From assembly GCA_903916195.1 (NCBI GenBank), contig CAIWVP010000148.1, forward strand, positions 10,396-74,395: 64,000 bases of DNA. The letters run 5' to 3'. The translations under genes were made by a program, and so were the position numbers. A model generated the notes under the pieces. The model ran no database searches. It was not told where the DNA came from and was given only the letters and a program-made list of their open reading frames with translations. This document shows, piece by piece, positions 1 through 64,000 of the stretch. The stretch is from an uncultured Verrucomicrobiota bacterium. Its GTDB lineage: Bacteria; Verrucomicrobiota; Verrucomicrobiia; Limisphaerales; UBA9464. Numbering within the stretch: the first letter of the stretch is position 1; each line of letters opens with the position of its first letter.

Positions 1-115
1 CGGTGGCCGCCGGAGGTGTCGAGCGGTGAAAGCAGCGGATCGCACCGGTCAAGAACCGGATCTGCTGCCCGAGATTCCACTTGGTGGCGCGGGCGCGGCC
101 CATAGAGTCCGCGCC

Positions 116-571
116 ATGGAAATGATCGTGGTCCTGCTGGTCGCCGGGGCGGCGCTGCTCGTCCTCGAGCCTTTCTTCCCGCACTTCGTCGCCGGCCCCG
201 TCGGATTGGCCGCGTGGGTCGTCGCCGTGCTGCTCACCTACGCGCGCCATGGCGCCGATACCGGCAACTTCACGTTGCTCGGCGTCCTGGTGGGCGGCAT
301 CGGCGGCGCGGTGTTCTATGTGCGGCAGCTGCCGAAGAGCCGGTTCGCCCGGCCGTTCAGTTCGCACAAGGTCCATCCGCCGGCGGACATCACCGGTTCC
401 CACCTGCTCCACCAGAGCGGCATCGCGCTCTCGCCGTTGTTGCCCGGCGGCATCGCCGAGATCGGCGGCCGACGGATCGACGTCGTCTCCGAAGGCGGCG
501 CCATCGACCGCGGCCGGACCGTCCGGGTCATCGCCGTCGAAGGATCCCGGGTGGTCGTCCGCTCGGCCTGA
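116..571 (+). CDS. NfeD-family membrane protein (short form)
   Basis: The track ORF 26..571 begins at a GTG. The first ATG, at 116, gives MEMIVVLLVAGAALLVLEPFF... The protein has hydrophobic helices followed by a soluble C-terminal beta-type domain (GIAEIGGRRIDVVSEGGAIDRGRTVRVIAVEGSRVVV), which is typical of NfeD. It ends 30 nt upstream of floA, the classical NfeD-flotillin pairing. Confidence 0.7.
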   Translation: MEMIVVLLVAGAALLVLEPFFPHFVAGPVGLAAWVVAVLLTYARHGADTGNFTLLGVLVGGIGGAVFYVRQLPKSRFARPFSSHKVHPPADITGSHLLHQSGIALSPLLPGGIAEIGGRRIDVVSEGGAIDRGRTVRVIAVEGSRVVVRSA

Positions 572-601
572 TCTTTCCCAGAACACCCAACCCAGCTTCC
601 C

Positions 602-1612
602 ATGATCGCAGACATCCAGATCGGTTCCCTCGTCCTCATCGCGGTGCTCGGCGTCGTCGCGCTCGCGCTGCTCACCGTCTTCCTGAACTTCGGTTCGATA
701 TGGCTCCGCGCGATCGCCTCCGGCGCCAGCGTCGGGCTGGTCGAGCTCGTCGCGCTCTGGCTGCGGAACCTCCCGGTCGGCCTGGTCGTGGACAACCGCA
801 TCACCGCCGTGAAATCGGGCATCCCGCTCACCATCGACGACCTGTCCACGCATTACCTCGCGGGCGGCAACATCGACATGGTCGTGCAGGCGCTCATCGC
901 CGCGCGCAAGGCGGGCATCCACCTGGAGTTCGACCGCGCCTGCGCCATCGACCTCGCGACCAAGGGCACCGGCAAGACCGTGCTCGAGGCCGTGAAGACC
1001 TCGGTCAACCCCAAGGTCATCGACTGCCCCAACCCCGCCTCGGGCCGCGCCACCATCGACGGCGTCGCCAAGGACGGCATCGTCGTGAAGGCCAAGGCCC
1101 GCGTCACGGTCCGCACCAATCTCGATCGCTTCGTCGGCGGTGCGACCGAGGAGACCATCATCGCCCGCGTCGGCGAGGGCATCGTCACCACCATCGGCTC
1201 CTCCGACAGCTACAAGGTCGTGCTCGAGAACCCGGACCGCATCTCCAAGAACGTGCTCGAGAAGGCGCTCGATGCGAACACCGCCTTCGAGATCCTCTCC
1301 ATCGACATCGCCGACGTGGATGTCGGCGAGAACGTCGGCGCCAAGCTCCAGGCCGAGCAGGCCGAGGCGAACAAGCTCATCGCCCAGGCCCAGGCCGAGG
1401 TCCGCCGCGCCGCCGCGGTGGCGACCGAGCAGGAGATGGTCGCCCGCGTCGCCGAGATGCGCGCCCGCGTGGTCGAGGCCGAGGCCCAGATCCCGTTGGC
1501 CATGGCCGAGGCCTTCCGCAGCGGCAACCTCGGCATCATGGACTACTACAAGATGAAGAACCTCCAGGCCGACACCGGCATGAGGGAGAGCATCGCCGGC
1601 AACAAGGCCTGA
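602..1612 (+). CDS. floA: flotillin-like protein FloA (SPFH domain, UPF0365/YqfA type)
   Basis: 336-aa ORF with ATG at 602. It has an N-terminal TM helix ([24 protein letters not shown]). This is followed by [12 protein letters not shown]...[26 protein letters not shown] and an Ala/Glu-rich C-terminal coiled coil. The protein matches FloA/YqfA-type proteins along its whole length as I recall them. Confidence 0.9.
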
Positions 1613-1637
1613 TCCCCACTTCCGCTCCCTTGCTCCG

Positions 1638-2285
1638 ATGATCGCCGGATTCGACCTCGGTTCGCTCAAGCCTTTCCTCATCGTCGGCATCGCGGTCATC
1701 GCCGCGCTGGTGAAGGCGTTCGGCAAGCCGAAGCATCCCTTCGACCGACCGTGGGAGAGCGAGACCCTCCCGGAACGTTCCGAGGGCCACAAAGTGCTCG
1801 GCCGGCTGCCGCGCGCCGAAGGACGCCGACCGCCGTCGCAGCCTCCGCTCCCGCCCGTCCAACCCCGGTGGGAGACGATGAGAGAGCCGGGCGACGCGCT
1901 GCGCGAGACCCGGGTCGAAACCGTGCCGCCGCCGCTTCCGCGGTATCCGCGAGGTCCCGTCCGCCCGCCGATCTATGCCGACCCGGCGATCAACGAATCC
2001 GCCGACATCGAATCCGCGCCCGCCCCGAGCCAGGAGCTCGCCACGCTGGCGCCCGCCGACGATGCCTACGCCCTGGCCGCCGGCCTCGAGACGCGGGTGG
2101 CGGCGCATCTGCGCGAAGTCGACGAAGGCATCGCCAACGCATCACCCGACCATGTCCGCGAACGGTCCGGCGGACGCTCGGCCGAGATGGAGCAGGTGCT
2201 CGCCCTGCTGCGCCAGCCGAAGACGGCCCGGCAGGCCGTGATGGCGACGGTCATCCTCGGACCGCCCCGGGCGCTCGAAGGCTGA
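1638..2285 (+). CDS. hypothetical membrane-anchored proline-rich protein
   Basis: 215-aa ORF with ATG at 1638, 25 nt after floA. It has an N-terminal TM helix (LKPFLIVGIAVIAALVKAF) followed by a Pro/Arg-rich low-complexity region. Third-position G+C is high. I recognise no domain. Confidence 0.45.
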   Translation: MIAGFDLGSLKPFLIVGIAVIAALVKAFGKPKHPFDRPWESETLPERSEGHKVLGRLPRAEGRRPPSQPPLPPVQPRWETMREPGDALRETRVETVPPPLPRYPRGPVRPPIYADPAINESADIESAPAPSQELATLAPADDAYALAAGLETRVAAHLREVDEGIANASPDHVRERSGGRSAEMEQVLALLRQPKTARQAVMATVILGPPRALEG

Positions 2286-2338
2286 TCTCGGGCAAGCCTC
2301 GTTGACCCGCGCGGTCCTCGTCGCCACCTTCCCCGCCC

Positions 2339-4219
2339 TTGCTCCGATTCTTCTCCATCGCGCTGGCCCCGGCCGTCGCCTTCCTGGTCGCCCGGGCCGC
2401 GGATCCGGCCGTGCCGACGAACCTCCCTCCCGTCAAGACGACGGTGGCCCCGCAGAGGTCCACCAACGTCGCCCCGGCGTCGGCATTCGTGCTGCGCCGG
2501 ATGGAGATGGTCCCCCCCTTCGTCCCGCCGCGTTTCTTGGCCGCCCGGTTCCCGCGCGAGCTACCGGTGACCGCGGTCGACGCGATGGCCCTCTGCGACG
2601 GCAAGCTCTGGCTCACCGTCCGCCCGCAAGGCGCGACGAACCTCCCGCCGGGCTCGGGCAGGATCTGGGTGTCCGATCCGGTGGCGAACACCCTCGAGCC
2701 GGTCCGCGGTCCGTTGCAGAAACACGCGGTGAACGCCCTCCACCCGGGCCATCGGAAGCTATGGCTCGCGCTCGACGGCGGGATCGCTTCGCTCGACACG
2801 CAGACCCTGGCGGTGGACGCCTTCGGCCCCGCGCGCGGCGTGACCGTCACCGACCTCGTCGGGTTCGCGGACGTCGACACCAGCGTCGTGGCGATGGCCC
2901 GGTCCGGTGGATTGTTCGGATTGGCTCCGAACGCGAACGATTTCACGCGCGCCAGCGTCCCCGCGCCGAACCTCGACCCGAGGGTCCCGCCTGCCTGGCG
3001 GATCTTCGCGGGTTCGCGCGACTGGATGCTCGCGGCGACCGGCACCCGGGTGGTCAACCGCCACGTGCGCGCCTCGCAATGGGTGCCGTTCGGCGATGTG
3101 CTCGGCCGCGGATCGCCCCGCTTGGAAAAACCGGTCCTGGTCTGCGCCGCGGGCGATGGCGGCGGCGGCTTCTGGCTCGGCAGCGACGCCGGGCTGCACT
3201 GGATCGATCCCGACACCGGCGCGGTCGAGGACCGGTTCGCTCCGCTCGAGGTCACCGTGCCCGGCGGGCTCGGCATCACCATCGGGCCCGGCTACCAGGC
3301 CTCGCCCGCCGCCTACGTCCAGGCTCGTGCCCGGGTGATGGCCGGGGTCCGCGACCGCATGCGGCAGCGCGCCCGGTTCGCACGCGCCAGCGCCGACGCG
3401 CGGCTCACGGTCAGCCCGGTGCTGCCCACGAGCCGGATCCCCGGCGGCGTGACCGCGCTGCTGGTGGACACGTCGTTCTTGTGGATCGCCACCACCGACG
3501 GCGCGAACAAGGACCGCGCCCGCGTGCTGCTCTTCCACATGCCGAGCAAGAAGTGGATCGGATGGTTCCCGGTCGGCTCTCCGGTGCGGACCCTCGCGGC
3601 CGACGCGCGCCACCTGTGGCTCGGCCTGGACGTCAGCCACGCCCCGACGGCCATCCCGCTCGTGGCCATCGACAAGGCTCCCCTGCTCGCCGTTCCGCCG
3701 GCCCGCTGGACGCCCGATGCCTTCCGGTCCGCTGAGATCGGCTCGAGGCTCGCCGCCCTTCCGCCAAAGGAACGCGCCGTCCACGCCTTCTTCAGCGGCG
3801 ACCCCACGAAGGTCGCCGAGATGCTCGCTCCCGACGGACAACCCCGCGCCGACGCCGACGCCGAATCGTTGTTCCTCCTGGCCTTTGCCCACGACCCGGT
3901 GGGCCTCGACAAGCCGGAGAAACTCGAGGCCTTCGCGTCCGAGCTCCGTTCCCGTTTCCCCCAGAGCCTCTTCACCGAGATCATCAACTCGGTGAGGCCG
4001 GCCGCGAAACCCGGACCCGACCCGGACCCGCCCAAGGAAGCCGCCGATGAGACGGTGGCCGACGTGCTCGCGCGGCGCGACCTGGACGGCAACGGCAAGC
4101 TCAACGCCGTCGAGTTGCGCCTCTGGCGCGGCCCCGAGGTGGACCTTAAGACGTTCGACCAGGACGGCGACGGTCAGCTCGACGCGGTGGAGATCGCGAA
4201 GCTCCTGCGAGCGCGCTGA
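2339..4219 (+). CDS. secreted repeat (beta-propeller-like) protein with C-terminal EF-hand pair
   Basis: 626-aa ORF with a TTG start at 2339 and a signal-peptide-like N-terminus (LRFFSIALAPAVAFLVARAADP). It contains repeated LW(L/I)...G(G)...D segments resembling two-component-regulator-propeller-type repeats. Two canonical 12-residue EF-hand loops are present: DLDGNGKLNAVE (4079-4114) and DQDGDGQLDAVE (4157-4192). Confidence 0.6.
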   Translation: MLRFFSIALAPAVAFLVARAADPAVPTNLPPVKTTVAPQRSTNVAPASAFVLRRMEMVPPFVPPRFLAARFPRELPVTAVDAMALCDGKLWLTVRPQGATNLPPGSGRIWVSDPVANTLEPVRGPLQKHAVNALHPGHRKLWLALDGGIASLDTQTLAVDAFGPARGVTVTDLVGFADVDTSVVAMARSGGLFGLAPNANDFTRASVPAPNLDPRVPPAWRIFAGSRDWMLAATGTRVVNRHVRASQWVPFGDVLGRGSPRLEKPVLVCAAGDGGGGFWLGSDAGLHWIDPDTGAVEDRFAPLEVTVPGGLGITIGPGYQASPAAYVQARARVMAGVRDRMRQRARFARASADARLTVSPVLPTSRIPGGVTALLVDTSFLWIATTDGANKDRARVLLFHMPSKKWIGWFPVGSPVRTLAADARHLWLGLDVSHAPTAIPLVAIDKAPLLAVPPARWTPDAFRSAEIGSRLAALPPKERAVHAFFSGDPTKVAEMLAPDGQPRADADAESLFLLAFAHDPVGLDKPEKLEAFASELRSRFPQSLFTEIINSVRPAAKPGPDPDPPKEAADETVADVLARRDLDGNGKLNAVELRLWRGPEVDLKTFDQDGDGQLDAVEIAKLLRAR

Positions 4220-4230
4220 GACGGCCGCGC

Positions 4231-4473
4231 TCACGGAGTCGGTGGCGGAGTCGGTGGCGCGAGCGGATCCGGATCAGGCAGTTTGAACTGCTGATCCAAC
4301 CAGTTCTTCTCCGCGCGTTCCCATGTGGCGCGACCGCGTCCGCCGCCGAGGAATGCTTCGGCCTGTTTCCCGATCCAATCGCGGAGCGCGGTCTCGTTCA
4401 CCGACGGCCACGTCGAGGCCCACCGCTGGTTCGACTCGAAAACCATCCGCAACGCGACCTTGGGCCAGCGCAT
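4231..4473 (-). CDS. hypothetical small protein (80 aa)
   Basis: This ORF lies downstream of valS on the same strand. Its codons are G+C-rich at third positions, it is Trp-rich, and it has a PDPDPLAPPTPPPTP tail. I recognise no family and the coding status is uncertain. Confidence 0.3.
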   Translation of the reverse strand: MRWPKVALRMVFESNQRWASTWPSVNETALRDWIGKQAEAFLGGGRGRATWERAEKNWLDQQFKLPDPDPLAPPTPPPTP

Positions 4474-4561
4474 CGATCACAACCTGTCCGCGCCCAAGAG
4501 CGCACGACGGTGCTGAAGGGACGGCGCCGGGCTGAGTCCGAGAAACGTTGCTCCGGAGGGC

Positions 4562-7318
4562 TCAGGCCGGCAGATTGTCCAGGGCAGCCTGCGCCTGCTT
4601 CTCCTTCACCTGCCAATCGAGCAGACGTTGCCGATGCTCCTCGAGCACCTTGGCCGGGACCTTCTCGGCGAAGGCCGGGTTGGCGAGCTTCACCTGTACC
4701 TTGTCGATCTCGGAGCGGATCTTCTCCAGCTCCTTGCCCAAGCGCTCACGCTCGGCGGCGTAATCCACCAGGCCGGTCAACGGCAGGAACAGCTCGCCCA
4801 GCGCGTTCGCCGCCATGGGCGTGCCCTTCTCGGCGATCCAACCGGCGGCGACGACCTCGACGGCCTCGGCGTTGAGCAGGAGCTTGATGACCTCGACCTC
4901 GGTGCCCGGCAGATCGCCGGCGGGACGCAGCACGAACTTCACCTTCTTCGCCGGATCGATCTTGCAATCCCGGCGCAGCCCGCGGCCGAGCGCCACGAGG
5001 TCGTACTTCGACTGCGCGACCTTGTCCGCGGTCTCGTCGAGGCCGAAGTAGATCTTCTCCTCGTCGCTGAACGCCTTGGGCCACGCGGCGAACATGATGG
5101 TCTTGCCGCCCTGTTCCGCGGGCATGTCGGCGCTGTACCCCATGCCGTGCCACAGCTCCTCGGTGATGAAGGGCAGGAACGGATGGAACAGCCGCAGCAG
5201 ATGTCCGAGCGCGAAGTCGATCACCGCCAGCTTGTTCGCCTTGAGCTTCTCGTCCGTGCCGTAGAAGGCCGCCTTCGACGCCTCGACGTACCAATCGCAG
5301 TACTCGCTCCAGAAGAACCGGTAGAGCGCGGCCGTCGCGTCGCTGAACTTGTAGTCGGCCAGCGCCTGCGTCACCTCGCGGATGGCTTGGTCGAGCCGCA
5401 GCAGGATCCACCGGTCGTCCGCGGTCAGCAGCAACGGATCGATCTCGCCCTCGATGACGCTTTCGGCGGTGGCGACCATCTGGCGGAAGCGGCAGGCGTT
5501 CCACAGCTTGTTGCAGAAGTTGCGGCCGAGCTCGACGGTCTGCTCGTCGAAGAGCACGTCCTGCCCGAGCGGTGCCGCGCGCATCACGCCGAAACGCAAC
5601 GCATCGGCGCCGTACTTGGCGATGAGATCGAGCGGGTCGGGCGAGTTGCCGAGCGATTTCGACATCTTGCGGCCCTGCTTGTCGCGGATGATGCCGGTGA
5701 AATAGACGTTCCGGAACGGCAGATCACCCATCCACTCGTAGCCGGCCATGATCATGCGCGCGACCCAGAAGAAGATGATGTCCGGCCCGGTGACGAGATC
5801 GGTCGTCGGATAGAAGGCCTTCAGCGTGGCGTTCTTCGCGTCGGTCTCCTTGTCGCCGGTCCAGCCCATCGTGGCGAACGGCCAGAGCCAGGAGCTGAAC
5901 CAGGTGTCGAGAACGTCCGGGTCTTGGACCCAGTTCTCGGCATCCGGCGGCGGCTCGATTCCGACATAGATGTCCTGGGTGCCTTCGGCTCCGGCGACCA
6001 GAGCCGTCTTATCGTGATTTTTTGGGACGCGATACCACACCGGGATCCGATGCCCCCACCACAACTGGCGGCTGATGCACCAGTCCTGGATGCCGTTGAG
6101 CCAGTGGTCGTACACCTTGGCCCAGCGCTCGGGATAAAACTTCATCTGCCCGTCCGCCACACAGGCCTGCGATCCGGCGACGCTCGGATACTTGAGGAAC
6201 CACTGCTCGCTCAGGCGCGGCTCGATGGGCACGTCGGCACGTTCGCTAAAGCCGACGTTGTTCACATAAGGCTCGGCCTTCTCCAGCACGCCCGCGGCCT
6301 CGAGGATCTCCATCGCCTTCTTGCGCGCGACGAAGCGGTCCAAACCCGCCAGCTCCGCACCGACTCCCGCCGTCATCTTGCCGTCGGGCGTGAGGATATC
6401 GATGACCGGCAGCTTGTGCCGCAGACCGATCTCATGGTCCGCCTTGTCGTGCGCGGGCGTCACCTTCAGCACGCCGGTGCCGAAGTCGAAGGTGACGTGA
6501 TCATCCGCGATGATGGGGATGACGCGTTGTTCCTTCGGCAGGTCGAGCGGCAGCGCGCGATAGACGTGCTTGCCGATGAGGTGCTGGTAGCGCAGGTCCT
6601 TGGGGTTCACCGCGACGGCGGTGTCCGCCGGGATGGTCTCGGGCCGCGTCGTGGCGATGGTCAGGAACGTGCCCGGCGCCTCCACCACCTCCACGCGGAA
6701 GTGGTACATGAAGCCCTTCTGCTCCTTCATGGTCACCTCCTCGTCGGAGAGCGCTGTGAGCGAAGCCGGACACCAGTTGACCATGCGTTTGCCGCGGTAG
6801 ATCAGGCCCTTCTTGTAGAGGTCCACGAACACCCCCTGCACGCACCGGGAATACTCCGGGTCCATGGTGAAGCGGGTCCGGGTCCAGTCGCAGGACGCGC
6901 CGAGCGCGCGGAGCTGCTGTAGGATGATGCCGCCGTACTTCTCCTTCCATTCCCAGATGCGGGCCACGAGCGCCTCGCGTCCGAGATCGTCGCGGTGCTT
7001 GATTTCGCCGGCCTTCTTCAGGGTCTTCTCGACGACGTTCTGCGTGGCGATGCCGGCGTGGTCGGTGCCGGGCAGCCAGAGCACTTCCTTGCCGTCCATG
7101 CGCGCCTTGCGGGCGAGGATGTCCTGGATGGTGTTGTTGAGGACGTGGCCGAGGGTGAGCACGCCGGTGACGTTCGGCGGCGGGATGACGATGGAATAGG
7201 CCGGCCGCGTCGCCGAGACACGCGCCGGATCGGCGGTGAAGCACTCCTGCTTCAGCCAGAAGTCATACCATTTCGACTCGACGGACTGCGGCTCGTAGGC
7301 CTTGGGGATTTCGCTCAT
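4562..7318 (-). CDS. valS: valine--tRNA ligase
   Basis: 918-aa ORF with ATG at 7318. It has a class I HIGH-type motif (PPPNVTGVLTLGHVLN) and a KMSKS motif (GRKMSKSLGN). The C-terminal coiled coil is typical of ValS. Confidence 0.97.
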   Translation of the reverse strand: MSEIPKAYEPQSVESKWYDFWLKQECFTADPARVSATRPAYSIVIPPPNVTGVLTLGHVLNNTIQDILARKARMDGKEVLWLPGTDHAGIATQNVVEKTLKKAGEIKHRDDLGREALVARIWEWKEKYGGIILQQLRALGASCDWTRTRFTMDPEYSRCVQGVFVDLYKKGLIYRGKRMVNWCPASLTALSDEEVTMKEQKGFMYHFRVEVVEAPGTFLTIATTRPETIPADTAVAVNPKDLRYQHLIGKHVYRALPLDLPKEQRVIPIIADDHVTFDFGTGVLKVTPAHDKADHEIGLRHKLPVIDILTPDGKMTAGVGAELAGLDRFVARKKAMEILEAAGVLEKAEPYVNNVGFSERADVPIEPRLSEQWFLKYPSVAGSQACVADGQMKFYPERWAKVYDHWLNGIQDWCISRQLWWGHRIPVWYRVPKNHDKTALVAGAEGTQDIYVGIEPPPDAENWVQDPDVLDTWFSSWLWPFATMGWTGDKETDAKNATLKAFYPTTDLVTGPDIIFFWVARMIMAGYEWMGDLPFRNVYFTGIIRDKQGRKMSKSLGNSPDPLDLIAKYGADALRFGVMRAAPLGQDVLFDEQTVELGRNFCNKLWNACRFRQMVATAESVIEGEIDPLLLTADDRWILLRLDQAIREVTQALADYKFSDATAALYRFFWSEYCDWYVEASKAAFYGTDEKLKANKLAVIDFALGHLLRLFHPFLPFITEELWHGMGYSADMPAEQGGKTIMFAAWPKAFSDEEKIYFGLDETADKVAQSKYDLVALGRGLRRDCKIDPAKKVKFVLRPAGDLPGTEVEVIKLLLNAEAVEVVAAGWIAEKGTPMAANALGELFLPLTGLVDYAAERERLGKELEKIRSEIDKVQVKLANPAFAEKVPAKVLEEHRQRLLDWQVKEKQAQAALDNLPA

Positions 7319-7363
7319 CTCGGTCCGGCGAGCCTAGCGGATGGACGGGCCCTTGGGCAACAG

Positions 7364-7441
7364 GCGCGAACGGAGGGCGCGAACGGAGGGCGCGAACGGA
7401 GGGCGCGAACGGAGGGCGCGAACGGAGGGCGCGAGCGGCGG
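7364..7441. repeat. 13-bp perfect tandem repeat (gcgcgaacggagg x5 plus one degenerate copy gcgcgagcggcgg)
   Basis: Read directly from the sequence: five contiguous identical 13-mers at 7364-7428 and a sixth diverged copy at 7429-7441. The array lies in the 176-bp divergent intergenic region between valS (start 7318, minus strand) and the ECF sigma gene (start 7495, plus strand). Confidence 0.95.
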
Positions 7442-7494
7442 GCGCATCGCTGAAGAATCTCCGTGCGGTCCGGCCCGGCGGCGGGCATCTGCTC

Positions 7495-8985
7495 ATGAAG
7501 ATGACGATGGTCGCCGCCATGACCGACGACGCGGAACTGCTCCGGCGCTACGCCAGCGACCGGGCCGAGGACGCCTTCGCAGAACTGGTCCGCCGGTACC
7601 TCGACCTCGTCTATTCCGCGGCGCTCCGGCAGGTCGGTGGCAACCCGGCGAGCGCAGCGGATGTCGCGCAGGCGGTCTTCACCGAACTCGCGCGCCACGC
7701 GGACCGGCTCACGCGGCATCCGGCGCTCACCGGTTGGCTCTACACCACCACGCACCGGATGGCCGCCCGCCACGTCCGCGGCGAAGTCCGACGCCAACGG
7801 CGCGAACAGGAGGCGCACGCCATGCAGGAACTTCAGCGCGACACCGGACCGGAACTCGATTGGGCGCGTCTCCGTCCCGTGCTCGACGACGCCATGCACG
7901 ACCTCGGCGAGACCGACCGGACCGCCGTGCTGCTGCGCCATTTCGAGCAGCGTCCGCTCGCCGAGGTCGGTTCGAAGCTCGGCCTGAGCGAGAACGCCGC
8001 CCGGATGCGGGTGGACCGGGCCCTCGACAAGCTGCGCGCGAAGCTGGCGAAGCGCGGCGTCACCTCGACCGCCTCCGCGCTGGCGGTGGCGCTGACCGGT
8101 CAAGCGGTCACGGCCGCCCCGACGGCGCTGGTAACCAGTATCTCCGCCGCGGCCTTGACGGCGGCAGCCGCGACCGCTTCCCACTTCGGACTCCTCTCGC
8201 TCATGACCTCCACCCAGCTCAAGACAGCCGGCGCGGCTCTGCTGATCGCCGCTGCTGGGACCACCATCGCGCTGCAACAGCTGTCCGCCCGGCGACTGCG
8301 CGCGGAGAATGTTGAACTGCGTCAGCGTGCCGATACCGCTGCCGAGGACGCCAGGCTCGCCCCTGGGACCGCCGCAGGGACCGCCGATGCCGCAGCGCGC
8401 CAGCAATCGCTGTCGGCGGAGCTGCTGCGTCTGCGCGGCGAAGTGGGGCAGCTACGGCAGCAGTTGGCCGGAGCGCGCCGCGCGGAAGCGGCGGCACGCA
8501 AGCTGGGACCCGCCCCATCAGGTCCGACCGAAGCCGAGGCGGAAGAAGCCACCAAGGTGTTCGCCATCCGGCGCATGGATGCGGTGAAGCTCCTTGTCTC
8601 GGGGCTTCACATGTTCGCGGCCAATCACGACGGACGGTTTCCTGATTCATTGGAAGGTATCGTTCATGAACTCGCGTCGAGCGAAGAACGGCCCGAAGTG
8701 GCCGTTGAAGCCTTGCGCGTTTTTGGGCCCGAAAATACGCGGCCCGACGACTTCGAGATGATGTTCAATGGTCTTCTCAAGGACATCGGGAACCCTTCCT
8801 CAGCCATCGTCCTGCGCGAACGCGAAGCGTGGCAGAATTCCAAAGGAGGGTGGATGCGGACCTACGGCTTCGCCGACGGCCACAGCGAGATCCACCGCAG
8901 CGACAGCGGCGACTATTCGGCTTGGGAAGCGGAGCATCAGGTCCGGCCAAAGACCGGAGATCCCGCCTCGGGCCCCGGCAACTGA
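7495..8985 (+). CDS. ECF-type sigma-70 family factor fused to TM helix, coiled coil and a pseudopilin-like extracytoplasmic domain
   Basis: 496-aa ORF with ATG at 7495.
- aa ~10-186 carry sigma region 2 and region 4 signatures (ELVRRYLDLVYSAALR..., LAEVGSKLGLSENAARMRVDRALDKLR).
- aa ~243-260 form a hydrophobic helix (AGAALLIAAAGTTIAL).
- aa ~262-336 are a heptad-like, Arg/Leu/Gln-rich segment.
- aa ~353-470 resemble the globular part of the local prepilin-type proteins (AIRRMDAVKLLVSGLHMFAANHDGRFP ... GGWMRTYGFADGHSEIH). Confidence 0.85.
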   Translation: MKMTMVAAMTDDAELLRRYASDRAEDAFAELVRRYLDLVYSAALRQVGGNPASAADVAQAVFTELARHADRLTRHPALTGWLYTTTHRMAARHVRGEVRRQRREQEAHAMQELQRDTGPELDWARLRPVLDDAMHDLGETDRTAVLLRHFEQRPLAEVGSKLGLSENAARMRVDRALDKLRAKLAKRGVTSTASALAVALTGQAVTAAPTALVTSISAAALTAAAATASHFGLLSLMTSTQLKTAGAALLIAAAGTTIALQQLSARRLRAENVELRQRADTAAEDARLAPGTAAGTADAAARQQSLSAELLRLRGEVGQLRQQLAGARRAEAAARKLGPAPSGPTEAEAEEATKVFAIRRMDAVKLLVSGLHMFAANHDGRFPDSLEGIVHELASSEERPEVAVEALRVFGPENTRPDDFEMMFNGLLKDIGNPSSAIVLREREAWQNSKGGWMRTYGFADGHSEIHRSDSGDYSAWEAEHQVRPKTGDPASGPGN

Positions 8986-9349
8986 CCGGGTGTCGCGCCA
9001 CATGACGGAGAGGGTCCCCGCGATCCATGCGAAGCGCGGCGAATCCGCAGCGACGACAAGGCACCGCGAGTCATAGAGGCATCGGCACCGAACCACCTCG
9101 ATTTTTCGGGTGTGTCCTCCATTCCGCGTCTCATCGCGTGCCCCGCGGGCTGGTCTTTCCGCGGACCGGCCCTCCAAGAATCTTGTGCTATTTCCCGGGT
9201 CGGTGGCGTTGCTTCAATCAAGTGGACCCCCTCACGACAGTGCTGAGAGGAGTTTCTCCACCATCCGTCCCCGGTCCATCCGACGTCTCGTCATTGCGGC
9301 GGTCCGACCCAGCCTCTGGCCCTGACCCGCGATCGGGCGTCCCGGATCC

Positions 9350-9387
9350 AAAAACAAAAAAGGGGCAGCCTTGCGGCTGCCCCTTTT
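9350..9387. terminator. bidirectional rho-independent terminator
   Basis: Perfect 9-bp GC stem: ggggcagcc (9362-9370), loop ttgc, ggctgcccc (9375-9383). It is flanked by an A-run (9350-9361) and tttt (9384-9387). It sits between the convergent sigma gene and the pseudopilin-like gene that ends at 9403. Confidence 0.7.
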
Positions 9388-9402
9388 GAAGAACTGGGAA
9401 GC

Positions 9403-10182
9403 TTAGCGCTTCGGGAACAGGAACTCCTGGTCACCACCGACGGACACGCCGGCGTCACGGACCTGCTCGCGGAGGCGGCCGGACGTGGTCTGCTGGACCG
9501 AGCCGTCACCGAGCAACAGGTTGCCGGCGTTCTGGTGGATCTTGCCATCATAGCCGAGGACCGACTTCGCATCGCTGGCCTGGGCTTGGGTGAGCTTGAT
9601 ATAACCGGCGACCTTGCCCACCGAGCCGTCCATGGGGGGCGTGCTGTTGGTGATGTTGCGATCACCACCGAGGATCGACTGCGGATTCTCTTCCGAGGCC
9701 GTGGTGCCGATGAAGTAGCTGACGGCCTTGTTGCCGGTGAAGTCGTTGGTCCGCATGATCGCCGCGAAGTTCGGGGCGGTCTTGGTGTCGGAATCCGACG
9801 GGCAGGCGATGATCTTGGGCGTGCTGAGCTCGTTGGAGATGGCAGCGAGGTGGACCCAAGCGGAGCCGAGGGTCTGGCTAGCGTTAGCAGAAGCGCCCGT
9901 GCCACCGGAGACCGTCGCACCCGCGGTGGTGTTGAACTCCGAGGTCCCGCCCTGGTTGGTGGAGATGTTCCAAGGGAACGAACCGCCGTTGTCGGTCGAG
10001 AAGATACGGAACGCGAGGCCGACGTTCTTCAGGTTGTTGACGCAGGAGATGCGGTTGGCCTTGGCCTTCGCCTTGGCGAGCGCCGGGAGGAGCATGCCCG
10101 CGAGGATCGCGATGATGGCGATGACGACGAGGAGTTCGATCAGCGTGAAGGCGCTGAAACGCTGCTTACGGAGACGAGTCAT
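9403..10182 (-). CDS. prepilin-type N-terminal cleavage/methylation domain protein (PVC-type pseudopilin-like, DG-motif C-terminus)
   Basis: The track ORF extends to 10374. The internal ATG at 10182 gives [39 protein letters not shown], a canonical prepilin leader plus hydrophobic helix. This is followed by [17 protein letters not shown] and a C-terminal [11 protein letters not shown] motif. Confidence 0.85.
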
Positions 10183-10572
10183 AGGTTTTTTAGTGAGTGA
10201 TCGGAGTTGTGTGAGGCGACTATCTAGTGACGCTCGTTCGACAGTCAACGCCTTTCTCCTTCCCCTAAGCAGCGCCAGTGCCACGTGCACCAAAGGCCTA
10301 AAAACAGGGCTTTCCTGCGCAAGACCGCACGGGACATGCGTGAAGATCCGTCGCCATGAGTGGGATCCACGCATCTTTTTTCCCGAGTGTCACCGCGATG
10401 ATACACGCTCGCTGGGCAGACCCTCTGGATTTTGTGCCCGATCCGACGCGAGGGCGACCTCGGATGGAGCGGATAGTTTGCCCGACCGCGGAAGGAAGGA
10501 CGCCGCTGGGACCGGAACGCGACCGCGCGCAGCGGATCCCACCGGCGTCGGCTCGCCCGACGCCGGGTGCGG

Positions 10573-11508
10573 TCATCCCTTGTCCGCGAAAAGAGCGCGG
10601 TCGAGCAGGCCGGTCACGGTGATCATCGGCGTGTTCACGCATTGGCTGATCCTCAGGTCGAGGGCGACGCTGCACAGGATGTAGGCGTGCTGCGGCGACA
10701 GCGAGAGACGCGCCATCAGGAAATCGATCGCTTGGTGGATCACGTCGCGCGCCGCGTCCATCGCCTGTTCGGCCGAGGCGATGAAGGCGAAGGCACCCAG
10801 GGCGGGGAGCGCCGGCGCCTTGGGCGGAGGAAGTTCGGCGAACGGCTGGTCGAGCCGGAAGTCACGGCGCACGGTGAGCTGCAACTCGGCGTCGACCGGG
10901 GCCTCGATGCCGTTGATGCAGACCTCGCCGTCGCCTTGGGCGGCATGGGCGTCGCCCGCGGAGAAGAGGGCACCTTCGTTGAACACCGGCAGATAGAGCG
11001 TCGCTCCCGCGACCAGTTGCCGGATGTCCAGGTTGCCGCCGAACGGACCCGGCGGCCGGGTGCGGTGCTCACCGGGCGTGGGTGGCGCCACGCCCATGAT
11101 GCCGAGGAACGGAGCCAGCGGCAGCGTCACGGGCGAGAGAGAACGGCTGAAGGTCTCCTCCAGTTCCCAGATGAACAGGAAAAGGTCCGGGAAGCGTCCG
11201 GGCAAGGCGCCGAGTCCGGGCACGAGACTGGTCCAGCCCCAGCCGTGATGGCGGACGCGGCGGACCTTGATCTCCAGCACGTCGCCCGGTCGCGCCCCCT
11301 GGACGAAGACCGGGCCGGTGATGGTGTGGATGCGGCCGCGGTCGATCTTGGCGTAGTCTTCCAGCGTGCTCGCGGGCGTGACCTGGCCACCGCTTGAATC
11401 GAAGCACTCGAACTCCACGACATCGCCCGACGCGATCTCGAGCGCGGGCGGGAGCCGGTTGTCCCAACGGGTATGGACGTGGGCCTTGGAAAGGAAGTGC
11501 TCGGCCAT
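10573..11508 (-). CDS. acetamidase/formamidase family protein (FmdA/AmdA)
   Basis: 311-aa ORF with ATG at 11508. The N-terminus HTRWDNRLPPALEIASGDVVEFECFD...ITGPVFVQGARPGDVLEIKV, and later GGNLDIRQL...GDAHAAQGDGEVC, are characteristic of the FmdA_AmdA family. Confidence 0.85.
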   Translation of the reverse strand: MAEHFLSKAHVHTRWDNRLPPALEIASGDVVEFECFDSSGGQVTPASTLEDYAKIDRGRIHTITGPVFVQGARPGDVLEIKVRRVRHHGWGWTSLVPGLGALPGRFPDLFLFIWELEETFSRSLSPVTLPLAPFLGIMGVAPPTPGEHRTRPPGPFGGNLDIRQLVAGATLYLPVFNEGALFSAGDAHAAQGDGEVCINGIEAPVDAELQLTVRRDFRLDQPFAELPPPKAPALPALGAFAFIASAEQAMDAARDVIHQAIDFLMARLSLSPQHAYILCSVALDLRISQCVNTPMITVTGLLDRALFADKG

Positions 11509-11509
11509 A

Positions 11510-11971
11510 TCAGTGGATCTCCACGGTCATCTGGACCTCGACCGCCGCGCCGAGGGGCAGGCCGTTGACGCCGATGGCCGCACGGACGTGGCGCCCCGCG
11601 TCGCCGAAGACCGCCACGAGCAGGTCCGAGGCGCCGTTGATGACCTTGGGGCTGGCGGAGAAATCGGGCACGCAGTTCACGTAGCCGTTCACGACGACGA
11701 CCTGCTTCACCCGGTCCAGATCACCGACGGCGGCCTGGAGGTTGGCCAGCAGGTTGAGGGCACAGATCCTGGCGGCCGAGTAGCCTTGTTCGACGCTGAG
11801 TCCGCCGCCCACCTTCCCGGCGTGGGTCAGCTTGCCGTTCCAACTGGAGATCACACCCGGAAGGAACACCAGGTTGCCGACGACGCGGAACGGCAGGTAA
11901 TTGCCGCCGGATGCGGGCGGTCCGGGCAGCTCGAGGTCGAGTTCAGCCAGCCTGGCCAGGACGGCGCTCAT
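11510..11971 (-). CDS. RidA/YjgF-family reactive-intermediate (imine) deaminase-like protein
   Basis: 153-aa ORF whose stop lies 1 nt from the formamidase start. The pattern is YjgF/RidA-like (NLVFLPGVIS...GGLSVEQGYSAARICALNLLANL...VNGYVN...RAAIGVNGLPLGAAVEV). Confidence 0.8.
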   Translation of the reverse strand: MSAVLARLAELDLELPGPPASGGNYLPFRVVGNLVFLPGVISSWNGKLTHAGKVGGGLSVEQGYSAARICALNLLANLQAAVGDLDRVKQVVVVNGYVNCVPDFSASPKVINGASDLLVAVFGDAGRHVRAAIGVNGLPLGAAVEVQMTVEIH

Positions 11972-11975
11972 GCGA

Positions 11976-12431
11976 TCAGTTCTTCGTCGTGGCGGGATCG
12001 GCCGGCGGCGACGCGCGGTTGATCTCGAAGGCGACCTTCTGGATCCCGGCCAGCTTCACCTTGTCGAGCACGTCGATGACCGATCCGAAGAACACCTCGC
12101 GGTCGCCGCTGATGTACACCCGCGGTCCGTTGGTGCCCGCCTTGTTCAGCTTGACCAGCTCGGCGATGAGGGCACCGCGGTCCATCGGCTTCTTGTCGAG
12201 GAAGACGTCGCCCTTCTTGTCCACGCTGATGGTGTAGAAGTCGGACTTGGACTCCGGCTGGGCCGACGAAGCGACCGGCAGGTTCACCTTGATCCCCTTC
12301 ATCTGGATCATGCTCAGGCTCACGAGCATGAAGCACGCGAGCAGGAAGAACATGATGTCGATCAGCGGGATGATCTCGATGCGGGCCTTGCCGCCGTGGC
12401 CGTTACGCGACCGTCGTGAGCTTAGCTTCAT
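11976..12431 (-). CDS. exbD: biopolymer transporter ExbD/TolR
   Basis: 151-aa ORF. The ExbD hallmark is IEIIPLIDIMFFLLACFMLV followed by a periplasmic domain (ISGDREVFFGSVIDVLDKVKLAGIQKVAF). Its start overlaps the ExbB gene end by 29 nt. Confidence 0.85.
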   Translation of the reverse strand: MKLSSRRSRNGHGGKARIEIIPLIDIMFFLLACFMLVSLSMIQMKGIKVNLPVASSAQPESKSDFYTISVDKKGDVFLDKKPMDRGALIAELVKLNKAGTNGPRVYISGDREVFFGSVIDVLDKVKLAGIQKVAFEINRASPPADPATTKN

Positions 12432-13056
12432 TCTTCTTGAACTTGTAGGCCTCGACGAGGACTTCGACGTTGGTGGCGACGGTCTCCAGCTCCCGTTGGA
12501 GGCGGTCGACCTTCCGGTTATAGAAATTGTAGGGGACCAGGCAGAAGATCGCCGTCCCCAGCCCGTAGGCGGTCGCGATCAGTGCCTCGGCGATGCCACC
12601 GGAAACCTTGGTCGCCGCGAGCTCGTCGGTGCCGACGAAGTTGAACGAGTGCATGATGCCGGTGACGGTCCCGAGCAGCCCCAGCAGCGGCGCCAAGGTG
12701 ATGACCGTGTCCATCACCGGAAGAAAGCGCTCGGCCCGATCGACCTCGTCCGAGGCCGCCACCTGGAGGGCGCCGGGAAGCGAATCGGCCGTGTGCGCGT
12801 AGTTCAGCCCCTCCCAGATCATCCGGATGGCCGGGTCCGGCGAGGACCGCGCCATGCTGGAGGCCACCGCGAGGTCGCCGGCTTTGAGCGCCTCGAACAC
12901 CTTGCGCCGGCGGTCCATGTCCTTCTTGGGCCGCTGCTGGCTCCACCAGAGGAAACGTTCGCCGACGACGGCCAACGCCACGATGGAACAGATGAGCAGC
13001 GGCCACATGATCGGTCCGCCCTTGATGAAAGTGTCGATGACGATATTGGCCAGCAT
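12403..13056 (-). CDS. exbB: MotA/TolQ/ExbB proton-channel protein
   Basis: The track ORF runs to 13293. The ATG at 13056 gives MLANIVIDTFIKGGPIMWPLLICSIVALAVV. The conserved C-terminal half is LAPLLGLLGTVTGIMHSF...GGIAEALIATAYGLGTAIF. The start choice is uncertain; 13119 is also possible. Confidence 0.8.
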   Translation of the reverse strand: MLANIVIDTFIKGGPIMWPLLICSIVALAVVGERFLWWSQQRPKKDMDRRRKVFEALKAGDLAVASSMARSSPDPAIRMIWEGLNYAHTADSLPGALQVAASDEVDRAERFLPVMDTVITLAPLLGLLGTVTGIMHSFNFVGTDELAATKVSGGIAEALIATAYGLGTAIFCLVPYNFYNRKVDRLQRELETVATNVEVLVEAYKFKKNEAKLTTVA

Positions 13057-13343
13057 AGCTTGGTAGGGGCGGTGCGAACGCACGTCGCCTCCGACCGGCA
13101 GTAGCAGGCGCTCTGCCATCAACCGCGAAGATCGCGGCGCACATGCGTCCCCATCCGGAAACGCCAGCAAAGCGGCCGCGTGTCTTAGCGTATCGCTCCA
13201 CGAAGACGCGGAGGCCTGTGGTCCGGATCTGTGGTGCCGCAAAAAAAACGCCAACCGGACGGGACGGGTTGGTCGAACTTGTCCGTTTCGCACGCAGCAA
13301 CACCGTCACGGGACCATGGAAGCAAAGCTGCTCTCCGGCCGGC

Positions 13344-14231
13344 ATGGCTGATCCTACCTTGGTCCCTCGGCGCGCACGCCTCGCCACGATGTTCGTCCTG
13401 ATCGGTGCGTCCCTGTCCGGTATGCTCCGACCTGCCCACCCGGTGGCGCAGGAGCTGGTCCCGGCAGCGGATCCTCCCGAGGTGCGCTTCCTCACGTTCG
13501 CGCCCAGCACCTATACGAAACGGTACGATTCGGTCCGCGCCGGATTGGGCATCGCCCTCCAACTCGGACGCCTGGCCGAAGAGCATCGGCTGCCGGTGAA
13601 GATCGGCTTCATCAACGGCGTCCCCGCGCTGCGCAACGAGGGCGAGGCCCGTGCCCTGTTGCGGGGCGCTCCGGTGATCGTGGTCGGTGGTTCGACCTGG
13701 TCGCAGGGATCGTCGGCTCCGTTGAGACGGTTCTTCGAGATGACCGGCTCGGAATCGCTCTGGGGGGTCTCGGCCTCGGTTTGGGCCACTTCGGGGGGAA
13801 GCCACACCGGCGGCGAGATGGTCGTGCTCGACTCGATGCGCTCGCTGATGGGGATGGGCGCGCAGACGTTCACGCTCGGGCAAAAACTCATGGTCTTCAC
13901 CACGGACGAACGCACCGGCGTGCCCGCCGGCGAGTTCACGCTGCTGGACTGCTGGTACATGGAGCAGTTCGCCAAGACGCTCCTCCTCGCCGCCCACGCC
14001 AAAGGCGATCCGCTCAAGGCGAAGGGGCTGGCGCAGACGCTGAAGCTGACCCACGCCTACTACTTCGGACTTCCCAAGACGAACGAGGAACTGGTGCCCC
14101 GGCACGAGGAGATCCGCGGATGGATCAACACCGCCGCCGACAAGAAGTCCGCCGCGCTGGCCGCCATCGCCCGGCGGCTGGGCCTGGCTGCCGAGGCGCT
14201 GCGTCCGGCGCTTCCCGGCATCAGCGAATGA
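13344..14231 (+). CDS. exported flavodoxin-like (WrbA-like fold) protein, paralog of 31416..32219
   Basis: The track ORF begins at 13143. The ATG at 13344 gives MADPTLVPRRARLATMFVLIGASLSG, an RR-containing signal-like N-terminus. The core VIVVGGSTWSQGSSAPLRRFFEMTG...ATSGGSHTGGEMVVLDSM resembles the WrbA/flavodoxin-like pattern (PTRFG...FLDQTG...STG.GGGQE). It is clearly paralogous to the ORF at 31416. Confidence 0.55.
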   Translation: MADPTLVPRRARLATMFVLIGASLSGMLRPAHPVAQELVPAADPPEVRFLTFAPSTYTKRYDSVRAGLGIALQLGRLAEEHRLPVKIGFINGVPALRNEGEARALLRGAPVIVVGGSTWSQGSSAPLRRFFEMTGSESLWGVSASVWATSGGSHTGGEMVVLDSMRSLMGMGAQTFTLGQKLMVFTTDERTGVPAGEFTLLDCWYMEQFAKTLLLAAHAKGDPLKAKGLAQTLKLTHAYYFGLPKTNEELVPRHEEIRGWINTAADKKSAALAAIARRLGLAAEALRPALPGISE

Positions 14232-14267
14232 CCACGCCGTTCCCGTTGCCCCTCAATTTCAGCACCC

Positions 14268-14735
14268 ATGACCGACCTGATCGATGCCCGTTGCATGCAA
14301 AAAGCGTTCGCCGTCGCCCAGAGCGCCAGGGCCGACGGCAACCCTCCGTTCGGGGCGGTCCTGGCCGACGGACAGGGCGGCGTCCTCCTGCGCGCTGAGA
14401 ACACGGTGGACACCGGCGGCGACTGCACGGGACACGCCGAGACCAATCGGATGCGGATGGCGACGAAGACGTTCCCCGCGTCCCGTTTGGCGACCTTCAC
14501 CCTCTATTCCAGCACCGAGCCGTGCCCGATGTGCGCCGGCGCGATCTTCTGGGGCAACCTGCGGCGCGTGGTCCACGGGCTGGGGCAGGCTTCGCTGTAT
14601 GCGATGACCGGGGATCCACCACTCAAGCTGCCGCTGGGCTGCCGGGAGGTCCTGTCGCACCGCGGGCAAGCGACCGAGATCATCGGACCGGCCTTGGAAG
14701 AAGAAGCCCGGTCCGTCCACGCGGGCTTTTGGTGA
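14268..14735 (+). CDS. CDA-fold nucleobase/nucleoside deaminase (guanine/cytosine deaminase-like)
   Basis: 155-aa ORF with ATG at 14268. The zinc motifs HAE (TGHAETN) and PCPMC (TEPCPMCAGAIFW) match the cytidine/deoxycytidylate deaminase fold. Its size is typical of small GuaD/FCY1-type base deaminases. Confidence 0.85.
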   Translation: MTDLIDARCMQKAFAVAQSARADGNPPFGAVLADGQGGVLLRAENTVDTGGDCTGHAETNRMRMATKTFPASRLATFTLYSSTEPCPMCAGAIFWGNLRRVVHGLGQASLYAMTGDPPLKLPLGCREVLSHRGQATEIIGPALEEEARSVHAGFW

Positions 14736-14761
14736 CGTCGAACCGCGTATCAGGAATGAGT

Positions 14762-15712
14762 TCACTTCGGCATGAACTCCGTGGTGAAGGCGGTCTTGTA
14801 ATCGAACCCCTTCTTCAGCAGCCCGAGGTCCTTGAGGACGTCGTATTGGAACTTCCACCGGGCATCGACGAAGCGGCCGACGACGTCGCCCATCTCCGGA
14901 TCGCCCAGGACGAACTTCCCTTCTTTCAGCGCCCGCCAGGAGAACTTCATCTTCTCCGCATCCAGCTCGGGGTTGCGCTTCTGGAGCTCGGCGTGCACAG
15001 CGTCAGGATCCTCCATGTATTCCTTCCAGCCGCGGATGGACGCTCCGACAAAAGCGCGGACGACCTCCGGATTCGCCGCGGCGTACTTCCGAGTGGTGAA
15101 GAAGACGCGGTACGGATCGTAGCCGGTCTTCTGCAGCGGCAGCACCCGGGCCTTCTTGCCGGCCTTCTGGACGAAGAAGGGTTCCGAGGTGACGAAGCAC
15201 TGGGTGATGTGGTCGGGGTCGTTGAGGAACGGCGCGACGCTGAAGGTCAGCGGGCGTTCCTTCACGTTCTTCAGGTGGAAGCGTTTCACCATGTAGCTGA
15301 ACCACGCGGAGCCAGGGACCAACGCGATCGTCCTGCCTTCGAGGTCCTCGAACTTCCGCACGGGCGACGCGTCGTGGACCATGATGCCCTGCGGATCGTG
15401 CTGCATCGTCGCCCCTACCGCGACGACCGGGAGCCCTCGCTCGATGGCCAGGAGCACGTCCTCCGTGGCTGTCATCGCGATGTCCGCTTGGCCGGAGGCC
15501 GTCCGCGGCAGGGCGAACGACGACGGTCCGCCCGCCAGGATCTCTACATCCAGCCCGGCCTCGCGGTAGTAGCCCTTGAGCAGCGCGTGGTAGAAGCCGC
15601 CGTGTTCCGGCTGCGGATACCAGTCGGTCAGGAACTTGACCTTCTTCAGCTCGGCGGCAGACGCGGCGGCGCCCACCACCAGCAACAGGAGCGACAGGAT
15701 CAACGGGCGCAT
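14762..15712 (-). CDS. ABC transporter substrate-binding protein, NMT1/THI5-like (NitT/TauT family)
   Basis: The track ORF runs to 15994. The ATG at 15712 gives a signal peptide (MRPLILSLLLLVVGAAASAAE). The mature protein begins LKKVKFLTDWYPQPEHGGFYHALLKGYYREAGLDVEI, typical of NMT1/THI5/SsuA-type binding proteins. Confidence 0.8.
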   Translation of the reverse strand: MRPLILSLLLLVVGAAASAAELKKVKFLTDWYPQPEHGGFYHALLKGYYREAGLDVEILAGGPSSFALPRTASGQADIAMTATEDVLLAIERGLPVVAVGATMQHDPQGIMVHDASPVRKFEDLEGRTIALVPGSAWFSYMVKRFHLKNVKERPLTFSVAPFLNDPDHITQCFVTSEPFFVQKAGKKARVLPLQKTGYDPYRVFFTTRKYAAANPEVVRAFVGASIRGWKEYMEDPDAVHAELQKRNPELDAEKMKFSWRALKEGKFVLGDPEMGDVVGRFVDARWKFQYDVLKDLGLLKKGFDYKTAFTTEFMPK

Positions 15713-15725
15713 GGATCGTGGGGGT

Positions 15726-17081
15726 TCAACGACGCTCTTGGATGCGGGCCGCGGTCTTGCGGTGATGTTCGAGCAGGCGCGGCAGATCGACGCCGACCAG
15801 CTGCCCGTCGGCGACGCGGACCTCGCCGTGGACGACGAGGGTGTCGACCGTCCGCGGATGGCAGAGGAGGAGCGCGTGGACCTTGTTCTCAGCACCGTTG
15901 CTCCAGAGGTCCTCGGCGGGGAACACGGCGAGGTCGGCGCACTTGCCGGGCTCGATGGAACCGAGATCCGCCGTGCGTCCCAGGTTCCGGGCACCGTCGA
16001 GCGTGGCCATCTCCAGGACCTTCTCGACGGTCATCGACTCCGCGCCGTGGACGACCCGCGTGAGGAAGAGCGCCAGCCGCGCCTCGTTGAGCATGTGGCC
16101 TGAATCGTTGGAGGCGCTGCCGTCCACGCCGAGGCTGACCGGCGAGCCGCCGTCCCGGAGGTCGTTGACGCGGCAGATCCCGGAGCCGAGGCGCATGTTC
16201 GAGCAGGGGCAATGCGCGACGCCCATCTTGTTGCGGGTGAGATGCGCGACCTCGGCGTCATCGAAATGGATCCCGTGGGCCAGCCAGATGTCGTCGCCCT
16301 CCCATTCGTAGGCGCTGAGGCATTCCACCGGGCGCATGCCGAGCGTGGCCACGGCGTCGACGTTCTCGGCGATGGTCTCCCCGGAATGCGTGTGCATCCG
16401 GACCTTCAGCTTGCGGGCAAGGCGGGCGGTCTCCTTGTAGAGCGTGCCTCCGCAGCCGAAGACGGTGCAGGGCGCGAACGCCACCTGCCACATGGATCCA
16501 GGGCCGCCGTCGTGGTACTTGTCAAAGAGGCGTTGGCAATCTTCGAGGATCGCATCGGTCTTCTGGCAGGCCCATTCCGGCATGACCGGGCTCGGGTTGT
16601 CGACGCTGCCCCGGCATCCGACGTACCGGACGCCCATCGATTCTGCGGCATGGAATCCCGCGTCGAGGATGTCGCGCGAAGCGGCCGCCGGGAAAAGATA
16701 GTGGTGGTCGCTGGTCAACGTGCAGCCGGAGAGCATCAGCTCGGCGACGGCGACCTGCGTGGCGACGAAGAGGTCGTCGGGCGTGAAGCCTTTCCAAAGC
16801 GGGATGTGGCCCGCCAGCCAAGGAAGAAGCGGAAGGTTGGAGATCGGGGTGAACGCACGCGCCAGGTTCTGGAACATGTGATGGTGCGTGTTGATCATCC
16901 CCGGGATGCAGATGCCACCCTTGGCATCGACGACGCGTGCGCCTTCCAGGCTAGGGACCGGGCCGGTGCCGACCTGTTTGACCCACCCCTCCTCGGCGAC
17001 GACGTAGGCGTCCCTCAGCACCTCCCGTCGGGGATTCATGGTGACGAGGTGGCCGATGTTCTTGATGAGGAGTCGCGTCAC
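15726..17081 (-). CDS. amidohydrolase-superfamily deaminase/chlorohydrolase (ATZ/TRZ-like, 8-oxoguanine-deaminase-like)
   Basis: The track ORF starts at a TTG at 17117. The GTG at 17081 gives (M)TRLLIKNIGHLVTMNP, a typical N-terminus for this family. The metal ligand motif is GMINTHHHMFQ, with later HSGE, GVAHCPCSN and GVDGSASND. Its stop lies 13 nt from the downstream binding-protein start. Confidence 0.85.
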   Translation of the reverse strand: MTRLLIKNIGHLVTMNPRREVLRDAYVVAEEGWVKQVGTGPVPSLEGARVVDAKGGICIPGMINTHHHMFQNLARAFTPISNLPLLPWLAGHIPLWKGFTPDDLFVATQVAVAELMLSGCTLTSDHHYLFPAAASRDILDAGFHAAESMGVRYVGCRGSVDNPSPVMPEWACQKTDAILEDCQRLFDKYHDGGPGSMWQVAFAPCTVFGCGGTLYKETARLARKLKVRMHTHSGETIAENVDAVATLGMRPVECLSAYEWEGDDIWLAHGIHFDDAEVAHLTRNKMGVAHCPCSNMRLGSGICRVNDLRDGGSPVSLGVDGSASNDSGHMLNEARLALFLTRVVHGAESMTVEKVLEMATLDGARNLGRTADLGSIEPGKCADLAVFPAEDLWSNGAENKVHALLLCHPRTVDTLVVHGEVRVADGQLVGVDLPRLLEHHRKTAARIQERR

Positions 17082-17291
17082 GGGGAAGTCGGGGAACGGT
17101 TGACCGCAGATGGACAAAGACCGACACAGACCCGAGAAGCCGATCCGTCCGAAGAAGGGTCCGATCCGGGACCCCGCGGAAACGTCTCGCCGCCAGGACA
17201 GGCAGGGCGGAACTCCGCCGGCGATCCAGCGGCGGGGCGTCTTTGTCGGTCTGCGTCCATCTCAGGTCGGGACACCGGGCGGATGCCGGAG

Positions 17292-18362
17292 CTATAGAGC
17301 GGGCGGCGGGAGCTTGGGATCCACCCCGACTTTCGACGGAGCGAAGGCATCGGTGTAGACCGACGCGCGGTCGACCGGCGACTTGATGAGCTGGTTGTCC
17401 AGCATGATCTGGTGGAGTTCATCCCATCGCTGGGCCTTCACCTCGCCAAGGGCCTCGCCTTTGGCGGGATCGCCCTCGATCAAACGGAGCTCGCGCATCT
17501 TGCGATGGCTGAACTTGAAGCCTTCCGATTCCATCGTCGGGCTGATGGACAGGATGTGGTCGTGGATGGGCAACGGATCGCGGCAATATTCGATCCATCC
17601 CTTGTAGGCGCCGATTGAGAAGGCCTTCACGATCTCCGGGTGTCTCGCGACAAGCTTCTTGTTCGCGATGACCACGCGGTACGGGTCGAAGCCGCTGTCG
17701 CTGATCTGGAGCATCCGCGCCTTCACTCCGGCCTTGGCGGCGTAATACGGCTCGCAGGTCGGGAAGGCCTGGGTGATCCAATCCGGATCGGCCACGAAGT
17801 TGGCCACGCTGCCGGTCACGGCGCGGGCACGGGTCTTCTTGAGGCCGTATCGCTTCTGGAGATAGGCGAACCAGGTGTTGCCGATCTGCATGGCGACATC
17901 GCGGTCCTCCAGGTCGGCGAAGGTCTTCACCGGCGAATCCTCGCGGACCATGATCCCCTGCGGATCGTGCTGGAAATAACTGTTCACCGCGATGACCGGC
18001 AGGCCGCGTTCGACGGCGATGAAGACGGCATCGCCGCGCACGATGCCGAGGGTGTCATCGTCCAGGGCCACCTTCTTCTCGATCTCGGAATTCGGGCCGC
18101 CGGCGACCATCGTCACGTCGAGCCCGAGCCCGAGCCAGATGCCCTTCATCTTCGCGGCGAAGTATCCGCCGTGCTCGGCCTCGGGATACCAGTCGTGGAT
18201 GAAGGTGATCTTTTGCAGGGATCCGGCCTTACCGTCTCCCGCGGCCTCCGTCGCCGGTCCGGATGCCTGTCGGGAGCAACCCACGAGGATCATCGCCGCA
18301 ACGAACAGGACATGCGCGACGACCCGTGCATGGAACCGCTCCGGGGAAGAACTGGATTTCAT
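17292..18362 (-). CDS. NMT1/THI5-like substrate-binding lipoprotein
   Basis: The track ORF (652 aa) extends spuriously into the receptor gene. The ATG at 18362 gives MKSSSSPERFHARVVAHVLFVAAMILVGCSRQ, which contains a lipobox (LVGC). The mature protein begins LQKITFIHDWYPEAEHGGYFAAKMKG and is paralogous to 14762..15712. Confidence 0.8.
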   Translation of the reverse strand: MKSSSSPERFHARVVAHVLFVAAMILVGCSRQASGPATEAAGDGKAGSLQKITFIHDWYPEAEHGGYFAAKMKGIWLGLGLDVTMVAGGPNSEIEKKVALDDDTLGIVRGDAVFIAVERGLPVIAVNSYFQHDPQGIMVREDSPVKTFADLEDRDVAMQIGNTWFAYLQKRYGLKKTRARAVTGSVANFVADPDWITQAFPTCEPYYAAKAGVKARMLQISDSGFDPYRVVIANKKLVARHPEIVKAFSIGAYKGWIEYCRDPLPIHDHILSISPTMESEGFKFSHRKMRELRLIEGDPAKGEALGEVKAQRWDELHQIMLDNQLIKSPVDRASVYTDAFAPSKVGVDPKLPPPAL

Positions 18363-18454
18363 CGGGTGTGTCGGGGAACGGACGGAGTCGATCGGACACA
18401 AGCCCTCCGCCGGACGCGCCGACGGAGGGTTCGCACAAGAGGAGAGGGATCTGC

Positions 18455-20911
18455 TCAGAACTTGAACTTGAGCTGCCCGCTGATGCTGAAGGGCTTCTCG
18501 GGGTAGATCACGTCGTTGCCGGCGAAGCTGGGGTCGATGGACGTCCAGTTGCGCTGGTCGGTGATGTTGAAGAAGTTGACCTGGGCCTCCCACTTCTTCT
18601 GCTTGTAGAAGACGAAGGCGTTGATGGTGTACTGGGTGGGGATGATCAACGTCCCTTCCTGGTTCTGCCACTGTTCGCCGGTGACCTGCGGCCCGACGCT
18701 GGCGCCGAAGCCGTTGCTGAACTGGTAGGTCAGGTACGCGTTGAACATGACCTGCGGCACGCTGGCCGCGCGCTGCTTGCCGGAGGGGCGGGTCCGTCCG
18801 TTGGCGGAGTTGTAGTTCGGGCTGCCGAACCCGGTGCCCGGCAGGCCGTCCACGATGAAGCCGACCGGATATCCGTCGCGGTAGTTGTACGTCTGCTGGT
18901 AGCCGAAGTCGTCCTGCTGGGCGTCCTGGAACGTGAAGTTGGCGCTCGCGTTGAACGCGCGCGTCGGTTGATAGACGGCCTCGAGTTCGATGCCTTTCGT
19001 CTCGATCCCGATCGGCGCGCCGACGAGCTGCGGGGCCTGCCGTGTCTGCTGGAACAACGCCCCGCCCACGAACAGCTTGTTGTCGAGCACGCTCGCCTTC
19101 GAGCCGATCTCGACCAGCTCGCTCTCCGACTGCATCGCCCGTTTCAGGCCGGCCGATCCGCCCGTCCCGTCCACACCGCCGAAGTTGGCGCTGCCCTGGA
19201 CGGTGTTGACGAGGTCGTAGGTGACGTAGGACGACATCGTCGGCGTCCATTTGAGGATGCCGCTGACGAAGACGGAGCCGTCCAGCACCGAGGCCGAGGA
19301 ATCGTAGAACGCGCCGGCAGCCTTCTCCACGAAGGCCGGGTTCTGGGCATCCGCATCGAAGTAGTCGCCACGGCCGCCCATCACGATGCTGAACTTCTCA
19401 TGCAACGCCACGTCCCACTGGCTGAAGAACCCGCTCTGGAACAGGGTGGAATCTTGGTTGCCACTGCTGGGGAACGGATTGCCGCCGAAGCCCGGGGAGC
19501 CAGGGACGTTGAAGCCGGCACCGGCACTTTTGCCCGCCACCAACCCGGGCAGACGGAACGTGTCCGGGTTCGCCGTGACATCGTAGAGGAAGAACGGCTC
19601 GGTGCCGAAATCTTGGTACGAGAGCAGGCTTGAATACCGCAGATCGACGCCGGAGATCGTCTTGATCGGCAGTTCCTTGCTGAAGATCGAAGGGGCGAAC
19701 TCCTGATGGTATTCGGTGCGGTTGTTGATCATCCAGTTCTCGGGCACCAGCTCGGTGTAGCCGTAGCCGGAGAGCTTCTTGCTTTCCTGCGTCTCACCGT
19801 AGGCCCGGTTGATGACCTTGGCCGTGTCGCTGACCGTGTAGGTGGCGATGAGCTGGGAGGAGAACTTCTGGCCCGACGCGAAGTCGGAGGGAGCGTTGAT
19901 GGTCTGGTAGGGATAGACGTGGACGCGTCGGGCCGTGGCGGGATCCAGCAGGGCAAAATTGGCGTTGAGACCATAAGGCCCGATGGAGTCCAACGGATCG
20001 CCGAACCGGTTCTTCGGCTGGACCGGGCCGGCGATGTAGATGCCGTCGTCGATCAGCTCCTGCGTCACGCGGTTGATGCCGATGACCTCGTTGAACCGGG
20101 ATGTGTAGAACTGGGTGTTCCAGTCCAAGGTCAACCGGTCGTTGGCGACCCAGGTCAGCGCGGTGAAGATGTCCTGGGTGTTGTCCTTGACGTTCTGGTA
20201 ATAGCCCTCGGCTTCGCGTCCGAGATAGCTCACCCGATAGGCCAGCTTGTCGTTCACCGGCCCGCCGAAATCGAGCACCCACTCGGGACTGAAATAGGAC
20301 TGCCCACCGGGGACGTAGGTGCCCAACCGCGCGGTCAGGTCGCCGTGGAAGGCGTCGAAATAGGGGGCCTTGGTGACGAAGTTCACGTAGCCGCCGGGAC
20401 CTTGCCCCTGGGGTCCGTAGACCGCGGAGCCGGGACCCTTGACGATGTCCATCGCCTCCACGCCGTTGAAGCTCGCGAGCAGCGAATTGCGGCTGTAGAT
20501 GATACGCTGGCCGTTCTGATAGATCTCGGACAGCTCGCCGCGGATGACCGGGACGTTGGCCAGACCGTAGCGGGAAGGCGTGTAGACGCCCGGAGAATAC
20601 TGGTTGAAGTCCGTCGCGCGGGAGACCCCGCGGGCCTCCATCTGAGCCTTGGTCACCAAGGAGACGGACCGCGGTGTGTCGATGATGCTCCGGTCGTCGC
20701 CCATCACCGACTGCACGGGACGGACGGTGGGGAGCACGGTTTCTTCCACGGGCAATCCTTCGACGAGGATCTTGGCCGTCGCGTTGGTCGAGACCATCTC
20801 CGGGGCCGGAGTCTGGGCGTGGGTCGAGAGGTGCAGCGACGAGGCAGCCATCACCGTGGCGAGGCTGCCGAGGCGTGCATGGCGCGGATTCGAAGGTTTT
20901 TTGGATTTCAT
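18455..20911 (-). CDS. TonB-dependent receptor
   Basis: The ATG at 20911 gives a signal peptide (MKSKKPSNPRHARLGSLATVMAASSLHLSTHAQ). The plug region is IIDTPRSVSLVTKAQMEARG...VEAMDIVKGPGSAVYG. A long beta-barrel follows and ends in the aromatic terminus ...ISGQLKFKF. It is paralogous to 43618..45942. Confidence 0.9.
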   Translation of the reverse strand: MKSKKPSNPRHARLGSLATVMAASSLHLSTHAQTPAPEMVSTNATAKILVEGLPVEETVLPTVRPVQSVMGDDRSIIDTPRSVSLVTKAQMEARGVSRATDFNQYSPGVYTPSRYGLANVPVIRGELSEIYQNGQRIIYSRNSLLASFNGVEAMDIVKGPGSAVYGPQGQGPGGYVNFVTKAPYFDAFHGDLTARLGTYVPGGQSYFSPEWVLDFGGPVNDKLAYRVSYLGREAEGYYQNVKDNTQDIFTALTWVANDRLTLDWNTQFYTSRFNEVIGINRVTQELIDDGIYIAGPVQPKNRFGDPLDSIGPYGLNANFALLDPATARRVHVYPYQTINAPSDFASGQKFSSQLIATYTVSDTAKVINRAYGETQESKKLSGYGYTELVPENWMINNRTEYHQEFAPSIFSKELPIKTISGVDLRYSSLLSYQDFGTEPFFLYDVTANPDTFRLPGLVAGKSAGAGFNVPGSPGFGGNPFPSSGNQDSTLFQSGFFSQWDVALHEKFSIVMGGRGDYFDADAQNPAFVEKAAGAFYDSSASVLDGSVFVSGILKWTPTMSSYVTYDLVNTVQGSANFGGVDGTGGSAGLKRAMQSESELVEIGSKASVLDNKLFVGGALFQQTRQAPQLVGAPIGIETKGIELEAVYQPTRAFNASANFTFQDAQQDDFGYQQTYNYRDGYPVGFIVDGLPGTGFGSPNYNSANGRTRPSGKQRAASVPQVMFNAYLTYQFSNGFGASVGPQVTGEQWQNQEGTLIIPTQYTINAFVFYKQKKWEAQVNFFNITDQRNWTSIDPSFAGNDVIYPEKPFSISGQLKFKF

Positions 20912-21211
20912 GGTTTCGGGTTCCGGTTCACCGGGAACAACCGCCCTGGATGCTTCAAGGCTGCGGAGGGTTGTATCCTTGGAACGCACCCGAGCAGCGG
21001 GGATACCAATGGCCCGATATCATCCATGAAAGCTATGAATCGAACGGCGACGATCCATGCGGATAGCTGTGAAACGATTGGATCGACCTCGCTTACACGC
21101 TCGAAGTCTCCCCGCACCGGTGGCCCCACCTCGGATCTCCACTGGTGGCCCGGTGGCCGCTTTTGGACACCCTGTCCAGTTGATCGGCTTGCGGCCGGAG
21201 ATCGGGGGACA

Positions 21212-22543
21212 TCAGAAGCAGCCAGCCCGCGCCGCCAGCAAACCAGCAAACGCGACGAGCCGGTGTTCGTCTTCGCGCCGGGCGATGATCTGGAAACCCA
21301 CCCCCGTGGCCTCGCCCGCGGGACGCCACGGGATCGTCAGCACCGGCCAGCAGCCCAGGCTCGCGGGCGTCGTCAACCGCAGCAAGCGGGACCGGGTGGC
21401 CCCGTGGTCGTCACCGCTCCGCAAGCAGGAGACTGAAGCGGCCGGCACCACCAAGAGCGGCCCCTCTTCGAACGCTCCCGCCATGCGAGAGACCAGCCGT
21501 CCGATCCGCTCGTGGAGTCCCGCGACCTCTGCCTCGGTGATCTGCGCCCCCCATTGCAACCGCGCCCGCACCGCCGGAGAATACTGGTCGGGATCACTTC
21601 TGAAGCGGGATCGGTGGACCGCGAAGGCCTCGTTCGCCTGCACGGGTGCGAAGAGGTCCAGGGCCTCCTCCCATCCATCGGCCGCGCAGGAAACGACGGG
21701 CGCGCCCACTTCCCTCAAGAGTTCCCGGAACGCCTTGAGCGCGGAGACGATGTCGGTATCGCAACCCTCCAATAGCGGTCCTTCGGGGAACACCAGCGTC
21801 GGGAACGTCGACCCAACGGATGGCTTCATGGCGTCACCGAACAGCGCGGCGGCGACAAAACCCACGTCATCGAGGTGACGGTTCAACCAGCCCAAGGTGT
21901 CGAAGGACCGCGCGAGCGGAAATGTGCCTCGGTGGTCCGGGAACCAGTCCCGTGAACGGAAGCTGACCAGCCCGCACAACGCGGCGGGCACCCGCAAGGA
22001 ACCACCGGTGTCGGTGCCCAGACCGATGCAGGCGGCGCCGCCGGACACGGAGGCCGCGGCCCCGCTGCTGGAGCCGCCGGTCAGCCGGTCCGGCCGCCCG
22101 GGGATCGTGCAGTCGCCGAACCACGGGTTCTCGCCGGTGATGCCGTAGGCGAACTCGTTGAGGTGCGTCTTGCCTGCCAGCAACGCGCCGTGCTCCCGCC
22201 AAAGCCGCACGAAAGCGGCGTCGTTCTCCGGTCCGGGTTCCCCTGCCCCGAAGAACCGGGAACCGCAGGTCGTGGGCTGGGCCGCGACGTCGAACAGATC
22301 CTTCACGGAGACCGGGATCCCCCGCAACCGGGAGGCGTCGCCGTCGATCGCCTCCGTGGTCTGGCGCCGGCCCTGTCCGAGAACGTCGTCCGGATCGAAG
22401 TGCTGCCAACAATTCGAACCGCGGATCTCGGAGGCGCAACGGACCACGTCGCCCGCTATTTCTGAGGGCGACACATCCCCTTTGGTGATCAGGTCGGACA
22501 GGTCGCGGATGCGCAGCGTGGTGAATTTTGGCCCGGGTTGCAT
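21212..22543 (-). CDS. amidase-signature (AS) family amidase
   Basis: 443-aa ORF with ATG at 22543. AS hallmarks are present: GIPVSVKDLF, GGSSSGAAASVSGG, GTDTGGSLRVPAALCG. Confidence 0.85.
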   Translation of the reverse strand: MQPGPKFTTLRIRDLSDLITKGDVSPSEIAGDVVRCASEIRGSNCWQHFDPDDVLGQGRRQTTEAIDGDASRLRGIPVSVKDLFDVAAQPTTCGSRFFGAGEPGPENDAAFVRLWREHGALLAGKTHLNEFAYGITGENPWFGDCTIPGRPDRLTGGSSSGAAASVSGGAACIGLGTDTGGSLRVPAALCGLVSFRSRDWFPDHRGTFPLARSFDTLGWLNRHLDDVGFVAAALFGDAMKPSVGSTFPTLVFPEGPLLEGCDTDIVSALKAFRELLREVGAPVVSCAADGWEEALDLFAPVQANEAFAVHRSRFRSDPDQYSPAVRARLQWGAQITEAEVAGLHERIGRLVSRMAGAFEEGPLLVVPAASVSCLRSGDDHGATRSRLLRLTTPASLGCWPVLTIPWRPAGEATGVGFQIIARREDEHRLVAFAGLLAARAGCF

Positions 22544-22740
22544 TTTCTTGACCGGCTTGCGATGCGGCAGCGGACCCGGGACGCCGATTGATCCGGTGAC
22601 GTGCGCACAGCAAAACCGTTGCGATCGGGGACAGCAGGCTTGCTGCCGCGCGCGGTTTCTCGGATCGATGATCTCAAAAAAAATCCACTCCGATCAGGGG
22701 GACGCGTCGTTTGGAATAGCGGCTGCTTGGTGGGCACCGG
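22544..22740. promoter_or_regulatory. divergent control region between the amidase/receptor arm and the ten-gene operon
   Basis: 197-bp non-coding gap between two divergent start codons (22543 and 22741). It contains a short inverted repeat (cagca-ggct-tgctg, around 22632-22645) and an A-run (around 22675-22682). No promoter hexamers could be assigned with confidence. Confidence 0.3.
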
Positions 22741-23286
22741 ATGAGTTCAACACGAACGGACCCGAAGGCCACCGCGGCCGACCTGTCGCGCATGCGCGAC
22801 CTGGCCAAGGGCACGGCGGCACATCTCGGCAAACCGACGCAGACGCCCTTCGGCTCCGACATCATCGGGACGGCCACCGGCAAGCGGCTGTTGCGCCGGC
22901 TCAATGCCGTGGCCCGGGAACACGACACGACCTCGCACGCGGAGGTGCGCGCGCTGCGGGCCGCGACGAAGAAACTCAAGAAGCTCTCGCTGAAGGGCTA
23001 CACCCTCTACACGACCTGCGAGCCCTGCCCGATGTGCATGGCCGCCGCGTTGTGGGCCGGAGTCGACCGCGTCGTCTTCGGCGCGACCATCGACGACGCG
23101 GCGCGCCACTGTGACCAGATCCACACCTACGCGAAGGACCTCGTGAAGAAGAGCGACCTCCAGTGCGAGGTCGTCGGCCCCGTCGCCCGTGCCGAGTGCA
23201 ACGCCCTCTTCGAGGACCCCAGGATGCAGGCCGCCATCCGGCTGTGGAGAACGACCTCGGCCAAGAACGGAGACACCCAGCGATGA
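22741..23286 (+). CDS. CDA-fold nucleobase/nucleoside deaminase (second copy)
   Basis: 181-aa ORF with ATG at 22741. Motifs are HAE (TSHAEVRA) and PCPMC (CEPCPMCMAAALWAG). Its stop overlaps the next start (ATGA at 23283-23286). Confidence 0.85.
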   Translation: MSSTRTDPKATAADLSRMRDLAKGTAAHLGKPTQTPFGSDIIGTATGKRLLRRLNAVAREHDTTSHAEVRALRAATKKLKKLSLKGYTLYTTCEPCPMCMAAALWAGVDRVVFGATIDDAARHCDQIHTYAKDLVKKSDLQCEVVGPVARAECNALFEDPRMQAAIRLWRTTSAKNGDTQR

Positions 23287-24650
23287 TGGCACCCGGGATG
23301 ATCGCGGGGCTCGCGGCCTCTCTGCCGGAAGGCCGCGTCGTGACCGATGCGGCCGAAGTCGATCGCCTCTCGAAGGATTTCTATTGGTATTCGCCGGTCC
23401 TCGAACGCCAGCTCCGCGACAAATCAGGCGAGGTGGCCGTGCAACCGAAGTCGCTCGAAGAGGTGAAGGCCGTGCTCCGCTACGCCTGCGCGAACGGCAT
23501 CCCCGTCACCGTGCGCGGCGCGGGCACGGGAAACTACGGCCAGTGCATCCCCATCCACGGCGGGATCGTGCTCGACATGGGCGGCTTCGACAAAGTCCTG
23601 GAGATCCGTCCCGATGGCACCGCCGTCTGCGAACCCGGCGCGCGCATGGGCATGATCGAGACCACCGCCCGCAAGGCCGGCTGGGAACTCCGCTGCTACC
23701 CATCGACCGTGCAGAAGGCCTCCATCGGCGGCTTTCTCTGCGGCGGCTCCGGCGGCATCGGCTCCATCACCCACGGCCTGATCCGCGACGGCCTGGTCAT
23801 CTCCATCACGATCCTGACGATGGAACCCGAGCCGCGTGAGATCCATCTGACCGGTCCCGACATCTTCAAGGCGCTCCACGCGTGGGGAACGACCGGTGTG
23901 CTGGTGAGGGTGGAGTTCCATCTCGCGCCGAAGCTCGACTGGGCCCAGCTCGCCGTCAGCTTCGACACGTTCGACCGGTGCTTCTCTTTCGCCGAGGCGG
24001 TCGCGCAGAACGATTCCTTCCGCAAACGTCTCGTCACCTGCTTCGAGTGGCCGGTCCCGCGATGGTTCACGCCGTTGCTCAAGTGGATCGAACCCGGCAA
24101 GGCGCTCGTCTTCTTCGAGGTCGTCGACGACCAGTTGGAGCGCCTCGGCCGCACCGCCGTCTCGGCCGGCGGCCGGATCGTCTTCGATTCGCCCCACGCC
24201 GAGCCGCGGCGCGGCGCCCAGCTCTCCGACTACACGTGGAACCACACCACGCTCTGGGCGTTGAAGGGCGATCCGACGCTCACCTATCTCCAGTGTGGAT
24301 TCGATCCCAAGCGCGCCCGCGAGCAGATGCACCTTCTCAAGACGAAGTTCGGCGACGAGTTCCTCTTCCACATCGAGTTCGCCCGGTCGGCGGGCGTCGT
24401 CGGTCCCGGCAGCATCCCGATCATCCGGTTCACCACCGAGGAGCGTTTGCAGGAGATCATCGACTTCTGCGGCCAGATCGGCGTGGGCGTGGCCAATCCC
24501 CACATCAACCACCTCGAAGGCAGCGGCCGTTGGCGGCCCGACGACGCCAAGCTCGTGGCCAAGACCGCCCACGATCCGCGAGGTCTGCTCAATCCCGGCA
24601 AGATGATCGGCTTCAAGCCCGTCTCCGGATCCGGACCCCGTCCCCTATGA
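23283..24650 (+). CDS. FAD-binding oxidoreductase (PCMH-type FAD_binding_4 family)
   Basis: The ATG at 23283 is in frame with track ORF 23163..24650. The N-terminal FAD domain reads VAVQPKSLEEVKAVLRYACANGIPVTVRGAGTGNYGQCIP...GGIVLDM. There are ATGA overlaps at both ends (23283 and 24647). Confidence 0.85.
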   Translation: MMAPGMIAGLAASLPEGRVVTDAAEVDRLSKDFYWYSPVLERQLRDKSGEVAVQPKSLEEVKAVLRYACANGIPVTVRGAGTGNYGQCIPIHGGIVLDMGGFDKVLEIRPDGTAVCEPGARMGMIETTARKAGWELRCYPSTVQKASIGGFLCGGSGGIGSITHGLIRDGLVISITILTMEPEPREIHLTGPDIFKALHAWGTTGVLVRVEFHLAPKLDWAQLAVSFDTFDRCFSFAEAVAQNDSFRKRLVTCFEWPVPRWFTPLLKWIEPGKALVFFEVVDDQLERLGRTAVSAGGRIVFDSPHAEPRRGAQLSDYTWNHTTLWALKGDPTLTYLQCGFDPKRAREQMHLLKTKFGDEFLFHIEFARSAGVVGPGSIPIIRFTTEERLQEIIDFCGQIGVGVANPHINHLEGSGRWRPDDAKLVAKTAHDPRGLLNPGKMIGFKPVSGSGPRPL

Positions 24651-25435
24651 AGACCTGGATCCCCGACGGACGCTTCCTGCCCTACTTCACCTGGAAACAG
24701 GTCGAGGCCTTGGACAAGGACAAGTCGCTCGTCATCATCCCCACCGCAGCAATCGAGCAGCACGGCCACCATCTGCCGCTGGCCACCGACACGCTGCTCA
24801 ACAACTACATCCTCGGCCACGCCCTGCGGAAGCTGCCGAAGGACCTGCCCGTCTACGCCGTCGCACCCGTCTGTTACGGCAAGAGCAACGAACACATCGG
24901 TTTTCCCGGAACGCTTTCGCTGGGCCGCAACACCTTCATGGCCGTGTTGCACGATCTGGCGGAAAGCCTCCATGCGGGAGGTTTCAAGAAGATCGTGTTC
25001 TTCAACAGCCACGGCGGGAACCATTCCATCATCGACGTCATGGCCCGCGACCTCCGGGCCGAGTTCGGCTTGCGGGTCTTCTGCCTCTTCGGCGGCGGCG
25101 GCGCCTCCGACCTCGGCGAACAGGAGGCCAGGTACGGCTTCCACGCCGGCGAGGTGGAGACGTCGCTCCTGCTCGCGGCCACGCCGGAGCTGGTCCACAC
25201 GGACCGATACACGGTCAACTACATCGCCAAGGTCGGCGATCCCGGCGTGCTCAAGCCCGAGTTCGCCTACGCCACCTACGCTTGGCTCACCCGCGACATC
25301 GCCCCGAGCGGGGTCATGGGCGACCCGAATCCATCGACCGCCGAGAAAGGGCTCGTCTGGTGCGACGAGATGTCCACCCGCGTCGCCGCCGCGCTCACGG
25401 AGATGCACGCCTACGAGAACTTGCTGAAGCTGTGA
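24647..25435 (+). CDS. creatininase-family amidohydrolase (creatinine amidohydrolase/MftE-like fold)
   Basis: The ATG at 24647 is in frame with track ORF 23882..25435. Family hallmarks are LVIIPTAAIEQHGHHLPLATD, NSHGGN and HAGEVETS. Confidence 0.85.
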   Translation: MKTWIPDGRFLPYFTWKQVEALDKDKSLVIIPTAAIEQHGHHLPLATDTLLNNYILGHALRKLPKDLPVYAVAPVCYGKSNEHIGFPGTLSLGRNTFMAVLHDLAESLHAGGFKKIVFFNSHGGNHSIIDVMARDLRAEFGLRVFCLFGGGGASDLGEQEARYGFHAGEVETSLLLAATPELVHTDRYTVNYIAKVGDPGVLKPEFAYATYAWLTRDIAPSGVMGDPNPSTAEKGLVWCDEMSTRVAAALTEMHAYENLLKL

Positions 25436-27213
25436 CCCGATCCCCCGCGAGTTCATCGGCCGCGAAAAGACGCACGGCACGCAAAGGAGTCGCTCGCGCT
25501 CTGCGTCCTACGCGTGTCGATTGCGGCGACGGCGTCACGGTGGAGCGCGGCGTGGGGTTCCGTTTGAAGGACGGCACCGTCCTGGTCTCCGACCACTACC
25601 ACCCTGCGGGCGACCGACCGGCGCCGACCTTGCTGGTCCGTCAACCTTACGGCCGCGACATCGCGACCACGGTCGTCTACGCGCATCCGGTCTGGTTCGC
25701 GCGCCACGGCTACAACGTGGTCATCCAGGACGTGCGCGGCCGGGGCGATTCTGGTGGACGCTTCTATCCCTTCCGGCACGAAGGCAAGGACGGCGCCGAG
25801 ACGATCGACTGGCTCGCCAAGCGTCCGGAATGCGATGGCCGCATCGGCATGTACGGCTTCTCCTATCAGGGGACGACCCAGCTGCTCGCCGCCGCCGAAC
25901 GGCCCGAGGCGCTCCGATGCATCGCGCCGGCCCAGACGGCGGGCGATCTCTTCAACGGCTGGTTCTACCACCACGGCGTCCTGCGGCTTGCCGGTGCCAT
26001 CGGTTGGGCCACGCAGATGCTTCGCGGCGACGCCCACCATCTGGACCTGAAGAAGCCCGGTGCCGCCCTCGATGCCGCTTGGGCCCATCCCGCCGCCGCC
26101 TTCCAGGCCGCTCCCTACGGCGATCTGCCGCACCTGACCGCCAAGGGGCTTCCGACCTACTACCGCGATTGGATCACCCACCAGCAGCACGACGACTACT
26201 GGGCCGCGCTGGACCTGAGCCGCCGCTGGAGCGATATCGCGCTGCCCGCGCTCCACGTCATCGGCTGGTACGACATGTACCTGCACGGGAGCATCGACCT
26301 CTTCGAGAACCTCGTCCGCCACGCCGGCTCGGAGTCCGCCCGCGCGAACCAGTATCTCGTGGCCGGGCCGTGGCCCCACATCCCGTGGGGCAACCTCGTC
26401 GGGGAAGCGGACTTCGGCCCGAAGGCCCTGCTCGACACCGACGCGCTGCTGCTGCGCTGGTTCAACCACTGGTTGAAGGACTCGGGAGAGTTCGGCGCGG
26501 AACCGAAGCTCAACCTCTTCGCGATCGGCGCGGATGACTGGCATCAGCCGAAAAACTGGCCGGGGTTCTCGGCCACGCCGAAGCAGACCTGGTTCCTCCG
26601 CGGCGAGGACCGAGCGAACTCATCCAAAGGCGCCGGCCGGCTCTCGCTCGCGAAGCCCACAACGGAAGAACCCCGCGACACCTTCGTCCACGATCCGGAG
26701 GTCCCCGTCATGGCGCCCGGAGGTCCGGCGTCGATGCAGGGCTGCTTCGCCCAGAACCGCCTCGAACTCGGCAACAACCTGCTGGTCTATACCTCGCCGG
26801 AACTGACCGCGCCGGTCCACGTCTACGGTTCGCCCAAAGTCCGCCTGTTCGCCCGGTCGTCGCGCGACGAGACCGACTTCGTCGCCAAGCTGGTCAAGGT
26901 CGGCAAAGACGGGCGGGCGTTGAACATCTCCATCGGCGCGGCGCGGTCCTCGTTCCTCTTCCCGGACGGCACGCACAAGGCCGACACGGTGAACTGCTGG
27001 GAGTTCCCGCTGGAAGCGACGTCGTGCGTCTTCGCCGCGGGCGAACGCATCCGCATCGAGATCGCCAGCTCCGCCTTCCCCCTCTACGACCGGCATCCCG
27101 GCTCCGGCATCCACCCGGCCAAGGCCACGCCGCGGGATTGGAAGAAGGCCATGCAGCAGATCCTGCACACGCCCGACGCGCCGTCCTCCGTCGAGTTCGC
27201 CCTCGCCACCTGA
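25432..27213 (+). CDS. CocE/NonD-family hydrolase (X-Pro dipeptidyl-peptidase S15 fold)
   Basis: The conserved core is LKDGTVLVSDHYHP...LLVRQPYGRD...GYNVVIQDVRGRGDSGG...DGRIGMYGFSYQGTTQ, followed by a C-terminal beta-sandwich region. There is no in-frame ATG after the creatininase stop. The GTG at 25432 forms a GTGA overlap with that stop. A later in-frame GTG (V of the TVERG segment, around 25540-25550) is an alternative start. Confidence 0.8.
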   Translation: MTRSPASSSAAKRRTARKGVARALRPTRVDCGDGVTVERGVGFRLKDGTVLVSDHYHPAGDRPAPTLLVRQPYGRDIATTVVYAHPVWFARHGYNVVIQDVRGRGDSGGRFYPFRHEGKDGAETIDWLAKRPECDGRIGMYGFSYQGTTQLLAAAERPEALRCIAPAQTAGDLFNGWFYHHGVLRLAGAIGWATQMLRGDAHHLDLKKPGAALDAAWAHPAAAFQAAPYGDLPHLTAKGLPTYYRDWITHQQHDDYWAALDLSRRWSDIALPALHVIGWYDMYLHGSIDLFENLVRHAGSESARANQYLVAGPWPHIPWGNLVGEADFGPKALLDTDALLLRWFNHWLKDSGEFGAEPKLNLFAIGADDWHQPKNWPGFSATPKQTWFLRGEDRANSSKGAGRLSLAKPTTEEPRDTFVHDPEVPVMAPGGPASMQGCFAQNRLELGNNLLVYTSPELTAPVHVYGSPKVRLFARSSRDETDFVAKLVKVGKDGRALNISIGAARSSFLFPDGTHKADTVNCWEFPLEATSCVFAAGERIRIEIASSAFPLYDRHPGSGIHPAKATPRDWKKAMQQILHTPDAPSSVEFALAT

Positions 27214-27214
27214 G

Positions 27215-28045
27215 ATGACCGCCCCGCTTCCCACCTTGGCCGCCATCGAAGTCCCGGGACCGGGAACCCGGCCGTTCGTCTCCGTCACCGGTCTGACCAA
27301 GCGCTTCAGCAACGGCGTCACCGTGCTGGACGACGTATCGCTCGACCTCGCCCGCGGAGACTTCGTGAGCCTCATCGGCCCGTCGGGTTGCGGAAAGTCC
27401 ACGCTGCTCAAGCTCGTCTCCGGCCTCAGCCCCGCCTCGGGCGGCGGCATCACCGTGGACGGCATGACGCCGGAGAACGCGCGGGAGCTGATGTCCTTCA
27501 TCTTCCAGGACGCGACGCTGCTCCCGTGGCGGACGGTGATCGGCAACATCGTACTGGGCCTCGAACTGGAAGGCGGGACGACCCGGTCCCAACGCCGCGC
27601 CAAGGCGGTCGAACTGCTCGGGCTCGTCGGATTGTCCGACGTGGCGGACCACTATCCGCGCCAGCTCTCCGGCGGCATGAAGATGCGCGTCTCCATCGCC
27701 CGCGCGCTCGCCACGCGGCCGAAGCTGCTGCTGATGGACGAACCCTTCGGCGCGCTCGACGAGATGACGCGGGACCATCTGAACGAAGAGTTGCTGCGTC
27801 TGCGCGAGGAGCAGAAGTGGACGGCGCTCTTCGTCACCCATTCCGTGGCGGAGGCCGTCTTCCTTTCCACCCGGGTCGTCGTGCTCCAGGCCGGACCCGG
27901 GCGGATCCGCCGCGACATCGCGATCCCGTTCCCCTTTCCGCGCCTGCCGGACCTGCGGAGCGACCCGGCCTACCTCGATCTCGTCGGCCAGGTCTCGCAG
28001 GCGCTGCGCGACATCTGCATCGGACCGAAGGGAGGCGAGACGTGA
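27215..28045 (+). CDS. ABC transporter ATP-binding protein (NitT/TauT family)
   Basis: 276-aa ORF. It has Walker A (GPSGCGKST), the signature motif (LSGGMKMR) and Walker B (LLLMDEPFGALD). It starts 1 nt after the CocE/NonD stop. Confidence 0.9.
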   Translation: MTAPLPTLAAIEVPGPGTRPFVSVTGLTKRFSNGVTVLDDVSLDLARGDFVSLIGPSGCGKSTLLKLVSGLSPASGGGITVDGMTPENARELMSFIFQDATLLPWRTVIGNIVLGLELEGGTTRSQRRAKAVELLGLVGLSDVADHYPRQLSGGMKMRVSIARALATRPKLLLMDEPFGALDEMTRDHLNEELLRLREEQKWTALFVTHSVAEAVFLSTRVVVLQAGPGRIRRDIAIPFPFPRLPDLRSDPAYLDLVGQVSQALRDICIGPKGGET

Positions 28046-28833
28046 AGCGCTTCTTGTCCCAGCTCGGCTGGCCGATCGGCGTCTTCGTCGTGGTGATGGT
28101 CGCGTGGCATCTCGCCACAAAGGTCTTCGAGATCCCCGCCTACATCCTGCCCGACCCGCTGCGGGTCCTGGGCGCGGGGCTGGAGAAGCGGGCCAACCTG
28201 TTCTCGGCGGTCCGCATCTCGGCGGCGGAGGCCGGTCTCGGTTTCGTCGCCAGCGTGGTCGGCGGGGTGCTGGTCGCGTTCGTCCTCGCGCAATCGGTCG
28301 TCATCCGGCGGTGCATGTTCCCCTACACCATCCTGCTCCAGACCGTGCCGATCCTCGCCGTGGCGCCGCTGATCCTGATGTGGTTCGGCAGCGGGCTGAG
28401 GTCGATCATCCTCATCGTCTTCATCATCTGCCTCTTCCCGATCATCGCGAACACGACGCAGGGCCTGATCAGCGTGGACCGGAATCTCCTGGACCTCTTC
28501 CGCATGGGCAACGCCTCGCGCGCGCAGACGCTGTCCAAGCTCCGTTTCCCGCACGCCATCCCGAACTTCTTCGTCGGTCTGCGCATCTCCAGCGGCCTCT
28601 CGGTCATCGGCGCGTTCACCGGCGAGATGTTCGCCAGCTCCAGCGCGGTGGGCGAGGGCGGCCTCGGCTACTCGATCATCTACGCCAACAGCCAGCTCCA
28701 GACCGACTACCTGTTCGCGCTGGTCATCGCCTGCGCGGCGCTGGGCTCGTGCTTTTTCTTCACCGTCGTCTTCTTCGAGTGGCTCTTCCTCCACCACTGG
28801 CACGCGTCCGCCATGAGACCGGATCCCGAATAA
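28042..28833 (+). CDS. ABC transporter permease (NitT/TauT family, BPD_transp_1)
   Basis: The GTG at 28042 is in frame with track ORF 27388..28833 and forms a GTGA overlap with the ATPase stop. The protein has six hydrophobic segments. The EAA-like loop is LDLFRMGNASRAQTLSKLRFPHAIPNFFVGLR. Confidence 0.85.
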   Translation: MKRFLSQLGWPIGVFVVVMVAWHLATKVFEIPAYILPDPLRVLGAGLEKRANLFSAVRISAAEAGLGFVASVVGGVLVAFVLAQSVVIRRCMFPYTILLQTVPILAVAPLILMWFGSGLRSIILIVFIICLFPIIANTTQGLISVDRNLLDLFRMGNASRAQTLSKLRFPHAIPNFFVGLRISSGLSVIGAFTGEMFASSSAVGEGGLGYSIIYANSQLQTDYLFALVIACAALGSCFFFTVVFFEWLFLHHWHASAMRPDPE

Positions 28834-28837
28834 TCCC

Positions 28838-29659
28838 ATGCTCCGCCAACGCTCATCCGACGGCTGGCACCTGATCCGCCATCCCGACCACGCCAAGCTG
28901 GCAGGCGAGTTCGCCAAGCACTGGGGCAACGACCTCTTCCGTCCGCCCGAGCCGCGCGACGACGTCATCCACGGCATCGCCAGCCACGACGACGGCTGGG
29001 CCGAGCGCGACCAGAAACCGCTCGTCACCCGTGCCGGCAAGCCCAGCGCCTTCGGTGCGGACCTCGTCGGCCGGTACACCGCCTTCGAGGAGATCGACCT
29101 CCAGGACTACCTCGGCGTGCGCGGCAACGCGCTCGAGGTCGTCGCGCACCGCAACCCCTACGCGGCCATCCTCATCTCGATGCACACCTGCAACCTGCTC
29201 ACCGAGCACGCCGACAGGACCACCATCAGGCCGACCGAATTGCCGTTGCTCGACGCCTTCGTGGCCCAGCAGACCGACAGGCAATGGGAGCTGAGAGCCG
29301 TCTGCGGCGATTCGGGGAAGTACACCGACATCGCTTTGTCGGCCGAGATGTTGCGCCAGCACTTCTGCCTGCTGCAGGCCTGCGACAACCTCTCGCTCCT
29401 ATCGTGCGTCGATTTCGACGGCCCGGCCTCGTTGCTGCACGCCTTGCCGACCCAGGACGGCGGTTTCCGGACGGTGGCGGTGAAGCGGGTCGGACCACGT
29501 CGCTTCAGCTTGGATCCGTATCCGTTCGACCAGGCGTCGATGAGCTTCCCGATCCCGGCCCGTCGCGTGCACGGGGAGACGTTCGCCCAAGTGACCGAAC
29601 TTCAGGCCCGGTACGCTGCGGCGCCGGAAGAAACCCTCATCGTGGAGATCGTGGGATGA
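28838..29659 (+). CDS. hypothetical protein, DUF3891-like with HD-like metal motif
   Basis: 273-aa ORF with ATG at 28838, 4 nt after the permease stop. The N-terminal pattern WHLIRHPDHAKLAGEFAKHWGN...IHGIASHDDGW resembles what I recall of DUF3891 and HD-type phosphohydrolase motifs. The family assignment is from memory only. Confidence 0.5.
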   Translation: MLRQRSSDGWHLIRHPDHAKLAGEFAKHWGNDLFRPPEPRDDVIHGIASHDDGWAERDQKPLVTRAGKPSAFGADLVGRYTAFEEIDLQDYLGVRGNALEVVAHRNPYAAILISMHTCNLLTEHADRTTIRPTELPLLDAFVAQQTDRQWELRAVCGDSGKYTDIALSAEMLRQHFCLLQACDNLSLLSCVDFDGPASLLHALPTQDGGFRTVAVKRVGPRRFSLDPYPFDQASMSFPIPARRVHGETFAQVTELQARYAAAPEETLIVEIVG

Positions 29660-31419
29660 AGACACGTTCCTTTTTCGCCCTCCTGTTCGCCTTGGCGCTG
29701 GTGCCCACCGCGGCGCAGGCCGCCCAGAAGCTCATCCCCGTGACCATGCAGCTCGACTGGAAGCCGAACGTCCAGTTCGCCGGGCTGCTGTTGGCGAAGG
29801 AGAAGGGCTACTACGCCGAGGCGGGTCTCGACCTGACCCTCCGTCCGGTCGGCACGGAGATGAAGGTGGCCGAGGACGTCGCCACCGGCACCCACTGGAT
29901 CGGCTGTTCCGAGAGCGGCGTCCTCATCAACGCCCGCGCCGAGGGGCTTCCCATCAAGGCGTTCGCCACCATGTTCCAAGGCAGCCCTTTCTGCCTGATG
30001 AGCCTGAAGCCGAAGGGCATCACCGAGCCGAAGCATCTCGTCGGCAAGACGCTCGGCGTGCATCCCGACGCCAACAAGGCGCTCGACATCGTCCTCGCCC
30101 ATGCCGGCGTGGACCGGTCGAAGATGACCTGCATCGACGTCGAGCACAGCATCCAGCCGTTGATCAGAGGCGAGGTCGATGTGCTCATGGGCTATCTCAT
30201 CGACGAAGCCGTGGCGCTGGAGACGGCCGGCCACGCCATCAACGTCATCCCCGGCTACGACCACGGCTACGTGGCCTACTCGCAGGTCTATTTCACCAGC
30301 GAGGAGTTGCTGAGGCGCGACCCCGGGCTCGTGCAGAAGTTCCTCGAAGCGTCGAACCGCGGCTGGCGGGAGGCGTTCAAGGACATCCCGGCCACGGCCA
30401 GGTTCGTCGTCGGGAAGTTCATGCCCGGCGCGGACCTGAAGTATCAGACCCGGTCGCTGGAGAAGATCGCGGCCATCTCGGCCCGCGAGACCGGAGCCGA
30501 ATGGCTCGGCACGATGAGCTGGGACCGTTGGGTGGAGATGTGCGTCGTGTTCGACCAGTCGAAAGTCTTGAAGAAACCCGTCACGGCCGGAGAGATGACC
30601 GACTTCTCGGTCCTTGCCTCGGTCTATCGGCCCGTCATCGCGACCTTCACCAATTCGCTCGGACAGAAGTTCGTCCCGCTTCCCGGGACCGGCGCGCGCA
30701 TGGCCATCTGGGAGACACGGCTGAAAGATTTCCGCACGTTCGTCGAGGAGACGAGGCACGACGCCACGGCCGGGATGTCCACGCTGGGCGCAGAGGACCA
30801 CGACTGGCTGCCGGACGGGCACACGTGGAAGGACCCCGGTTTCCCGCAGACGGAAGACCATCCGGTCGTCGGCGTGGACTGGTACGACGCCGACGCCTTC
30901 TGCCGTTGGCTGACCCACAAGGAACGCAAGACGGGCACCATCGGTCCGAAGATGGCCTATCGACTTCCGACCGACCTCGAATGGAGCGCGGCCATCGGAT
31001 CGGACCAAGAGGCCGGCAGGACGCCGGAGGAACGGCTTTCGAACGGGCGGGAAGTCTATCCGTGGGGCGCTTTCTGGCCGCCGCCGAAAGATTTCGGCAA
31101 CTATGCCGGGACAGAATCCGCCGCCGGCAAACCTTCGTGGTGGGGAACGATCCCCGGCGGCTATGAGGACAAGTTCGCGCGCAGCGCGCCGGTGGGGAGC
31201 TTCGCGCCCAACCGGCTCGGGATATACGATCTCTCGGGCAACGTGTGGGAATGGTGCGAGGACGCCTACACCACCTCATCCATCGCCAAGATCATCCGGG
31301 GAGGCTGCTGGGGAAGCGATCGTCCGGCCTACCTGCTCTCGACCCGACGGAACAACGTCTTCCCCAAGATGAGGAACGACGAGACCGGCTTCCGCGTCGT
31401 GCTGGCCGGGTCGAAATGA
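29656..31419 (+). CDS. fusion protein: NMT1/THI5-like periplasmic binding domain + FGE-sulfatase (SUMF1/EgtB/PvdO-like) domain
   Basis: The ATG at 29656 forms an ATGA overlap with the previous stop.
- Signal peptide: MKTRSFFALLFALALVPTAAQA.
- aa ~25-320 resemble the other two binding proteins (IPVTMQLDWKPNVQFAGLLLAKEKGYYAEAGLDL).
- aa ~331-587 carry FGE-domain hallmarks (MAIWETRLKDFRTFV, HPVVGVDWYDADAFCRWL, YRLPTDLEWSAA, GIYDLSGNVWEWCED, IIRGGCWGS, GFRVVL). Confidence 0.8.
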   Translation: MKTRSFFALLFALALVPTAAQAAQKLIPVTMQLDWKPNVQFAGLLLAKEKGYYAEAGLDLTLRPVGTEMKVAEDVATGTHWIGCSESGVLINARAEGLPIKAFATMFQGSPFCLMSLKPKGITEPKHLVGKTLGVHPDANKALDIVLAHAGVDRSKMTCIDVEHSIQPLIRGEVDVLMGYLIDEAVALETAGHAINVIPGYDHGYVAYSQVYFTSEELLRRDPGLVQKFLEASNRGWREAFKDIPATARFVVGKFMPGADLKYQTRSLEKIAAISARETGAEWLGTMSWDRWVEMCVVFDQSKVLKKPVTAGEMTDFSVLASVYRPVIATFTNSLGQKFVPLPGTGARMAIWETRLKDFRTFVEETRHDATAGMSTLGAEDHDWLPDGHTWKDPGFPQTEDHPVVGVDWYDADAFCRWLTHKERKTGTIGPKMAYRLPTDLEWSAAIGSDQEAGRTPEERLSNGREVYPWGAFWPPPKDFGNYAGTESAAGKPSWWGTIPGGYEDKFARSAPVGSFAPNRLGIYDLSGNVWEWCEDAYTTSSIAKIIRGGCWGSDRPAYLLSTRRNNVFPKMRNDETGFRVVLAGSK

Positions 31420-32219
31420 GGCGCATGCACCGCACCATCCGCATCCTGCACTTCTCGCCGAGCACCGCGACCGGGCGGCACGACAGCCATCGCGCCTGCC
31501 TCGGCATCGTCCGCTCCGCGCAGGAAGCGGTCGTCGGACTCGGTCTCGGACACCGGGTGGAACTGATCTGGGCGCTGCCCGCGATCACCTCCAAGGAAAA
31601 GGTCCGGGCGCTGCTCGAGGGCGGCGACGTGCTCGTCGTGGCCACGCCGACCTACGGCCAAGGATCGCCTTGGTTCGTCCGGAAATTCTTCGAGCTGACC
31701 ACCGGCTGCCCGATCTGGGGCAAGCCGGCCACGGCCTTCGCCACGTCGGGCGGGAACCACACCGGCGGCGAGACGGCCGTGGGCGATTGCCTGCGAAGCC
31801 TCCAGGGGATCGGCGCCGCGACCTTCAGCTTCGCGCAGAAGACGCTCGTCTTCGGCACGAACCAAAAGTTTGCCCACGATGGCGAGTTCGACCTGGTCGA
31901 CGTCTGGTTCATGCGCCAGTTCGGCCGGACACTCCTGCTCCACGCCGTCCTCCGCGACGCGCCCGACGCCGGAGCCGAAACGGCCCGGCGCCTCGGCCTG
32001 CGGACGGATTACTACGAAGACTTCCCGTCCCGGACGGCGGCGGCACAGCAGCTCGGCGCCCTGTGCGACGCGCTGAACGCCCCGTTGCACGGCGGCCCTG
32101 CCGCCTACGGCGAGTGGTCGCGTCAACTGGGCCAAGATTGCGCTCCGCCGGATGCCGGCCGGCTCGGTTTCGCCGACCTGCTGCCGGCCCCGCTCGACCG
32201 GTCACACCCACCGAAATGA
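31416..32219 (+). CDS. flavodoxin-like (WrbA-like fold) protein, cytoplasmic paralog of 13344..14231
   Basis: The ATG at 31416 forms an ATGA overlap. There is no signal peptide (MRRMHRTIRILHFSPSTATGRHDS). VLVVATPTYGQGSPWFVRKFFELTTG...ATSGGNHTGGETAVGDCLRSLQGIGAATF aligns by eye with 13344..14231 over most of its length. Confidence 0.55.
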   Translation: MRRMHRTIRILHFSPSTATGRHDSHRACLGIVRSAQEAVVGLGLGHRVELIWALPAITSKEKVRALLEGGDVLVVATPTYGQGSPWFVRKFFELTTGCPIWGKPATAFATSGGNHTGGETAVGDCLRSLQGIGAATFSFAQKTLVFGTNQKFAHDGEFDLVDVWFMRQFGRTLLLHAVLRDAPDAGAETARRLGLRTDYYEDFPSRTAAAQQLGALCDALNAPLHGGPAAYGEWSRQLGQDCAPPDAGRLGFADLLPAPLDRSHPPK

Positions 32220-32980
32220 AGACCCCGACCCTGGATTCCCCGACGCCCCCAACGGACACCGGACCCGTCAGCCGGTCGCCCATCGACCTCACGGAGCTGG
32301 TGACCGGCTGCATGACCGCCGCCGTGGTGATCCATCTGCTGATGGCGTCCGCCGGCGGCAACCTTCTGCTGCCGTGGCTCGGCCGGCTGTTCGCGGAGCC
32401 GCCGAAGCCCAAAGTCGAGAAGAAGGAGGTCGCCGAGGTCGAGCTCGTGGAAGCGGTCGTCGCCGAGCCGCCGCCCCCTCCCCCGCCGCCTCCTGCGGAC
32501 CAGCCGCCGCCGCCACCCGATGCCCTGCCGGCTCCGACCGAACCGCAGTTGCAGGCGCCGGTGCTCAGCACTCCGGTGGAGATCCCGGACCGCGCCCCGT
32601 TGCCGGTCCTTCGCCAGATCGCCCCCGTCCCGTCGACGGCGGTCACGACCCGCACCGTTCCCGCGCCCTACGTGCCCGGACCGGCGACGACCGCACCCGT
32701 CACCACGGCCGCACCGCGGACGGTCCAAGCACGGTTCTACCAGCGCAACGAACCCGTCTATCCCTACGAGGCGCGCAAGCGCCGGTTGCAGGGCACCGTG
32801 GTCCTCGAAGCGGTGTTCGGCGCGGACGGACGGCTGGTCGGATTGGAGGTCAAGCAGAGCTCGGGACATCCCATGCTCGACAAGGCCGCGGTGGCCCACG
32901 GGACGCAGAGTTTCTACTCCACGACGGGACAAGCCGAGCGGGTGCTGATCCCCGTCGAATTCCGCCTGATCACCCTCTGA
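32216..32980 (+). CDS. tonB: energy transducer TonB
   Basis: The ATG at 32216 forms an ATGA overlap. The protein has an N-terminal TM helix and a poly-proline spacer (EPPPPPPPPPADQPPPPPD). The C-terminal TonB_C domain reads YPYEARKRRLQGTVVLEAVFGADGRLVGLEVKQSSGHPMLDKAAV...IPVEFRL. Confidence 0.8.
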   Translation: MKTPTLDSPTPPTDTGPVSRSPIDLTELVTGCMTAAVVIHLLMASAGGNLLLPWLGRLFAEPPKPKVEKKEVAEVELVEAVVAEPPPPPPPPPADQPPPPPDALPAPTEPQLQAPVLSTPVEIPDRAPLPVLRQIAPVPSTAVTTRTVPAPYVPGPATTAPVTTAAPRTVQARFYQRNEPVYPYEARKRRLQGTVVLEAVFGADGRLVGLEVKQSSGHPMLDKAAVAHGTQSFYSTTGQAERVLIPVEFRLITL

Positions 32981-33064
32981 AATGGACATGGACGCCCCCG
33001 ACCCTTTCCCGGCTCGCCGTCACCGCCACGTCCCGACCGATGCCGTTTCTTCCTCCCGGATCCA

Positions 33065-33616
33065 ATGAAAGCACTCCATCTGATCAATTCCGTCGGCATC
33101 CTCGTCGTCACCGGCCTCTGCGTCGTGCAATGGCGTGTGGACCAGCGGCTCACCGGCGAGGTCGCCTCGCTCGAAAGCAAACGGCGCCAGCAGGACGGCG
33201 TGGTCACCGAACAGACCGGCCAGTTGGAACGCCTGCGGACCGAGCTCACCGTCGTGCAGGAGCGCTTCAACGGCGCCAGCGGCCGGATTGAAAAGGCCGA
33301 GAGCAGCCTGGCCGAGGCGCGGCAGCAGGTCCGCCTGGCTTCGTCGGAGCGGGACCAGCTCAAGGACAGCGTCACCCACTGGATGTCCGCGGTCACCCAG
33401 CGCGACGAGCGGATCAAGGAAGGCAACACCCAGATCCGCAAGCTGGCCGACGACCTCACCGCTTCTGTCATCAAGTTCAACCAGCTGGCGACGAACTACA
33501 ATGTGACCGTCCTACAGCTCAACGAAGTGGTCACCAACCGGAACGATCTGGCCACCCGCTATGACAGCCTCGTCGAAGAAGTGAACAAGGCGCGGGAAAA
33601 AGCGGCGAAGAACTGA
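33065..33616 (+). CDS. hypothetical membrane-anchored coiled-coil protein
   Basis: 183-aa ORF with an N-terminal TM helix (INSVGILVVTGLCVVQW). The rest is continuous heptad-like Glu/Arg/Leu/Gln-rich sequence. I recognise no family. Confidence 0.5.
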   Translation: MKALHLINSVGILVVTGLCVVQWRVDQRLTGEVASLESKRRQQDGVVTEQTGQLERLRTELTVVQERFNGASGRIEKAESSLAEARQQVRLASSERDQLKDSVTHWMSAVTQRDERIKEGNTQIRKLADDLTASVIKFNQLATNYNVTVLQLNEVVTNRNDLATRYDSLVEEVNKAREKAAKN

Positions 33617-33816
33617 CCGATCCCCGCCGCGCGGTGGCTCTGGCGCCCGCCATGCACGGCGGTGGGTCGTTACACCTCGTCCACAACCCGGACCGGAAGC
33701 ATCGCCTCAAAGAGGCCGGGAAGCTCCAGTCGGACATCCGGACCGCTACGCCAGCGGGAAAGCAGCCCGGCAAGCCATGGCGAAGGCGCCAGGTGCCGAT
33801 GGAAGCACCCCTGTCG

Positions 33817-35472
33817 TCAATGGCCGGATGTGGGTATGTACCGGGCCCGGAACCATTGTTCGGGTGCATCCGTGCCAAGGACATCGAAACGGGCCAGACC
33901 TGTGAAACGGATCTGGTTGGTCACCGTCTGCCATCCATCGAGCCGGGTCGACCGCTCCACGACGAGCCCGGTTCCCGGCGCCCCGTACAACGTCAGCGAA
34001 GAGTTCGTGGCACTATATTGGCCGGACAACTGGAGCGCAGGGGAGTGGGTCGAGGTCACAAACCGGTACACGTTGCCGGAAGGCTCCAACGTCCAATGCA
34101 TGCCATCGGGGAGGACGGGCATCTGCACGTCGGTGAACCAGCCGGTTAGATCCGTGGCGGAGACGATCGCGACGGCCTGGCCTGGAGACCATTTGATGGG
34201 CGCGTCCGCGGTCACCCGCAGCGGGCCGCTCAGTGTCAAGCGCCCGTCGATCCTCAGGGCCGCGACATCCGGAGAAAGGTCGTCCGCAGCAACCTTGATC
34301 TCGAGGGCAGCGGTGTCGCCTTGGGCCCAGTCGCCGGCGACGGAGAGCGGACGGTTCCTTGAAAGGGTCACCGCAACACGGTTGGTCACCGATCCGAGGA
34401 TGGATCCGTTGCCGCTGAGATCTCCTCCCGACAGCGTGAGTCCCGCCCGCGCGGAGACCTGTCCTCCGTCGAGGACGAACGCGCCGCCCGTCTGGACCCA
34501 AGGGGTGGCCACGGTCAGCGACGCGCCTTCGGCCAAGGTCCATGAGCCGGCGTTGATCACCGGAAGATCCCCTGAAAGCTCCAGCGGTCCGGATTGCATG
34601 ATATTTCCGGCATTGGTCAGGTTTCCCGTCACCCTGATCCCCGGCCCACCGGCCGCGACGGTCATCGTCCCGTGGGTCGAGACGAAGAGCCCGCCGGCAG
34701 CGAGCGTGAGGGCCATCGGTGTGGCGGAGATCTGCCGGTCGACCTGGATCGCACCGTCCAGTCTCGGTGCGTTGGTCAATGTGAGCGTAAGGGGAGGAAA
34801 ACGGTCCTCGGCCCTGAGCCGCAGAGTGCAGTTGGTCGGGATCGTCCCATCAAAAAGACATCCAGGACCGACGAAATTGATGGTGATCGGGTTGGTGGCG
34901 CCAGCGCCTACCGAGGCAGAACCTCGGGCGACGTAGACCGGGAAGTCCACAGTGCCGCCGTTGAACAAGAATCTTCCGTCCTGGACCCAGACATAACCGG
35001 TCCGTTGGTCCGCCTGGACGATCGCGCCGGCTTCCAGATCCAGCACTGTCTCCGGGCCATAAAACCCGAAACCGGCATAGCCGGAGAGCTTGATGACGGA
35101 GTGGTTCTCGCATCGACCGCCCCCATACCAACTGAGGTTGATCGAATCGACGTCGATCTCGCCAAAGTTGAGCACCGGGCCGACAACATAGCGCGCTCCT
35201 CCCGGGCCGGGCTTGACCTTGATCTGGCCCGTCATCGAGTTGGTTACACTGCCCGAACCGATGACCAGTCCGACATCCAGCGGCTCATCGATGGCTTCGA
35301 GGCGCAAGGTGCCGTCGATCTCGAAACCCGGTACCGGCAGGCTTCCGTCCACCCCTTGCAGCCAGAGCACGTGCCCGAGCGGGACGTCGCCTGCAAGCAA
35401 TCGGCTCGCGAGCCACCCGATGCCGAGCCACGCCACCGCGGCCCGGGCAGCCTTGCATCCTATGAAGAGCAT
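33817..35472 (-). CDS. hypothetical secreted beta-helix-like repeat protein
   Basis: ORF of ~551 aa (ATG at 35472, GTG at 35475) with a hydrophobic N-terminus. Repetitive G/T/L/V-rich segments ([40 protein letters not shown]) are typical of parallel beta-helix or autotransporter-passenger-like proteins. No beta-barrel domain is present. Confidence 0.5.
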
Positions 35473-35659
35473 CACGGAAGGATTTCACAAGATCTCCTGG
35501 AAATCCAACTTGCTTGTGATCGGCGGCGGATGCGCCGTACCGTTTTCGCGTCGGCGGCTCAAGGACTACAGTGGCACAGGGAATGCTGCTCCTCAGTTTC
35601 GCGATTCGCAGCCCCGCTGGAAGCGCCACGTACCGGCAGAACCGGAAAACCGCACACCG

Positions 35660-36520
35660 ATGAGAAATTTATCCGCGACGGCGTTCACGTTGATCGAGTT
35701 GCTCGTCGTGATCGCCATCATCGCGATCCTCGCGGGGCTTCTCCTGCCGGCCCTCTCCCAAGCCAAGAGCAAGGCACAGGCGATCAGCTGCCTTAACGGG
35801 CTCCGTCAATGGGGGTTGGGCGCCCATGTCTATGCGGACGACAACCAGGACTCCCCTCCCCGGGACGGCATGGACGAGAACGGCCAGTATGCCGCGGATA
35901 CGGGTGCCGCAAACGGTGCCGGATCGCCCGCCGATCCCGCGGCGTGGTTCAACACCTTGCCGCCATTGCTGGGGGACAGACCGTTGTCCAACTACTGGGG
36001 CGATGCCAAAGTGTCCGGAAGCCTGCGGGCGTCCATGCCGTTTCCGGGAAGCAAGGGCAAGTTCTGGCATTGCCCGGCGGCCAAAGCCTTCTCGGAAGAC
36101 ACCGATGACCGTTTCTTGGCGCGTGGAGCCTACGGGGTCTTCAGTTACGGCATGAATCTGGACCTCAAGCTGCAATCCTCCATCCAGAACGGTATCCAAG
36201 GGAACATGTTGCCTTATCCGACCATGCCTCGCATCGGCGAGGTGCCCGATAGCTCTGCGACGGTCCTGATGGTCGACCAAGCGTTCAGTCCGACCCATGA
36301 ACTCTACACCCCCACGCCTGCAAGGAACGGCGCTCTTCCGGCCGCACGAAGCCAGCGCTTCACGGCACGCCACGGCAAAGGCAGCAGGGCGGGAGGCAAT
36401 CTCATGTTCTTGGACGGTCATGCAGGTTTCTACGCCCGATCATACGTGACCAACAGCAGTGCTTCGCTGGAGGAAAAGCCGAACCAGGACGTGATCTGGA
36501 ACCCCAACCGGGACCGGTGA
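35660..36520 (+). CDS. prepilin-type N-terminal cleavage/methylation domain protein (pseudopilin-like, DGH C-terminal motif)
   Basis: The ATG at 35660 is in frame with track ORF 35213..36520. It gives [52 protein letters not shown]. The C-terminus carries [14 protein letters not shown]. Confidence 0.85.
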
Positions 36521-36792
36521 AGGATCCAAGGTCGACCAGGAACCCGCCGCGAGGGCACTGCCGGACCCGGTGGCGGAAGCGGTGACCTTTCCTCCCTCCG
36601 TGCCATCATGGTTCCGGGCCCTCGATGGCTGCTTCTGGGTGACCGCCAGCCCCCCGTCCTCGATGGTCCGGCCATGCGCGCACGCATCGTATCCGTGCCC
36701 AAGGTGACAGCCCCGCGAAAACAAATGCTTCGACGGTCGTATCGCCCCCCGTTCAGCAACCGGACCAAGGCGTCATGGACGCCCTGGCCACG

Positions 36793-37755
36793 TCAACCGC
36801 ACGGGAGTTTCACCAACGCCGTGATCTCCCCCTCCGTGCCGGGTTTGAGTTCTACGCCGCCCCCATGGGCCTCCGCGATGCTCCGGGCTATGCTGAGCCC
36901 AAGTCCGCATCCGTCCACCCTTCCGACCGCGTTGTCGCCTCGCTCGAACCGGTTGAAGACGGTCTCGAACGACTTCGGGGCGGTGCCGGTGTTGTCGATC
37001 CTGATCTCGGCGTGATCCGGGAACCGGCGGAGGGACGTGCGGATCCTTCCACCAGGATGGTTATGCTTCACGGCGTTATCGAAAAGGATCAACAGGAGTT
37101 GCCGCAGACGGTGCCGGTCCCCGGACACCACCGCGTCCTCACATGGGCCCAGTGACGCGGTGATGCCCATGGATCCGGCCAGACATTCGGCATCCTCGAA
37201 GGCCTCGTGCACCAGCTTGCCGAGTTGGACCGGCTGAAAGTTGACCCGCAACATCCCCGCATCGGCTTTCGTCAACAGGGTGAGCGAATCGACGATCTTG
37301 GTGAGACGTTCCACTTCGTCGATCTGGCCGGCGATCCATCTCGATTGTTCCGGATCCAGTGATCCGTTTTCCCGCAGCACCGTCTCCAGTTGCATGCGCA
37401 TCACGGTCAACGGGGTCTTCAGTTCATGCGACGCATGGAGCGTGAATTCGTGGATCTGGTGTATCGACGCCCCGAGACGGGCGGTCATCGCATTGAACCC
37501 AGCGGTGAGCCGGTCGACCTCGTCCCCGTTCATGCTCCGAGGGAGGGACTGGTCGAGATGCTTGGAATCGATGGTCACCGTGAGCGTGACCGCGGGACTG
37601 GGTAGCTCCCAAAACGTGCTGACCCAGCTCGTCCGCGTGGTACCCGAGAACGAACGCGATTGATCCGACAGAGATCGCAACAGGGGACGGCCGCGCTGCA
37701 AGCGGGGCCGTCCCCATTTCTGTTTCACGGCGGTATCGATCCATGAGCTACCCAA
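36793..37755 (-). CDS. histidine kinase catalytic core (HAMP tail + HisKA + HATPase_c) lacking sensor/TM N-terminus; possible 5'-truncated remnant
   Basis: The H-box is HASHELKTPLTVM, the N-box is LLILFDNAVKHN, and the G-boxes are DNTG...GCGLGLSIA. The ORF begins at a TTG at 37755. The first ATG, at 37533, is already inside the HAMP tail (MNGDEVDRLTAGFNAMTARL). Only 180 nt separate it from the upstream adenine deaminase stop. No TM helix is present and no response regulator is adjacent. Confidence 0.7.
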   Translation of the reverse strand: MGSSWIDTAVKQKWGRPRLQRGRPLLRSLSDQSRSFSGTTRTSWVSTFWELPSPAVTLTVTIDSKHLDQSLPRSMNGDEVDRLTAGFNAMTARLGASIHQIHEFTLHASHELKTPLTVMRMQLETVLRENGSLDPEQSRWIAGQIDEVERLTKIVDSLTLLTKADAGMLRVNFQPVQLGKLVHEAFEDAECLAGSMGITASLGPCEDAVVSGDRHRLRQLLLILFDNAVKHNHPGGRIRTSLRRFPDHAEIRIDNTGTAPKSFETVFNRFERGDNAVGRVDGCGLGLSIARSIAEAHGGGVELKPGTEGEITALVKLPCG

Positions 37756-37935
37756 GGGTAGCCAAGGCGAGAGCCTGCTGATGTCACTGTCCGGACGGTG
37801 AGAAGCCCGTCATACCGACCTCCGCAGGAATCGGGGGGTGCGGCCAGGTCGTCCGCTCCCTCGGCAGGCGGCGAAACCCTGCGAGCGAGGGAGGGGCGGC
37901 GACCAGTGCTTGGAGGATCGTGGACCAGGAACCGG

Positions 37936-39732
37936 TCACTCGAACAAGGGGAGCACCTTCATGCCGGTCACGTGGACGAGGCCCATGTCGGTGATGCGGA
38001 CCTCGGGGATGACGGACAGCGGGATGAGGTTGAAGCCCATGTAGGGCAGCGCGCACCCCAACGCTTCCCAGGCCCTCTTCAGCGCGATGGTCTCCAGCCG
38101 GACCTCGCGCGCAGGTTTGTCGGAGAGCAATCCGGCGACCGGCAACTCGATCATCGCGACGACCTTGCCGCCGTCGGCCACCACCACCCCGCCTTGCTTG
38201 GCCTTGATCGCCTCCAACGCCACGCGCATGTCGCGCTCGTTCGTGCCCGCGATGATGACGTTGTGCGCGTCGTGGCCCACGCTGCTGGCGACGGCGCCGC
38301 TCTTGAGGCTGAAATCCTTGAGCAGCCCGAGCCCGACGCGCTTCGAGCGGCCGTGGCGTTCGACGACGCTGACGAAGCAGAGCCCGTGCTGCTTGAAGTG
38401 GTCTTCCCACGATGCGGCCGGAGCCAGCTCGATGCGTTCGTGGAAGGTCAGGATGCCCGGAAGCGCGACGCGGATGGCGTTGGCCGTGACGGTCTTCGTC
38501 GGCAACCCGGGCGTGAGCGGGATGTCGTCGGCGATCTGGACGGTGCGATAGGCGGCCGCGGGATAGGTATAGCGTTGCTTGGCGACCTGCTCGGCGAGGA
38601 GCTGCGTCGGTTGGCGGTCCTCGACCATGAGCTGGCCGCCGAACCAGGTGTTCTGCACCTCGAGCGCGTCATCCAACAGGACGATGTCGGCCCGGCGCGA
38701 ATGGCCGAGCCCGCCGAACTCGCCGTCGAAGCCGTAGCGTGTGGCGCCGTGGAGCGACCCCATGCTCCACGCCGTCCCGGGCTTCACGCCGGCGACGACG
38801 GCTTGGCGCGCGACCCAGTCGAGCCCGAAGAGGAACAGGTCGTCCGCGTCGCGGTCGTCGGTGCAGATGCAGACCCGCTTGGGGTCCGCGCCGAGCTCGG
38901 TGACGGCCTTGATGGCGAGCGGGAGCGAATGCCACGGCGTCGCGGGGTTGCCACCGCGCAGGAAGATCCAGATGCCGGCCTCAAGGAAGTCGGCGGCGAT
39001 CTCGCGGTCGATCGATTCGTGCGTGTCCGTCACGCCGGAGGCCGCGTAGGCGGCGACGAACTCGCGTCCGTAGATGTGGCCGCAGACGGGCCGGCCGCGC
39101 TTGAGCGATTCGGCGATGACGCCGTGGCTGCGTTCGTCGCCGAGGCAGACCGGTATGAAATCCATCTTCTCCCCCAGCGAGACGGCTTCCGGCCAACGGT
39201 CAAAGAGCGCGCCGACCTTGGCGGGCGTAAGATCGCCGCCGGCGGTCTCCAGATCCGGATTGGTGGCGGGGACGGTGCTCGGGACGGTGAGGAAGATGTT
39301 CAGCGGCGCCTGCCGTGAATCCTCCAGCATCCAATCGATGCCGGCGGTGTCGCAGACGTTGCCGATCTCATGGCTGTCACAGAAGAGCGTGGTGGTGCCG
39401 TTGATCAACGCGGCCTCGGCGTAGGCGCAGGCGGTCATCATCGAGGACTCGATGTGGACGTGCGGATCCACCAACCCCGGCGCGAGGATGCCGCCGCGGG
39501 CGTCGTAGAACCGGGCGGCCAGGCCGAGCTTCTTGGCATCACCGGCCGCCTTCACCGCGGCGATGCGGCCGCCGCTGATCCAGATCTCGCGGTCGGGCAA
39601 GGTCCGCTCCGTGTAGGTGGACAACACACGCGCACCGGTGATGACGAGGTCCGGCGCGGTGCGTCCGGACGCCACGGCGGCGAGATGGCGGGTCATCTGC
39701 CAGAGCGGCGCGACGGAGAAACGGGTGATCAT
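37936..39732 (-). CDS. ade: adenine deaminase
   Basis: 598-aa ORF with ATG at 39732. The amidohydrolase motif is [14 protein letters not shown]. The length and overall pattern ([11 protein letters not shown]..., C-terminal domain ...MGLVHVTG) are typical of Ade-type adenine deaminases. Confidence 0.9.
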
Positions 39733-39771
39733 AGGGTGGTGGTCCGGGTTCGGCGGTGGATTGTCACGGGT

Positions 39772-40173
39772 TCAGAAGGACGCGCTGACCGGGTGGCTGG
39801 CACGGAGGACGGAGACCTGCTTGAAGCGTTCCTTGAACAAGGTGCGGACCGCTTCGATCGATGCCTCCGGTCCCGGCTTCGGCCCATGGATGATCACGAG
39901 CATCCGCGAGGGCAGCTTCCGGACCTCGCCCGACGGCGCACGCCACTGTCCCTGCATGTCGAAGACGCTGAAACCATCGGGGAAACGCGGCGTGACGACC
40001 GTCGCGAGGAAGTCCGACCACTCGGCGGGATCCACGGCGCCGAAGTAGAGCTCGGTCCGGATCAACGCTGCCGGCGACCGGGCACCCGATGTGGCGCAGC
40101 CGGAAAGAAGGACCGCGAAACCGACCAGCAGCGAAAGAAGCGACTTCGTCATCCGGCCTCCGTGCTTGGTCAT
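39772..40173 (-). CDS. DUF3574-type lipoprotein
   Basis: The ORF has a lipobox (LLSGC). The mature part, TELYFGAVDPAEWSDFLATVVTPRFPDGFSVFDMQGQW...RMLVIIH, matches my memory of the DUF3574 family. The start is at 40173 or at the second Met at 40152. Confidence 0.6.
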   Translation of the reverse strand: MTKHGGRMTKSLLSLLVGFAVLLSGCATSGARSPAALIRTELYFGAVDPAEWSDFLATVVTPRFPDGFSVFDMQGQWRAPSGEVRKLPSRMLVIIHGPKPGPEASIEAVRTLFKERFKQVSVLRASHPVSASF

Positions 40174-40176
40174 GGT

Positions 40177-40749
40177 TCACCCTTCTCCGGATCCACGCAG
40201 GCGGTAGATCGCGGGATAATTCATGTGCCACGAGCTGTCCTCCATGCCGTGGCCCGCGAGCCATTCCTTGCCGGGATAACGGAAGGCCGCGAAATCGGGA
40301 CTGAAGACCGGGTGTTCCAAAAGGCGATGCACGAGCACGGCGGCACGGACCTCGACCGCGCCGCGTTCGAGGCAGAATCCCCGCATGTGCGCCATCGTGC
40401 GGCCGGTGTCGCAGATGTCGTCGATCAGCAGCACGTGGCGGCCCTTGAAATCGGCCTCGGACCATTCGACCGCCACGCGTTCGGCGAGGCCGCCGTTCAC
40501 GTTCGGGACATAGCCACGGCAACGGCAGAAGGTGGCTTCGATGGAGACAGGGACGGCCTGGAGCAGATCGGAGAAGAAGAACACCGCGCCGCGCAGGATG
40601 CAGACGGCGAGGACCTGTTCGCCGGTCCTCTGGAGGACATCGACCGCCCACGGCGTGATCTCGGCGGCGACCTGTCGGACGCCCTCCTCCACCGCCTGGG
40701 TCGGGTACAACTCGTCGTAGTGCGAAGGGATGGGACGCGGGGCGCTCAT
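40177..40749 (-). CDS. type I phosphoribosyltransferase (hypoxanthine/purine PRT-like)
   Basis: 190-aa ORF. The PRPP-binding motif is RHVLLIDDICDTGRTM, and the overall layout is Hpt-like. The stop of the upstream gene is 1 nt from its start. Confidence 0.8.
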   Translation of the reverse strand: MSAPRPIPSHYDELYPTQAVEEGVRQVAAEITPWAVDVLQRTGEQVLAVCILRGAVFFFSDLLQAVPVSIEATFCRCRGYVPNVNGGLAERVAVEWSEADFKGRHVLLIDDICDTGRTMAHMRGFCLERGAVEVRAAVLVHRLLEHPVFSPDFAAFRYPGKEWLAGHGMEDSSWHMNYPAIYRLRGSGEG

Positions 40750-40750
40750 G

Positions 40751-41827
40751 TCAGGAAGCGGCGGCTGGGCCGGCGAGGTGGTAGACGGGACCGTCGAGCC
40801 CCTTGCCCGGCCAGTTCACCTGGTCGATGTCGAGACGGCGGACCTGATCGGCGAAGACGGGATCCAGCAGCAGTTCCAGCGCGATGGGCGCCAGCGCGGG
40901 CGTGGATGGAAACGGGACGACCAGCGGTTCGATGCCGATCGACCGGAGCATCGTCACCGCGCGACCCGCGAGATCGGCATCGGTGGCCGTGGGTCCTTGG
41001 AAGATCCAAACCGGCTTGGGCGCCGCGGCGAGCTGCTGGAACGGGCCGTGCGCGAGCTGCAGCGGTTCGATCAGCACGGGGGCGTCCCAGAAAAGTCCCT
41101 CGACGAACTTGCAGGCGACATTCTGCGCGAACTCACCGGCCGGCGCGGGAAGCAGGATGACGCCGCCGGATCTCCATCCATCGATCTGTGACGTCAGGTC
41201 CGCGCCCAGTGCCGCACCGATGGAGCTGTCCGCGAGGCGAAGCAGCGGATCCGACTGCGGCGCCAGCCGGGGCAGGCGGCTGCCGGGAAGGGCCTCGACG
41301 AACTGATGCGCGGCGACGAAGCCGCAGGCCGGGCCGATGATGCGGATAAGGAGGGTGTATTCGTCCTCGATGGGGAACGGGACGATCTCCGCGCCGGCCT
41401 TCACCCACTTTGCCAGCAGGTCGGCGCGGTCCGGTCTGCCGGCGGCCTGTTGGCCGGCCCCGGTGGCGGAGGTGAACACCAGCGTGTGGGTGAACGCACC
41501 GGCCTGGTCCAGGGCGAGCCGGGCGTTGGAGGAAAGTCCTTGGCTGAAGATGGCGAGCGTCTGGTCAGAGGCCCACGGACCGACCGGTACGACGAAGGCC
41601 GCCAGCGGAACGAAGCAGGCCGGGATATCGGTGAAGGTGTTGAGCAGCCACGCGAAGTAACGGGCCTGCGCCTCGGAACTGCCGATGCCCGTGGCCACGA
41701 CGCGCCGGACCCGATCCGATGCGGGCATCTTCGGCACGAACGGCTTCGCCAGCATGTCGCGGATCGATGCCGGGACCTGCGCGACGCGCCCGTCAAGGAG
41801 TCGGTGGCCTCTGGGATCCCCGTTCAT
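40751..41827 (-). CDS. double-SIS-like (sugar-phosphate isomerase/deglycase-like) protein
   Basis: The ATG at 41827 forms an ATGA overlap with the upstream stop at 41824-41826. RVVATGIGSSEAQARYFAWLL resembles the SIS GxGSS loop. The C-terminal half carries PLQLAHGPF, similar to the E..HGP motif of GlmS/AgaS/FrlB-type SIS proteins. The assignment is tentative. Confidence 0.45.
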   Translation of the reverse strand: MNGDPRGHRLLDGRVAQVPASIRDMLAKPFVPKMPASDRVRRVVATGIGSSEAQARYFAWLLNTFTDIPACFVPLAAFVVPVGPWASDQTLAIFSQGLSSNARLALDQAGAFTHTLVFTSATGAGQQAAGRPDRADLLAKWVKAGAEIVPFPIEDEYTLLIRIIGPACGFVAAHQFVEALPGSRLPRLAPQSDPLLRLADSSIGAALGADLTSQIDGWRSGGVILLPAPAGEFAQNVACKFVEGLFWDAPVLIEPLQLAHGPFQQLAAAPKPVWIFQGPTATDADLAGRAVTMLRSIGIEPLVVPFPSTPALAPIALELLLDPVFADQVRRLDIDQVNWPGKGLDGPVYHLAGPAAAS

Positions 41828-43398
41828 TCGGAGAGCGAGCTGTCGTCGAGGAAGATCCACTTGTGGACGTCGATGCCGTGGTCGTTCAACGCCAAGGAAT
41901 ACTCCTTCTTCCGGACGAGGCTCGACGGCGAGTTCATCACCATCTGGATCTTGCCCGGAGGGAAGTGATGCTTGAGCAGGCGCATGATCGAGTCGTAGTC
42001 CCGGCTATCATAGCCGACGCCGAGGCGTCGGTAGGCTTCGTCGCTGGAGAAGGATTCGCCCTCCTCGGTCAGCATCCGGTCGGTGGCATACGCACCGAAG
42101 CCCGCGCCACGGCCGTCGAAGTAGAGCAGGAAGATGGCACCGACCCCGTAGTGGACGATCTCCTGGACCGAACGCTTGAACTTGTTGCGGTTGTCGATGC
42201 TGACCAGCGGGAAGCGGTCGAAGAGCGACTCGCTCTGCAACCGGACCACGGGCACGTCGTAGAGCAGCGGCTTCCCATAGGTCAGCACGACCGCCTCCTG
42301 GCTGGTGACGATGTCGAAGTAGACATGGACCCGGAACCAGTAGGGCGTGGTCAGCAGCGTGGAGACGGGGGAACCGGGATGCTCCCGCTTGTGACGGGCG
42401 ACGTTCTTGGGGTCGATCCGGACCAGGAGCCGGTTGCCGCGGATGACGTAGTAATCGAGGACCAGGGGGGCTTCGCCGCCCATGAAGCTCTCGATCTTCG
42501 TCTCCCCGAACAGTTGGTGGAACCGCTCCTCAGGCAGGACGATCTCGTCGTCGACCGGCTTGACGGGCAGGAAATAGGACGCGGCGTAGATGAACCGTTG
42601 AGCGTCGGGCAGCGCATGGGGTTTGAAGGGCGACACGGGCTCGGGCGGGAGCGCCCGGATCACCTGGGGGCCGTTGGACTGGGTCAGGCTGTGCCCGGAA
42701 TCCGCCTTGGAACTGAGATAGGCGGCGTTGAACGGAGACGGTTCGAACTCCAGCGCCTCGGTCCCCGCGACCTTGAGCCCGTGGGACGTCATCGCCGCGA
42801 TCTTGTCGGGATTGTTGGTCAGCACGATGAACGGCGCCTTGATGCCCAGCAGGTAGCAGATGTCCGCCACGTCCTCGTAGCTCCGATGGTCCTTGCGCAG
42901 CCCCATGGCCCGGTAGGCCTCGAAGGTGGAGATCTGGTCCAGCGATGCCTGCACCACCATCCGGTCGCGCGCCTTGGCCACGTAGCCGACGCCACGGCCC
43001 TCCTGCATCAGGTAGAACAGGATGCCGTTGCCCTTCTCGCCGATGACCTTCAACGCGCCTTCGAGCTGTTGGACGCAATCGCAATCGCAGCCGCGCAGGG
43101 TCTCGCTGGTCACACAGGAGGAATGGATCCGGGTGTGGAGCTGCTCCGCCTTGGAGATGTCGCCGTGGGCAAGGGCGATGATGTAGCCTTTGTGGATGAT
43201 GTCCTGGAACACGTAGGCGTCGAACGGCCCGAAGTGCGTCTCCACCGTGCAGCGGGCGAGGAACAGCGTCGTGCCGTGCAACGGCCGGTCCTCCAGGCTC
43301 GATCGATGGACCACCGAACCCGGTTCGTGCTGGAGCTGGTCGACGAGGAGCCGGAGCGCTTCGTGGGTGGACCAGGACGGGATGGGATCGGTGTTCAC
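41824..43398 (-). CDS. tandem GTP cyclohydrolase II-like protein (intact N-terminal domain, degenerate C-terminal domain)
   Basis: 524-aa ORF with a GTG start at 43398. The first half carries the RibA-type zinc triad context (RIHSSCVTSETLRGCDCDCVQQLEGAL) and FYLMQEGRGVGYVAKARD. The second half repeats the fold (VRLQSESLFDRFPLVSIDNRNKFKRSVQEI ... FLLYFDGRGAGFGAYATD), but all three Cys positions are replaced. Confidence 0.75.
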   Translation of the reverse strand: MNTDPIPSWSTHEALRLLVDQLQHEPGSVVHRSSLEDRPLHGTTLFLARCTVETHFGPFDAYVFQDIIHKGYIIALAHGDISKAEQLHTRIHSSCVTSETLRGCDCDCVQQLEGALKVIGEKGNGILFYLMQEGRGVGYVAKARDRMVVQASLDQISTFEAYRAMGLRKDHRSYEDVADICYLLGIKAPFIVLTNNPDKIAAMTSHGLKVAGTEALEFEPSPFNAAYLSSKADSGHSLTQSNGPQVIRALPPEPVSPFKPHALPDAQRFIYAASYFLPVKPVDDEIVLPEERFHQLFGETKIESFMGGEAPLVLDYYVIRGNRLLVRIDPKNVARHKREHPGSPVSTLLTTPYWFRVHVYFDIVTSQEAVVLTYGKPLLYDVPVVRLQSESLFDRFPLVSIDNRNKFKRSVQEIVHYGVGAIFLLYFDGRGAGFGAYATDRMLTEEGESFSSDEAYRRLGVGYDSRDYDSIMRLLKHHFPPGKIQMVMNSPSSLVRKKEYSLALNDHGIDVHKWIFLDDSSLSE

Positions 43399-43617
43399 TT
43401 GCTTCGGGTGGCGACCTCGCGAAGAACGGTAGGCATCTGTCGTGCCATGGCGGAGACATCCGCGAAGCCGGACCGGTGGCCCACGGAAAATCAGCCAGGA
43501 TTATCAGGTGGAATGGAGCCTGCTTTCCTCGACCGTCGGCTGTCAGAGCCGGCACCTTGCAGCTCATCCTCACAATAAAGCGTCAGCGCCTGTCCGTTGT
43601 TGGCCACCCTGCCTAAA
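43399..43617. promoter_or_regulatory. divergent control region between the GCHII-like operon and the receptor/purine-nucleoside operon
   Basis: 219-bp non-coding gap between divergent starts (43398 minus strand, 43618 plus strand). I could not recognise purine-, TPP- or preQ1-riboswitch core motifs in it. Confidence 0.3.
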
Positions 43618-45942
43618 ATGAAACCCCGAAACAGCATCACCACCTCACTGGCTTCGTTGAGCCTGGCCGCCCCCCTGCTCGGACAGACCAACGCGCCGTC
43701 GTCCCCCCGGGAAACGACCGTCTTCGACCGTGTCGTCGTGGAAGGGGTCCCCCTCGAGGAGCTGATCGTGCCGACGGCCCGGCCCTTCAGTTCCGTGTAC
43801 GGCACGGACCGTTCCATCCTGGATACGCCCCGCAACGTCACCATCATCAGCCGCGCCCAGCTCGACGCGATCTCGATCAAGGACGTGCGCGACTTCTCCA
43901 AGCTGACCTCCAGCTCATACACCCGCTCCAATTTCGGCGCCCCGACCACGCCCGACATCCGGACGCAGATCGCCGACACCTACAGCAACGGCATGCGCAT
44001 CGGCCTCTCGTCGAACGGCAACGGCCTGCCGGTGAACTTCAACTCCGTCGAGTCTGTCAACATCGTCAAAGGCCCGGCCACCGCGGTCTACGGCCCTTCG
44101 CAGTACGTCGGCGGCTACATTGATTACATCACCAAGAAGCCGTTCTTCGACAAGTTCCAGGGCTCCGTCTTCGGCGAGGTCGGCATGTACGACCAGTACC
44201 GTTGGGGCACTGATTTCGGCGGCCCGATCTCGAAGACCCAGGCGTATCGCATCAGCTATTCCGGCGAGGATTCCGGGAGCTACTACGGCGACGGCTTCAA
44301 GAAGACCGAGGCCGGGTACGGCGCCTACAGCTGGATCCCGAACGACACGTACGAGCTGGCCCTCAACGCCGAGTACTTCTGGGGCAACTACACCGAGAAC
44401 TTCGGCATCAACCGCGTCACCCAGGAGCTGATCGACGACGGCATCTACCAGACCGGCACGAACATCAACGGCGGCACCTCCGCCAGCGCCGCCGACCCGC
44501 AGAACGCGAAGAACGTCGTGTCCGGCTTCCCGACCAGCAACACCATCGGCCTCGGGCCCAAGGTGAAGATCGACCGAGCCCTGCGCACGCTGAAGCCGGG
44601 CGACGATTCGGAGGGCCACTCGGTCAACCTCCAGGCGATCCAGACGGTGAAGCTCAGCGATTCCGCCACCATCGCGAACAACACGTTCTACCGCTACGTC
44701 GACCGCGAGACCTACAGCTCGTACTACTACTCGGAGATCATCGACCCGAGCTGGAGCGTCGAGAACCGCACCGAGGTCCGCCTCGACCTGGAGAAGCACA
44801 AGATCAACACCGGCCTCTCGCTCCGCTACCAGGAGGTCACGGCCTACAACGATTTCTTCTTCGAGCCCGCCAACGCGTGGGACCTGACGAAGGACCACGA
44901 CTTCATCGACATCACCCGGTCGGACGCCTTCATCGCCTCGACCAAGAACGGCGACCGCGTGGCGGTGCCCGGCTGGGCGGGCCGCTACTACACGCCCTAC
45001 AACGGCGATTCCGGCCACTCCGAGGCCCTCACGGCCGCGCCGTTCATCCAGGAGGACTGGCACATCACCGAAAAGCTGTCCGCCCTCGCCGGCGGCCGCA
45101 TCGACGTGCTCAGCACCAGGTACCAGGATCCCGCGGGCTACCTCAAAGGCGACTCGACCGTCGTCGGCCTGCCCAACGGCAACGGCAGCCTGATCTACAA
45201 GTGGACGCCCGAGTTCTCGACCTACGGCACCTACAATTATAGCCAGAACCCGGTCGGCGCGACCGGCAACGGCGGCGGCATCACCACCGCCGGCAACGCG
45301 GACTACTCGAACGCCATCCTCCGCAACGAGGCGATGCTGTACGAGCTCGGGGCGAAGCAGACGCTCTTCGGCAACCGGCTGTTCCTGAACTTCGCCTTGT
45401 TCCAGCAGGACCGCGCCGACCTCCAGCAGGACCGCTCGATCGTCAAATTCCTCACCCGCGGCGTCGAGTTCGAGGCCAACTACCAGCCCAACCGGAATCT
45501 CTTCCTCACGTTCGGCTATTCCTACATGGATTCGACGGTGGACCAACCGCAGTTCGACGTGGGCAACACATCGCTCACGCCGGCCTCCGACCGGTTCTTC
45601 ACCATGGACCCCGCGGACGCCCCGTACCGTCGACAAGGCGTCCCGGCGCACCTGATGAACCTCCTCGTCTCCTACAAGTTCGACAACGGGTTCGGCGCCA
45701 GCGCGAACCTGGTCTTCACCAGCGAGATCAACAACAACGTCAAGGGCACCCTCGTCATCCCCGCCCAGTACTCGCTCGACCTGTCGGCGTTCTACACCCA
45801 CAAGCGCTTCGAGGCCCGCCTCTCCGCGCTCAACGCGACCGACGAGAAGAACTGGAGCGCTCCGAACGCCGTGTACGGCAACGAGTCCATCATCGCGGAC
45901 CTTCCGTTCCGGCTCGAAGGCCGCGTGACCCTGAAGTTCTGA
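43618..45942 (+). CDS. TonB-dependent receptor (paralog of 18455..20911)
   Basis: The track ORF starts at a TTG at 43597. The ATG at 43618 gives a signal peptide (MKPRNSITTSLASLSLAAPLLGQ). The plug reads ILDTPRNVTIISRAQLDA...VESVNIVKGPATAVYG. It shares the string GINRVTQELIDDGIY with the other receptor. The terminal sequence is ...EGRVTLKF. Confidence 0.9.
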   Translation: MKPRNSITTSLASLSLAAPLLGQTNAPSSPRETTVFDRVVVEGVPLEELIVPTARPFSSVYGTDRSILDTPRNVTIISRAQLDAISIKDVRDFSKLTSSSYTRSNFGAPTTPDIRTQIADTYSNGMRIGLSSNGNGLPVNFNSVESVNIVKGPATAVYGPSQYVGGYIDYITKKPFFDKFQGSVFGEVGMYDQYRWGTDFGGPISKTQAYRISYSGEDSGSYYGDGFKKTEAGYGAYSWIPNDTYELALNAEYFWGNYTENFGINRVTQELIDDGIYQTGTNINGGTSASAADPQNAKNVVSGFPTSNTIGLGPKVKIDRALRTLKPGDDSEGHSVNLQAIQTVKLSDSATIANNTFYRYVDRETYSSYYYSEIIDPSWSVENRTEVRLDLEKHKINTGLSLRYQEVTAYNDFFFEPANAWDLTKDHDFIDITRSDAFIASTKNGDRVAVPGWAGRYYTPYNGDSGHSEALTAAPFIQEDWHITEKLSALAGGRIDVLSTRYQDPAGYLKGDSTVVGLPNGNGSLIYKWTPEFSTYGTYNYSQNPVGATGNGGGITTAGNADYSNAILRNEAMLYELGAKQTLFGNRLFLNFALFQQDRADLQQDRSIVKFLTRGVEFEANYQPNRNLFLTFGYSYMDSTVDQPQFDVGNTSLTPASDRFFTMDPADAPYRRQGVPAHLMNLLVSYKFDNGFGASANLVFTSEINNNVKGTLVIPAQYSLDLSAFYTHKRFEARLSALNATDEKNWSAPNAVYGNESIIADLPFRLEGRVTLKF

Positions 45943-45968
45943 ACCGGCCCGCCGTTCCTAGGTCCGGT

Positions 45969-45996
45969 GGCCACCACCCGCCCGCGGGTGGTGGCC
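45969..45996 (+). other. perfect 12-bp GC-rich hairpin between the receptor and NUP genes
   Basis: ggccaccacccg (45969-45980), loop cccg, cgggtggtggcc (45985-45996). No T-run follows, so it is more likely an intra-operon processing or stability element than a strong terminator. Confidence 0.5.
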
Positions 45997-46028
45997 TTCC
46001 GGTCCGACCTTCCCCGAACCGACATCCC

Positions 46029-47072
46029 TTGCAAATCCATCGCTTCGCTCTCTCCGTGATCCTTGGCGGTTGGGTCGGGTCGGTCGCCTGGGCGTCCGAC
46101 CTCATCCGCCCGAAGGTCGTCGTCGTCGCCACGTTCGAGATCGGTGCGGACACCGGCGACAAGCCCGGCGAGTTCCAGTTCTGGGTCGAGCGCGCCAAAC
46201 TGACAAATTCGATCGTCGTCCCCGGCGTCGACCGGCCGCTGCGCCACAACGACGCCGGCGTCTACGGATTCGTCTCCGGCACCACTGTCCGCAGCGCCGT
46301 GCAGGTCATGGCGCTGTTGGCCGATCCGCGGTTTGATTTCTCGAAGAGCTACTGGCTGGTGAACGGCATCGCGGGCGTCGATCCCGAGAACGCCTCGGTC
46401 GGCAGCGCCGCATGGGCCCGCTGGGTCGTCGATGGCGACATCGCCTACGAGATCGATCCACGCGAGGCGCCGGCCGGTTGGCCCTACGGTATCGTCCCCA
46501 TCGGCGGCAAGAAGCCCAACGAGATCCCCAAGAACGCCGACTGGGCCCCGAAGCCGATGGCCTGGAAACTCGATCCGGCCTTGGTGGACTGGGCTTTTTC
46601 GCTGACGAAGGACATCACCATCCCCGAGACCGACGGTGCCCGGAAGCACCGCGCCGAGTTCGTCGGCTTCGAGAAAGGCTCCGCACCGCCCAAGGTCATC
46701 CTTGGCGAAAGCCTCGGTTCCTGCCGCTACTGGCACGGCACGGCCATGACCCGGTGGGCCAACGACTGGACCCGGCTCCACACCCAGGGCGAAGGCGACT
46801 TCGTCATGACCAACATGGAGGACCACGGGATCTGCACCGCGATGGAACGGATGGCCAAGCTCGGCAAGGTCGATTTCCAGCGCCTGCTCTTCTTGCGCAC
46901 CGGCAGCAACTACTGCACGCCGCGCCCGGGCCAGAGATCCTCCGAGAGCATGACCGAGGAATACAGCGGCATGGAGCCCGCCCTCGAATCCGCCTGGCTC
47001 GCCGGCAGCAAGGTGATGGATGCCTTGGTCGATGGCTGGGCCACCTTCGAGAAAACGCCTCCCAAGCCATGA
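46029..47072 (+). CDS. NUP-family 'purine nucleoside permease' homolog (exported, PNP-like fold)
   Basis: 347-aa ORF with a TTG start at 46029 and a signal peptide (RFALSVILGGWVGSVAWASD). PKVVVVATFEIGADTGDKPGEFQFWVER...WLVNGIAGVDP...RYWHG...MEDHG matches my memory of the NUP family (PF06516). Confidence 0.75.
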   Translation: MQIHRFALSVILGGWVGSVAWASDLIRPKVVVVATFEIGADTGDKPGEFQFWVERAKLTNSIVVPGVDRPLRHNDAGVYGFVSGTTVRSAVQVMALLADPRFDFSKSYWLVNGIAGVDPENASVGSAAWARWVVDGDIAYEIDPREAPAGWPYGIVPIGGKKPNEIPKNADWAPKPMAWKLDPALVDWAFSLTKDITIPETDGARKHRAEFVGFEKGSAPPKVILGESLGSCRYWHGTAMTRWANDWTRLHTQGEGDFVMTNMEDHGICTAMERMAKLGKVDFQRLLFLRTGSNYCTPRPGQRSSESMTEEYSGMEPALESAWLAGSKVMDALVDGWATFEKTPPKP

Positions 47073-48505
47073 GCATCTCCCCGTTTCGCCGCGGCTCCTT
47101 TGCACGCCTGCTTTGCCTTCTCGGCGTCCTGGGTGCTTTCTCGCGCCCGTGCGCTTCCGCGTCGGATTTCGCGGCGCGATTCGACCGGTTCAAGACCAAC
47201 GCCACCCAGGCCGAGCTCTACCGCTTCCTCTACGCAGTCCCCAAGGCCGGAGACCTCCACCACCATGCGGGCGGCAGTTGGCGGATGGAGGACCTGTTCG
47301 CCGTCGCCACCGATACCCGGCGGAACGGCGGCGACCGCTTCTACACCCGGCTGAAGGCGGGTGGCTGCCCGGAGGAGACGAACTCGTGGCGGAAGTTCCA
47401 GACCATCGACCGATCCACGTGGAAGACGCTTCCCGGATGCGCGCAGGAGGAATTCGTACCGCTCGACGCCCTCACCGTCCCGCAGCGCGGAGCGTTCATC
47501 GATTCGCTCCGCCTCGACGCCCCGGGCGAGGGCCGCACCGAGTTCTTCGAGGAGATCTGGCCGCGTCTCGGCGCGTTGAGCCGCAGCGTGGAGGTGTTCC
47601 TGGAGATGACGGTCGAGACGGCCAAGCGCTACGGCGCCGAAGGCGTGCGCTATCTGGAGCCGCAGACGATCCCGGTCGGCCTGGTGGATGCCCAAGGCGC
47701 GGCGGTCGATCCCGAGGAGTTCCATCGCCGATTGAAGGCCCGTCTGGAGATGCCCGATGCGAAGGCGACCGGCGTCGAGATGCGTTGGCAGGTCGTGGTG
47801 CTGCGTTTCACGCCCGTGGCCGAAAAGGGGGTCGAGCAGGCCCACGATTTCGTCGACCGCCACCGCGACCTGTGGGTGGGAATCAACATGGCCGGCCGCG
47901 AGGACAACGACAAAGGACACCCGCGGCGTTTCCTCGACACCTACCGGAAGATGCGCCTCAGACATTCCGGCATCGGCCTCGCCATCCACGCCGGCGAAGT
48001 GGACGAACCCAATCCCCACATGCGCGACACGTTGCTCCTCGGCGCCACACGGCTCGGCCACGGCAACAACATCCTGACCGACGAGGACCTCCTGCTCCAC
48101 CTCCGCTCCGGCATCGCCATGGTGGAGATCAACCTCGTCAGCAACCTGCTGCTCGGATACGTGGACACGTATGCGCAGCACCACTTCCCCGAGCTGCTCC
48201 GCACCGGCGTCCCTGTGGCGCTCTCGACCGACGACTCCGGTATGTGGGACTCGAACATGACGGACGAGTACATGACCGCCGTGACCGAGTTCGCCCTGAC
48301 CTGGGATGAACTCGTCCGCTGCGGACGCAACTCGCTCACGTGGTCCTTCGCCGAACCGGCCCTGAAGGAGAAGCTGCTCGCCGGCTACGACCGCGACATC
48401 CAGGCCTTCGAGGCCAGGCTCGGCACCGACTGGACCGCCGCGCTCAAGACCGTGAAGCCCGTCAGCTATGGTTTTGCCCTGCGGCGCTGGGGCCTCACGA
48501 ACTGA
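47069..48505 (+). CDS. secreted adenosine deaminase, ADGF/CECR1 (ADA2)-like
   Basis: The ATG at 47069 forms an ATGA overlap. The signal peptide is FARLLCLLGVLGAFSRPCASA. An N-terminal extension precedes the metal motif DLHHHAGGS. Later motifs are GLAIHAGE and ALSTDDSGMWD, typical of the adenosine/AMP deaminase fold. Confidence 0.85.
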   Translation: MSISPFRRGSFARLLCLLGVLGAFSRPCASASDFAARFDRFKTNATQAELYRFLYAVPKAGDLHHHAGGSWRMEDLFAVATDTRRNGGDRFYTRLKAGGCPEETNSWRKFQTIDRSTWKTLPGCAQEEFVPLDALTVPQRGAFIDSLRLDAPGEGRTEFFEEIWPRLGALSRSVEVFLEMTVETAKRYGAEGVRYLEPQTIPVGLVDAQGAAVDPEEFHRRLKARLEMPDAKATGVEMRWQVVVLRFTPVAEKGVEQAHDFVDRHRDLWVGINMAGREDNDKGHPRRFLDTYRKMRLRHSGIGLAIHAGEVDEPNPHMRDTLLLGATRLGHGNNILTDEDLLLHLRSGIAMVEINLVSNLLLGYVDTYAQHHFPELLRTGVPVALSTDDSGMWDSNMTDEYMTAVTEFALTWDELVRCGRNSLTWSFAEPALKEKLLAGYDRDIQAFEARLGTDWTAALKTVKPVSYGFALRRWGLTN

Positions 48506-48560
48506 CGACAAGCACTCCGGCCAGCGTTTCTTCCAAGCGACCCGCGGACATCATCCCGAC

Positions 48561-49883
48561 ATGTTGACACGATTCTTCCGACTCGAACAGCACGGCACGA
48601 CCGTGCGCCGAGAGCTCGTCGCCGGCCTGACCACCTTCGCCGCGATGGCCTACATCCTCGCGGTCAACCCGGCCATCCTCTCGCAGACCGGCATGGACAA
48701 AGGGGCGCTGATCAGCGCCACCGCCTTGGCGTCGGCGCTGATGACGGTGGTGATGGCGTTGGCCACGAACTACCCGATCGCCTTGGCGCCGGGCATGGGC
48801 TTGAACGCTTTCTTCACCTTCGGCATCTGCCTCGGTTCGAAGATGCCTTGGCAGGCGGCGCTCGGGCTCGTGTTCTACAGCGGGGTCGCGTTCCTCATCC
48901 TCACGCTGACCGGTGTGCGGCGAAAACTGATCGATGCCATCCCCCACGAGCTGAAGCTGGCCATCACCTGCGGCATCGGCCTCTTCATCGCCTTCATCGG
49001 ATTGAAAGGGGCAGGCGTCATCTCGGCCCACCCCGCCACGTTGGTCAGCCTCGGCGACATCCGCCAACCAGGCCCGCTGATGGCCCTCGGCGGCATCATC
49101 GTCGCCGCGGTGCTCATCTGGCGGAAGGTGCCCGGCGCCCTCATCCTCACGGTGCTGGGTCTCACGGTCCTCGGCCTCTTCCTGAAGACCACCGGACCGG
49201 ACTCCGCGCCGGTGACGCCCATGCCGGCGTCTTGGGTGTCCGCTCCCGCGTCCTTGGCGCCGACGTTCCTCCAGCTCGACCTCGCCTACTTCTGGCAACA
49301 TTGGCGGGTGTGTCTGCCGCTGCTGCTGGCGCTGCTGTTCGTGGATCTCTTCGACAACATGGGCACGCTCATCGGGGTCTGCCAACGGGCCGGTCTGCTC
49401 GACAAGCAGGGCAACCTCCCGAAGATCGGCCGGGCCCTCACGGCCGACGCGACGGCGGCGATGGTCGGCTCCACGCTCGGGACCTCGACGGTCACGAGCT
49501 ACATCGAATCCGCGGCCGGGGTCGAAGCCGGCGGTCGCACCGGCCTGACCGCCGTCACCACGGCGGGCTGCTTCCTGCTCGCGCTCTTCCTCAGCCCGCT
49601 CATCGCCGTGGTCCCGGCGGCGGCCACGGCCCCGGCGCTGGTCCTCGTGGGCGTGTTCATGATGCAGAGCGTGGCGGAGCTGGACCTGAAGGATTTCGCC
49701 AAAGCCGTCCCGGCGGTCATCACCATGCTGGCCATGCCGCTGACCTTCAGCATCGCGGAAGGCATCGCCATCGGTTTCGTGGTCCACGTGTTCTTCATGC
49801 TCGGCATCGGTCGCGGCAAGGAAGTGAAGCCGCTTTCATGGGGGCTCGGCCTGCTCTTCCTTGCCCACCTCATCTGGAGATGA
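48561..49883 (+). CDS. NCS2-family purine permease (AzgA-type adenine/guanine/hypoxanthine transporter)
   Basis: The ATG at 48561 gives MLTRFFRLEQHGTTVRRELVAGLTTFAAMAYILAVNP. This closely resembles the conserved N-terminus of E. coli AdeQ/GhxP-type permeases. The rest of the protein is polytopic. Confidence 0.9.
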   Translation: MLTRFFRLEQHGTTVRRELVAGLTTFAAMAYILAVNPAILSQTGMDKGALISATALASALMTVVMALATNYPIALAPGMGLNAFFTFGICLGSKMPWQAALGLVFYSGVAFLILTLTGVRRKLIDAIPHELKLAITCGIGLFIAFIGLKGAGVISAHPATLVSLGDIRQPGPLMALGGIIVAAVLIWRKVPGALILTVLGLTVLGLFLKTTGPDSAPVTPMPASWVSAPASLAPTFLQLDLAYFWQHWRVCLPLLLALLFVDLFDNMGTLIGVCQRAGLLDKQGNLPKIGRALTADATAAMVGSTLGTSTVTSYIESAAGVEAGGRTGLTAVTTAGCFLLALFLSPLIAVVPAAATAPALVLVGVFMMQSVAELDLKDFAKAVPAVITMLAMPLTFSIAEGIAIGFVVHVFFMLGIGRGKEVKPLSWGLGLLFLAHLIWR

Positions 49884-50842
49884 CGACACCAACCAGACCG
49901 GAACGGATTCCGCGGACAGGCCTGGATCCGCGGCACGCGTCCGCGTTCTTGTCCCTCGTCTTCGTCGCGGGCTGCGCATCACCGGAACGGACCTCCGGCC
50001 ATGTACGACCTGCCACCCGCTTCATCGCCGTCATGGCGGCCTACGGTCCGGAACTCGCGGCGAACGAAGCCGCGTTCCTCGGGACAGATCCACCGGTCTC
50101 CGTGACCAAGATCAACGGGGTCGCCTTCAAGCATGTGAGGTTCGAGGGACGCGACCTGCTGCTGTTCCCGAGCGGCATGAGCATGGTGAACGCCGCGATG
50201 ACGACCCAGCTGGCGCTGGACCGTTTTCCCATCTCGCATGTGCTCTTCGCCGGCATCGCGGGCGGCATCGATCCCGCCCACCGCATCGGCGACGTCGTCA
50301 TCGCGGACAAATGGTTCCACCATTCCGAGGCTGCTTACCTCAATCCCAAGCCCGACGGGTCCGGCTATGTGAAGCCGGAATATCTGAGACCGCCCTACGA
50401 GAACTTCGGGTTCATGTTCCCCGATCATGTCTGGACGGTCCGTGACGGCATGGAAGAGCCGCAGCGGCAGCCCTTCTTTTCGGCGGACCCATCGCTGCTC
50501 GAAGCGGCCAAACGGGCGGTGGCGACCGTTCCACCGATGACCTACGCCGGCCGCGAGGTGCAGGTGACCGTCGGTGGAAACGGGATCTCCGGGCCCGTCT
50601 TCATGGACAACCGGGAGTATCGCAAGTGGGCCTTCCGCGTGTGGAAAGCCGGATGCCTCGACATGGAATCCACCGCCATCGCGCAGGTCTGCTGGGCCAA
50701 CCAGAAGCCGTTCCTGATCGTGCGCAGCCTCAGCGACCTCGCCGGTGGTCAGGACGGCGTGAACGCCGCCGATTCCACCGAGGGGCCGGTATCACATCTT
50801 GCCGCGTCGGTGGTCCGCGATGTCGTCCGACAGTTGCGGTAG
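49880..50842 (+). CDS. lipoprotein nucleosidase/phosphorylase (PNP_UDP_1 family, MtnN-like)
   Basis: The ATG at 49880 forms an ATGA overlap. The lipobox is FVAGCAS. Family motifs are LLFPSGMSMVNAAMTTQ, FAGIAGGID, LDMESTAIAQVC and IVRSLSDLAGG. Confidence 0.8.
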   Translation: MTTPTRPERIPRTGLDPRHASAFLSLVFVAGCASPERTSGHVRPATRFIAVMAAYGPELAANEAAFLGTDPPVSVTKINGVAFKHVRFEGRDLLLFPSGMSMVNAAMTTQLALDRFPISHVLFAGIAGGIDPAHRIGDVVIADKWFHHSEAAYLNPKPDGSGYVKPEYLRPPYENFGFMFPDHVWTVRDGMEEPQRQPFFSADPSLLEAAKRAVATVPPMTYAGREVQVTVGGNGISGPVFMDNREYRKWAFRVWKAGCLDMESTAIAQVCWANQKPFLIVRSLSDLAGGQDGVNAADSTEGPVSHLAASVVRDVVRQLR

Positions 50843-50875
50843 AAGTCCGTGGTGCTCGAAGCCGACGACGACATC

Positions 50876-51001
50876 TCACCGCTCGGCGGAGCGCATGGCC
50901 GCGAGGACGCCCATCACCGCGACGACCACCCGCATCTCCACGAGCGTGAACGCGTCGGCCGTGCGGACGGGGCGGAGACGCTGGAGGTTCGGCAGACGCA
51001 T
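50876..51001 (-). pseudogene. 41-codon remnant of a prepilin-type N-terminal domain gene
   Basis: This ORF is not in the ORF track (below the size cut-off). I translated it by hand as MRLPNLQRLRPVRTADAFTLVEMRVVVAVMGVLAAMRSAER-stop. It has a prepilin-like leader and hydrophobic helix but no globular domain. The downstream sequence runs straight into the convergent nucleosidase gene. Confidence 0.35.
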
Positions 51002-51140
51002 GGCGGACGGACGGCGGGCATGGAAAGTAGCGCCCGCTCACCGGCCCGTCGCATGACAAAGGGCCGCGATGAGGGCAACCGGCCGCGCCGACTTTTCCCG
51101 CGCGCCGGGGCCGGTTCCGCGCTACCATCCATGACAACGT

Positions 51141-54100
51141 ATGAGCCGACCTTCCTCATCCCGCGGTCCCGGCGCGCTGGTCTATCTGGGCGCCGTCCTG
51201 CTGCTCATCGGCGCGATCGTGGCCGGAGCGTGGTTCGCGGCGCAGCGCAGCGCCACCGGCACCGACGGCGACGGCAACGCGCCCTTCGCGCAGGCGATGG
51301 CCTCGGGCAAGACATTCTATGACAAAGGCGATCCCGGAAAAGCCATCAGCGCCTTCCAGACCGCCCTGGCCATGAACCCGGCGAACCCCGACGTCCATAT
51401 CAACCTCGCCAACGCCTTCCTGCTCGCGAACCAACCCGGCCCCGTCGCGATCCACGCCGCGGAGGCGCTGCGCTTCGAACCCGGCAACGGCGCCGCCCAC
51501 TACCTGCTCGGATGCTCCGCGTTGCGGCAGAACCAGTACTCGAACGCGGTGCAGTCCTTGCAGGAGGCCAAGGCGGCCGACCCGACGATGAACGCGGTGA
51601 GCTTCCAGCTCGGCCGGGCGTTCTTCGGTTGGGGCAAGCTCGACGACGCCGCGGCCCAGCTGCGCGAGGTCACGCAGTTCGACACGAACCATCCGTCCGC
51701 CTTCTACCTGCTCAGCCAGGTGCTGCTCCGCCAAGGCCAACGCGAGGAGGCCGTCGCCGCCCTCGCTTCCCACCAGAGGATCGCCGCCGGAAAGACGCAG
51801 GCGGCCGACGATCCCGCCATCTACGAACGCTGCCGCTACACCGAGATCGTCGCGCCCTTCCCGCTGGAACAACCGGCCCGGGACGGCATCACGCTGAAGT
51901 TCACCACGACACGGCCCGCGCGTTCGGCGGCAACGGGGCGAAGCTCCACGGTGCGTTCGGTCTGATCGACATCAACCGGCGCGGATGGAACGACCTGATC
52001 ATCGCGAACGAGACGGGCGTCCAACTGCTCTGGAACTCCAACGGCGTCTTCACCGCCCGCACCGCGCCGCTCGCCGTCACCACCGCCGCCGGCGCCACGC
52101 AGGTGCTCGTCGGCGACCTCCAGAACGACCGGTACGAAGACGCCGCGATCGTCGGCCCCGCCGGCGTCTCGGTCCTGCGCTTCGCGACCAACGGCGTCTT
52201 CAGCGACGTCACGGCGCAGAGCGGACTGCGCGCCGCCAAGGCCTCGGGGACCGCCGGCGCGCTCGGCGACCTCGATTTCACCGGCAAACTCGGCCTCATG
52301 CTCGCGACGGCGGACGGGCAGCTCCGCAGCTTCACCAACCTCGGCAGCGGGACCTTCCGCGAGCGCAAGGGCGATCCCTTCGGCGCCACCAACGTCATCG
52401 CCGTCGCCGTGGACGACTGGAGCAACGACGACCTGCCCGACGTGCTGCTCACGCGCGCCGGCCAGCCGCCGCTGCTGCTCGCCAACGTCCGTGGATCCGG
52501 CCTCGTCGCGACCAACCCTCCGACCGGTTGGCCCGCCGCGCGCGCTCTCGCCGTCGGCGACCTCAACAACGACCTGCGCAACGACGTGGCCCTCGTCACC
52601 GACAAGGCCATCGAGATCTTCTTCGGTGGTCTGCGCGAACCGCTGCGGCTCCCGGCCAAGGGCAACCGCATCCGCCACCTCCGCGGGCTGGATCTCGACA
52701 ACGACGGCTGGCTCGACCTCGTCTCTTGGGGCGCCGACGGCGTCCGCGTGTGGCGCAACCGCGGCAACGCCGGCTTCCACGAGGTGACCGCCGGGCTTGG
52801 CCTCGGCGTGCTCGCGACCTCCGATATCACCCAGCTGGCCGCGGCGGATCTCGACGCCGATTGCGACATCGACCTCGTCATCGAGGTCGCCGGCGACGGC
52901 CTGAAGATGCTGCGCAACGACGGCGGCAACGCCAACGGCATGCTCAAGCTCCGCCTGCTCGGCAACCGCTCGAACGCCAGCGCTCTCGGAGTGAAGACCG
53001 AGCTCTCCGCCGGCGGCTGGCACGGGCTGCGTTCCGTGCAGACCCTCCCGATCGAGATCGGCGTCGGCAAACGGAAGCAGCTCGATTCGGTCAGCATCCG
53101 CTGGTTCGACACCCGTCAGGACACCACGGAGGTCGCCGTTTCGTGCGAGCCGATGTCCTTGTTCGAGCTCGTGCTTCCCACCGGTTCCTGCCCCTACCTC
53201 TACACCTGGGACGGCCATAGCAACCGCTTCGTCACCGACATCCTGGGCGCCGCGCCGCTGGGCTTGCCCGTCGCGCCGGGACGCTTCATCGACGCCGATC
53301 CGGACGAACTGGTGCGCCTCGGCGACGAGACCGACGTCGTGCCGAAGGACGGCGATTACGTCGTCCATCTCACCGAGGAATTGCGCGAGATCCTGTATCT
53401 CGACCAGGCACGGCTCGTGGTCGCGGACCGGCCCGCCGGCCAAGAGGTCCACACCACCGGCAAGCTGGTCCCCGGGAAACCGTTCCCGAAGCACGAGCTG
53501 GTCGCGTTGGGCGGACGCGTGCCGCTGCGCCGTGCCGAGGACCTGTCGGGCAACGACGTCACCTCGGCCCTCGGGACGGCCGACGGCCGGATGGTCTCGC
53601 CCGCCTCGCTCCGCGGACCGCAATACCGCGGCCTCGCCGAGCCCCACGGCGTCGTGCTCGATTTCGGTCCGATCGCAGATGCCGCCCGGCCCGTCCTGGC
53701 GCTGACCGGTTGGCTGCGCTTCGGCGGCGGCATGGCCAACATCGCCGGCTCGCACTCGTCGGACTTCCCGTTCCCCTTCCCCATGCTCGAGGCCGGCACC
53801 GCCGCGGGCTGGCAGAAGGTGGACGTCACCGTCGGCGCACCCGCCGGCAAGACGAAGACCATCCTCGTGGATCTTGCCGGCAAGCTGCCCGCGGGCACGA
53901 CACGGCTCCGGTTGACCCAGTCGTTCGAGATCCACTGGGACCGCATCGCTCTCTTCACCGAGAGCCGGAAGCCGTCGGTCCACGACGTCGCACCGAGCGC
54001 GACCGACCTCCACTGGCGCGGCTACAGCGAGTTCGCCGACCTGCCCTGGACGCAGCCGCTCACGCCGGTCTACGACCGCGTGAAATCGAAGCCGTCGTGG

Positions 54101-54478
54101 ACCATCACGCCGTCCGGTTGGGTCACGCGCCACGGCGCGGTGGACGAGCTGCTGGCGGCGTCCGACAACGGCCTCGTGCTCGTCGCCGGCGGCGATGAGC
54201 TGACGATGCGGTTCGCGGCCGACCGCCTGCCGCCGAAGCCGGCGGGAATGGTGCGCGAGTTCTTCCTGTCCGTGACCGGCTGGGACAAGGACGCCGATTA
54301 CCATGTCGTCCGCGGCGACGAGGTGGGGCCGCTGCCGTGGCGCGGCATGGACGACCAGCGCTACGGGAGCGAGCCGCGGCCGGCCTTCCGGAGCGACGCG
54401 CTGCACGAGCGCTTCGGTTCGCGCTGGATCGGTCCCAAGACATTCGTCCGCCGCGACCGATCGACATCGAAGCCGTGA
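51141..54478 (+). pseudogene. TPR + FG-GAP/VCBS + ASPIC/UnbV (CRTAC1-like) protein, reading frame interrupted near 51900
   Basis: Frame A (51141..51965) encodes a TM helix plus TPR repeats and ends ...DGITLKFTTTRPARS...stop. The meaningful part of frame B (51512..54478) starts at ...DTARAFGGNGAKLHGAFGLIDINRRGWNDLIIA. It continues through FG-GAP/VCBS repeats (GDLNNDLRNDV, LDLDNDGWLDL, ADLDADCDIDL) and an ASPIC/UnbV-like region (LKLRLLGNRSNASALGVKTEL). Upstream of ~51900 frame B is Arg-rich nonsense, and it has no plausible start codon. Confidence 0.6.
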
Positions 54479-54594
54479 GGACAAACCGGATCCGGACCGG
54501 GACCGCATCGCGACCCCCGCTCCTCCTCGCCTGTGATCTGCTCGCTGGGCTGGACCCGGGACACTTTTTCGAGCGGCTTGCCGATTGAGATCCC

Positions 54595-55269
54595 ATGGCA
54601 GGACCGACCTCTCCGGAAGCCGTGGTCCTGCTCCACGGACTGTGCCGGACCCGGCGCTCGATGATCCCGATGGAGCGGGCATTGGCCGCGGAAGGATTCG
54701 ACATCTGGAACGTGGGCTATCCGTCACGGACCCGGTCCATCGCCGAATTGGCCGACCAGGTCATCCCCGCAGCGCTCGCACGATGCCGCGGCGCCGGCGC
54801 GCGCACGATCCACTTCGTCACCCATTCGATGGGAGGGATCCTGGTCCGGGCATGGACGGCCAAGGAGAGGATCCCCGACCTCGGCCGCGTGGTGATGCTC
54901 GGACCGCCCAACCAAGGCAGCGAAGTCGTCGATGTCCTGGGGCGCCACTGGATCTTTGGGAAGCTGAACGGACCCGCGGGCCGCGAGCTGGGGACGGGCG
55001 TCGATTCGACGCCGAACCGGCTCGGCCCGGTGACGTTTCCGCTCGGGGTCATCGCCGGCGACCGATCGGTCAACTGGATCAACAGCCTCTGGATCCGAGG
55101 CGACGACGACGGCAAGGTCTCGGTCGAGCGCACCCGGGTCGCCGGGATGACCGACCACATCGTGGTCCACGCGAGCCATCCGTCCTTGATGCGGGACGCC
55201 CGGGCCATCCGGGAGACGATCTGTTTCCTCCGCACGGGGACGTTCGAGCCCGCTGCGGCGGGCCACTGA
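54595..55269 (+). CDS. alpha/beta-fold hydrolase (esterase/lipase-like)
   Basis: 224-aa ORF with ATG at 54595. It contains VVLLHGL, the nucleophile elbow THSMGG, and a C-terminal DGKV...H segment compatible with a Ser-Asp-His triad. Confidence 0.75.
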   Translation: MAGPTSPEAVVLLHGLCRTRRSMIPMERALAAEGFDIWNVGYPSRTRSIAELADQVIPAALARCRGAGARTIHFVTHSMGGILVRAWTAKERIPDLGRVVMLGPPNQGSEVVDVLGRHWIFGKLNGPAGRELGTGVDSTPNRLGPVTFPLGVIAGDRSVNWINSLWIRGDDDGKVSVERTRVAGMTDHIVVHASHPSLMRDARAIRETICFLRTGTFEPAAAGH

Positions 55270-55320
55270 TCACCGGGCCGCGGCCGAGTCCGCACCGGTC
55301 GGGCGGGGCACCACCGGTGG

Positions 55321-55352
55321 AAAGAAAAACGGGCGACGCGTCGGCGTCGCCC
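55321..55352 (-). terminator. rho-independent terminator of the PQQ-dehydrogenase gene
   Basis: Stem gggcgacgc (55331-55339) pairs with gcgtcgccc (55344-55352). On the minus strand it is followed by gtttttcttt (reverse complement of 55321-55330). It lies 29 nt beyond the stop at 55381. Confidence 0.65.
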
Positions 55353-55380
55353 GTGTGTCGATGCGGAGCCTAGGACCCGG

Positions 55381-56991
55381 TCACTGCATCTCGCCGATGT
55401 GTTCGAGGCGGAGGATCTTCGTGTCCTTGTTGTTGCCCCATTCCTTGCCGTACTCGATGACGTAGAGGCAACCGTCGGCGCCGAGTTCGACGTCCATCGG
55501 ACGCTTGATCTCGGTGCCGGGCATGAAGCGCGACATCATCAGTTTGCCGTTGGCGTCCTTGGCGATGTTGTCGTCCTTGTCGAGCTTCACGGCGATGATC
55601 CAGTTCCGGCTCCACTCGTAGATGAAGAGCGTGTGGTCGAACTCCTTGGGCAGCTTGTGCGGCGATTTCAGGGACGGATCGAAGTAGTACACCGGACCGG
55701 CCATCGCTGTGCGGCCGCCGCTGCCGACCGCGGGGAACTTGGTGGACGGGGACGGCGGGTAGTAGATGAAGGCCGGCTGCGCGGGCGGCAGGTCGCGGAT
55801 GCCGGTGTTGTTCGGAGAATCGTTCACCGGATGCGCGGCGTCGTAGAAGGTCGGCTTGAAGTCGGCCGCGATCCAGGGCGCGGGCTTGGCCGGCCATCCG
55901 GATTCGGGTTTGCCGTCCTTCTTGGCCTGGGCGCGCGCCGCGTTGACGTCGTTGAAGGCCTGCCGGGCGACGTAATCGGCCGGGGTGTAGGGCTTGTTGT
56001 CACCGACGAAGTAAGGCCAGCCGAAGAAGCCGGCCTTGCGGGCCTGATTGACCTCGTCGTGTCCGGCCGGGCCGCGCTGCGGGTTCGGGCCGCCGGCATC
56101 GGGACCGACCTCACCCCAGTAGAGGTAGCCGGTCTTCTGGTCGACGGCGATACGGAACGGGTTGCGGTTGCCCATCACGTAGACCTCGGGCTTGGTGCCG
56201 GGCGTGCCGGGCTTGAAGAGGTTGCCGGCCGGGATCGAGTAGCCGCCGTCGGCCTTGGGCGTGATGCGGAGGATCTTCCCGGTGAGCGAGTTCGCGTTGG
56301 CCGCGGAGCGCTGGGCGTCCCACGGATAGTGGCCCTTGCGAGGATCGTTCGGCGAATAGCCGTCGGAATCGAACGGATTCGTGTTGTCGCCGACCGAGAC
56401 GTAGAGGTTGCCCTTGGCGTCGAAGGCCAACGACCCGCCGACGTGGCAGCACTGCTCGCGCTGGACCGGGATCTCGATGATGGTCTTCTCGCCGGCGAGG
56501 TCCAACGCCTCGCCCTTCAGGGTGTACCGGGAGACGCGGATCTTGCCGGACTTGCCGTTCTCTTGGCCGTCGTGGGTCGTCTCGGTGAGGGAGTGGTTGA
56601 GGTAGATCCAGCCGTTCGCGAGGAACTTCGGGTCGAGCGTGATGCCGAGCATGCCCTCTTCGAGGCCGTCGAACACCGGGATGGTGGCGATCACGACCGT
56701 CGCCTTGGTGGACGGGCTCCACATCTTCACGATGCCTTTGCGCTCGGCCCAGAACACGCGGCCGTCCTTGGCCACAGCCAGTTCCATCGGGTCGACGATG
56801 GTGTCGGTCGCCTTGCCGTCGACCACGGCGTCCTCGTCGAGGACCACCTTGCGGAAGGCGGATTCCGGAGGAAACCAGCTGGCGTCGGGTTTGACGCCGC
56901 CGCCGCTGCCTGTGGTGGGCGTCTGGGTGGCCTGGCCGAGGGCGAGGTTCATCGCCAGCATGAAGCCGGCGGAAAACGTGGGGAATCGCAT
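55381..56991 (-). CDS. PQQ-dependent sugar dehydrogenase (soluble glucose/sorbosone dehydrogenase family, beta-propeller)
   Basis: 536-aa ORF with a signal peptide (MRFPTFSAGFMLAMNLALGQA). Family patterns are MELAVAKDGRVFWAERKG, EEGMLGITLDP, CCHVGGSLAFDAKGNLYVSVGDN, GKILRI and NPFRIAVD...GYLYWGEVGPD. Confidence 0.85.
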   Translation of the reverse strand: MRFPTFSAGFMLAMNLALGQATQTPTTGSGGGVKPDASWFPPESAFRKVVLDEDAVVDGKATDTIVDPMELAVAKDGRVFWAERKGIVKMWSPSTKATVVIATIPVFDGLEEGMLGITLDPKFLANGWIYLNHSLTETTHDGQENGKSGKIRVSRYTLKGEALDLAGEKTIIEIPVQREQCCHVGGSLAFDAKGNLYVSVGDNTNPFDSDGYSPNDPRKGHYPWDAQRSAANANSLTGKILRITPKADGGYSIPAGNLFKPGTPGTKPEVYVMGNRNPFRIAVDQKTGYLYWGEVGPDAGGPNPQRGPAGHDEVNQARKAGFFGWPYFVGDNKPYTPADYVARQAFNDVNAARAQAKKDGKPESGWPAKPAPWIAADFKPTFYDAAHPVNDSPNNTGIRDLPPAQPAFIYYPPSPSTKFPAVGSGGRTAMAGPVYYFDPSLKSPHKLPKEFDHTLFIYEWSRNWIIAVKLDKDDNIAKDANGKLMMSRFMPGTEIKRPMDVELGADGCLYVIEYGKEWGNNKDTKILRLEHIGEMQ

Positions 56992-57050
56992 GCGCCGGAT
57001 GGACTACACGAGCCGCAGGTTTAATCAATCCAAGTTTCCCTCAAAGCAAC

Positions 57051-57079
57051 GTTGACACCCGCTCCCTCATGCGGTTACC
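57051..57079 (+). promoter_or_regulatory. candidate promoter of rplU-rpmA
   Basis: A perfect TTGACA hexamer lies at 57051-57056, with a weak -10-like ttacct 17 nt downstream (57074-57079). It is ~30 nt upstream of the rplU start. The -10 match is poor. Confidence 0.3.
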
Positions 57080-57109
57080 TCGAGTCTCTTTTTTACGGAG
57101 CGAATCTAT

Positions 57110-57421
57110 ATGTATGCTGTGATGGAAACAGGCGGGAAGCAGTATCGCGTTACTGCCGGCGACACCTTGGAGATCGAGAAGCTCGAGCTCGAACCCGGCG
57201 CTATCGCCACCTTCGACCGCGTGTTGATGGTGAACAACGGCGGCGTCATCACCGTGGGCTCGCCCACCGTGGCGGGCGCGAAGGTCGTGGCCGATGTGGT
57301 CGAGCAGACCAAGGCCGACAAAGTCATCATCTTCAAGATGAAACGCCGCAAGGGCTACCACAAGAAGCAGGGCCATCGGCAAAAACTCACGGTCATCAAG
57401 GTCAAAGAGATCACGGCTTAA
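57110..57421 (+). CDS. rplU: 50S ribosomal protein L21
   Basis: 103-aa ORF: MYAVMETGGKQYRVTAGDTLEIEKL...KVIIFKMKRRKGYHKKQGHRQ, a canonical bL21 sequence. Confidence 0.95.
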   Translation: MYAVMETGGKQYRVTAGDTLEIEKLELEPGAIATFDRVLMVNNGGVITVGSPTVAGAKVVADVVEQTKADKVIIFKMKRRKGYHKKQGHRQKLTVIKVKEITA

Positions 57422-57439
57422 TCCCACCGAAGGAATTCT

Positions 57440-57718
57440 ATGGCGCATAAGAAAGGTCAAGGCAGCGTACGCAACGGTCGCGACAGCCACGGCAAACGGC
57501 TGGGCGTGAAACGTTTCGGAGGCCAGCTGGTCAACGCCGGCACCATCATCATCCGCCAGCGCGGCTCCAAGTTCCACCCCGGGGTGAACGTCGGGGTCGG
57601 CCGCGATTGGACATTGTTCGCCCTCATCGACGGACGCGTGAAGTTCGATAAGCACCGCCGCCGCGTGCACATCGAAGCCGAGGTCGAAGTCGAGGCCGCA
57701 GAAGTCGCCAAGAACTGA
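57440..57718 (+). CDS. rpmA: 50S ribosomal protein L27
   Basis: 92-aa ORF: [48 protein letters not shown], a canonical bL27 sequence with an acidic C-terminal tail. Confidence 0.95.
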
Positions 57719-57742
57719 CGTCCTCCGGCACATCTTTTCTCA

Positions 57743-57773
57743 GGCGAGGCCGCTGGCCTCGCCTTTTTTTTTT
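57743..57773 (+). terminator. rho-independent terminator/attenuator after rpmA
   Basis: Stem ggcgaggcc (57743-57751), loop gct, ggcctcgcc (57755-57763), followed by ten T residues (57764-57773). It ends 19 nt upstream of the obg start. Confidence 0.75.
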
Positions 57774-57792
57774 AGCCCGATATCCTGCCGCA

Positions 57793-59007
57793 ATGTTCAT
57801 CGACGAGGTCAAGATCTTCGCCAGCGCCGGCCACGGCGGCAAAGGCGCCGTCGCGTTCCACCGCGAAGCCTACATCACCAAAGGAGGCCCCAGCGGGGGC
57901 AACGGCGGACGCGGGGGCGACGTCGTGCTCGTCGCCGACCACGACCTCAACAACCTGATCCAACAGTTCTACGTCCCGCGCCTGATCGCCGCTGCGGGCG
58001 AGGCGGGCATGGGCAAGGGCATGGACGGCGCCGCCGGCAAGGACCTCATCATCAAGGTGCCCTGCGGGACGCTCGTGTGGCGCATCGCCAAGCCCTTGGA
58101 GGAGGTCGAGGCCGATCCCGAGAACGAGGTCTCCTCGAAGGCAAAGGTCGCAACCAAAGCGGACACGGCTCCGGCCGGCGGAGGCAAGATCCCGGTCGGC
58201 ACCGCGAAACGTCCCACGATCCGGACGGCGAAAGGGGTGTCGGCCCTGGAGATCGACCTGGAGGAAGAAGGCTTCGATGACCCCATCGCGAACGTTCGCG
58301 ACAAAGGCGAGCTCGTCTGCGACCTGGTCGAGAACGGCCAGCGATTCGTGCTCTGCAAGGCGGGGCGCGGAGGCCTCGGCAACCGCAACTTCGCCACCAG
58401 CGTCCGGCAGGCGCCGAGGTACGCACAACCCGGTGAACCGGGCGATGAAGGCGAGTTCCTCTTCGAGCTGCGCATGGTCGCCGAGGTCGGCTTGGTGGGC
58501 TACCCGAACGCCGGCAAGTCCACGCTGCTCACCGCGATCTCCCACGCCCGCCCGCGTATCGCGCCGTATCCGTTCACGACGCTCACGCCGCAGGTCGGGA
58601 TCCTCGAGTACGAGGACTGGCACCGCCTGACCATCTGTGACGTGCCCGGGCTGATCGCCGGCGCGCACCAGGACGTCGGCCTGGGCCACGCGTTCCTCCG
58701 CCACATCGCGCGCTGCCGCATCATCGTCATCCTGCTCGACATGGCGGGGACCGACAACCGCGAGCCGTGGGACGACTACGCGAGCCTCCTGCAAGAGCTC
58801 GAGCTCTACGACCCTGCCCTGCTGGAGAAGCCCCGACTGGTCGTCGCCAACAAGATGGACGAGCCGGCTGCCGAGGCGATGCTGAAGAAGTTCAAGCGCA
58901 AGATCACCAAGACGCCGGTCCTGCCCATCTCCGCCGCGTTCGGCCAAGGCATCCCGGAGTTCCGCCGCCTGATCCGCAAAGCGGCCCAGGCCCAGCTGCC
59001 GCGCTGA
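57793..59007 (+). CDS. obg: GTPase Obg/CgtA with ~75-aa insertion in the N-terminal Obg fold
   Basis: 404-aa ORF. The Gly-rich Obg fold reads [25 protein letters not shown]...[14 protein letters not shown]. The G domain has [15 protein letters not shown] and NKMD. aa 97-171 (nt 58081-58305) have no counterpart in E. coli ObgE, which has only a few residues between VPVGT.V and GE....D. Confidence 0.9.
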
Positions 59008-59034
59008 CCGGTCCGGATACGGGCTCGGCGCCGT

Positions 59035-59709
59035 TCAGGCGACCAAGCCGTCCACGACCTCCACCACGCGCCCGGCACGGGCCGCGATCTTCGGGTCGTG
59101 CGTCGCGATCACCAACGTCGTGCCGCGGTCGGCGCGCAGCGCGAGCAGCACCTCGATGATCTCCGCGCCGGTCTTGGTGTCGAGGTTGCCCGTCGGTTCG
59201 TCGGCCAGGATCAGCTCCGGGTCGTTGATGAGGCAGCGGGCGATGGCCACGCGCTGCTGTTCGCCGCCGGACAACTCGTACGGGCGGTGACCGAAGCGTT
59301 CCGCCAACCCGACCCGGTGCAGCAGTTCTTCCGCCTTCGCCTTCGCCATTTTCGCAGGCATCCGCGCCATCCGCGCCGGGAGCGCCGCGTTCTCGACGGC
59401 ATCGAGTTCCGGCAACAGATGGTAGGCCTGGAAGATGAACCCCACACGGAGGTTGCGGAACGCCGTCAACGCGGAGGTCGACAGCGTCCCGAGGTCGGAG
59501 CCGCAGACGCGGATCGTCCCGGAATCGGGCCGGTCGAGGCCGCCCAGCAGATGCAGGAGCGTGCTCTTTCCCGCGCCGCTCGCCCCGCGCAGCGCGACGA
59601 ATTCCCCGCGGTGCGCCACGAAATCCACGCCCCGGAGCACGTCCAGGCGTCGCCGCCCGAGCGAATACGATTTCCGCACGCACGCCGCGGACAAGATCTC
59701 GTCATCCAT
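59035..59709 (-). CDS. lolD: lipoprotein-releasing system ATP-binding protein LolD-like
   Basis: 224-aa ORF with Walker A (GASGAGKST), signature (LSGGEQQR) and Walker B ([12 protein letters not shown]). It overlaps the upstream LolC/E-type permease gene by 8 nt. Confidence 0.85.
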
Positions 59710-61003
59710 GGCGGAGGGCCTCCACAGGTTGGAGCCAGGCGGCCCGGAGAGCGGGCAGCACGCCGGCCAGGATGCAGAGCACCAGCGACACGCCGCAGAT
59801 CACCGTGACATCCGAGACGACGACCTCGGCGGGCAGCTCGCGCAGCTGGTAGATCGACGAAGGGAACAGATTGAAACCCATCACATCGTTCATGAAGCGC
59901 AGGAACTCGTTGCGGTACCGGAGCGCGAGCATCCCGGCGCCCAGGCCGCTCAGCACGCCGAGCACGCCCACCACGAGGCTCTGGGCAAGAAAGAGCAACG
60001 CGACCGACATCGGCGTCGCGCCGAGCGCCTTGAGCATCCCGATCTCCCGGGTCTTCTGCACGATGAAGGTGATGAGCGCGCTCATGATCCCGAAGGCCGC
60101 GACCAGCACGATGAAGAACAGGATGAAGAACATCATCGTCCGCTCCGTGGTCAACGCGTTGAGCATGTCCTTGTTGTCCTCGAGCCAGGTGACCACCCCG
60201 TAGTCCGGCCCGAGCGAGGCCTGCATCTGGTCGCGGATGCGCATCGTGTTCCGTTCGGTCGGGTCCTTCAGCATCACGGTGAGCCCTTGGACGTCCTCGC
60301 CCAAGCCGCCGAGCTCTTGCGCATCGGCGAGGGAGGTGACGACGACGTTGGCGTTCCATTGGCTCAGGCCGAGGTCCACGAGGCCTCGGACCTTGTAGTC
60401 CGCCGCCATGGGCAGCTCATCCACCTCCTTGGTCGCGGATCTCTGGGCTTTGTCCATCAGCGCCGCCAGATGCTCGAACGCGGCCGGTGAATACAGCGCG
60501 ACCCGGTCCCCGGCGTGGAGGCCGAAGGTATCCGCCAGCTCGTAGCCCATGATCAGGCTCTTGGGCGACAGCTTCGCCTCGCCCTCGACCATGCTGTCGG
60601 TGATGCGGCTCACGCGGCTCTCCAACTGGGGATGCACGCCGCGCACCAAGGCGACGAACCGGCGCGATGCGCCACCGTTCGCCGGCTCGGACCGGACCAG
60701 CACGTGCGTGTTGATGTACGGCGCGACGCCGCGGACGGATGGGTTGGTGGCGACCCGGTCCATCACGGCGGCCCAATCGGACATCGAAGCCTGCCGGCGC
60801 TCGACCTTCAGGTGCGCCTGGAAGCCGATCAGGCTGTCGCGGAACTTGTTGTCGAAGCCCGTCATCACCGCGATGACGATGATCAGCACGGAGACACCGA
60901 GCATCACGCCGAGGATGCAGATGAGGGTGATCACCGACACGAACGTGCGCTTGGGGCGCAGATAGCGCAGCGCTAAGGCCAGCTCGAACGGCAACGACGA
61001 CAT
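59702..61003 (-). CDS. LolC/LolE-family lipoprotein-releasing ABC permease (FtsX/MacB-type)
   Basis: 433-aa ORF. The N-terminus MSSLPFELALALRYLRPKRTFVSVITLICILGV is typical of LolC/E. A large periplasmic loop and a C-terminal FtsX domain follow (MLKALGATPMSVALLFLAQ). Confidence 0.85.
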   Translation of the reverse strand: MSSLPFELALALRYLRPKRTFVSVITLICILGVMLGVSVLIIVIAVMTGFDNKFRDSLIGFQAHLKVERRQASMSDWAAVMDRVATNPSVRGVAPYINTHVLVRSEPANGGASRRFVALVRGVHPQLESRVSRITDSMVEGEAKLSPKSLIMGYELADTFGLHAGDRVALYSPAAFEHLAALMDKAQRSATKEVDELPMAADYKVRGLVDLGLSQWNANVVVTSLADAQELGGLGEDVQGLTVMLKDPTERNTMRIRDQMQASLGPDYGVVTWLEDNKDMLNALTTERTMMFFILFFIVLVAAFGIMSALITFIVQKTREIGMLKALGATPMSVALLFLAQSLVVGVLGVLSGLGAGMLALRYRNEFLRFMNDVMGFNLFPSSIYQLRELPAEVVVSDVTVICGVSLVLCILAGVLPALRAAWLQPVEALRHG

Positions 61004-61044
61004 GACGTGGGCGGACGCTAGCGGCGGAAGTCGCGATTACAAGA

Positions 61045-61082
61045 GCGGCCGACCCGAGCGGCCGACCCGACCCGACCCGACC
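61045..61082. repeat. short direct repeats: gcggccgacccga x2 followed by additional cccga units
   Basis: Read directly: 13-mers at 61045-61057 and 61058-61070, then cccga at 61071-61075 and 61076-61080. The repeats lie in the divergent intergenic region between the lolC/E-type gene (start 61003) and the DMT transporter gene (start 61156). Confidence 0.85.
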
Positions 61083-61155
61083 GGCTTCGCGCCCCGATGT
61101 TGACGGCGCGCCCCGTTCTGTTTCCCTCGCGCCGGCGACCGGTTGCGCGCGCCCG

Positions 61156-62052
61156 ATGCACCCACCGCCCCTCTATCTTCTCCTCCCCTTCTTCGCGGGC
61201 GGCGTGTTCGCGCTAGGTTCCCTGTGCCTGAAGCGCTCGTTCCGCGAAGGCGCGACGATGCCGCTGACGTTGCTCGCGACGAACTGCCTGCTCGGCCTCG
61301 CGTTCCTCCCGTTGCTCGCGGCCGGGAGCGGACCGGTGCCATGGGATCGCTGGTCGTTGCCGTTCCTCACCGGTACGGCCTACTTCGCGGGACAGCTCTT
61401 CAACTTCCTCGCGCTGCGGTCCGGAGACGTCTCACTCGTCACGCCCGTGCTCGGCACCAAGGTCGTCTTCGTCGTGCTGCTCGGATGGATGAGCTTCGGC
61501 ACCGCGCTGCGCCCGGTCCACGGCGTCGCCGCCGTGCTGACCACGGCGGGCGTCTGGTTGATGAGCTCCGGATCCGGGCGATCGGGAGGGCATCCGGTGC
61601 GGACGACCCTGCTCGCGCTGGCGAGCGGCGCGTCGTTCGCGGCCTGCGACCTGATGCTGCAACGGTGGGTAGGACGGCTCGGGCTGACGGCATTCCTCCC
61701 GATGATGTTCGCGTCGGTCGCCGCCATGTCGCTCGGGCTCGTCCCGTGGGTCGGCGCATCGGGTTTCCGTCCGCCGGGGCGCGCCTGGCGATGGATGGCC
61801 GCGGGCGGCGCGCTGACGGCGGCGCAGTCTTTCCTCATCTCCGGCAGCATCGGGTGGTCGCACGACGCGACCGGCGTGAACGTCGTCTACACGCTCCGCG
61901 GCCTCTGGGCGATCGCGCTGGTCTGGTCGGCGGGACGTTGGCTGGGCAACGACGAGCGCGCACAGGCCGGTCCCGGCGTGCTCGCGAGACGATGGGTCGG
62001 CGCCACCGCGATCCTCGGAGCGGTCGTGCTCGCCGCGGCAGCGGCGCGGTGA
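61156..62052 (+). CDS. DMT-superfamily (EamA-like) transporter
   Basis: 298-aa ORF with about ten hydrophobic helices. The two-repeat EamA-like organisation includes FFAGGVFALGSLCLK... and ...LVTPVLGTKVVFVVLLGW. Confidence 0.75.
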   Translation: MHPPPLYLLLPFFAGGVFALGSLCLKRSFREGATMPLTLLATNCLLGLAFLPLLAAGSGPVPWDRWSLPFLTGTAYFAGQLFNFLALRSGDVSLVTPVLGTKVVFVVLLGWMSFGTALRPVHGVAAVLTTAGVWLMSSGSGRSGGHPVRTTLLALASGASFAACDLMLQRWVGRLGLTAFLPMMFASVAAMSLGLVPWVGASGFRPPGRAWRWMAAGGALTAAQSFLISGSIGWSHDATGVNVVYTLRGLWAIALVWSAGRWLGNDERAQAGPGVLARRWVGATAILGAVVLAAAAAR

Positions 62053-62061
62053 GCCGGCCGC

Positions 62062-63192
62062 TCAGCGTTCCGTCGCGAGGAACCGTGCGAGGACGTCCCG
62101 CAACCTCCCGATCGGTTCGCCGCCATGGGCGCTCGAGACGGCGAAGCGGAAGAAATGGGCCGCCGGACCGTTCCGGTAGCGGATCAAGGGCGGGAAGATC
62201 CCCGCGGCGAGAAGACCGCGACGGAGACGCGCCGAGCCCGCCGTTGTCGCTGGTGCCACGCAGAACATCGGCCCGGGCCGCAGGACGGGGTCGGCGTCCG
62301 GACCGGCCAGCACCTCGCGCACGCGCGCCGCGTTGGCGGCGAGCCGGGCCCGGGCCGGGCCGCTGTCCTGCATGACGCGGACCGCTTCCAGCGCCGCGGC
62401 GGCCATCGGAGGAGGCAGCGGCGTCCCGCCGCGGAACGCCCGGCTGGTCGCGAAGGCCGACGCCCGCAACCACCGCGGTCCGAGCACCGCTCCGCCGTGG
62501 CAGCCGAACGCCTTGCTCAAGGTCACGGTGAGCACCACCCGCGACCGGTCGAGGCCCAAGGATTCCACCGCCCCGCGCCCCTTCGGCCCGAGCACACCGG
62601 CCCCGTGCGCGTCATCCACGAGCATCCACGCGTCGGACGGGACCGCCGCGAGATACCGGTCCAACGGCCGGACCGAACCGTCGAGCGGCGAGAGCCCGTG
62701 GGCGAGCACGAGCAGCTTCGCGCCCGCGCCGCAACCGTGCGACGCAGCGGCCAACGCCTCCGGGTCGTCGCGCCGGAACGGGACGACCGGACACCCCAGC
62801 ATCCCGGCCGCGTCGTGGAGACAGCCGTGCGACCCGTCGTCCAGGAGCGCGTGGCTGAACCGGCCCGCCATCGCCTGCGCGGCCACGATCGGCGCCAGGT
62901 AGCCGCTCGGGGTCAGCACCGCGGCTTCGGCGCGGAAGAACCTCGCGAGGCTCTTCTCCAGCTCGCCATACAACGCGAGGTTGCCGGTGGTGGAACGGGA
63001 AGCGGCGGCGTCCAACCCCCACTCATCGATGGCGTCCCTCGCCGCCTGCCGCACGGATGGATGCCACGAGAGCCGCAGGTAATCGCATCCACCGAAGCTC
63101 ACGAGCCGGCGTCCGCGATGCACGACATGCGTCGGATCGACCGCGCGCGGCGATACGGTGGAGGAGGTGTCGTCCATCGGAACGGGGCTCAT
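62062..63192 (-). CDS. PLP-dependent alpha-oxoamine synthase family enzyme (BioF/Kbl/CqsA-like)
   Basis: The track ORF (637 aa) has an Arg-rich spurious extension. The ATG at 63192 forms an ATGA overlap with the kinase stop. Family motifs are LVSFGGCDYLRLS, LVDDAHGAGVLGPKGRG and the PLP-lysine context TLSKAFGCHGGAV. Confidence 0.85.
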   Translation of the reverse strand: MSPVPMDDTSSTVSPRAVDPTHVVHRGRRLVSFGGCDYLRLSWHPSVRQAARDAIDEWGLDAAASRSTTGNLALYGELEKSLARFFRAEAAVLTPSGYLAPIVAAQAMAGRFSHALLDDGSHGCLHDAAGMLGCPVVPFRRDDPEALAAASHGCGAGAKLLVLAHGLSPLDGSVRPLDRYLAAVPSDAWMLVDDAHGAGVLGPKGRGAVESLGLDRSRVVLTVTLSKAFGCHGGAVLGPRWLRASAFATSRAFRGGTPLPPPMAAAALEAVRVMQDSGPARARLAANAARVREVLAGPDADPVLRPGPMFCVAPATTAGSARLRRGLLAAGIFPPLIRYRNGPAAHFFRFAVSSAHGGEPIGRLRDVLARFLATER

Positions 63193-64000
63193 CGTTCCAA
63201 CGGGAACTCGACCCGCACCCGCAGCCCGCCGTCGGCGCCGGGAAGGAACTCGATGCCCGCGGCATCGCCGTAGAGCTGGACGAGCCGCGAGCGCGAGTTC
63301 GCGGTACCGATGCCGCCCTCGGCCGATTTGCCCGGTCCGAGTCCGCGGCCGTTGTCCTCGACCTCCAGCCGGACGCGCCGGCCGGGCAGGATCGCGGCGC
63401 GGAGCGTGATAAGGCCGGGGCGAGTCTGCGGCTCGATGCCGTGCTTGAGAGCGTTCTCGACCAGCGGCTGGAGGATCAGGTTGGGCACCGCGGCGTCGCG
63501 GACGGCATCCTCGATCTCGTGCTTCACGCTCAGCCTTCCGCCGAAGCGGATCTGCTCGAGCTCCAGATACCGGTCGAGGAAGGCGAGCTCGTCGCGGAGC
63601 GGGACGCGCTGGGCATCCGTGCGGTCGAGCGCGTGCCGGAGCAGTTCGCTGAGCTTCACGAGCATCCGGTCCGCCGCGTCCACGTCGCGGTACATCAACG
63701 CGCTGACGCCGTGGAGGGCGTTGAAGAGGAAGTGCGGGTTCAGCTGCATCTGGAGAGCGAGCAACCGCGCCTCGGTGACGTGTTTCTCCAACTCGAGCGT
63801 GCGGCGCTCGCGTTCGCGGAGGCTCTGGTAGAAACCGATGGCGTGGGCCACGGCGACGACGACCCAGTAGACCAGCAGGTTGAAGACGAGCGTCGCGACC
63901 AACGCGTGGCGCAACGTCTCCGCGAACGGACTCCCTTCCATCGCCACGGCCACGCCCGCGCGCAGGAGCATCCACACCAGCGAGAAGAGCAGGCTGGCGA
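63189..64000 (-). CDS. LytS/YehU-type sensor histidine kinase (5' end beyond window)
   Basis: The His_kinase signature is LQMQLNPHFLFNALHGVSALM, and the HATPase_c motifs are LILQPLVENALKHG, DNGRGL and GGIGTANSRSRL. The reading frame stays open and hydrophobic (ASLLFSLVWMLLRAG) to position 64000, so the N-terminal membrane domain is cut off by the window. Confidence 0.8.
   Translation of the reverse strand, partial: ASLLFSLVWMLLRAGVAVAMEGSPFAETLRHALVATLVFNLLVYWVVVAVAHAIGFYQSLRERERRTLELEKHVTEARLLALQMQLNPHFLFNALHGVSALMYRDVDAADRMLVKLSELLRHALDRTDAQRVPLRDELAFLDRYLELEQIRFGGRLSVKHEIEDAVRDAAVPNLILQPLVENALKHGIEPQTRPGLITLRAAILPGRRVRLEVEDNGRGLGPGKSAEGGIGTANSRSRLVQLYGDAAGIEFLPGADGGLRVRVEFPLER

Follow-up and report, generated by a model that had tools for sequence, protein, structure and literature searches.

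Periplasmic hydrolysis of nucleosides is already known in bacteria, including one case linked to an outer-membrane receptor. Nuh of Pseudomonas aeruginosa (an IUNH-family enzyme, not clustered with a receptor, deaminase or base permease) hydrolyses adenosine and inosine in the periplasm; the products, not the nucleoside, cross the inner membrane, and its authors tie the periplasmic hydrolysis to the absence of inner-membrane nucleoside importers (PMC5437708). In the rus locus of Bacteroides thetaiotaomicron (RusC/RusD, RusGH, RusNH, RusT, and ribokinases), a SusC/D system is coupled to a periplasmic nucleoside hydrolase, also of the IUNH family, and the ribose is kept by means of a sugar permease and the ribokinases (bioRxiv 10.1101/574913). 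The founding member of the NUP family (PF06516), NUP of Candida albicans, has as its phenotype the use of external adenosine and guanosine; it rescues an adenine auxotroph on adenosine and confers no sensitivity to toyocamycin (PMC9431476). Among animals, the ADA2/ADGF deaminases have a secretion signal and an extended N-terminal part and are paired with a purine nucleosidase outside the cytoplasm, and the saliva of Aedes contains both adenosine deaminase and purine nucleosidase (PMC1790711).

The cluster described here is a putative variant of the Pseudomonas/Bacteroides strategy; the initial annotation, according to which such a pathway would be new, overstated its novelty, since Nuh and Rus precede it. 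It was found in a stretch of 64,000 nucleotides (64 kb; hereafter, the window), in a 13-kb island (37936-50842) that, on balance, we take to serve purine scavenging in a freshwater Verrucomicrobium. The features are as follows.

37936-39732, minus strand: adenine deaminase, predicted to be cytoplasmic, 598 aa (NCBIfam TIGR01178)
39772-40173, minus strand: DUF3574 protein with a lipoprotein signal (LLSGC), 133 aa (Pfam PF12098; N-terminus and hydrophobic segment)
40177-40749, minus strand: HPRT-like phosphoribosyltransferase (PRTase), 190 aa (Pfam Pribosyltran)
40751-41827, minus strand: double-SIS-fold protein, ~358 aa from the ATG at 41827 (AF2 model, Foldseek)
41824-43398, minus strand: tandem GTP-cyclohydrolase-II-like (GCHII-like) protein, 524 aa, first gene of the divergent operon (Pfam, NCBIfam)
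43399-43617: divergent intergenic region of 219 bp separating the receptor operon from the GCHII-like one, presumed to contain promoter and operator (sequence reading)
43618-45942, plus strand: TonB-dependent receptor (TBDR), 774 aa including an N-terminal signal peptide (Pfam Plug and barrel domains)
45969-45997, plus strand: G+C-rich hairpin, 12-bp stem and 4-nt loop (folding)
46029-47072, plus strand: NUP-family (PF06516) protein, predicted to be exported and soluble, 347 aa, TTG start (Pfam)
47069-48505, plus strand: adenosine-deaminase-family protein (ADA), predicted to be exported, 478 aa (Pfam PF00962)
48561-49883, plus strand: AzgA/PurP-type NCS2 purine-base permease, 440 aa (Pfam PF00860)
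49880-50842, plus strand: MtnN-like (MTA/SAH nucleosidase family) lipoprotein, 320 aa (Pfam PNP_UDP_1)

The frames of all five plus-strand genes were backed by GC3 phase. The order receptor, hairpin, NUP, ADA, permease, and MtnN-like gene given in the initial annotation was found at these coordinates, together with both ATGA overlaps it had reported, which were read directly at 47069-47072 (NUP/ADA) and 49880-49883 (permease/MtnN-like); another ATGA overlap joins the stop codon of the GCHII-like gene and the start of the double-SIS gene. The permease ORF opens at 48468, and homology begins only at the ATG at 48561. A sigma-70-like promoter, an Rfam riboswitch, and a motif conserved across orthologues were looked for in the 219-bp divergent region, and none was found. 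The island contained neither a transporter or kinase for ribose or methylthioribose nor genes for the handling of methionine, homocysteine, or methylthioribose.

Like rus, the cluster combines the gene of an outer-membrane TonB-dependent transporter with an exported, presumably periplasmic, nucleoside-cleaving enzyme, and its inner-membrane permease would take just one half of the nucleoside. Whereas rus keeps the ribose, the cluster would keep the base (NCS2 permease, adenine deaminase, and PRTase) and has no ribose genes; its enzyme families are NUP, MTAN-like and ADA, a SusD-like partner is lacking, and a deaminase step is added, plus a SAM hydrolase step in relatives.

Export signals had been claimed for all three enzyme-like proteins, and their conservation among orthologues indicates that they are real. 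The signal peptide of NUP is MQIHRFALSVILGGWVGSVAWA, followed by SD after the cleavage site; that of ADA ends in LLCLLGVLGAFSRPCASA, also followed by SD; and the MtnN-like protein has the lipobox LVFVAGC, which fits the pattern [LVI][ASTVI][GAS]C following a hydrophobic stretch. Across orthologues at 53-94% identity, these signals keep their character while their sequence drifts: the NUP signal peptide was kept in 30 close homologues and, among a diverse set of 77 family members, in 53, the ADA signal peptide with its AxA site ahead of (E/D)FAARF was conserved, and the lipobox Cys was present in 10 of 11 orthologues of the MtnN-like protein, the remaining one having a type I signal. Because a start at the next in-frame Met would remove part of the conserved core in NUP, ADA, and the MtnN-like protein alike, the objection that these signals are artefacts of wrong start codons is ruled out as far as sequences can tell. 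A location in the periplasm or at the cell surface is thus predicted for the three proteins.

The NUP protein matched PF06516 with 343 bits (cutoff, 27), covering 311 of the 313 profile positions. By its name, the family would consist of membrane carriers; the models portray the window protein and its relatives as soluble proteins that are exported and have the fold of an enzyme. No transmembrane segment was detected in NUP (no 19-residue window reached 1.6 on the Kyte-Doolittle scale), and the AF2 model (pLDDT, 87.9) had a globular alpha/beta fold, of which the single N-terminal helix is the signal peptide. Structure prediction, which the initial annotation had proposed with a PNP-like fold in mind, thus yielded an MTAN/PNP-like fold: a Foldseek search of the PDB gave 625 matches at E <= 0.001, the best being MTA/SAH nucleosidases (MTANs; E ~1e-12), and the top 50 were almost all MTANs (probability 1.0; TM about 0.65-0.72 on the target), with no pairwise sequence similarity to any PDB chain detectable. 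The reading of NUP as a membrane permease was rejected on account of this modelled fold and the lack of a membrane segment. Alignment with the MTAN profile by hhalign (96.4% probability) placed E48, M263/E264, R290, S293, and N294 of NUP at E12, M173/E174, R193, S196, and D197, respectively, of the E. coli enzyme (MtnN/Pfs, 1jys/1z5o); NUP is ~100 residues longer than MtnN/Pfs and differs from it in its signal peptide and in Asn for Asp197. Among 77 family representatives, E48 was conserved in 71, M263 and E264 in 47 and 69, R290 in 74, and S293 in 63, and the leaving-group position was Asn in 47 and Asp in 18. In the literature searched, there was no characterised bacterial NUP member and no experimental data for any. 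The phenotype of the Candida protein would fit an extracellular nucleosidase better than a transporter.

ADA matched PF00962 with 125 bits and keeps all metal and catalytic motifs (HxH, HAGE, GHG, and TDD), with H64-H65-H66, H307-A-G-E310, G330-H331-G, and T387-D388-D389 invariant in 8 orthologues. It resembles animal ADA2/ADGF in its secretion signal, extra N-terminal length, and pairing with a putative purine nucleosidase outside the cytoplasm, but its initial assignment to the ADA2/ADGF type was not supported: the ADGF N-terminal domain PF08451 was not reported by Pfam at E <= 0.01, the score against TIGR01431 was 62 bits (cutoff, 315), and in the profile search ADA2 (3lgd, 8e-11) was a more distant match than Plasmodium ADA (6ii7, 5e-23) and ADAL (8qch, 1.5e-20). 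The permease matched PF00860 with 155 bits and no NCBIfam model; its 43% identity to E. coli PurP/AdeP over 440 residues (E = 2e-113) is supportive rather than decisive. With its many hydrophobic segments, it is the only polytopic membrane protein of the cluster and PurP-like from end to end, which bears out the claim that a base permease is the only inner-membrane carrier encoded here. The MtnN-like lipoprotein is a direct member of the MtnN family: it scored 75.5 bits against TIGR01704 (the MTA/SAH nucleosidase equivalog; cutoff, 73.8) and 102 bits against NF004079 (under the cutoff of 169), matched MTANs in the PDB down to 1e-18, and its D-M-E-S-T and R-S-L-S-D motifs align with M173/E174 and R193 to D197 of MTAN, the catalytic Asp being retained. 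Classical MtnN is cytoplasmic, whereas this protein has a lipobox, an insertion of ~40 residues, and a predicted location outside the cytoplasm; its substrate specificity is a prediction.

The receptor contains the Plug (PF07715) and TonB_dep_Rec_b-barrel (PF00593) domains of TonB-dependent receptors, and its GC3 of 0.92-0.99 across the gene body (43801-45900) is the highest in the region. It is followed by NUP, and no SusD-like gene is present in the locus; the cluster was therefore not assigned as a Sus-like polysaccharide utilisation locus. The host belongs to the Verrucomicrobiota, which was likewise noted against that assignment. Adjacency of TBDR and NUP was found in 21 related Verrucomicrobiota loci, with receptor identity down to 44%; as for the other members of the gene order, whose conservation the initial annotation had proposed to check, ADA was present in 17, AzgA in 12, and MtnN in 11 of these loci, so that the receptor-NUP link stood and the accessory genes proved variable. 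Chthoniobacterales retain TBDR-NUP-AzgA with a receptor 44-46% identical, and one lineage (L081) retains TBDR-NUP-ADA alone in an otherwise different neighbourhood.

From the gene content, the conserved export signals, the folds, the mapping of catalytic residues, and the synteny, we infer the activities, receptor ligand, compartments, and co-transcription of the following pathway. The cluster probably takes up adenosine-type compounds through the receptor, strips them of the amino group and the sugar in the periplasm, and imports the free base only. The receptor would work at low external concentration and import adenosine and adenosyl compounds akin to it, the candidates being adenosine, MTA, SAH, and 5'-deoxyadenosine, and also SAM where relatives carry the exported SAM hydrolase. 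The exported deaminase would convert adenosine to inosine in the periplasm; NUP, as a soluble MTAN-fold enzyme with Asn for the leaving-group Asp, would release the free base from inosine or guanosine; and the MtnN-like lipoprotein, in which the Asp is kept, would free adenine from adenine nucleosides that escape deamination. Only free bases would cross the inner membrane, via the AzgA/PurP-type permease, and the cytoplasmic adenine deaminase and HPRT-like PRTase would turn them into nucleotides, either for salvage or as input to the tandem GCHII-like and SIS enzymes. The hairpin would allow receptor transcript to build up, with a fraction reading through into the enzyme genes.

The Asn at the leaving-group position bears on whether NUP is an enzyme or a non-catalytic periplasmic nucleoside-binding protein passing its substrate to ADA or to some carrier, which would account for the historical "permease" phenotype. 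E. coli MTAN is inactive when this Asp is changed to Asn, so catalysis by NUP is not guaranteed; the D197N enzyme binds substrate without turnover, crystal structures of this mutant are among the fold matches of NUP, and 61% of the family representatives share the Asn of the window protein. Trimeric purine nucleoside phosphorylases, however, are active with Asn as the corresponding residue, the water-activating Glu (E48) and the Met-Glu-Asp, Arg, and Ser residues are strongly conserved in the family, and the island encodes no nucleoside carrier. That Candida NUP lets an adenine auxotroph grow on adenosine and does not make it sensitive to a nucleoside drug (PMC9431476) also argues against a binding role, which we consider quite improbable; since the MTAN fold and the catalytic residues except Asp197 are kept, NUP is, in the models, most likely a periplasmic purine nucleosidase, possibly with a preference for 6-oxopurine nucleosides. 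As to the cargo, an exported SAM hydrolase (SAM hydroxide adenosyltransferase, PF01887 and PF20257), whose export signal is conserved while its sequence drifts, occurs in 10 of the 21 related loci, of which 8 have it between ADA and the permease and 2 have it downstream of the MtnN-like gene, and the DUF62 family turns SAM into adenosine and methionine (Deng et al. 2009, as cited in PMC3597751). By analogy with these relatives, the substrates probably include adenosyl compounds and are wider than the plain nucleosides initially assumed. Taken further, the true cargo could be S-adenosyl metabolites (SAM, SAH, MTA, and 5'-deoxyadenosine) released by other microbes and dismantled in the periplasm, the window being a reduced form from which the SAM hydrolase has been lost. 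Molecules of ~300-400 Da at trace concentration are plausible cargo for TonB-dependent uptake, and the lipoprotein scores above the cutoff of the equivalog model for MTA/SAH nucleosidase. We nevertheless judge this account somewhat doubtful: tblastn detected no SAM hydrolase in the whole 64 kb, the island has no genes for the handling of methionine, homocysteine, or methylthioribose, and the specificity of the MtnN-like protein, which has the insertion relative to MTAN, is a prediction.

The receptor could also be separate from the enzymes and serve an unrelated cargo, the exported enzymes and base permease then forming a periplasmic nucleoside operon supplied through porins, with the receptor transcript ending at the hairpin. 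Porins in other bacteria can pass nucleosides, which are small enough, and this counts against the need for a receptor. The hairpin, claimed in the initial annotation, is present: it begins 27 nt past the receptor stop codon, and its strong stem is followed by only two T, so that a simple terminator scan did not call it; the 96-nt receptor-NUP intergenic stretch folds with -44.6 kcal/mol (z = -3.5; 0 of 200 shuffles as stable). The 15 orthologous loci examined each have an equivalent hairpin 3' of the receptor stop, with T-tracts in several (L003, L006, L008, and L052), and the receptor and enzyme genes could thus be separate transcripts. The codon bias of the receptor is unlike that of the downstream genes, and NUP is solitary in ~60 Opitutaceae-type loci, in most Opitutaceae, and in the three other contexts sampled, so that it needs no dedicated receptor. 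Receptor homology is uninformative on cargo, the sole PDB sequence match (enantio-pyochelin receptor, 3qlb) being confined to the plug region, and this counts against our preferred reading. On the other side, the receptor-NUP adjacency and orientation hold in the 21 loci despite receptor identities as low as 44% and changing accessory genes, the L081 lineage retains receptor, NUP, and ADA amid different neighbours, and the gap of 31 nt from the hairpin to the NUP start leaves little room for a separate promoter. A separate receptor therefore seems unlikely to us, and adenosine-type compounds would, on balance, be the cargo of the receptor. Given its retention both in the window and in each of the 15 orthologous loci, the hairpin is a probable partial terminator or mRNA 3'-end stabiliser, past which readthrough into NUP is probably partial.

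The operon next door had been described as a divergent adenine deaminase/PRTase operon. Both genes are present (the deaminase with 349.5 bits against TIGR01178 in a full-length alignment, under the cutoff of 472.5; the PRTase with 80-83 bits against the NCBIfam HGPRT models, under their cutoffs), but the first two genes are those of the tandem GCHII-like and double-SIS proteins, which suggests catabolism over plain salvage. The double-SIS protein had no sequence match in Pfam or PDB; its AF2 model (pLDDT, 93.3) best matched the GlmS isomerase domain, NagB-II, and FraB deglycase in Foldseek (E ~1e-11), distant homologues are fused to a Creatininase/formamide hydrolase domain (PF02633), and we propose that it may be an amino-sugar-phosphate isomerase or deglycase. 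In the GCHII-like protein, residues 48-238 match RibA (PDB 2bz0) at 3e-27, and the N-terminal half retains the zinc cysteines while the C-terminal half is degenerate; its gene is divergent from the receptor gene in 15 related loci.

Pfam placed the five plus-strand open reading frames between 43618 and 50842 in the families named in the initial annotation, and the frame and strand of all five were backed by the third-position G+C phase (the window has 66% G+C). The ATGA overlaps reported at 47069 and 49880 were seen by direct reading of the sequence. The divergent minus-strand operon, described earlier as an adenine deaminase/phosphoribosyltransferase (PRTase) operon, does contain both genes; it also contains genes for a GTP-cyclohydrolase-II (GCHII)-like protein, a double-SIS-fold (SIS, sugar isomerase-type) protein and a DUF3574 protein. 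Note that the functions of all proteins of the cluster and of the island (37936-50842, with the divergent operon) are predictions. The genes are as follows.

Genes of the purine island
43618-45942, plus strand: TonB-dependent receptor (Pfam Plug and barrel)
46029-47072, plus strand: NUP ("purine nucleoside permease") family protein, PF06516 (Pfam, 343 bits)
47069-48505, plus strand: adenosine deaminase (ADA), PF00962 (Pfam)
48561-49883, plus strand: NCS2 permease, PF00860 (Pfam)
49880-50842, plus strand: PNP_UDP_1/MtnN-like protein (Pfam)
41824-43398, minus strand: tandem GCHII-like protein, 524 aa (N-half with zinc cysteines and a RibA match at 3e-27; C-half degenerate)
40751-41827, minus strand: double-SIS-fold protein, ~358 aa (ATGA overlap with the GCHII stop)
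40177-40749, minus strand: HPRT-like PRTase (Pfam, NCBIfam)
39772-40173, minus strand: DUF3574 lipoprotein (lipoprotein signal MTKSLLSLLVGFAVLLSGC)
37936-39732, minus strand: adenine deaminase (last in transcription order)

Genes for ribose or methylthioribose are lacking from the island, which is thus built around the base. The DUF3574 lipoprotein gene stands between the HPRT-like and adenine deaminase genes in an otherwise cytoplasmic operon. A search of 37 to 52 kb for riboswitches and known RNAs gave none at E <= 1, a k-mer search for a shared operator in the divergent intergenic regions of 16 loci gave start-codon context only, and the promoter scan, which is uninformative for this phylum, gave zero sigma-70-like sites.

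According to the predicted model, NUP is not a permease. No hydrophobic segment able to span the membrane is present, and the AlphaFold model (pLDDT 87.9) is that of a globular alpha/beta protein whose closest structures were MTA/SAH nucleosidases (MTAN; Foldseek E ~1e-12, probability 1.0, TM ~0.7 on the target); the structure prediction of the NUP homologue thus gave an MTAN-type fold. The sequence search of NUP against the PDB returned nothing at E <= 1, and hhalign made no match when a NUP alignment of low diversity was set against single sequences. The NUP-MTAN match needed a profile of 77 members (the window protein plus 76 full-length diverse representatives), which was aligned to the MTAN profile with 96% probability (hhalign, E = 1e-9). 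Signal-peptide-like or lipoprotein N-termini were present in 53 of these 77 sequences; the family as a whole comprises 1,466 representatives at 50% identity (E <= 0.001). The residue mapping to the E. coli MTAN reference sequence is a probable one, supported by motif agreement.

NUP residues and their MTAN equivalents, with conservation among the 77 members
E48: MTAN E12, activates water; 71/77
M263/E264: MTAN M173/E174, binds ribose; 47/77 and 69/77
R290: MTAN R193; 74/77
S293: MTAN S196; 63/77
N294: MTAN D197, protonates the leaving group; Asn in 47/77, Asp in 18/77

Trimeric purine nucleoside phosphorylases have Asn at the position equivalent to N294 and prefer 6-oxopurines. By analogy, we infer that Asn-type NUPs may cleave inosine and guanosine, which would fit the deaminase gene overlapping the NUP stop codon. 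The family name speaks for a transporter, and functional data for the family come solely from the Candida NUP: with it, adenine-auxotrophic yeast grows on adenosine, and, unlike a true nucleoside carrier, it confers no toyocamycin sensitivity (PMC9431476). In our reading, both results are explained by an extracellular nucleosidase more easily than by a transporter. NUP-annotated proteins are also present in a cyanobacterial thylakoid-lumen proteome (PMC7880944). The literature searched gave no paper with PF06516 and no characterised bacterial NUP, and "purine nucleoside permease" led to papers on fungi or algae and to annotation lists. The purine nucleosidase of Ochrobactrum anthropi belongs to the IUNH family and has a leader peptide; it is therefore a precedent for a periplasmic nucleosidase and not a NUP member. 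The annotation of PF06516 as a permease rests on one yeast complementation experiment; the evidence from the model and profiles says that its members are exported MTAN-fold enzymes. This reassignment, if true, would correct thousands of annotations.

The export signals assigned earlier to NUP, the deaminase and the MtnN-like protein appear genuine on comparison with orthologues, which keep the signal type. The NUP N-terminus is variable and hydrophobic, with an Ala-rich cleavage-type site directly before the conserved mature start IRPKV (30/30 close homologues), and a like pattern precedes (E/D)FAARF in the deaminase orthologues; the lipobox cysteine is kept in 10 of the 11 MtnN-like orthologues, the remaining one having a type I signal. 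Wrongly chosen start codons could have produced such signals as artefacts; in all three proteins, however, the next in-frame Met lies within the conserved core, so that a downstream start is not tenable. The RR of the window deaminase, a possible mark of Tat export, is not kept in the orthologues, and Sec export was therefore assumed.

The deaminase has the HxH, HAGE, GHG and TDD motifs, invariant across eight orthologues. The label "ADA2/ADGF-type" was abandoned: PF08451 was absent (Pfam), TIGR01431 scored 62 bits against a cutoff of 315 bits, and in the profile search human ADA2 (8e-11) ranked behind Plasmodium ADA (5e-23) and ADAL (1.5e-20). Judged by its sequence, the protein is an exported, N-terminally extended ADA-family member with no clear subfamily. 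The permease is 43% identical over its full length to E. coli PurP/AdeP, which supports its placement in the AzgA/PurP purine-base clade, as originally proposed, and the ATG at 48561. The lipoprotein passed the MTA/SAH nucleosidase equivalog TIGR01704 (75.5 versus 73.8 bits) and keeps the Met-Glu and Arg-x-x-Ser-Asp motifs, with an insertion of ~40 residues.

The hairpin noted behind the receptor gene was recovered at 45969-45997 with a 12-bp G+C stem (intergenic RNA -44.6 kcal/mol, z = -3.5). A strong G+C hairpin directly 3' of the receptor stop was present in the window and in 15/15 orthologous loci examined, with sequences unrelated between loci. It is followed by a T-tract in four of the orthologous loci (L003, L006, L008 and L052) and by TT only in the window, where the simple terminator scan did not call it. 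The 31 nt from the hairpin end to the NUP start are too few for an ordinary promoter and leader, and we infer that the hairpin is either a partial terminator or a processed, stabilised mRNA 3' end; in either role it would leave receptor mRNA in excess while transcription reads through into the enzyme genes. The receptor GC3 is 0.92-0.99 over the gene body, against ~0.84-0.89 in NUP and ADA, which fits high expression and suggests, from codon usage, a bias and expression much stronger than those of the downstream neighbours. A second TonB-dependent receptor gene, at 18455-20989 on the minus strand, encodes a protein 32% identical to the cluster receptor and has an unrelated neighbourhood.

The strongest evidence is comparative genomics. 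GTDB species genomes were scanned with the NUP alignment, giving 80 Verrucomicrobiota loci, tblastn was performed with all window proteins, and one locus (L081) was added via protein look-up; the scan returned only Verrucomicrobiota because the back-translated patterns are clade-specific. The nearest public contig was from a lake Verrucomicrobia MAG (L001; protein identities 94-98%). The five-gene order was only partly kept in relatives: the receptor gene directly upstream of NUP on the same strand recurs in 21 related loci, whereas the other members vary (deaminase after NUP, 17; AzgA permease in the cluster, 12; MtnN-like gene, 11; GCHII-like gene divergent from the receptor, 15), all counts being lower bounds since many contigs end early. 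L081 has receptor, NUP and ADA only, in an unrelated neighbourhood, and two Chthoniobacterales loci have receptor, NUP and AzgA (receptor identity 44-46%). In four loci a second NUP paralogue adjoins the first (L002, 11176-12141; L005, 11164-12129; L052, 8934-9893; L061, 4647-5606); it is a lipoprotein (lipobox, e.g. LLFASC, GFTAGC) with 47-48% identity to the window NUP and an R-T-A-S-N motif. One related locus has an additional PNP_UDP_1 protein. About 60 Opitutaceae-type loci have NUP with no other window protein within 10 kb, and NUP is solitary in two contexts of more distant family members (<=45% identity to the window NUP). Outside the clade, the informative contexts searched for receptor-NUP linkage, these two among them, all had a solitary NUP (L082, Opitutaceae, between an epimerase gene and secA; L084, likely proteobacterial; L085), and the contigs of further look-ups were too short to judge. 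Receptor coupling is thus a clade-specific arrangement and not a property of the NUP family.

Ten of the loci contain a SAM hydroxide adenosyltransferase (DUF62; PF01887 and PF20257) with a signal peptide (L004, 9183-10121; L015, 12478-13560; also L002, L003, L005, L006, L019, L025, L027 and L068), located between ADA and the permease in 8/10 and after the MtnN-like gene in L003 and L006. This family converts SAM to adenosine and methionine, as Deng et al. 2009 are cited in PMC3597751. Adenosyl compounds are the recurring theme of the clusters. A SAM hydrolase with an export signal is out of the ordinary and suggests that extracellular SAM is a substrate. The gene is absent from the window, which is therefore a reduced version. 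A Rieske/VanA-like oxygenase is inserted in L004 and also in L002, L005, L052, L061 and L059; beside it, in L002, L004 and L005, is a second adenosine deaminase (335 aa, no signal). In L004 these insertions lie at 8160-9170 and 10136-11143. Rieske N-demethylases of other bacteria act on methylxanthines, and by analogy methylated purines may also be handled in these clusters.

The initial annotation had nucleosides deaminated and cleaved in the periplasm. In the scheme we propose, the receptor would import adenosine-type compounds, the exported deaminase would yield inosine, and NUP would release hypoxanthine or guanine; the Asp-type MtnN-like lipoprotein would free adenine from MTA, SAH, 5'-deoxyadenosine or adenosine. 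The bases would cross via the PurP-type permease, and the cytoplasmic adenine deaminase and PRTase would lead to nucleotides, which would then be salvaged or ring-opened with release of nitrogen. Such a pathway had been called new. Receptor-linked periplasmic nucleoside cleavage is not categorically so, given two precedents: P. aeruginosa Nuh (PMC5437708), which hydrolyses adenosine and inosine in the periplasm, after which the products are taken up instead of the nucleoside, and the Bacteroides Rus locus (bioRxiv 10.1101/574913), in which SusC/D are combined with a ribose permease and a nucleoside hydrolase of the periplasm. Unlike Rus, the cluster would keep the base rather than the sugar. 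What is new is this base retention, the enzyme set (NUP, exported ADA, MTAN lipoprotein and SAM hydrolase), the phylum and the implied reassignment of the NUP family, a combination for which the literature searched gave no paper. The data suggest that freshwater Verrucomicrobiota, which are abundant, collect adenosine and S-adenosyl metabolites in dissolved form via a TonB-dependent receptor, keeping the nitrogen-rich base only; if true, TonB-dependent uptake would be extended to nucleoside-type cargo outside Bacteroidota.

In the divergent operon, the N-half of the GCHII-like protein is predicted from its residues to be active and the C-half degenerate. The double-SIS protein had no Pfam match and no PDB sequence match; its model (pLDDT 93.3) has a fold like the GlmS isomerase domain, NagB-II and the FraB deglycase, and distant homologues are fused to a Creatininase/formamide-hydrolase domain. 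The GCHII-SIS pair, translationally coupled by the ATGA overlap, is kept in 11 related loci, and in Opitutaceae genomes (L088, 6544-10807; L089, 6649-10734) it follows an NCS2 permease, with amidase, RidA and amidohydrolase (Amidohydro_2) genes nearby. URC1 is a GTP-cyclohydrolase-II homologue. The fungal URC pathway breaks uracil down via ribosylurea with the help of a PRTase and the URC1 protein (PMC7530994). By analogy, the GCHII-like and SIS operon may be a candidate hydrolytic ring-opening pathway for purines or nucleobases, and the two genes a candidate new purine-degradation module. A wider reading, which we hold to be rather unlikely, is that the whole island is a purines-as-nitrogen regulon with two halves, both previously undescribed. 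Its outer half would consist of an outer-membrane receptor dedicated to adenosyl "waste" (SAM, SAH, MTA, adenosine) and of stepwise periplasmic dismantling by the exported SAM hydrolase, deaminase, NUP nucleosidase and MTAN lipoprotein. Its inner half would be a cytoplasmic, oxygen-independent purine ring opening, with a logic like that of the fungal URC pathway acting on uracil, in which the PRTase would make the nucleotide, the tandem GCHII-like enzyme would open the imidazole ring, and the double-SIS deglycase-like enzyme would free the sugar phosphate from the ribosylaminopyrimidine.

The genes flanking the island (TPR, FG-GAP, histidine kinase, hydrolase, Obg) are unrelated to the purine cluster. 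In the spacer between the MtnN-like and TPR genes, a 41-codon open reading frame (50879-51001, minus strand) reads MRLPNLQRLRPVRTADAFTLVEMRVVVAVMGVLAAMRSAER*, with a prepilin-type N-terminal methylation motif (AFTLVEM) and then a stop; it is probably left over from prepilin-like genes, which are common in PVC bacteria. Elsewhere in the window, 29284-31419 (plus strand) encodes a 711-aa protein with NMT1/THI5-like and FGE-sulfatase (sulfatase-modifying-factor-like) domains, an unusual fusion.
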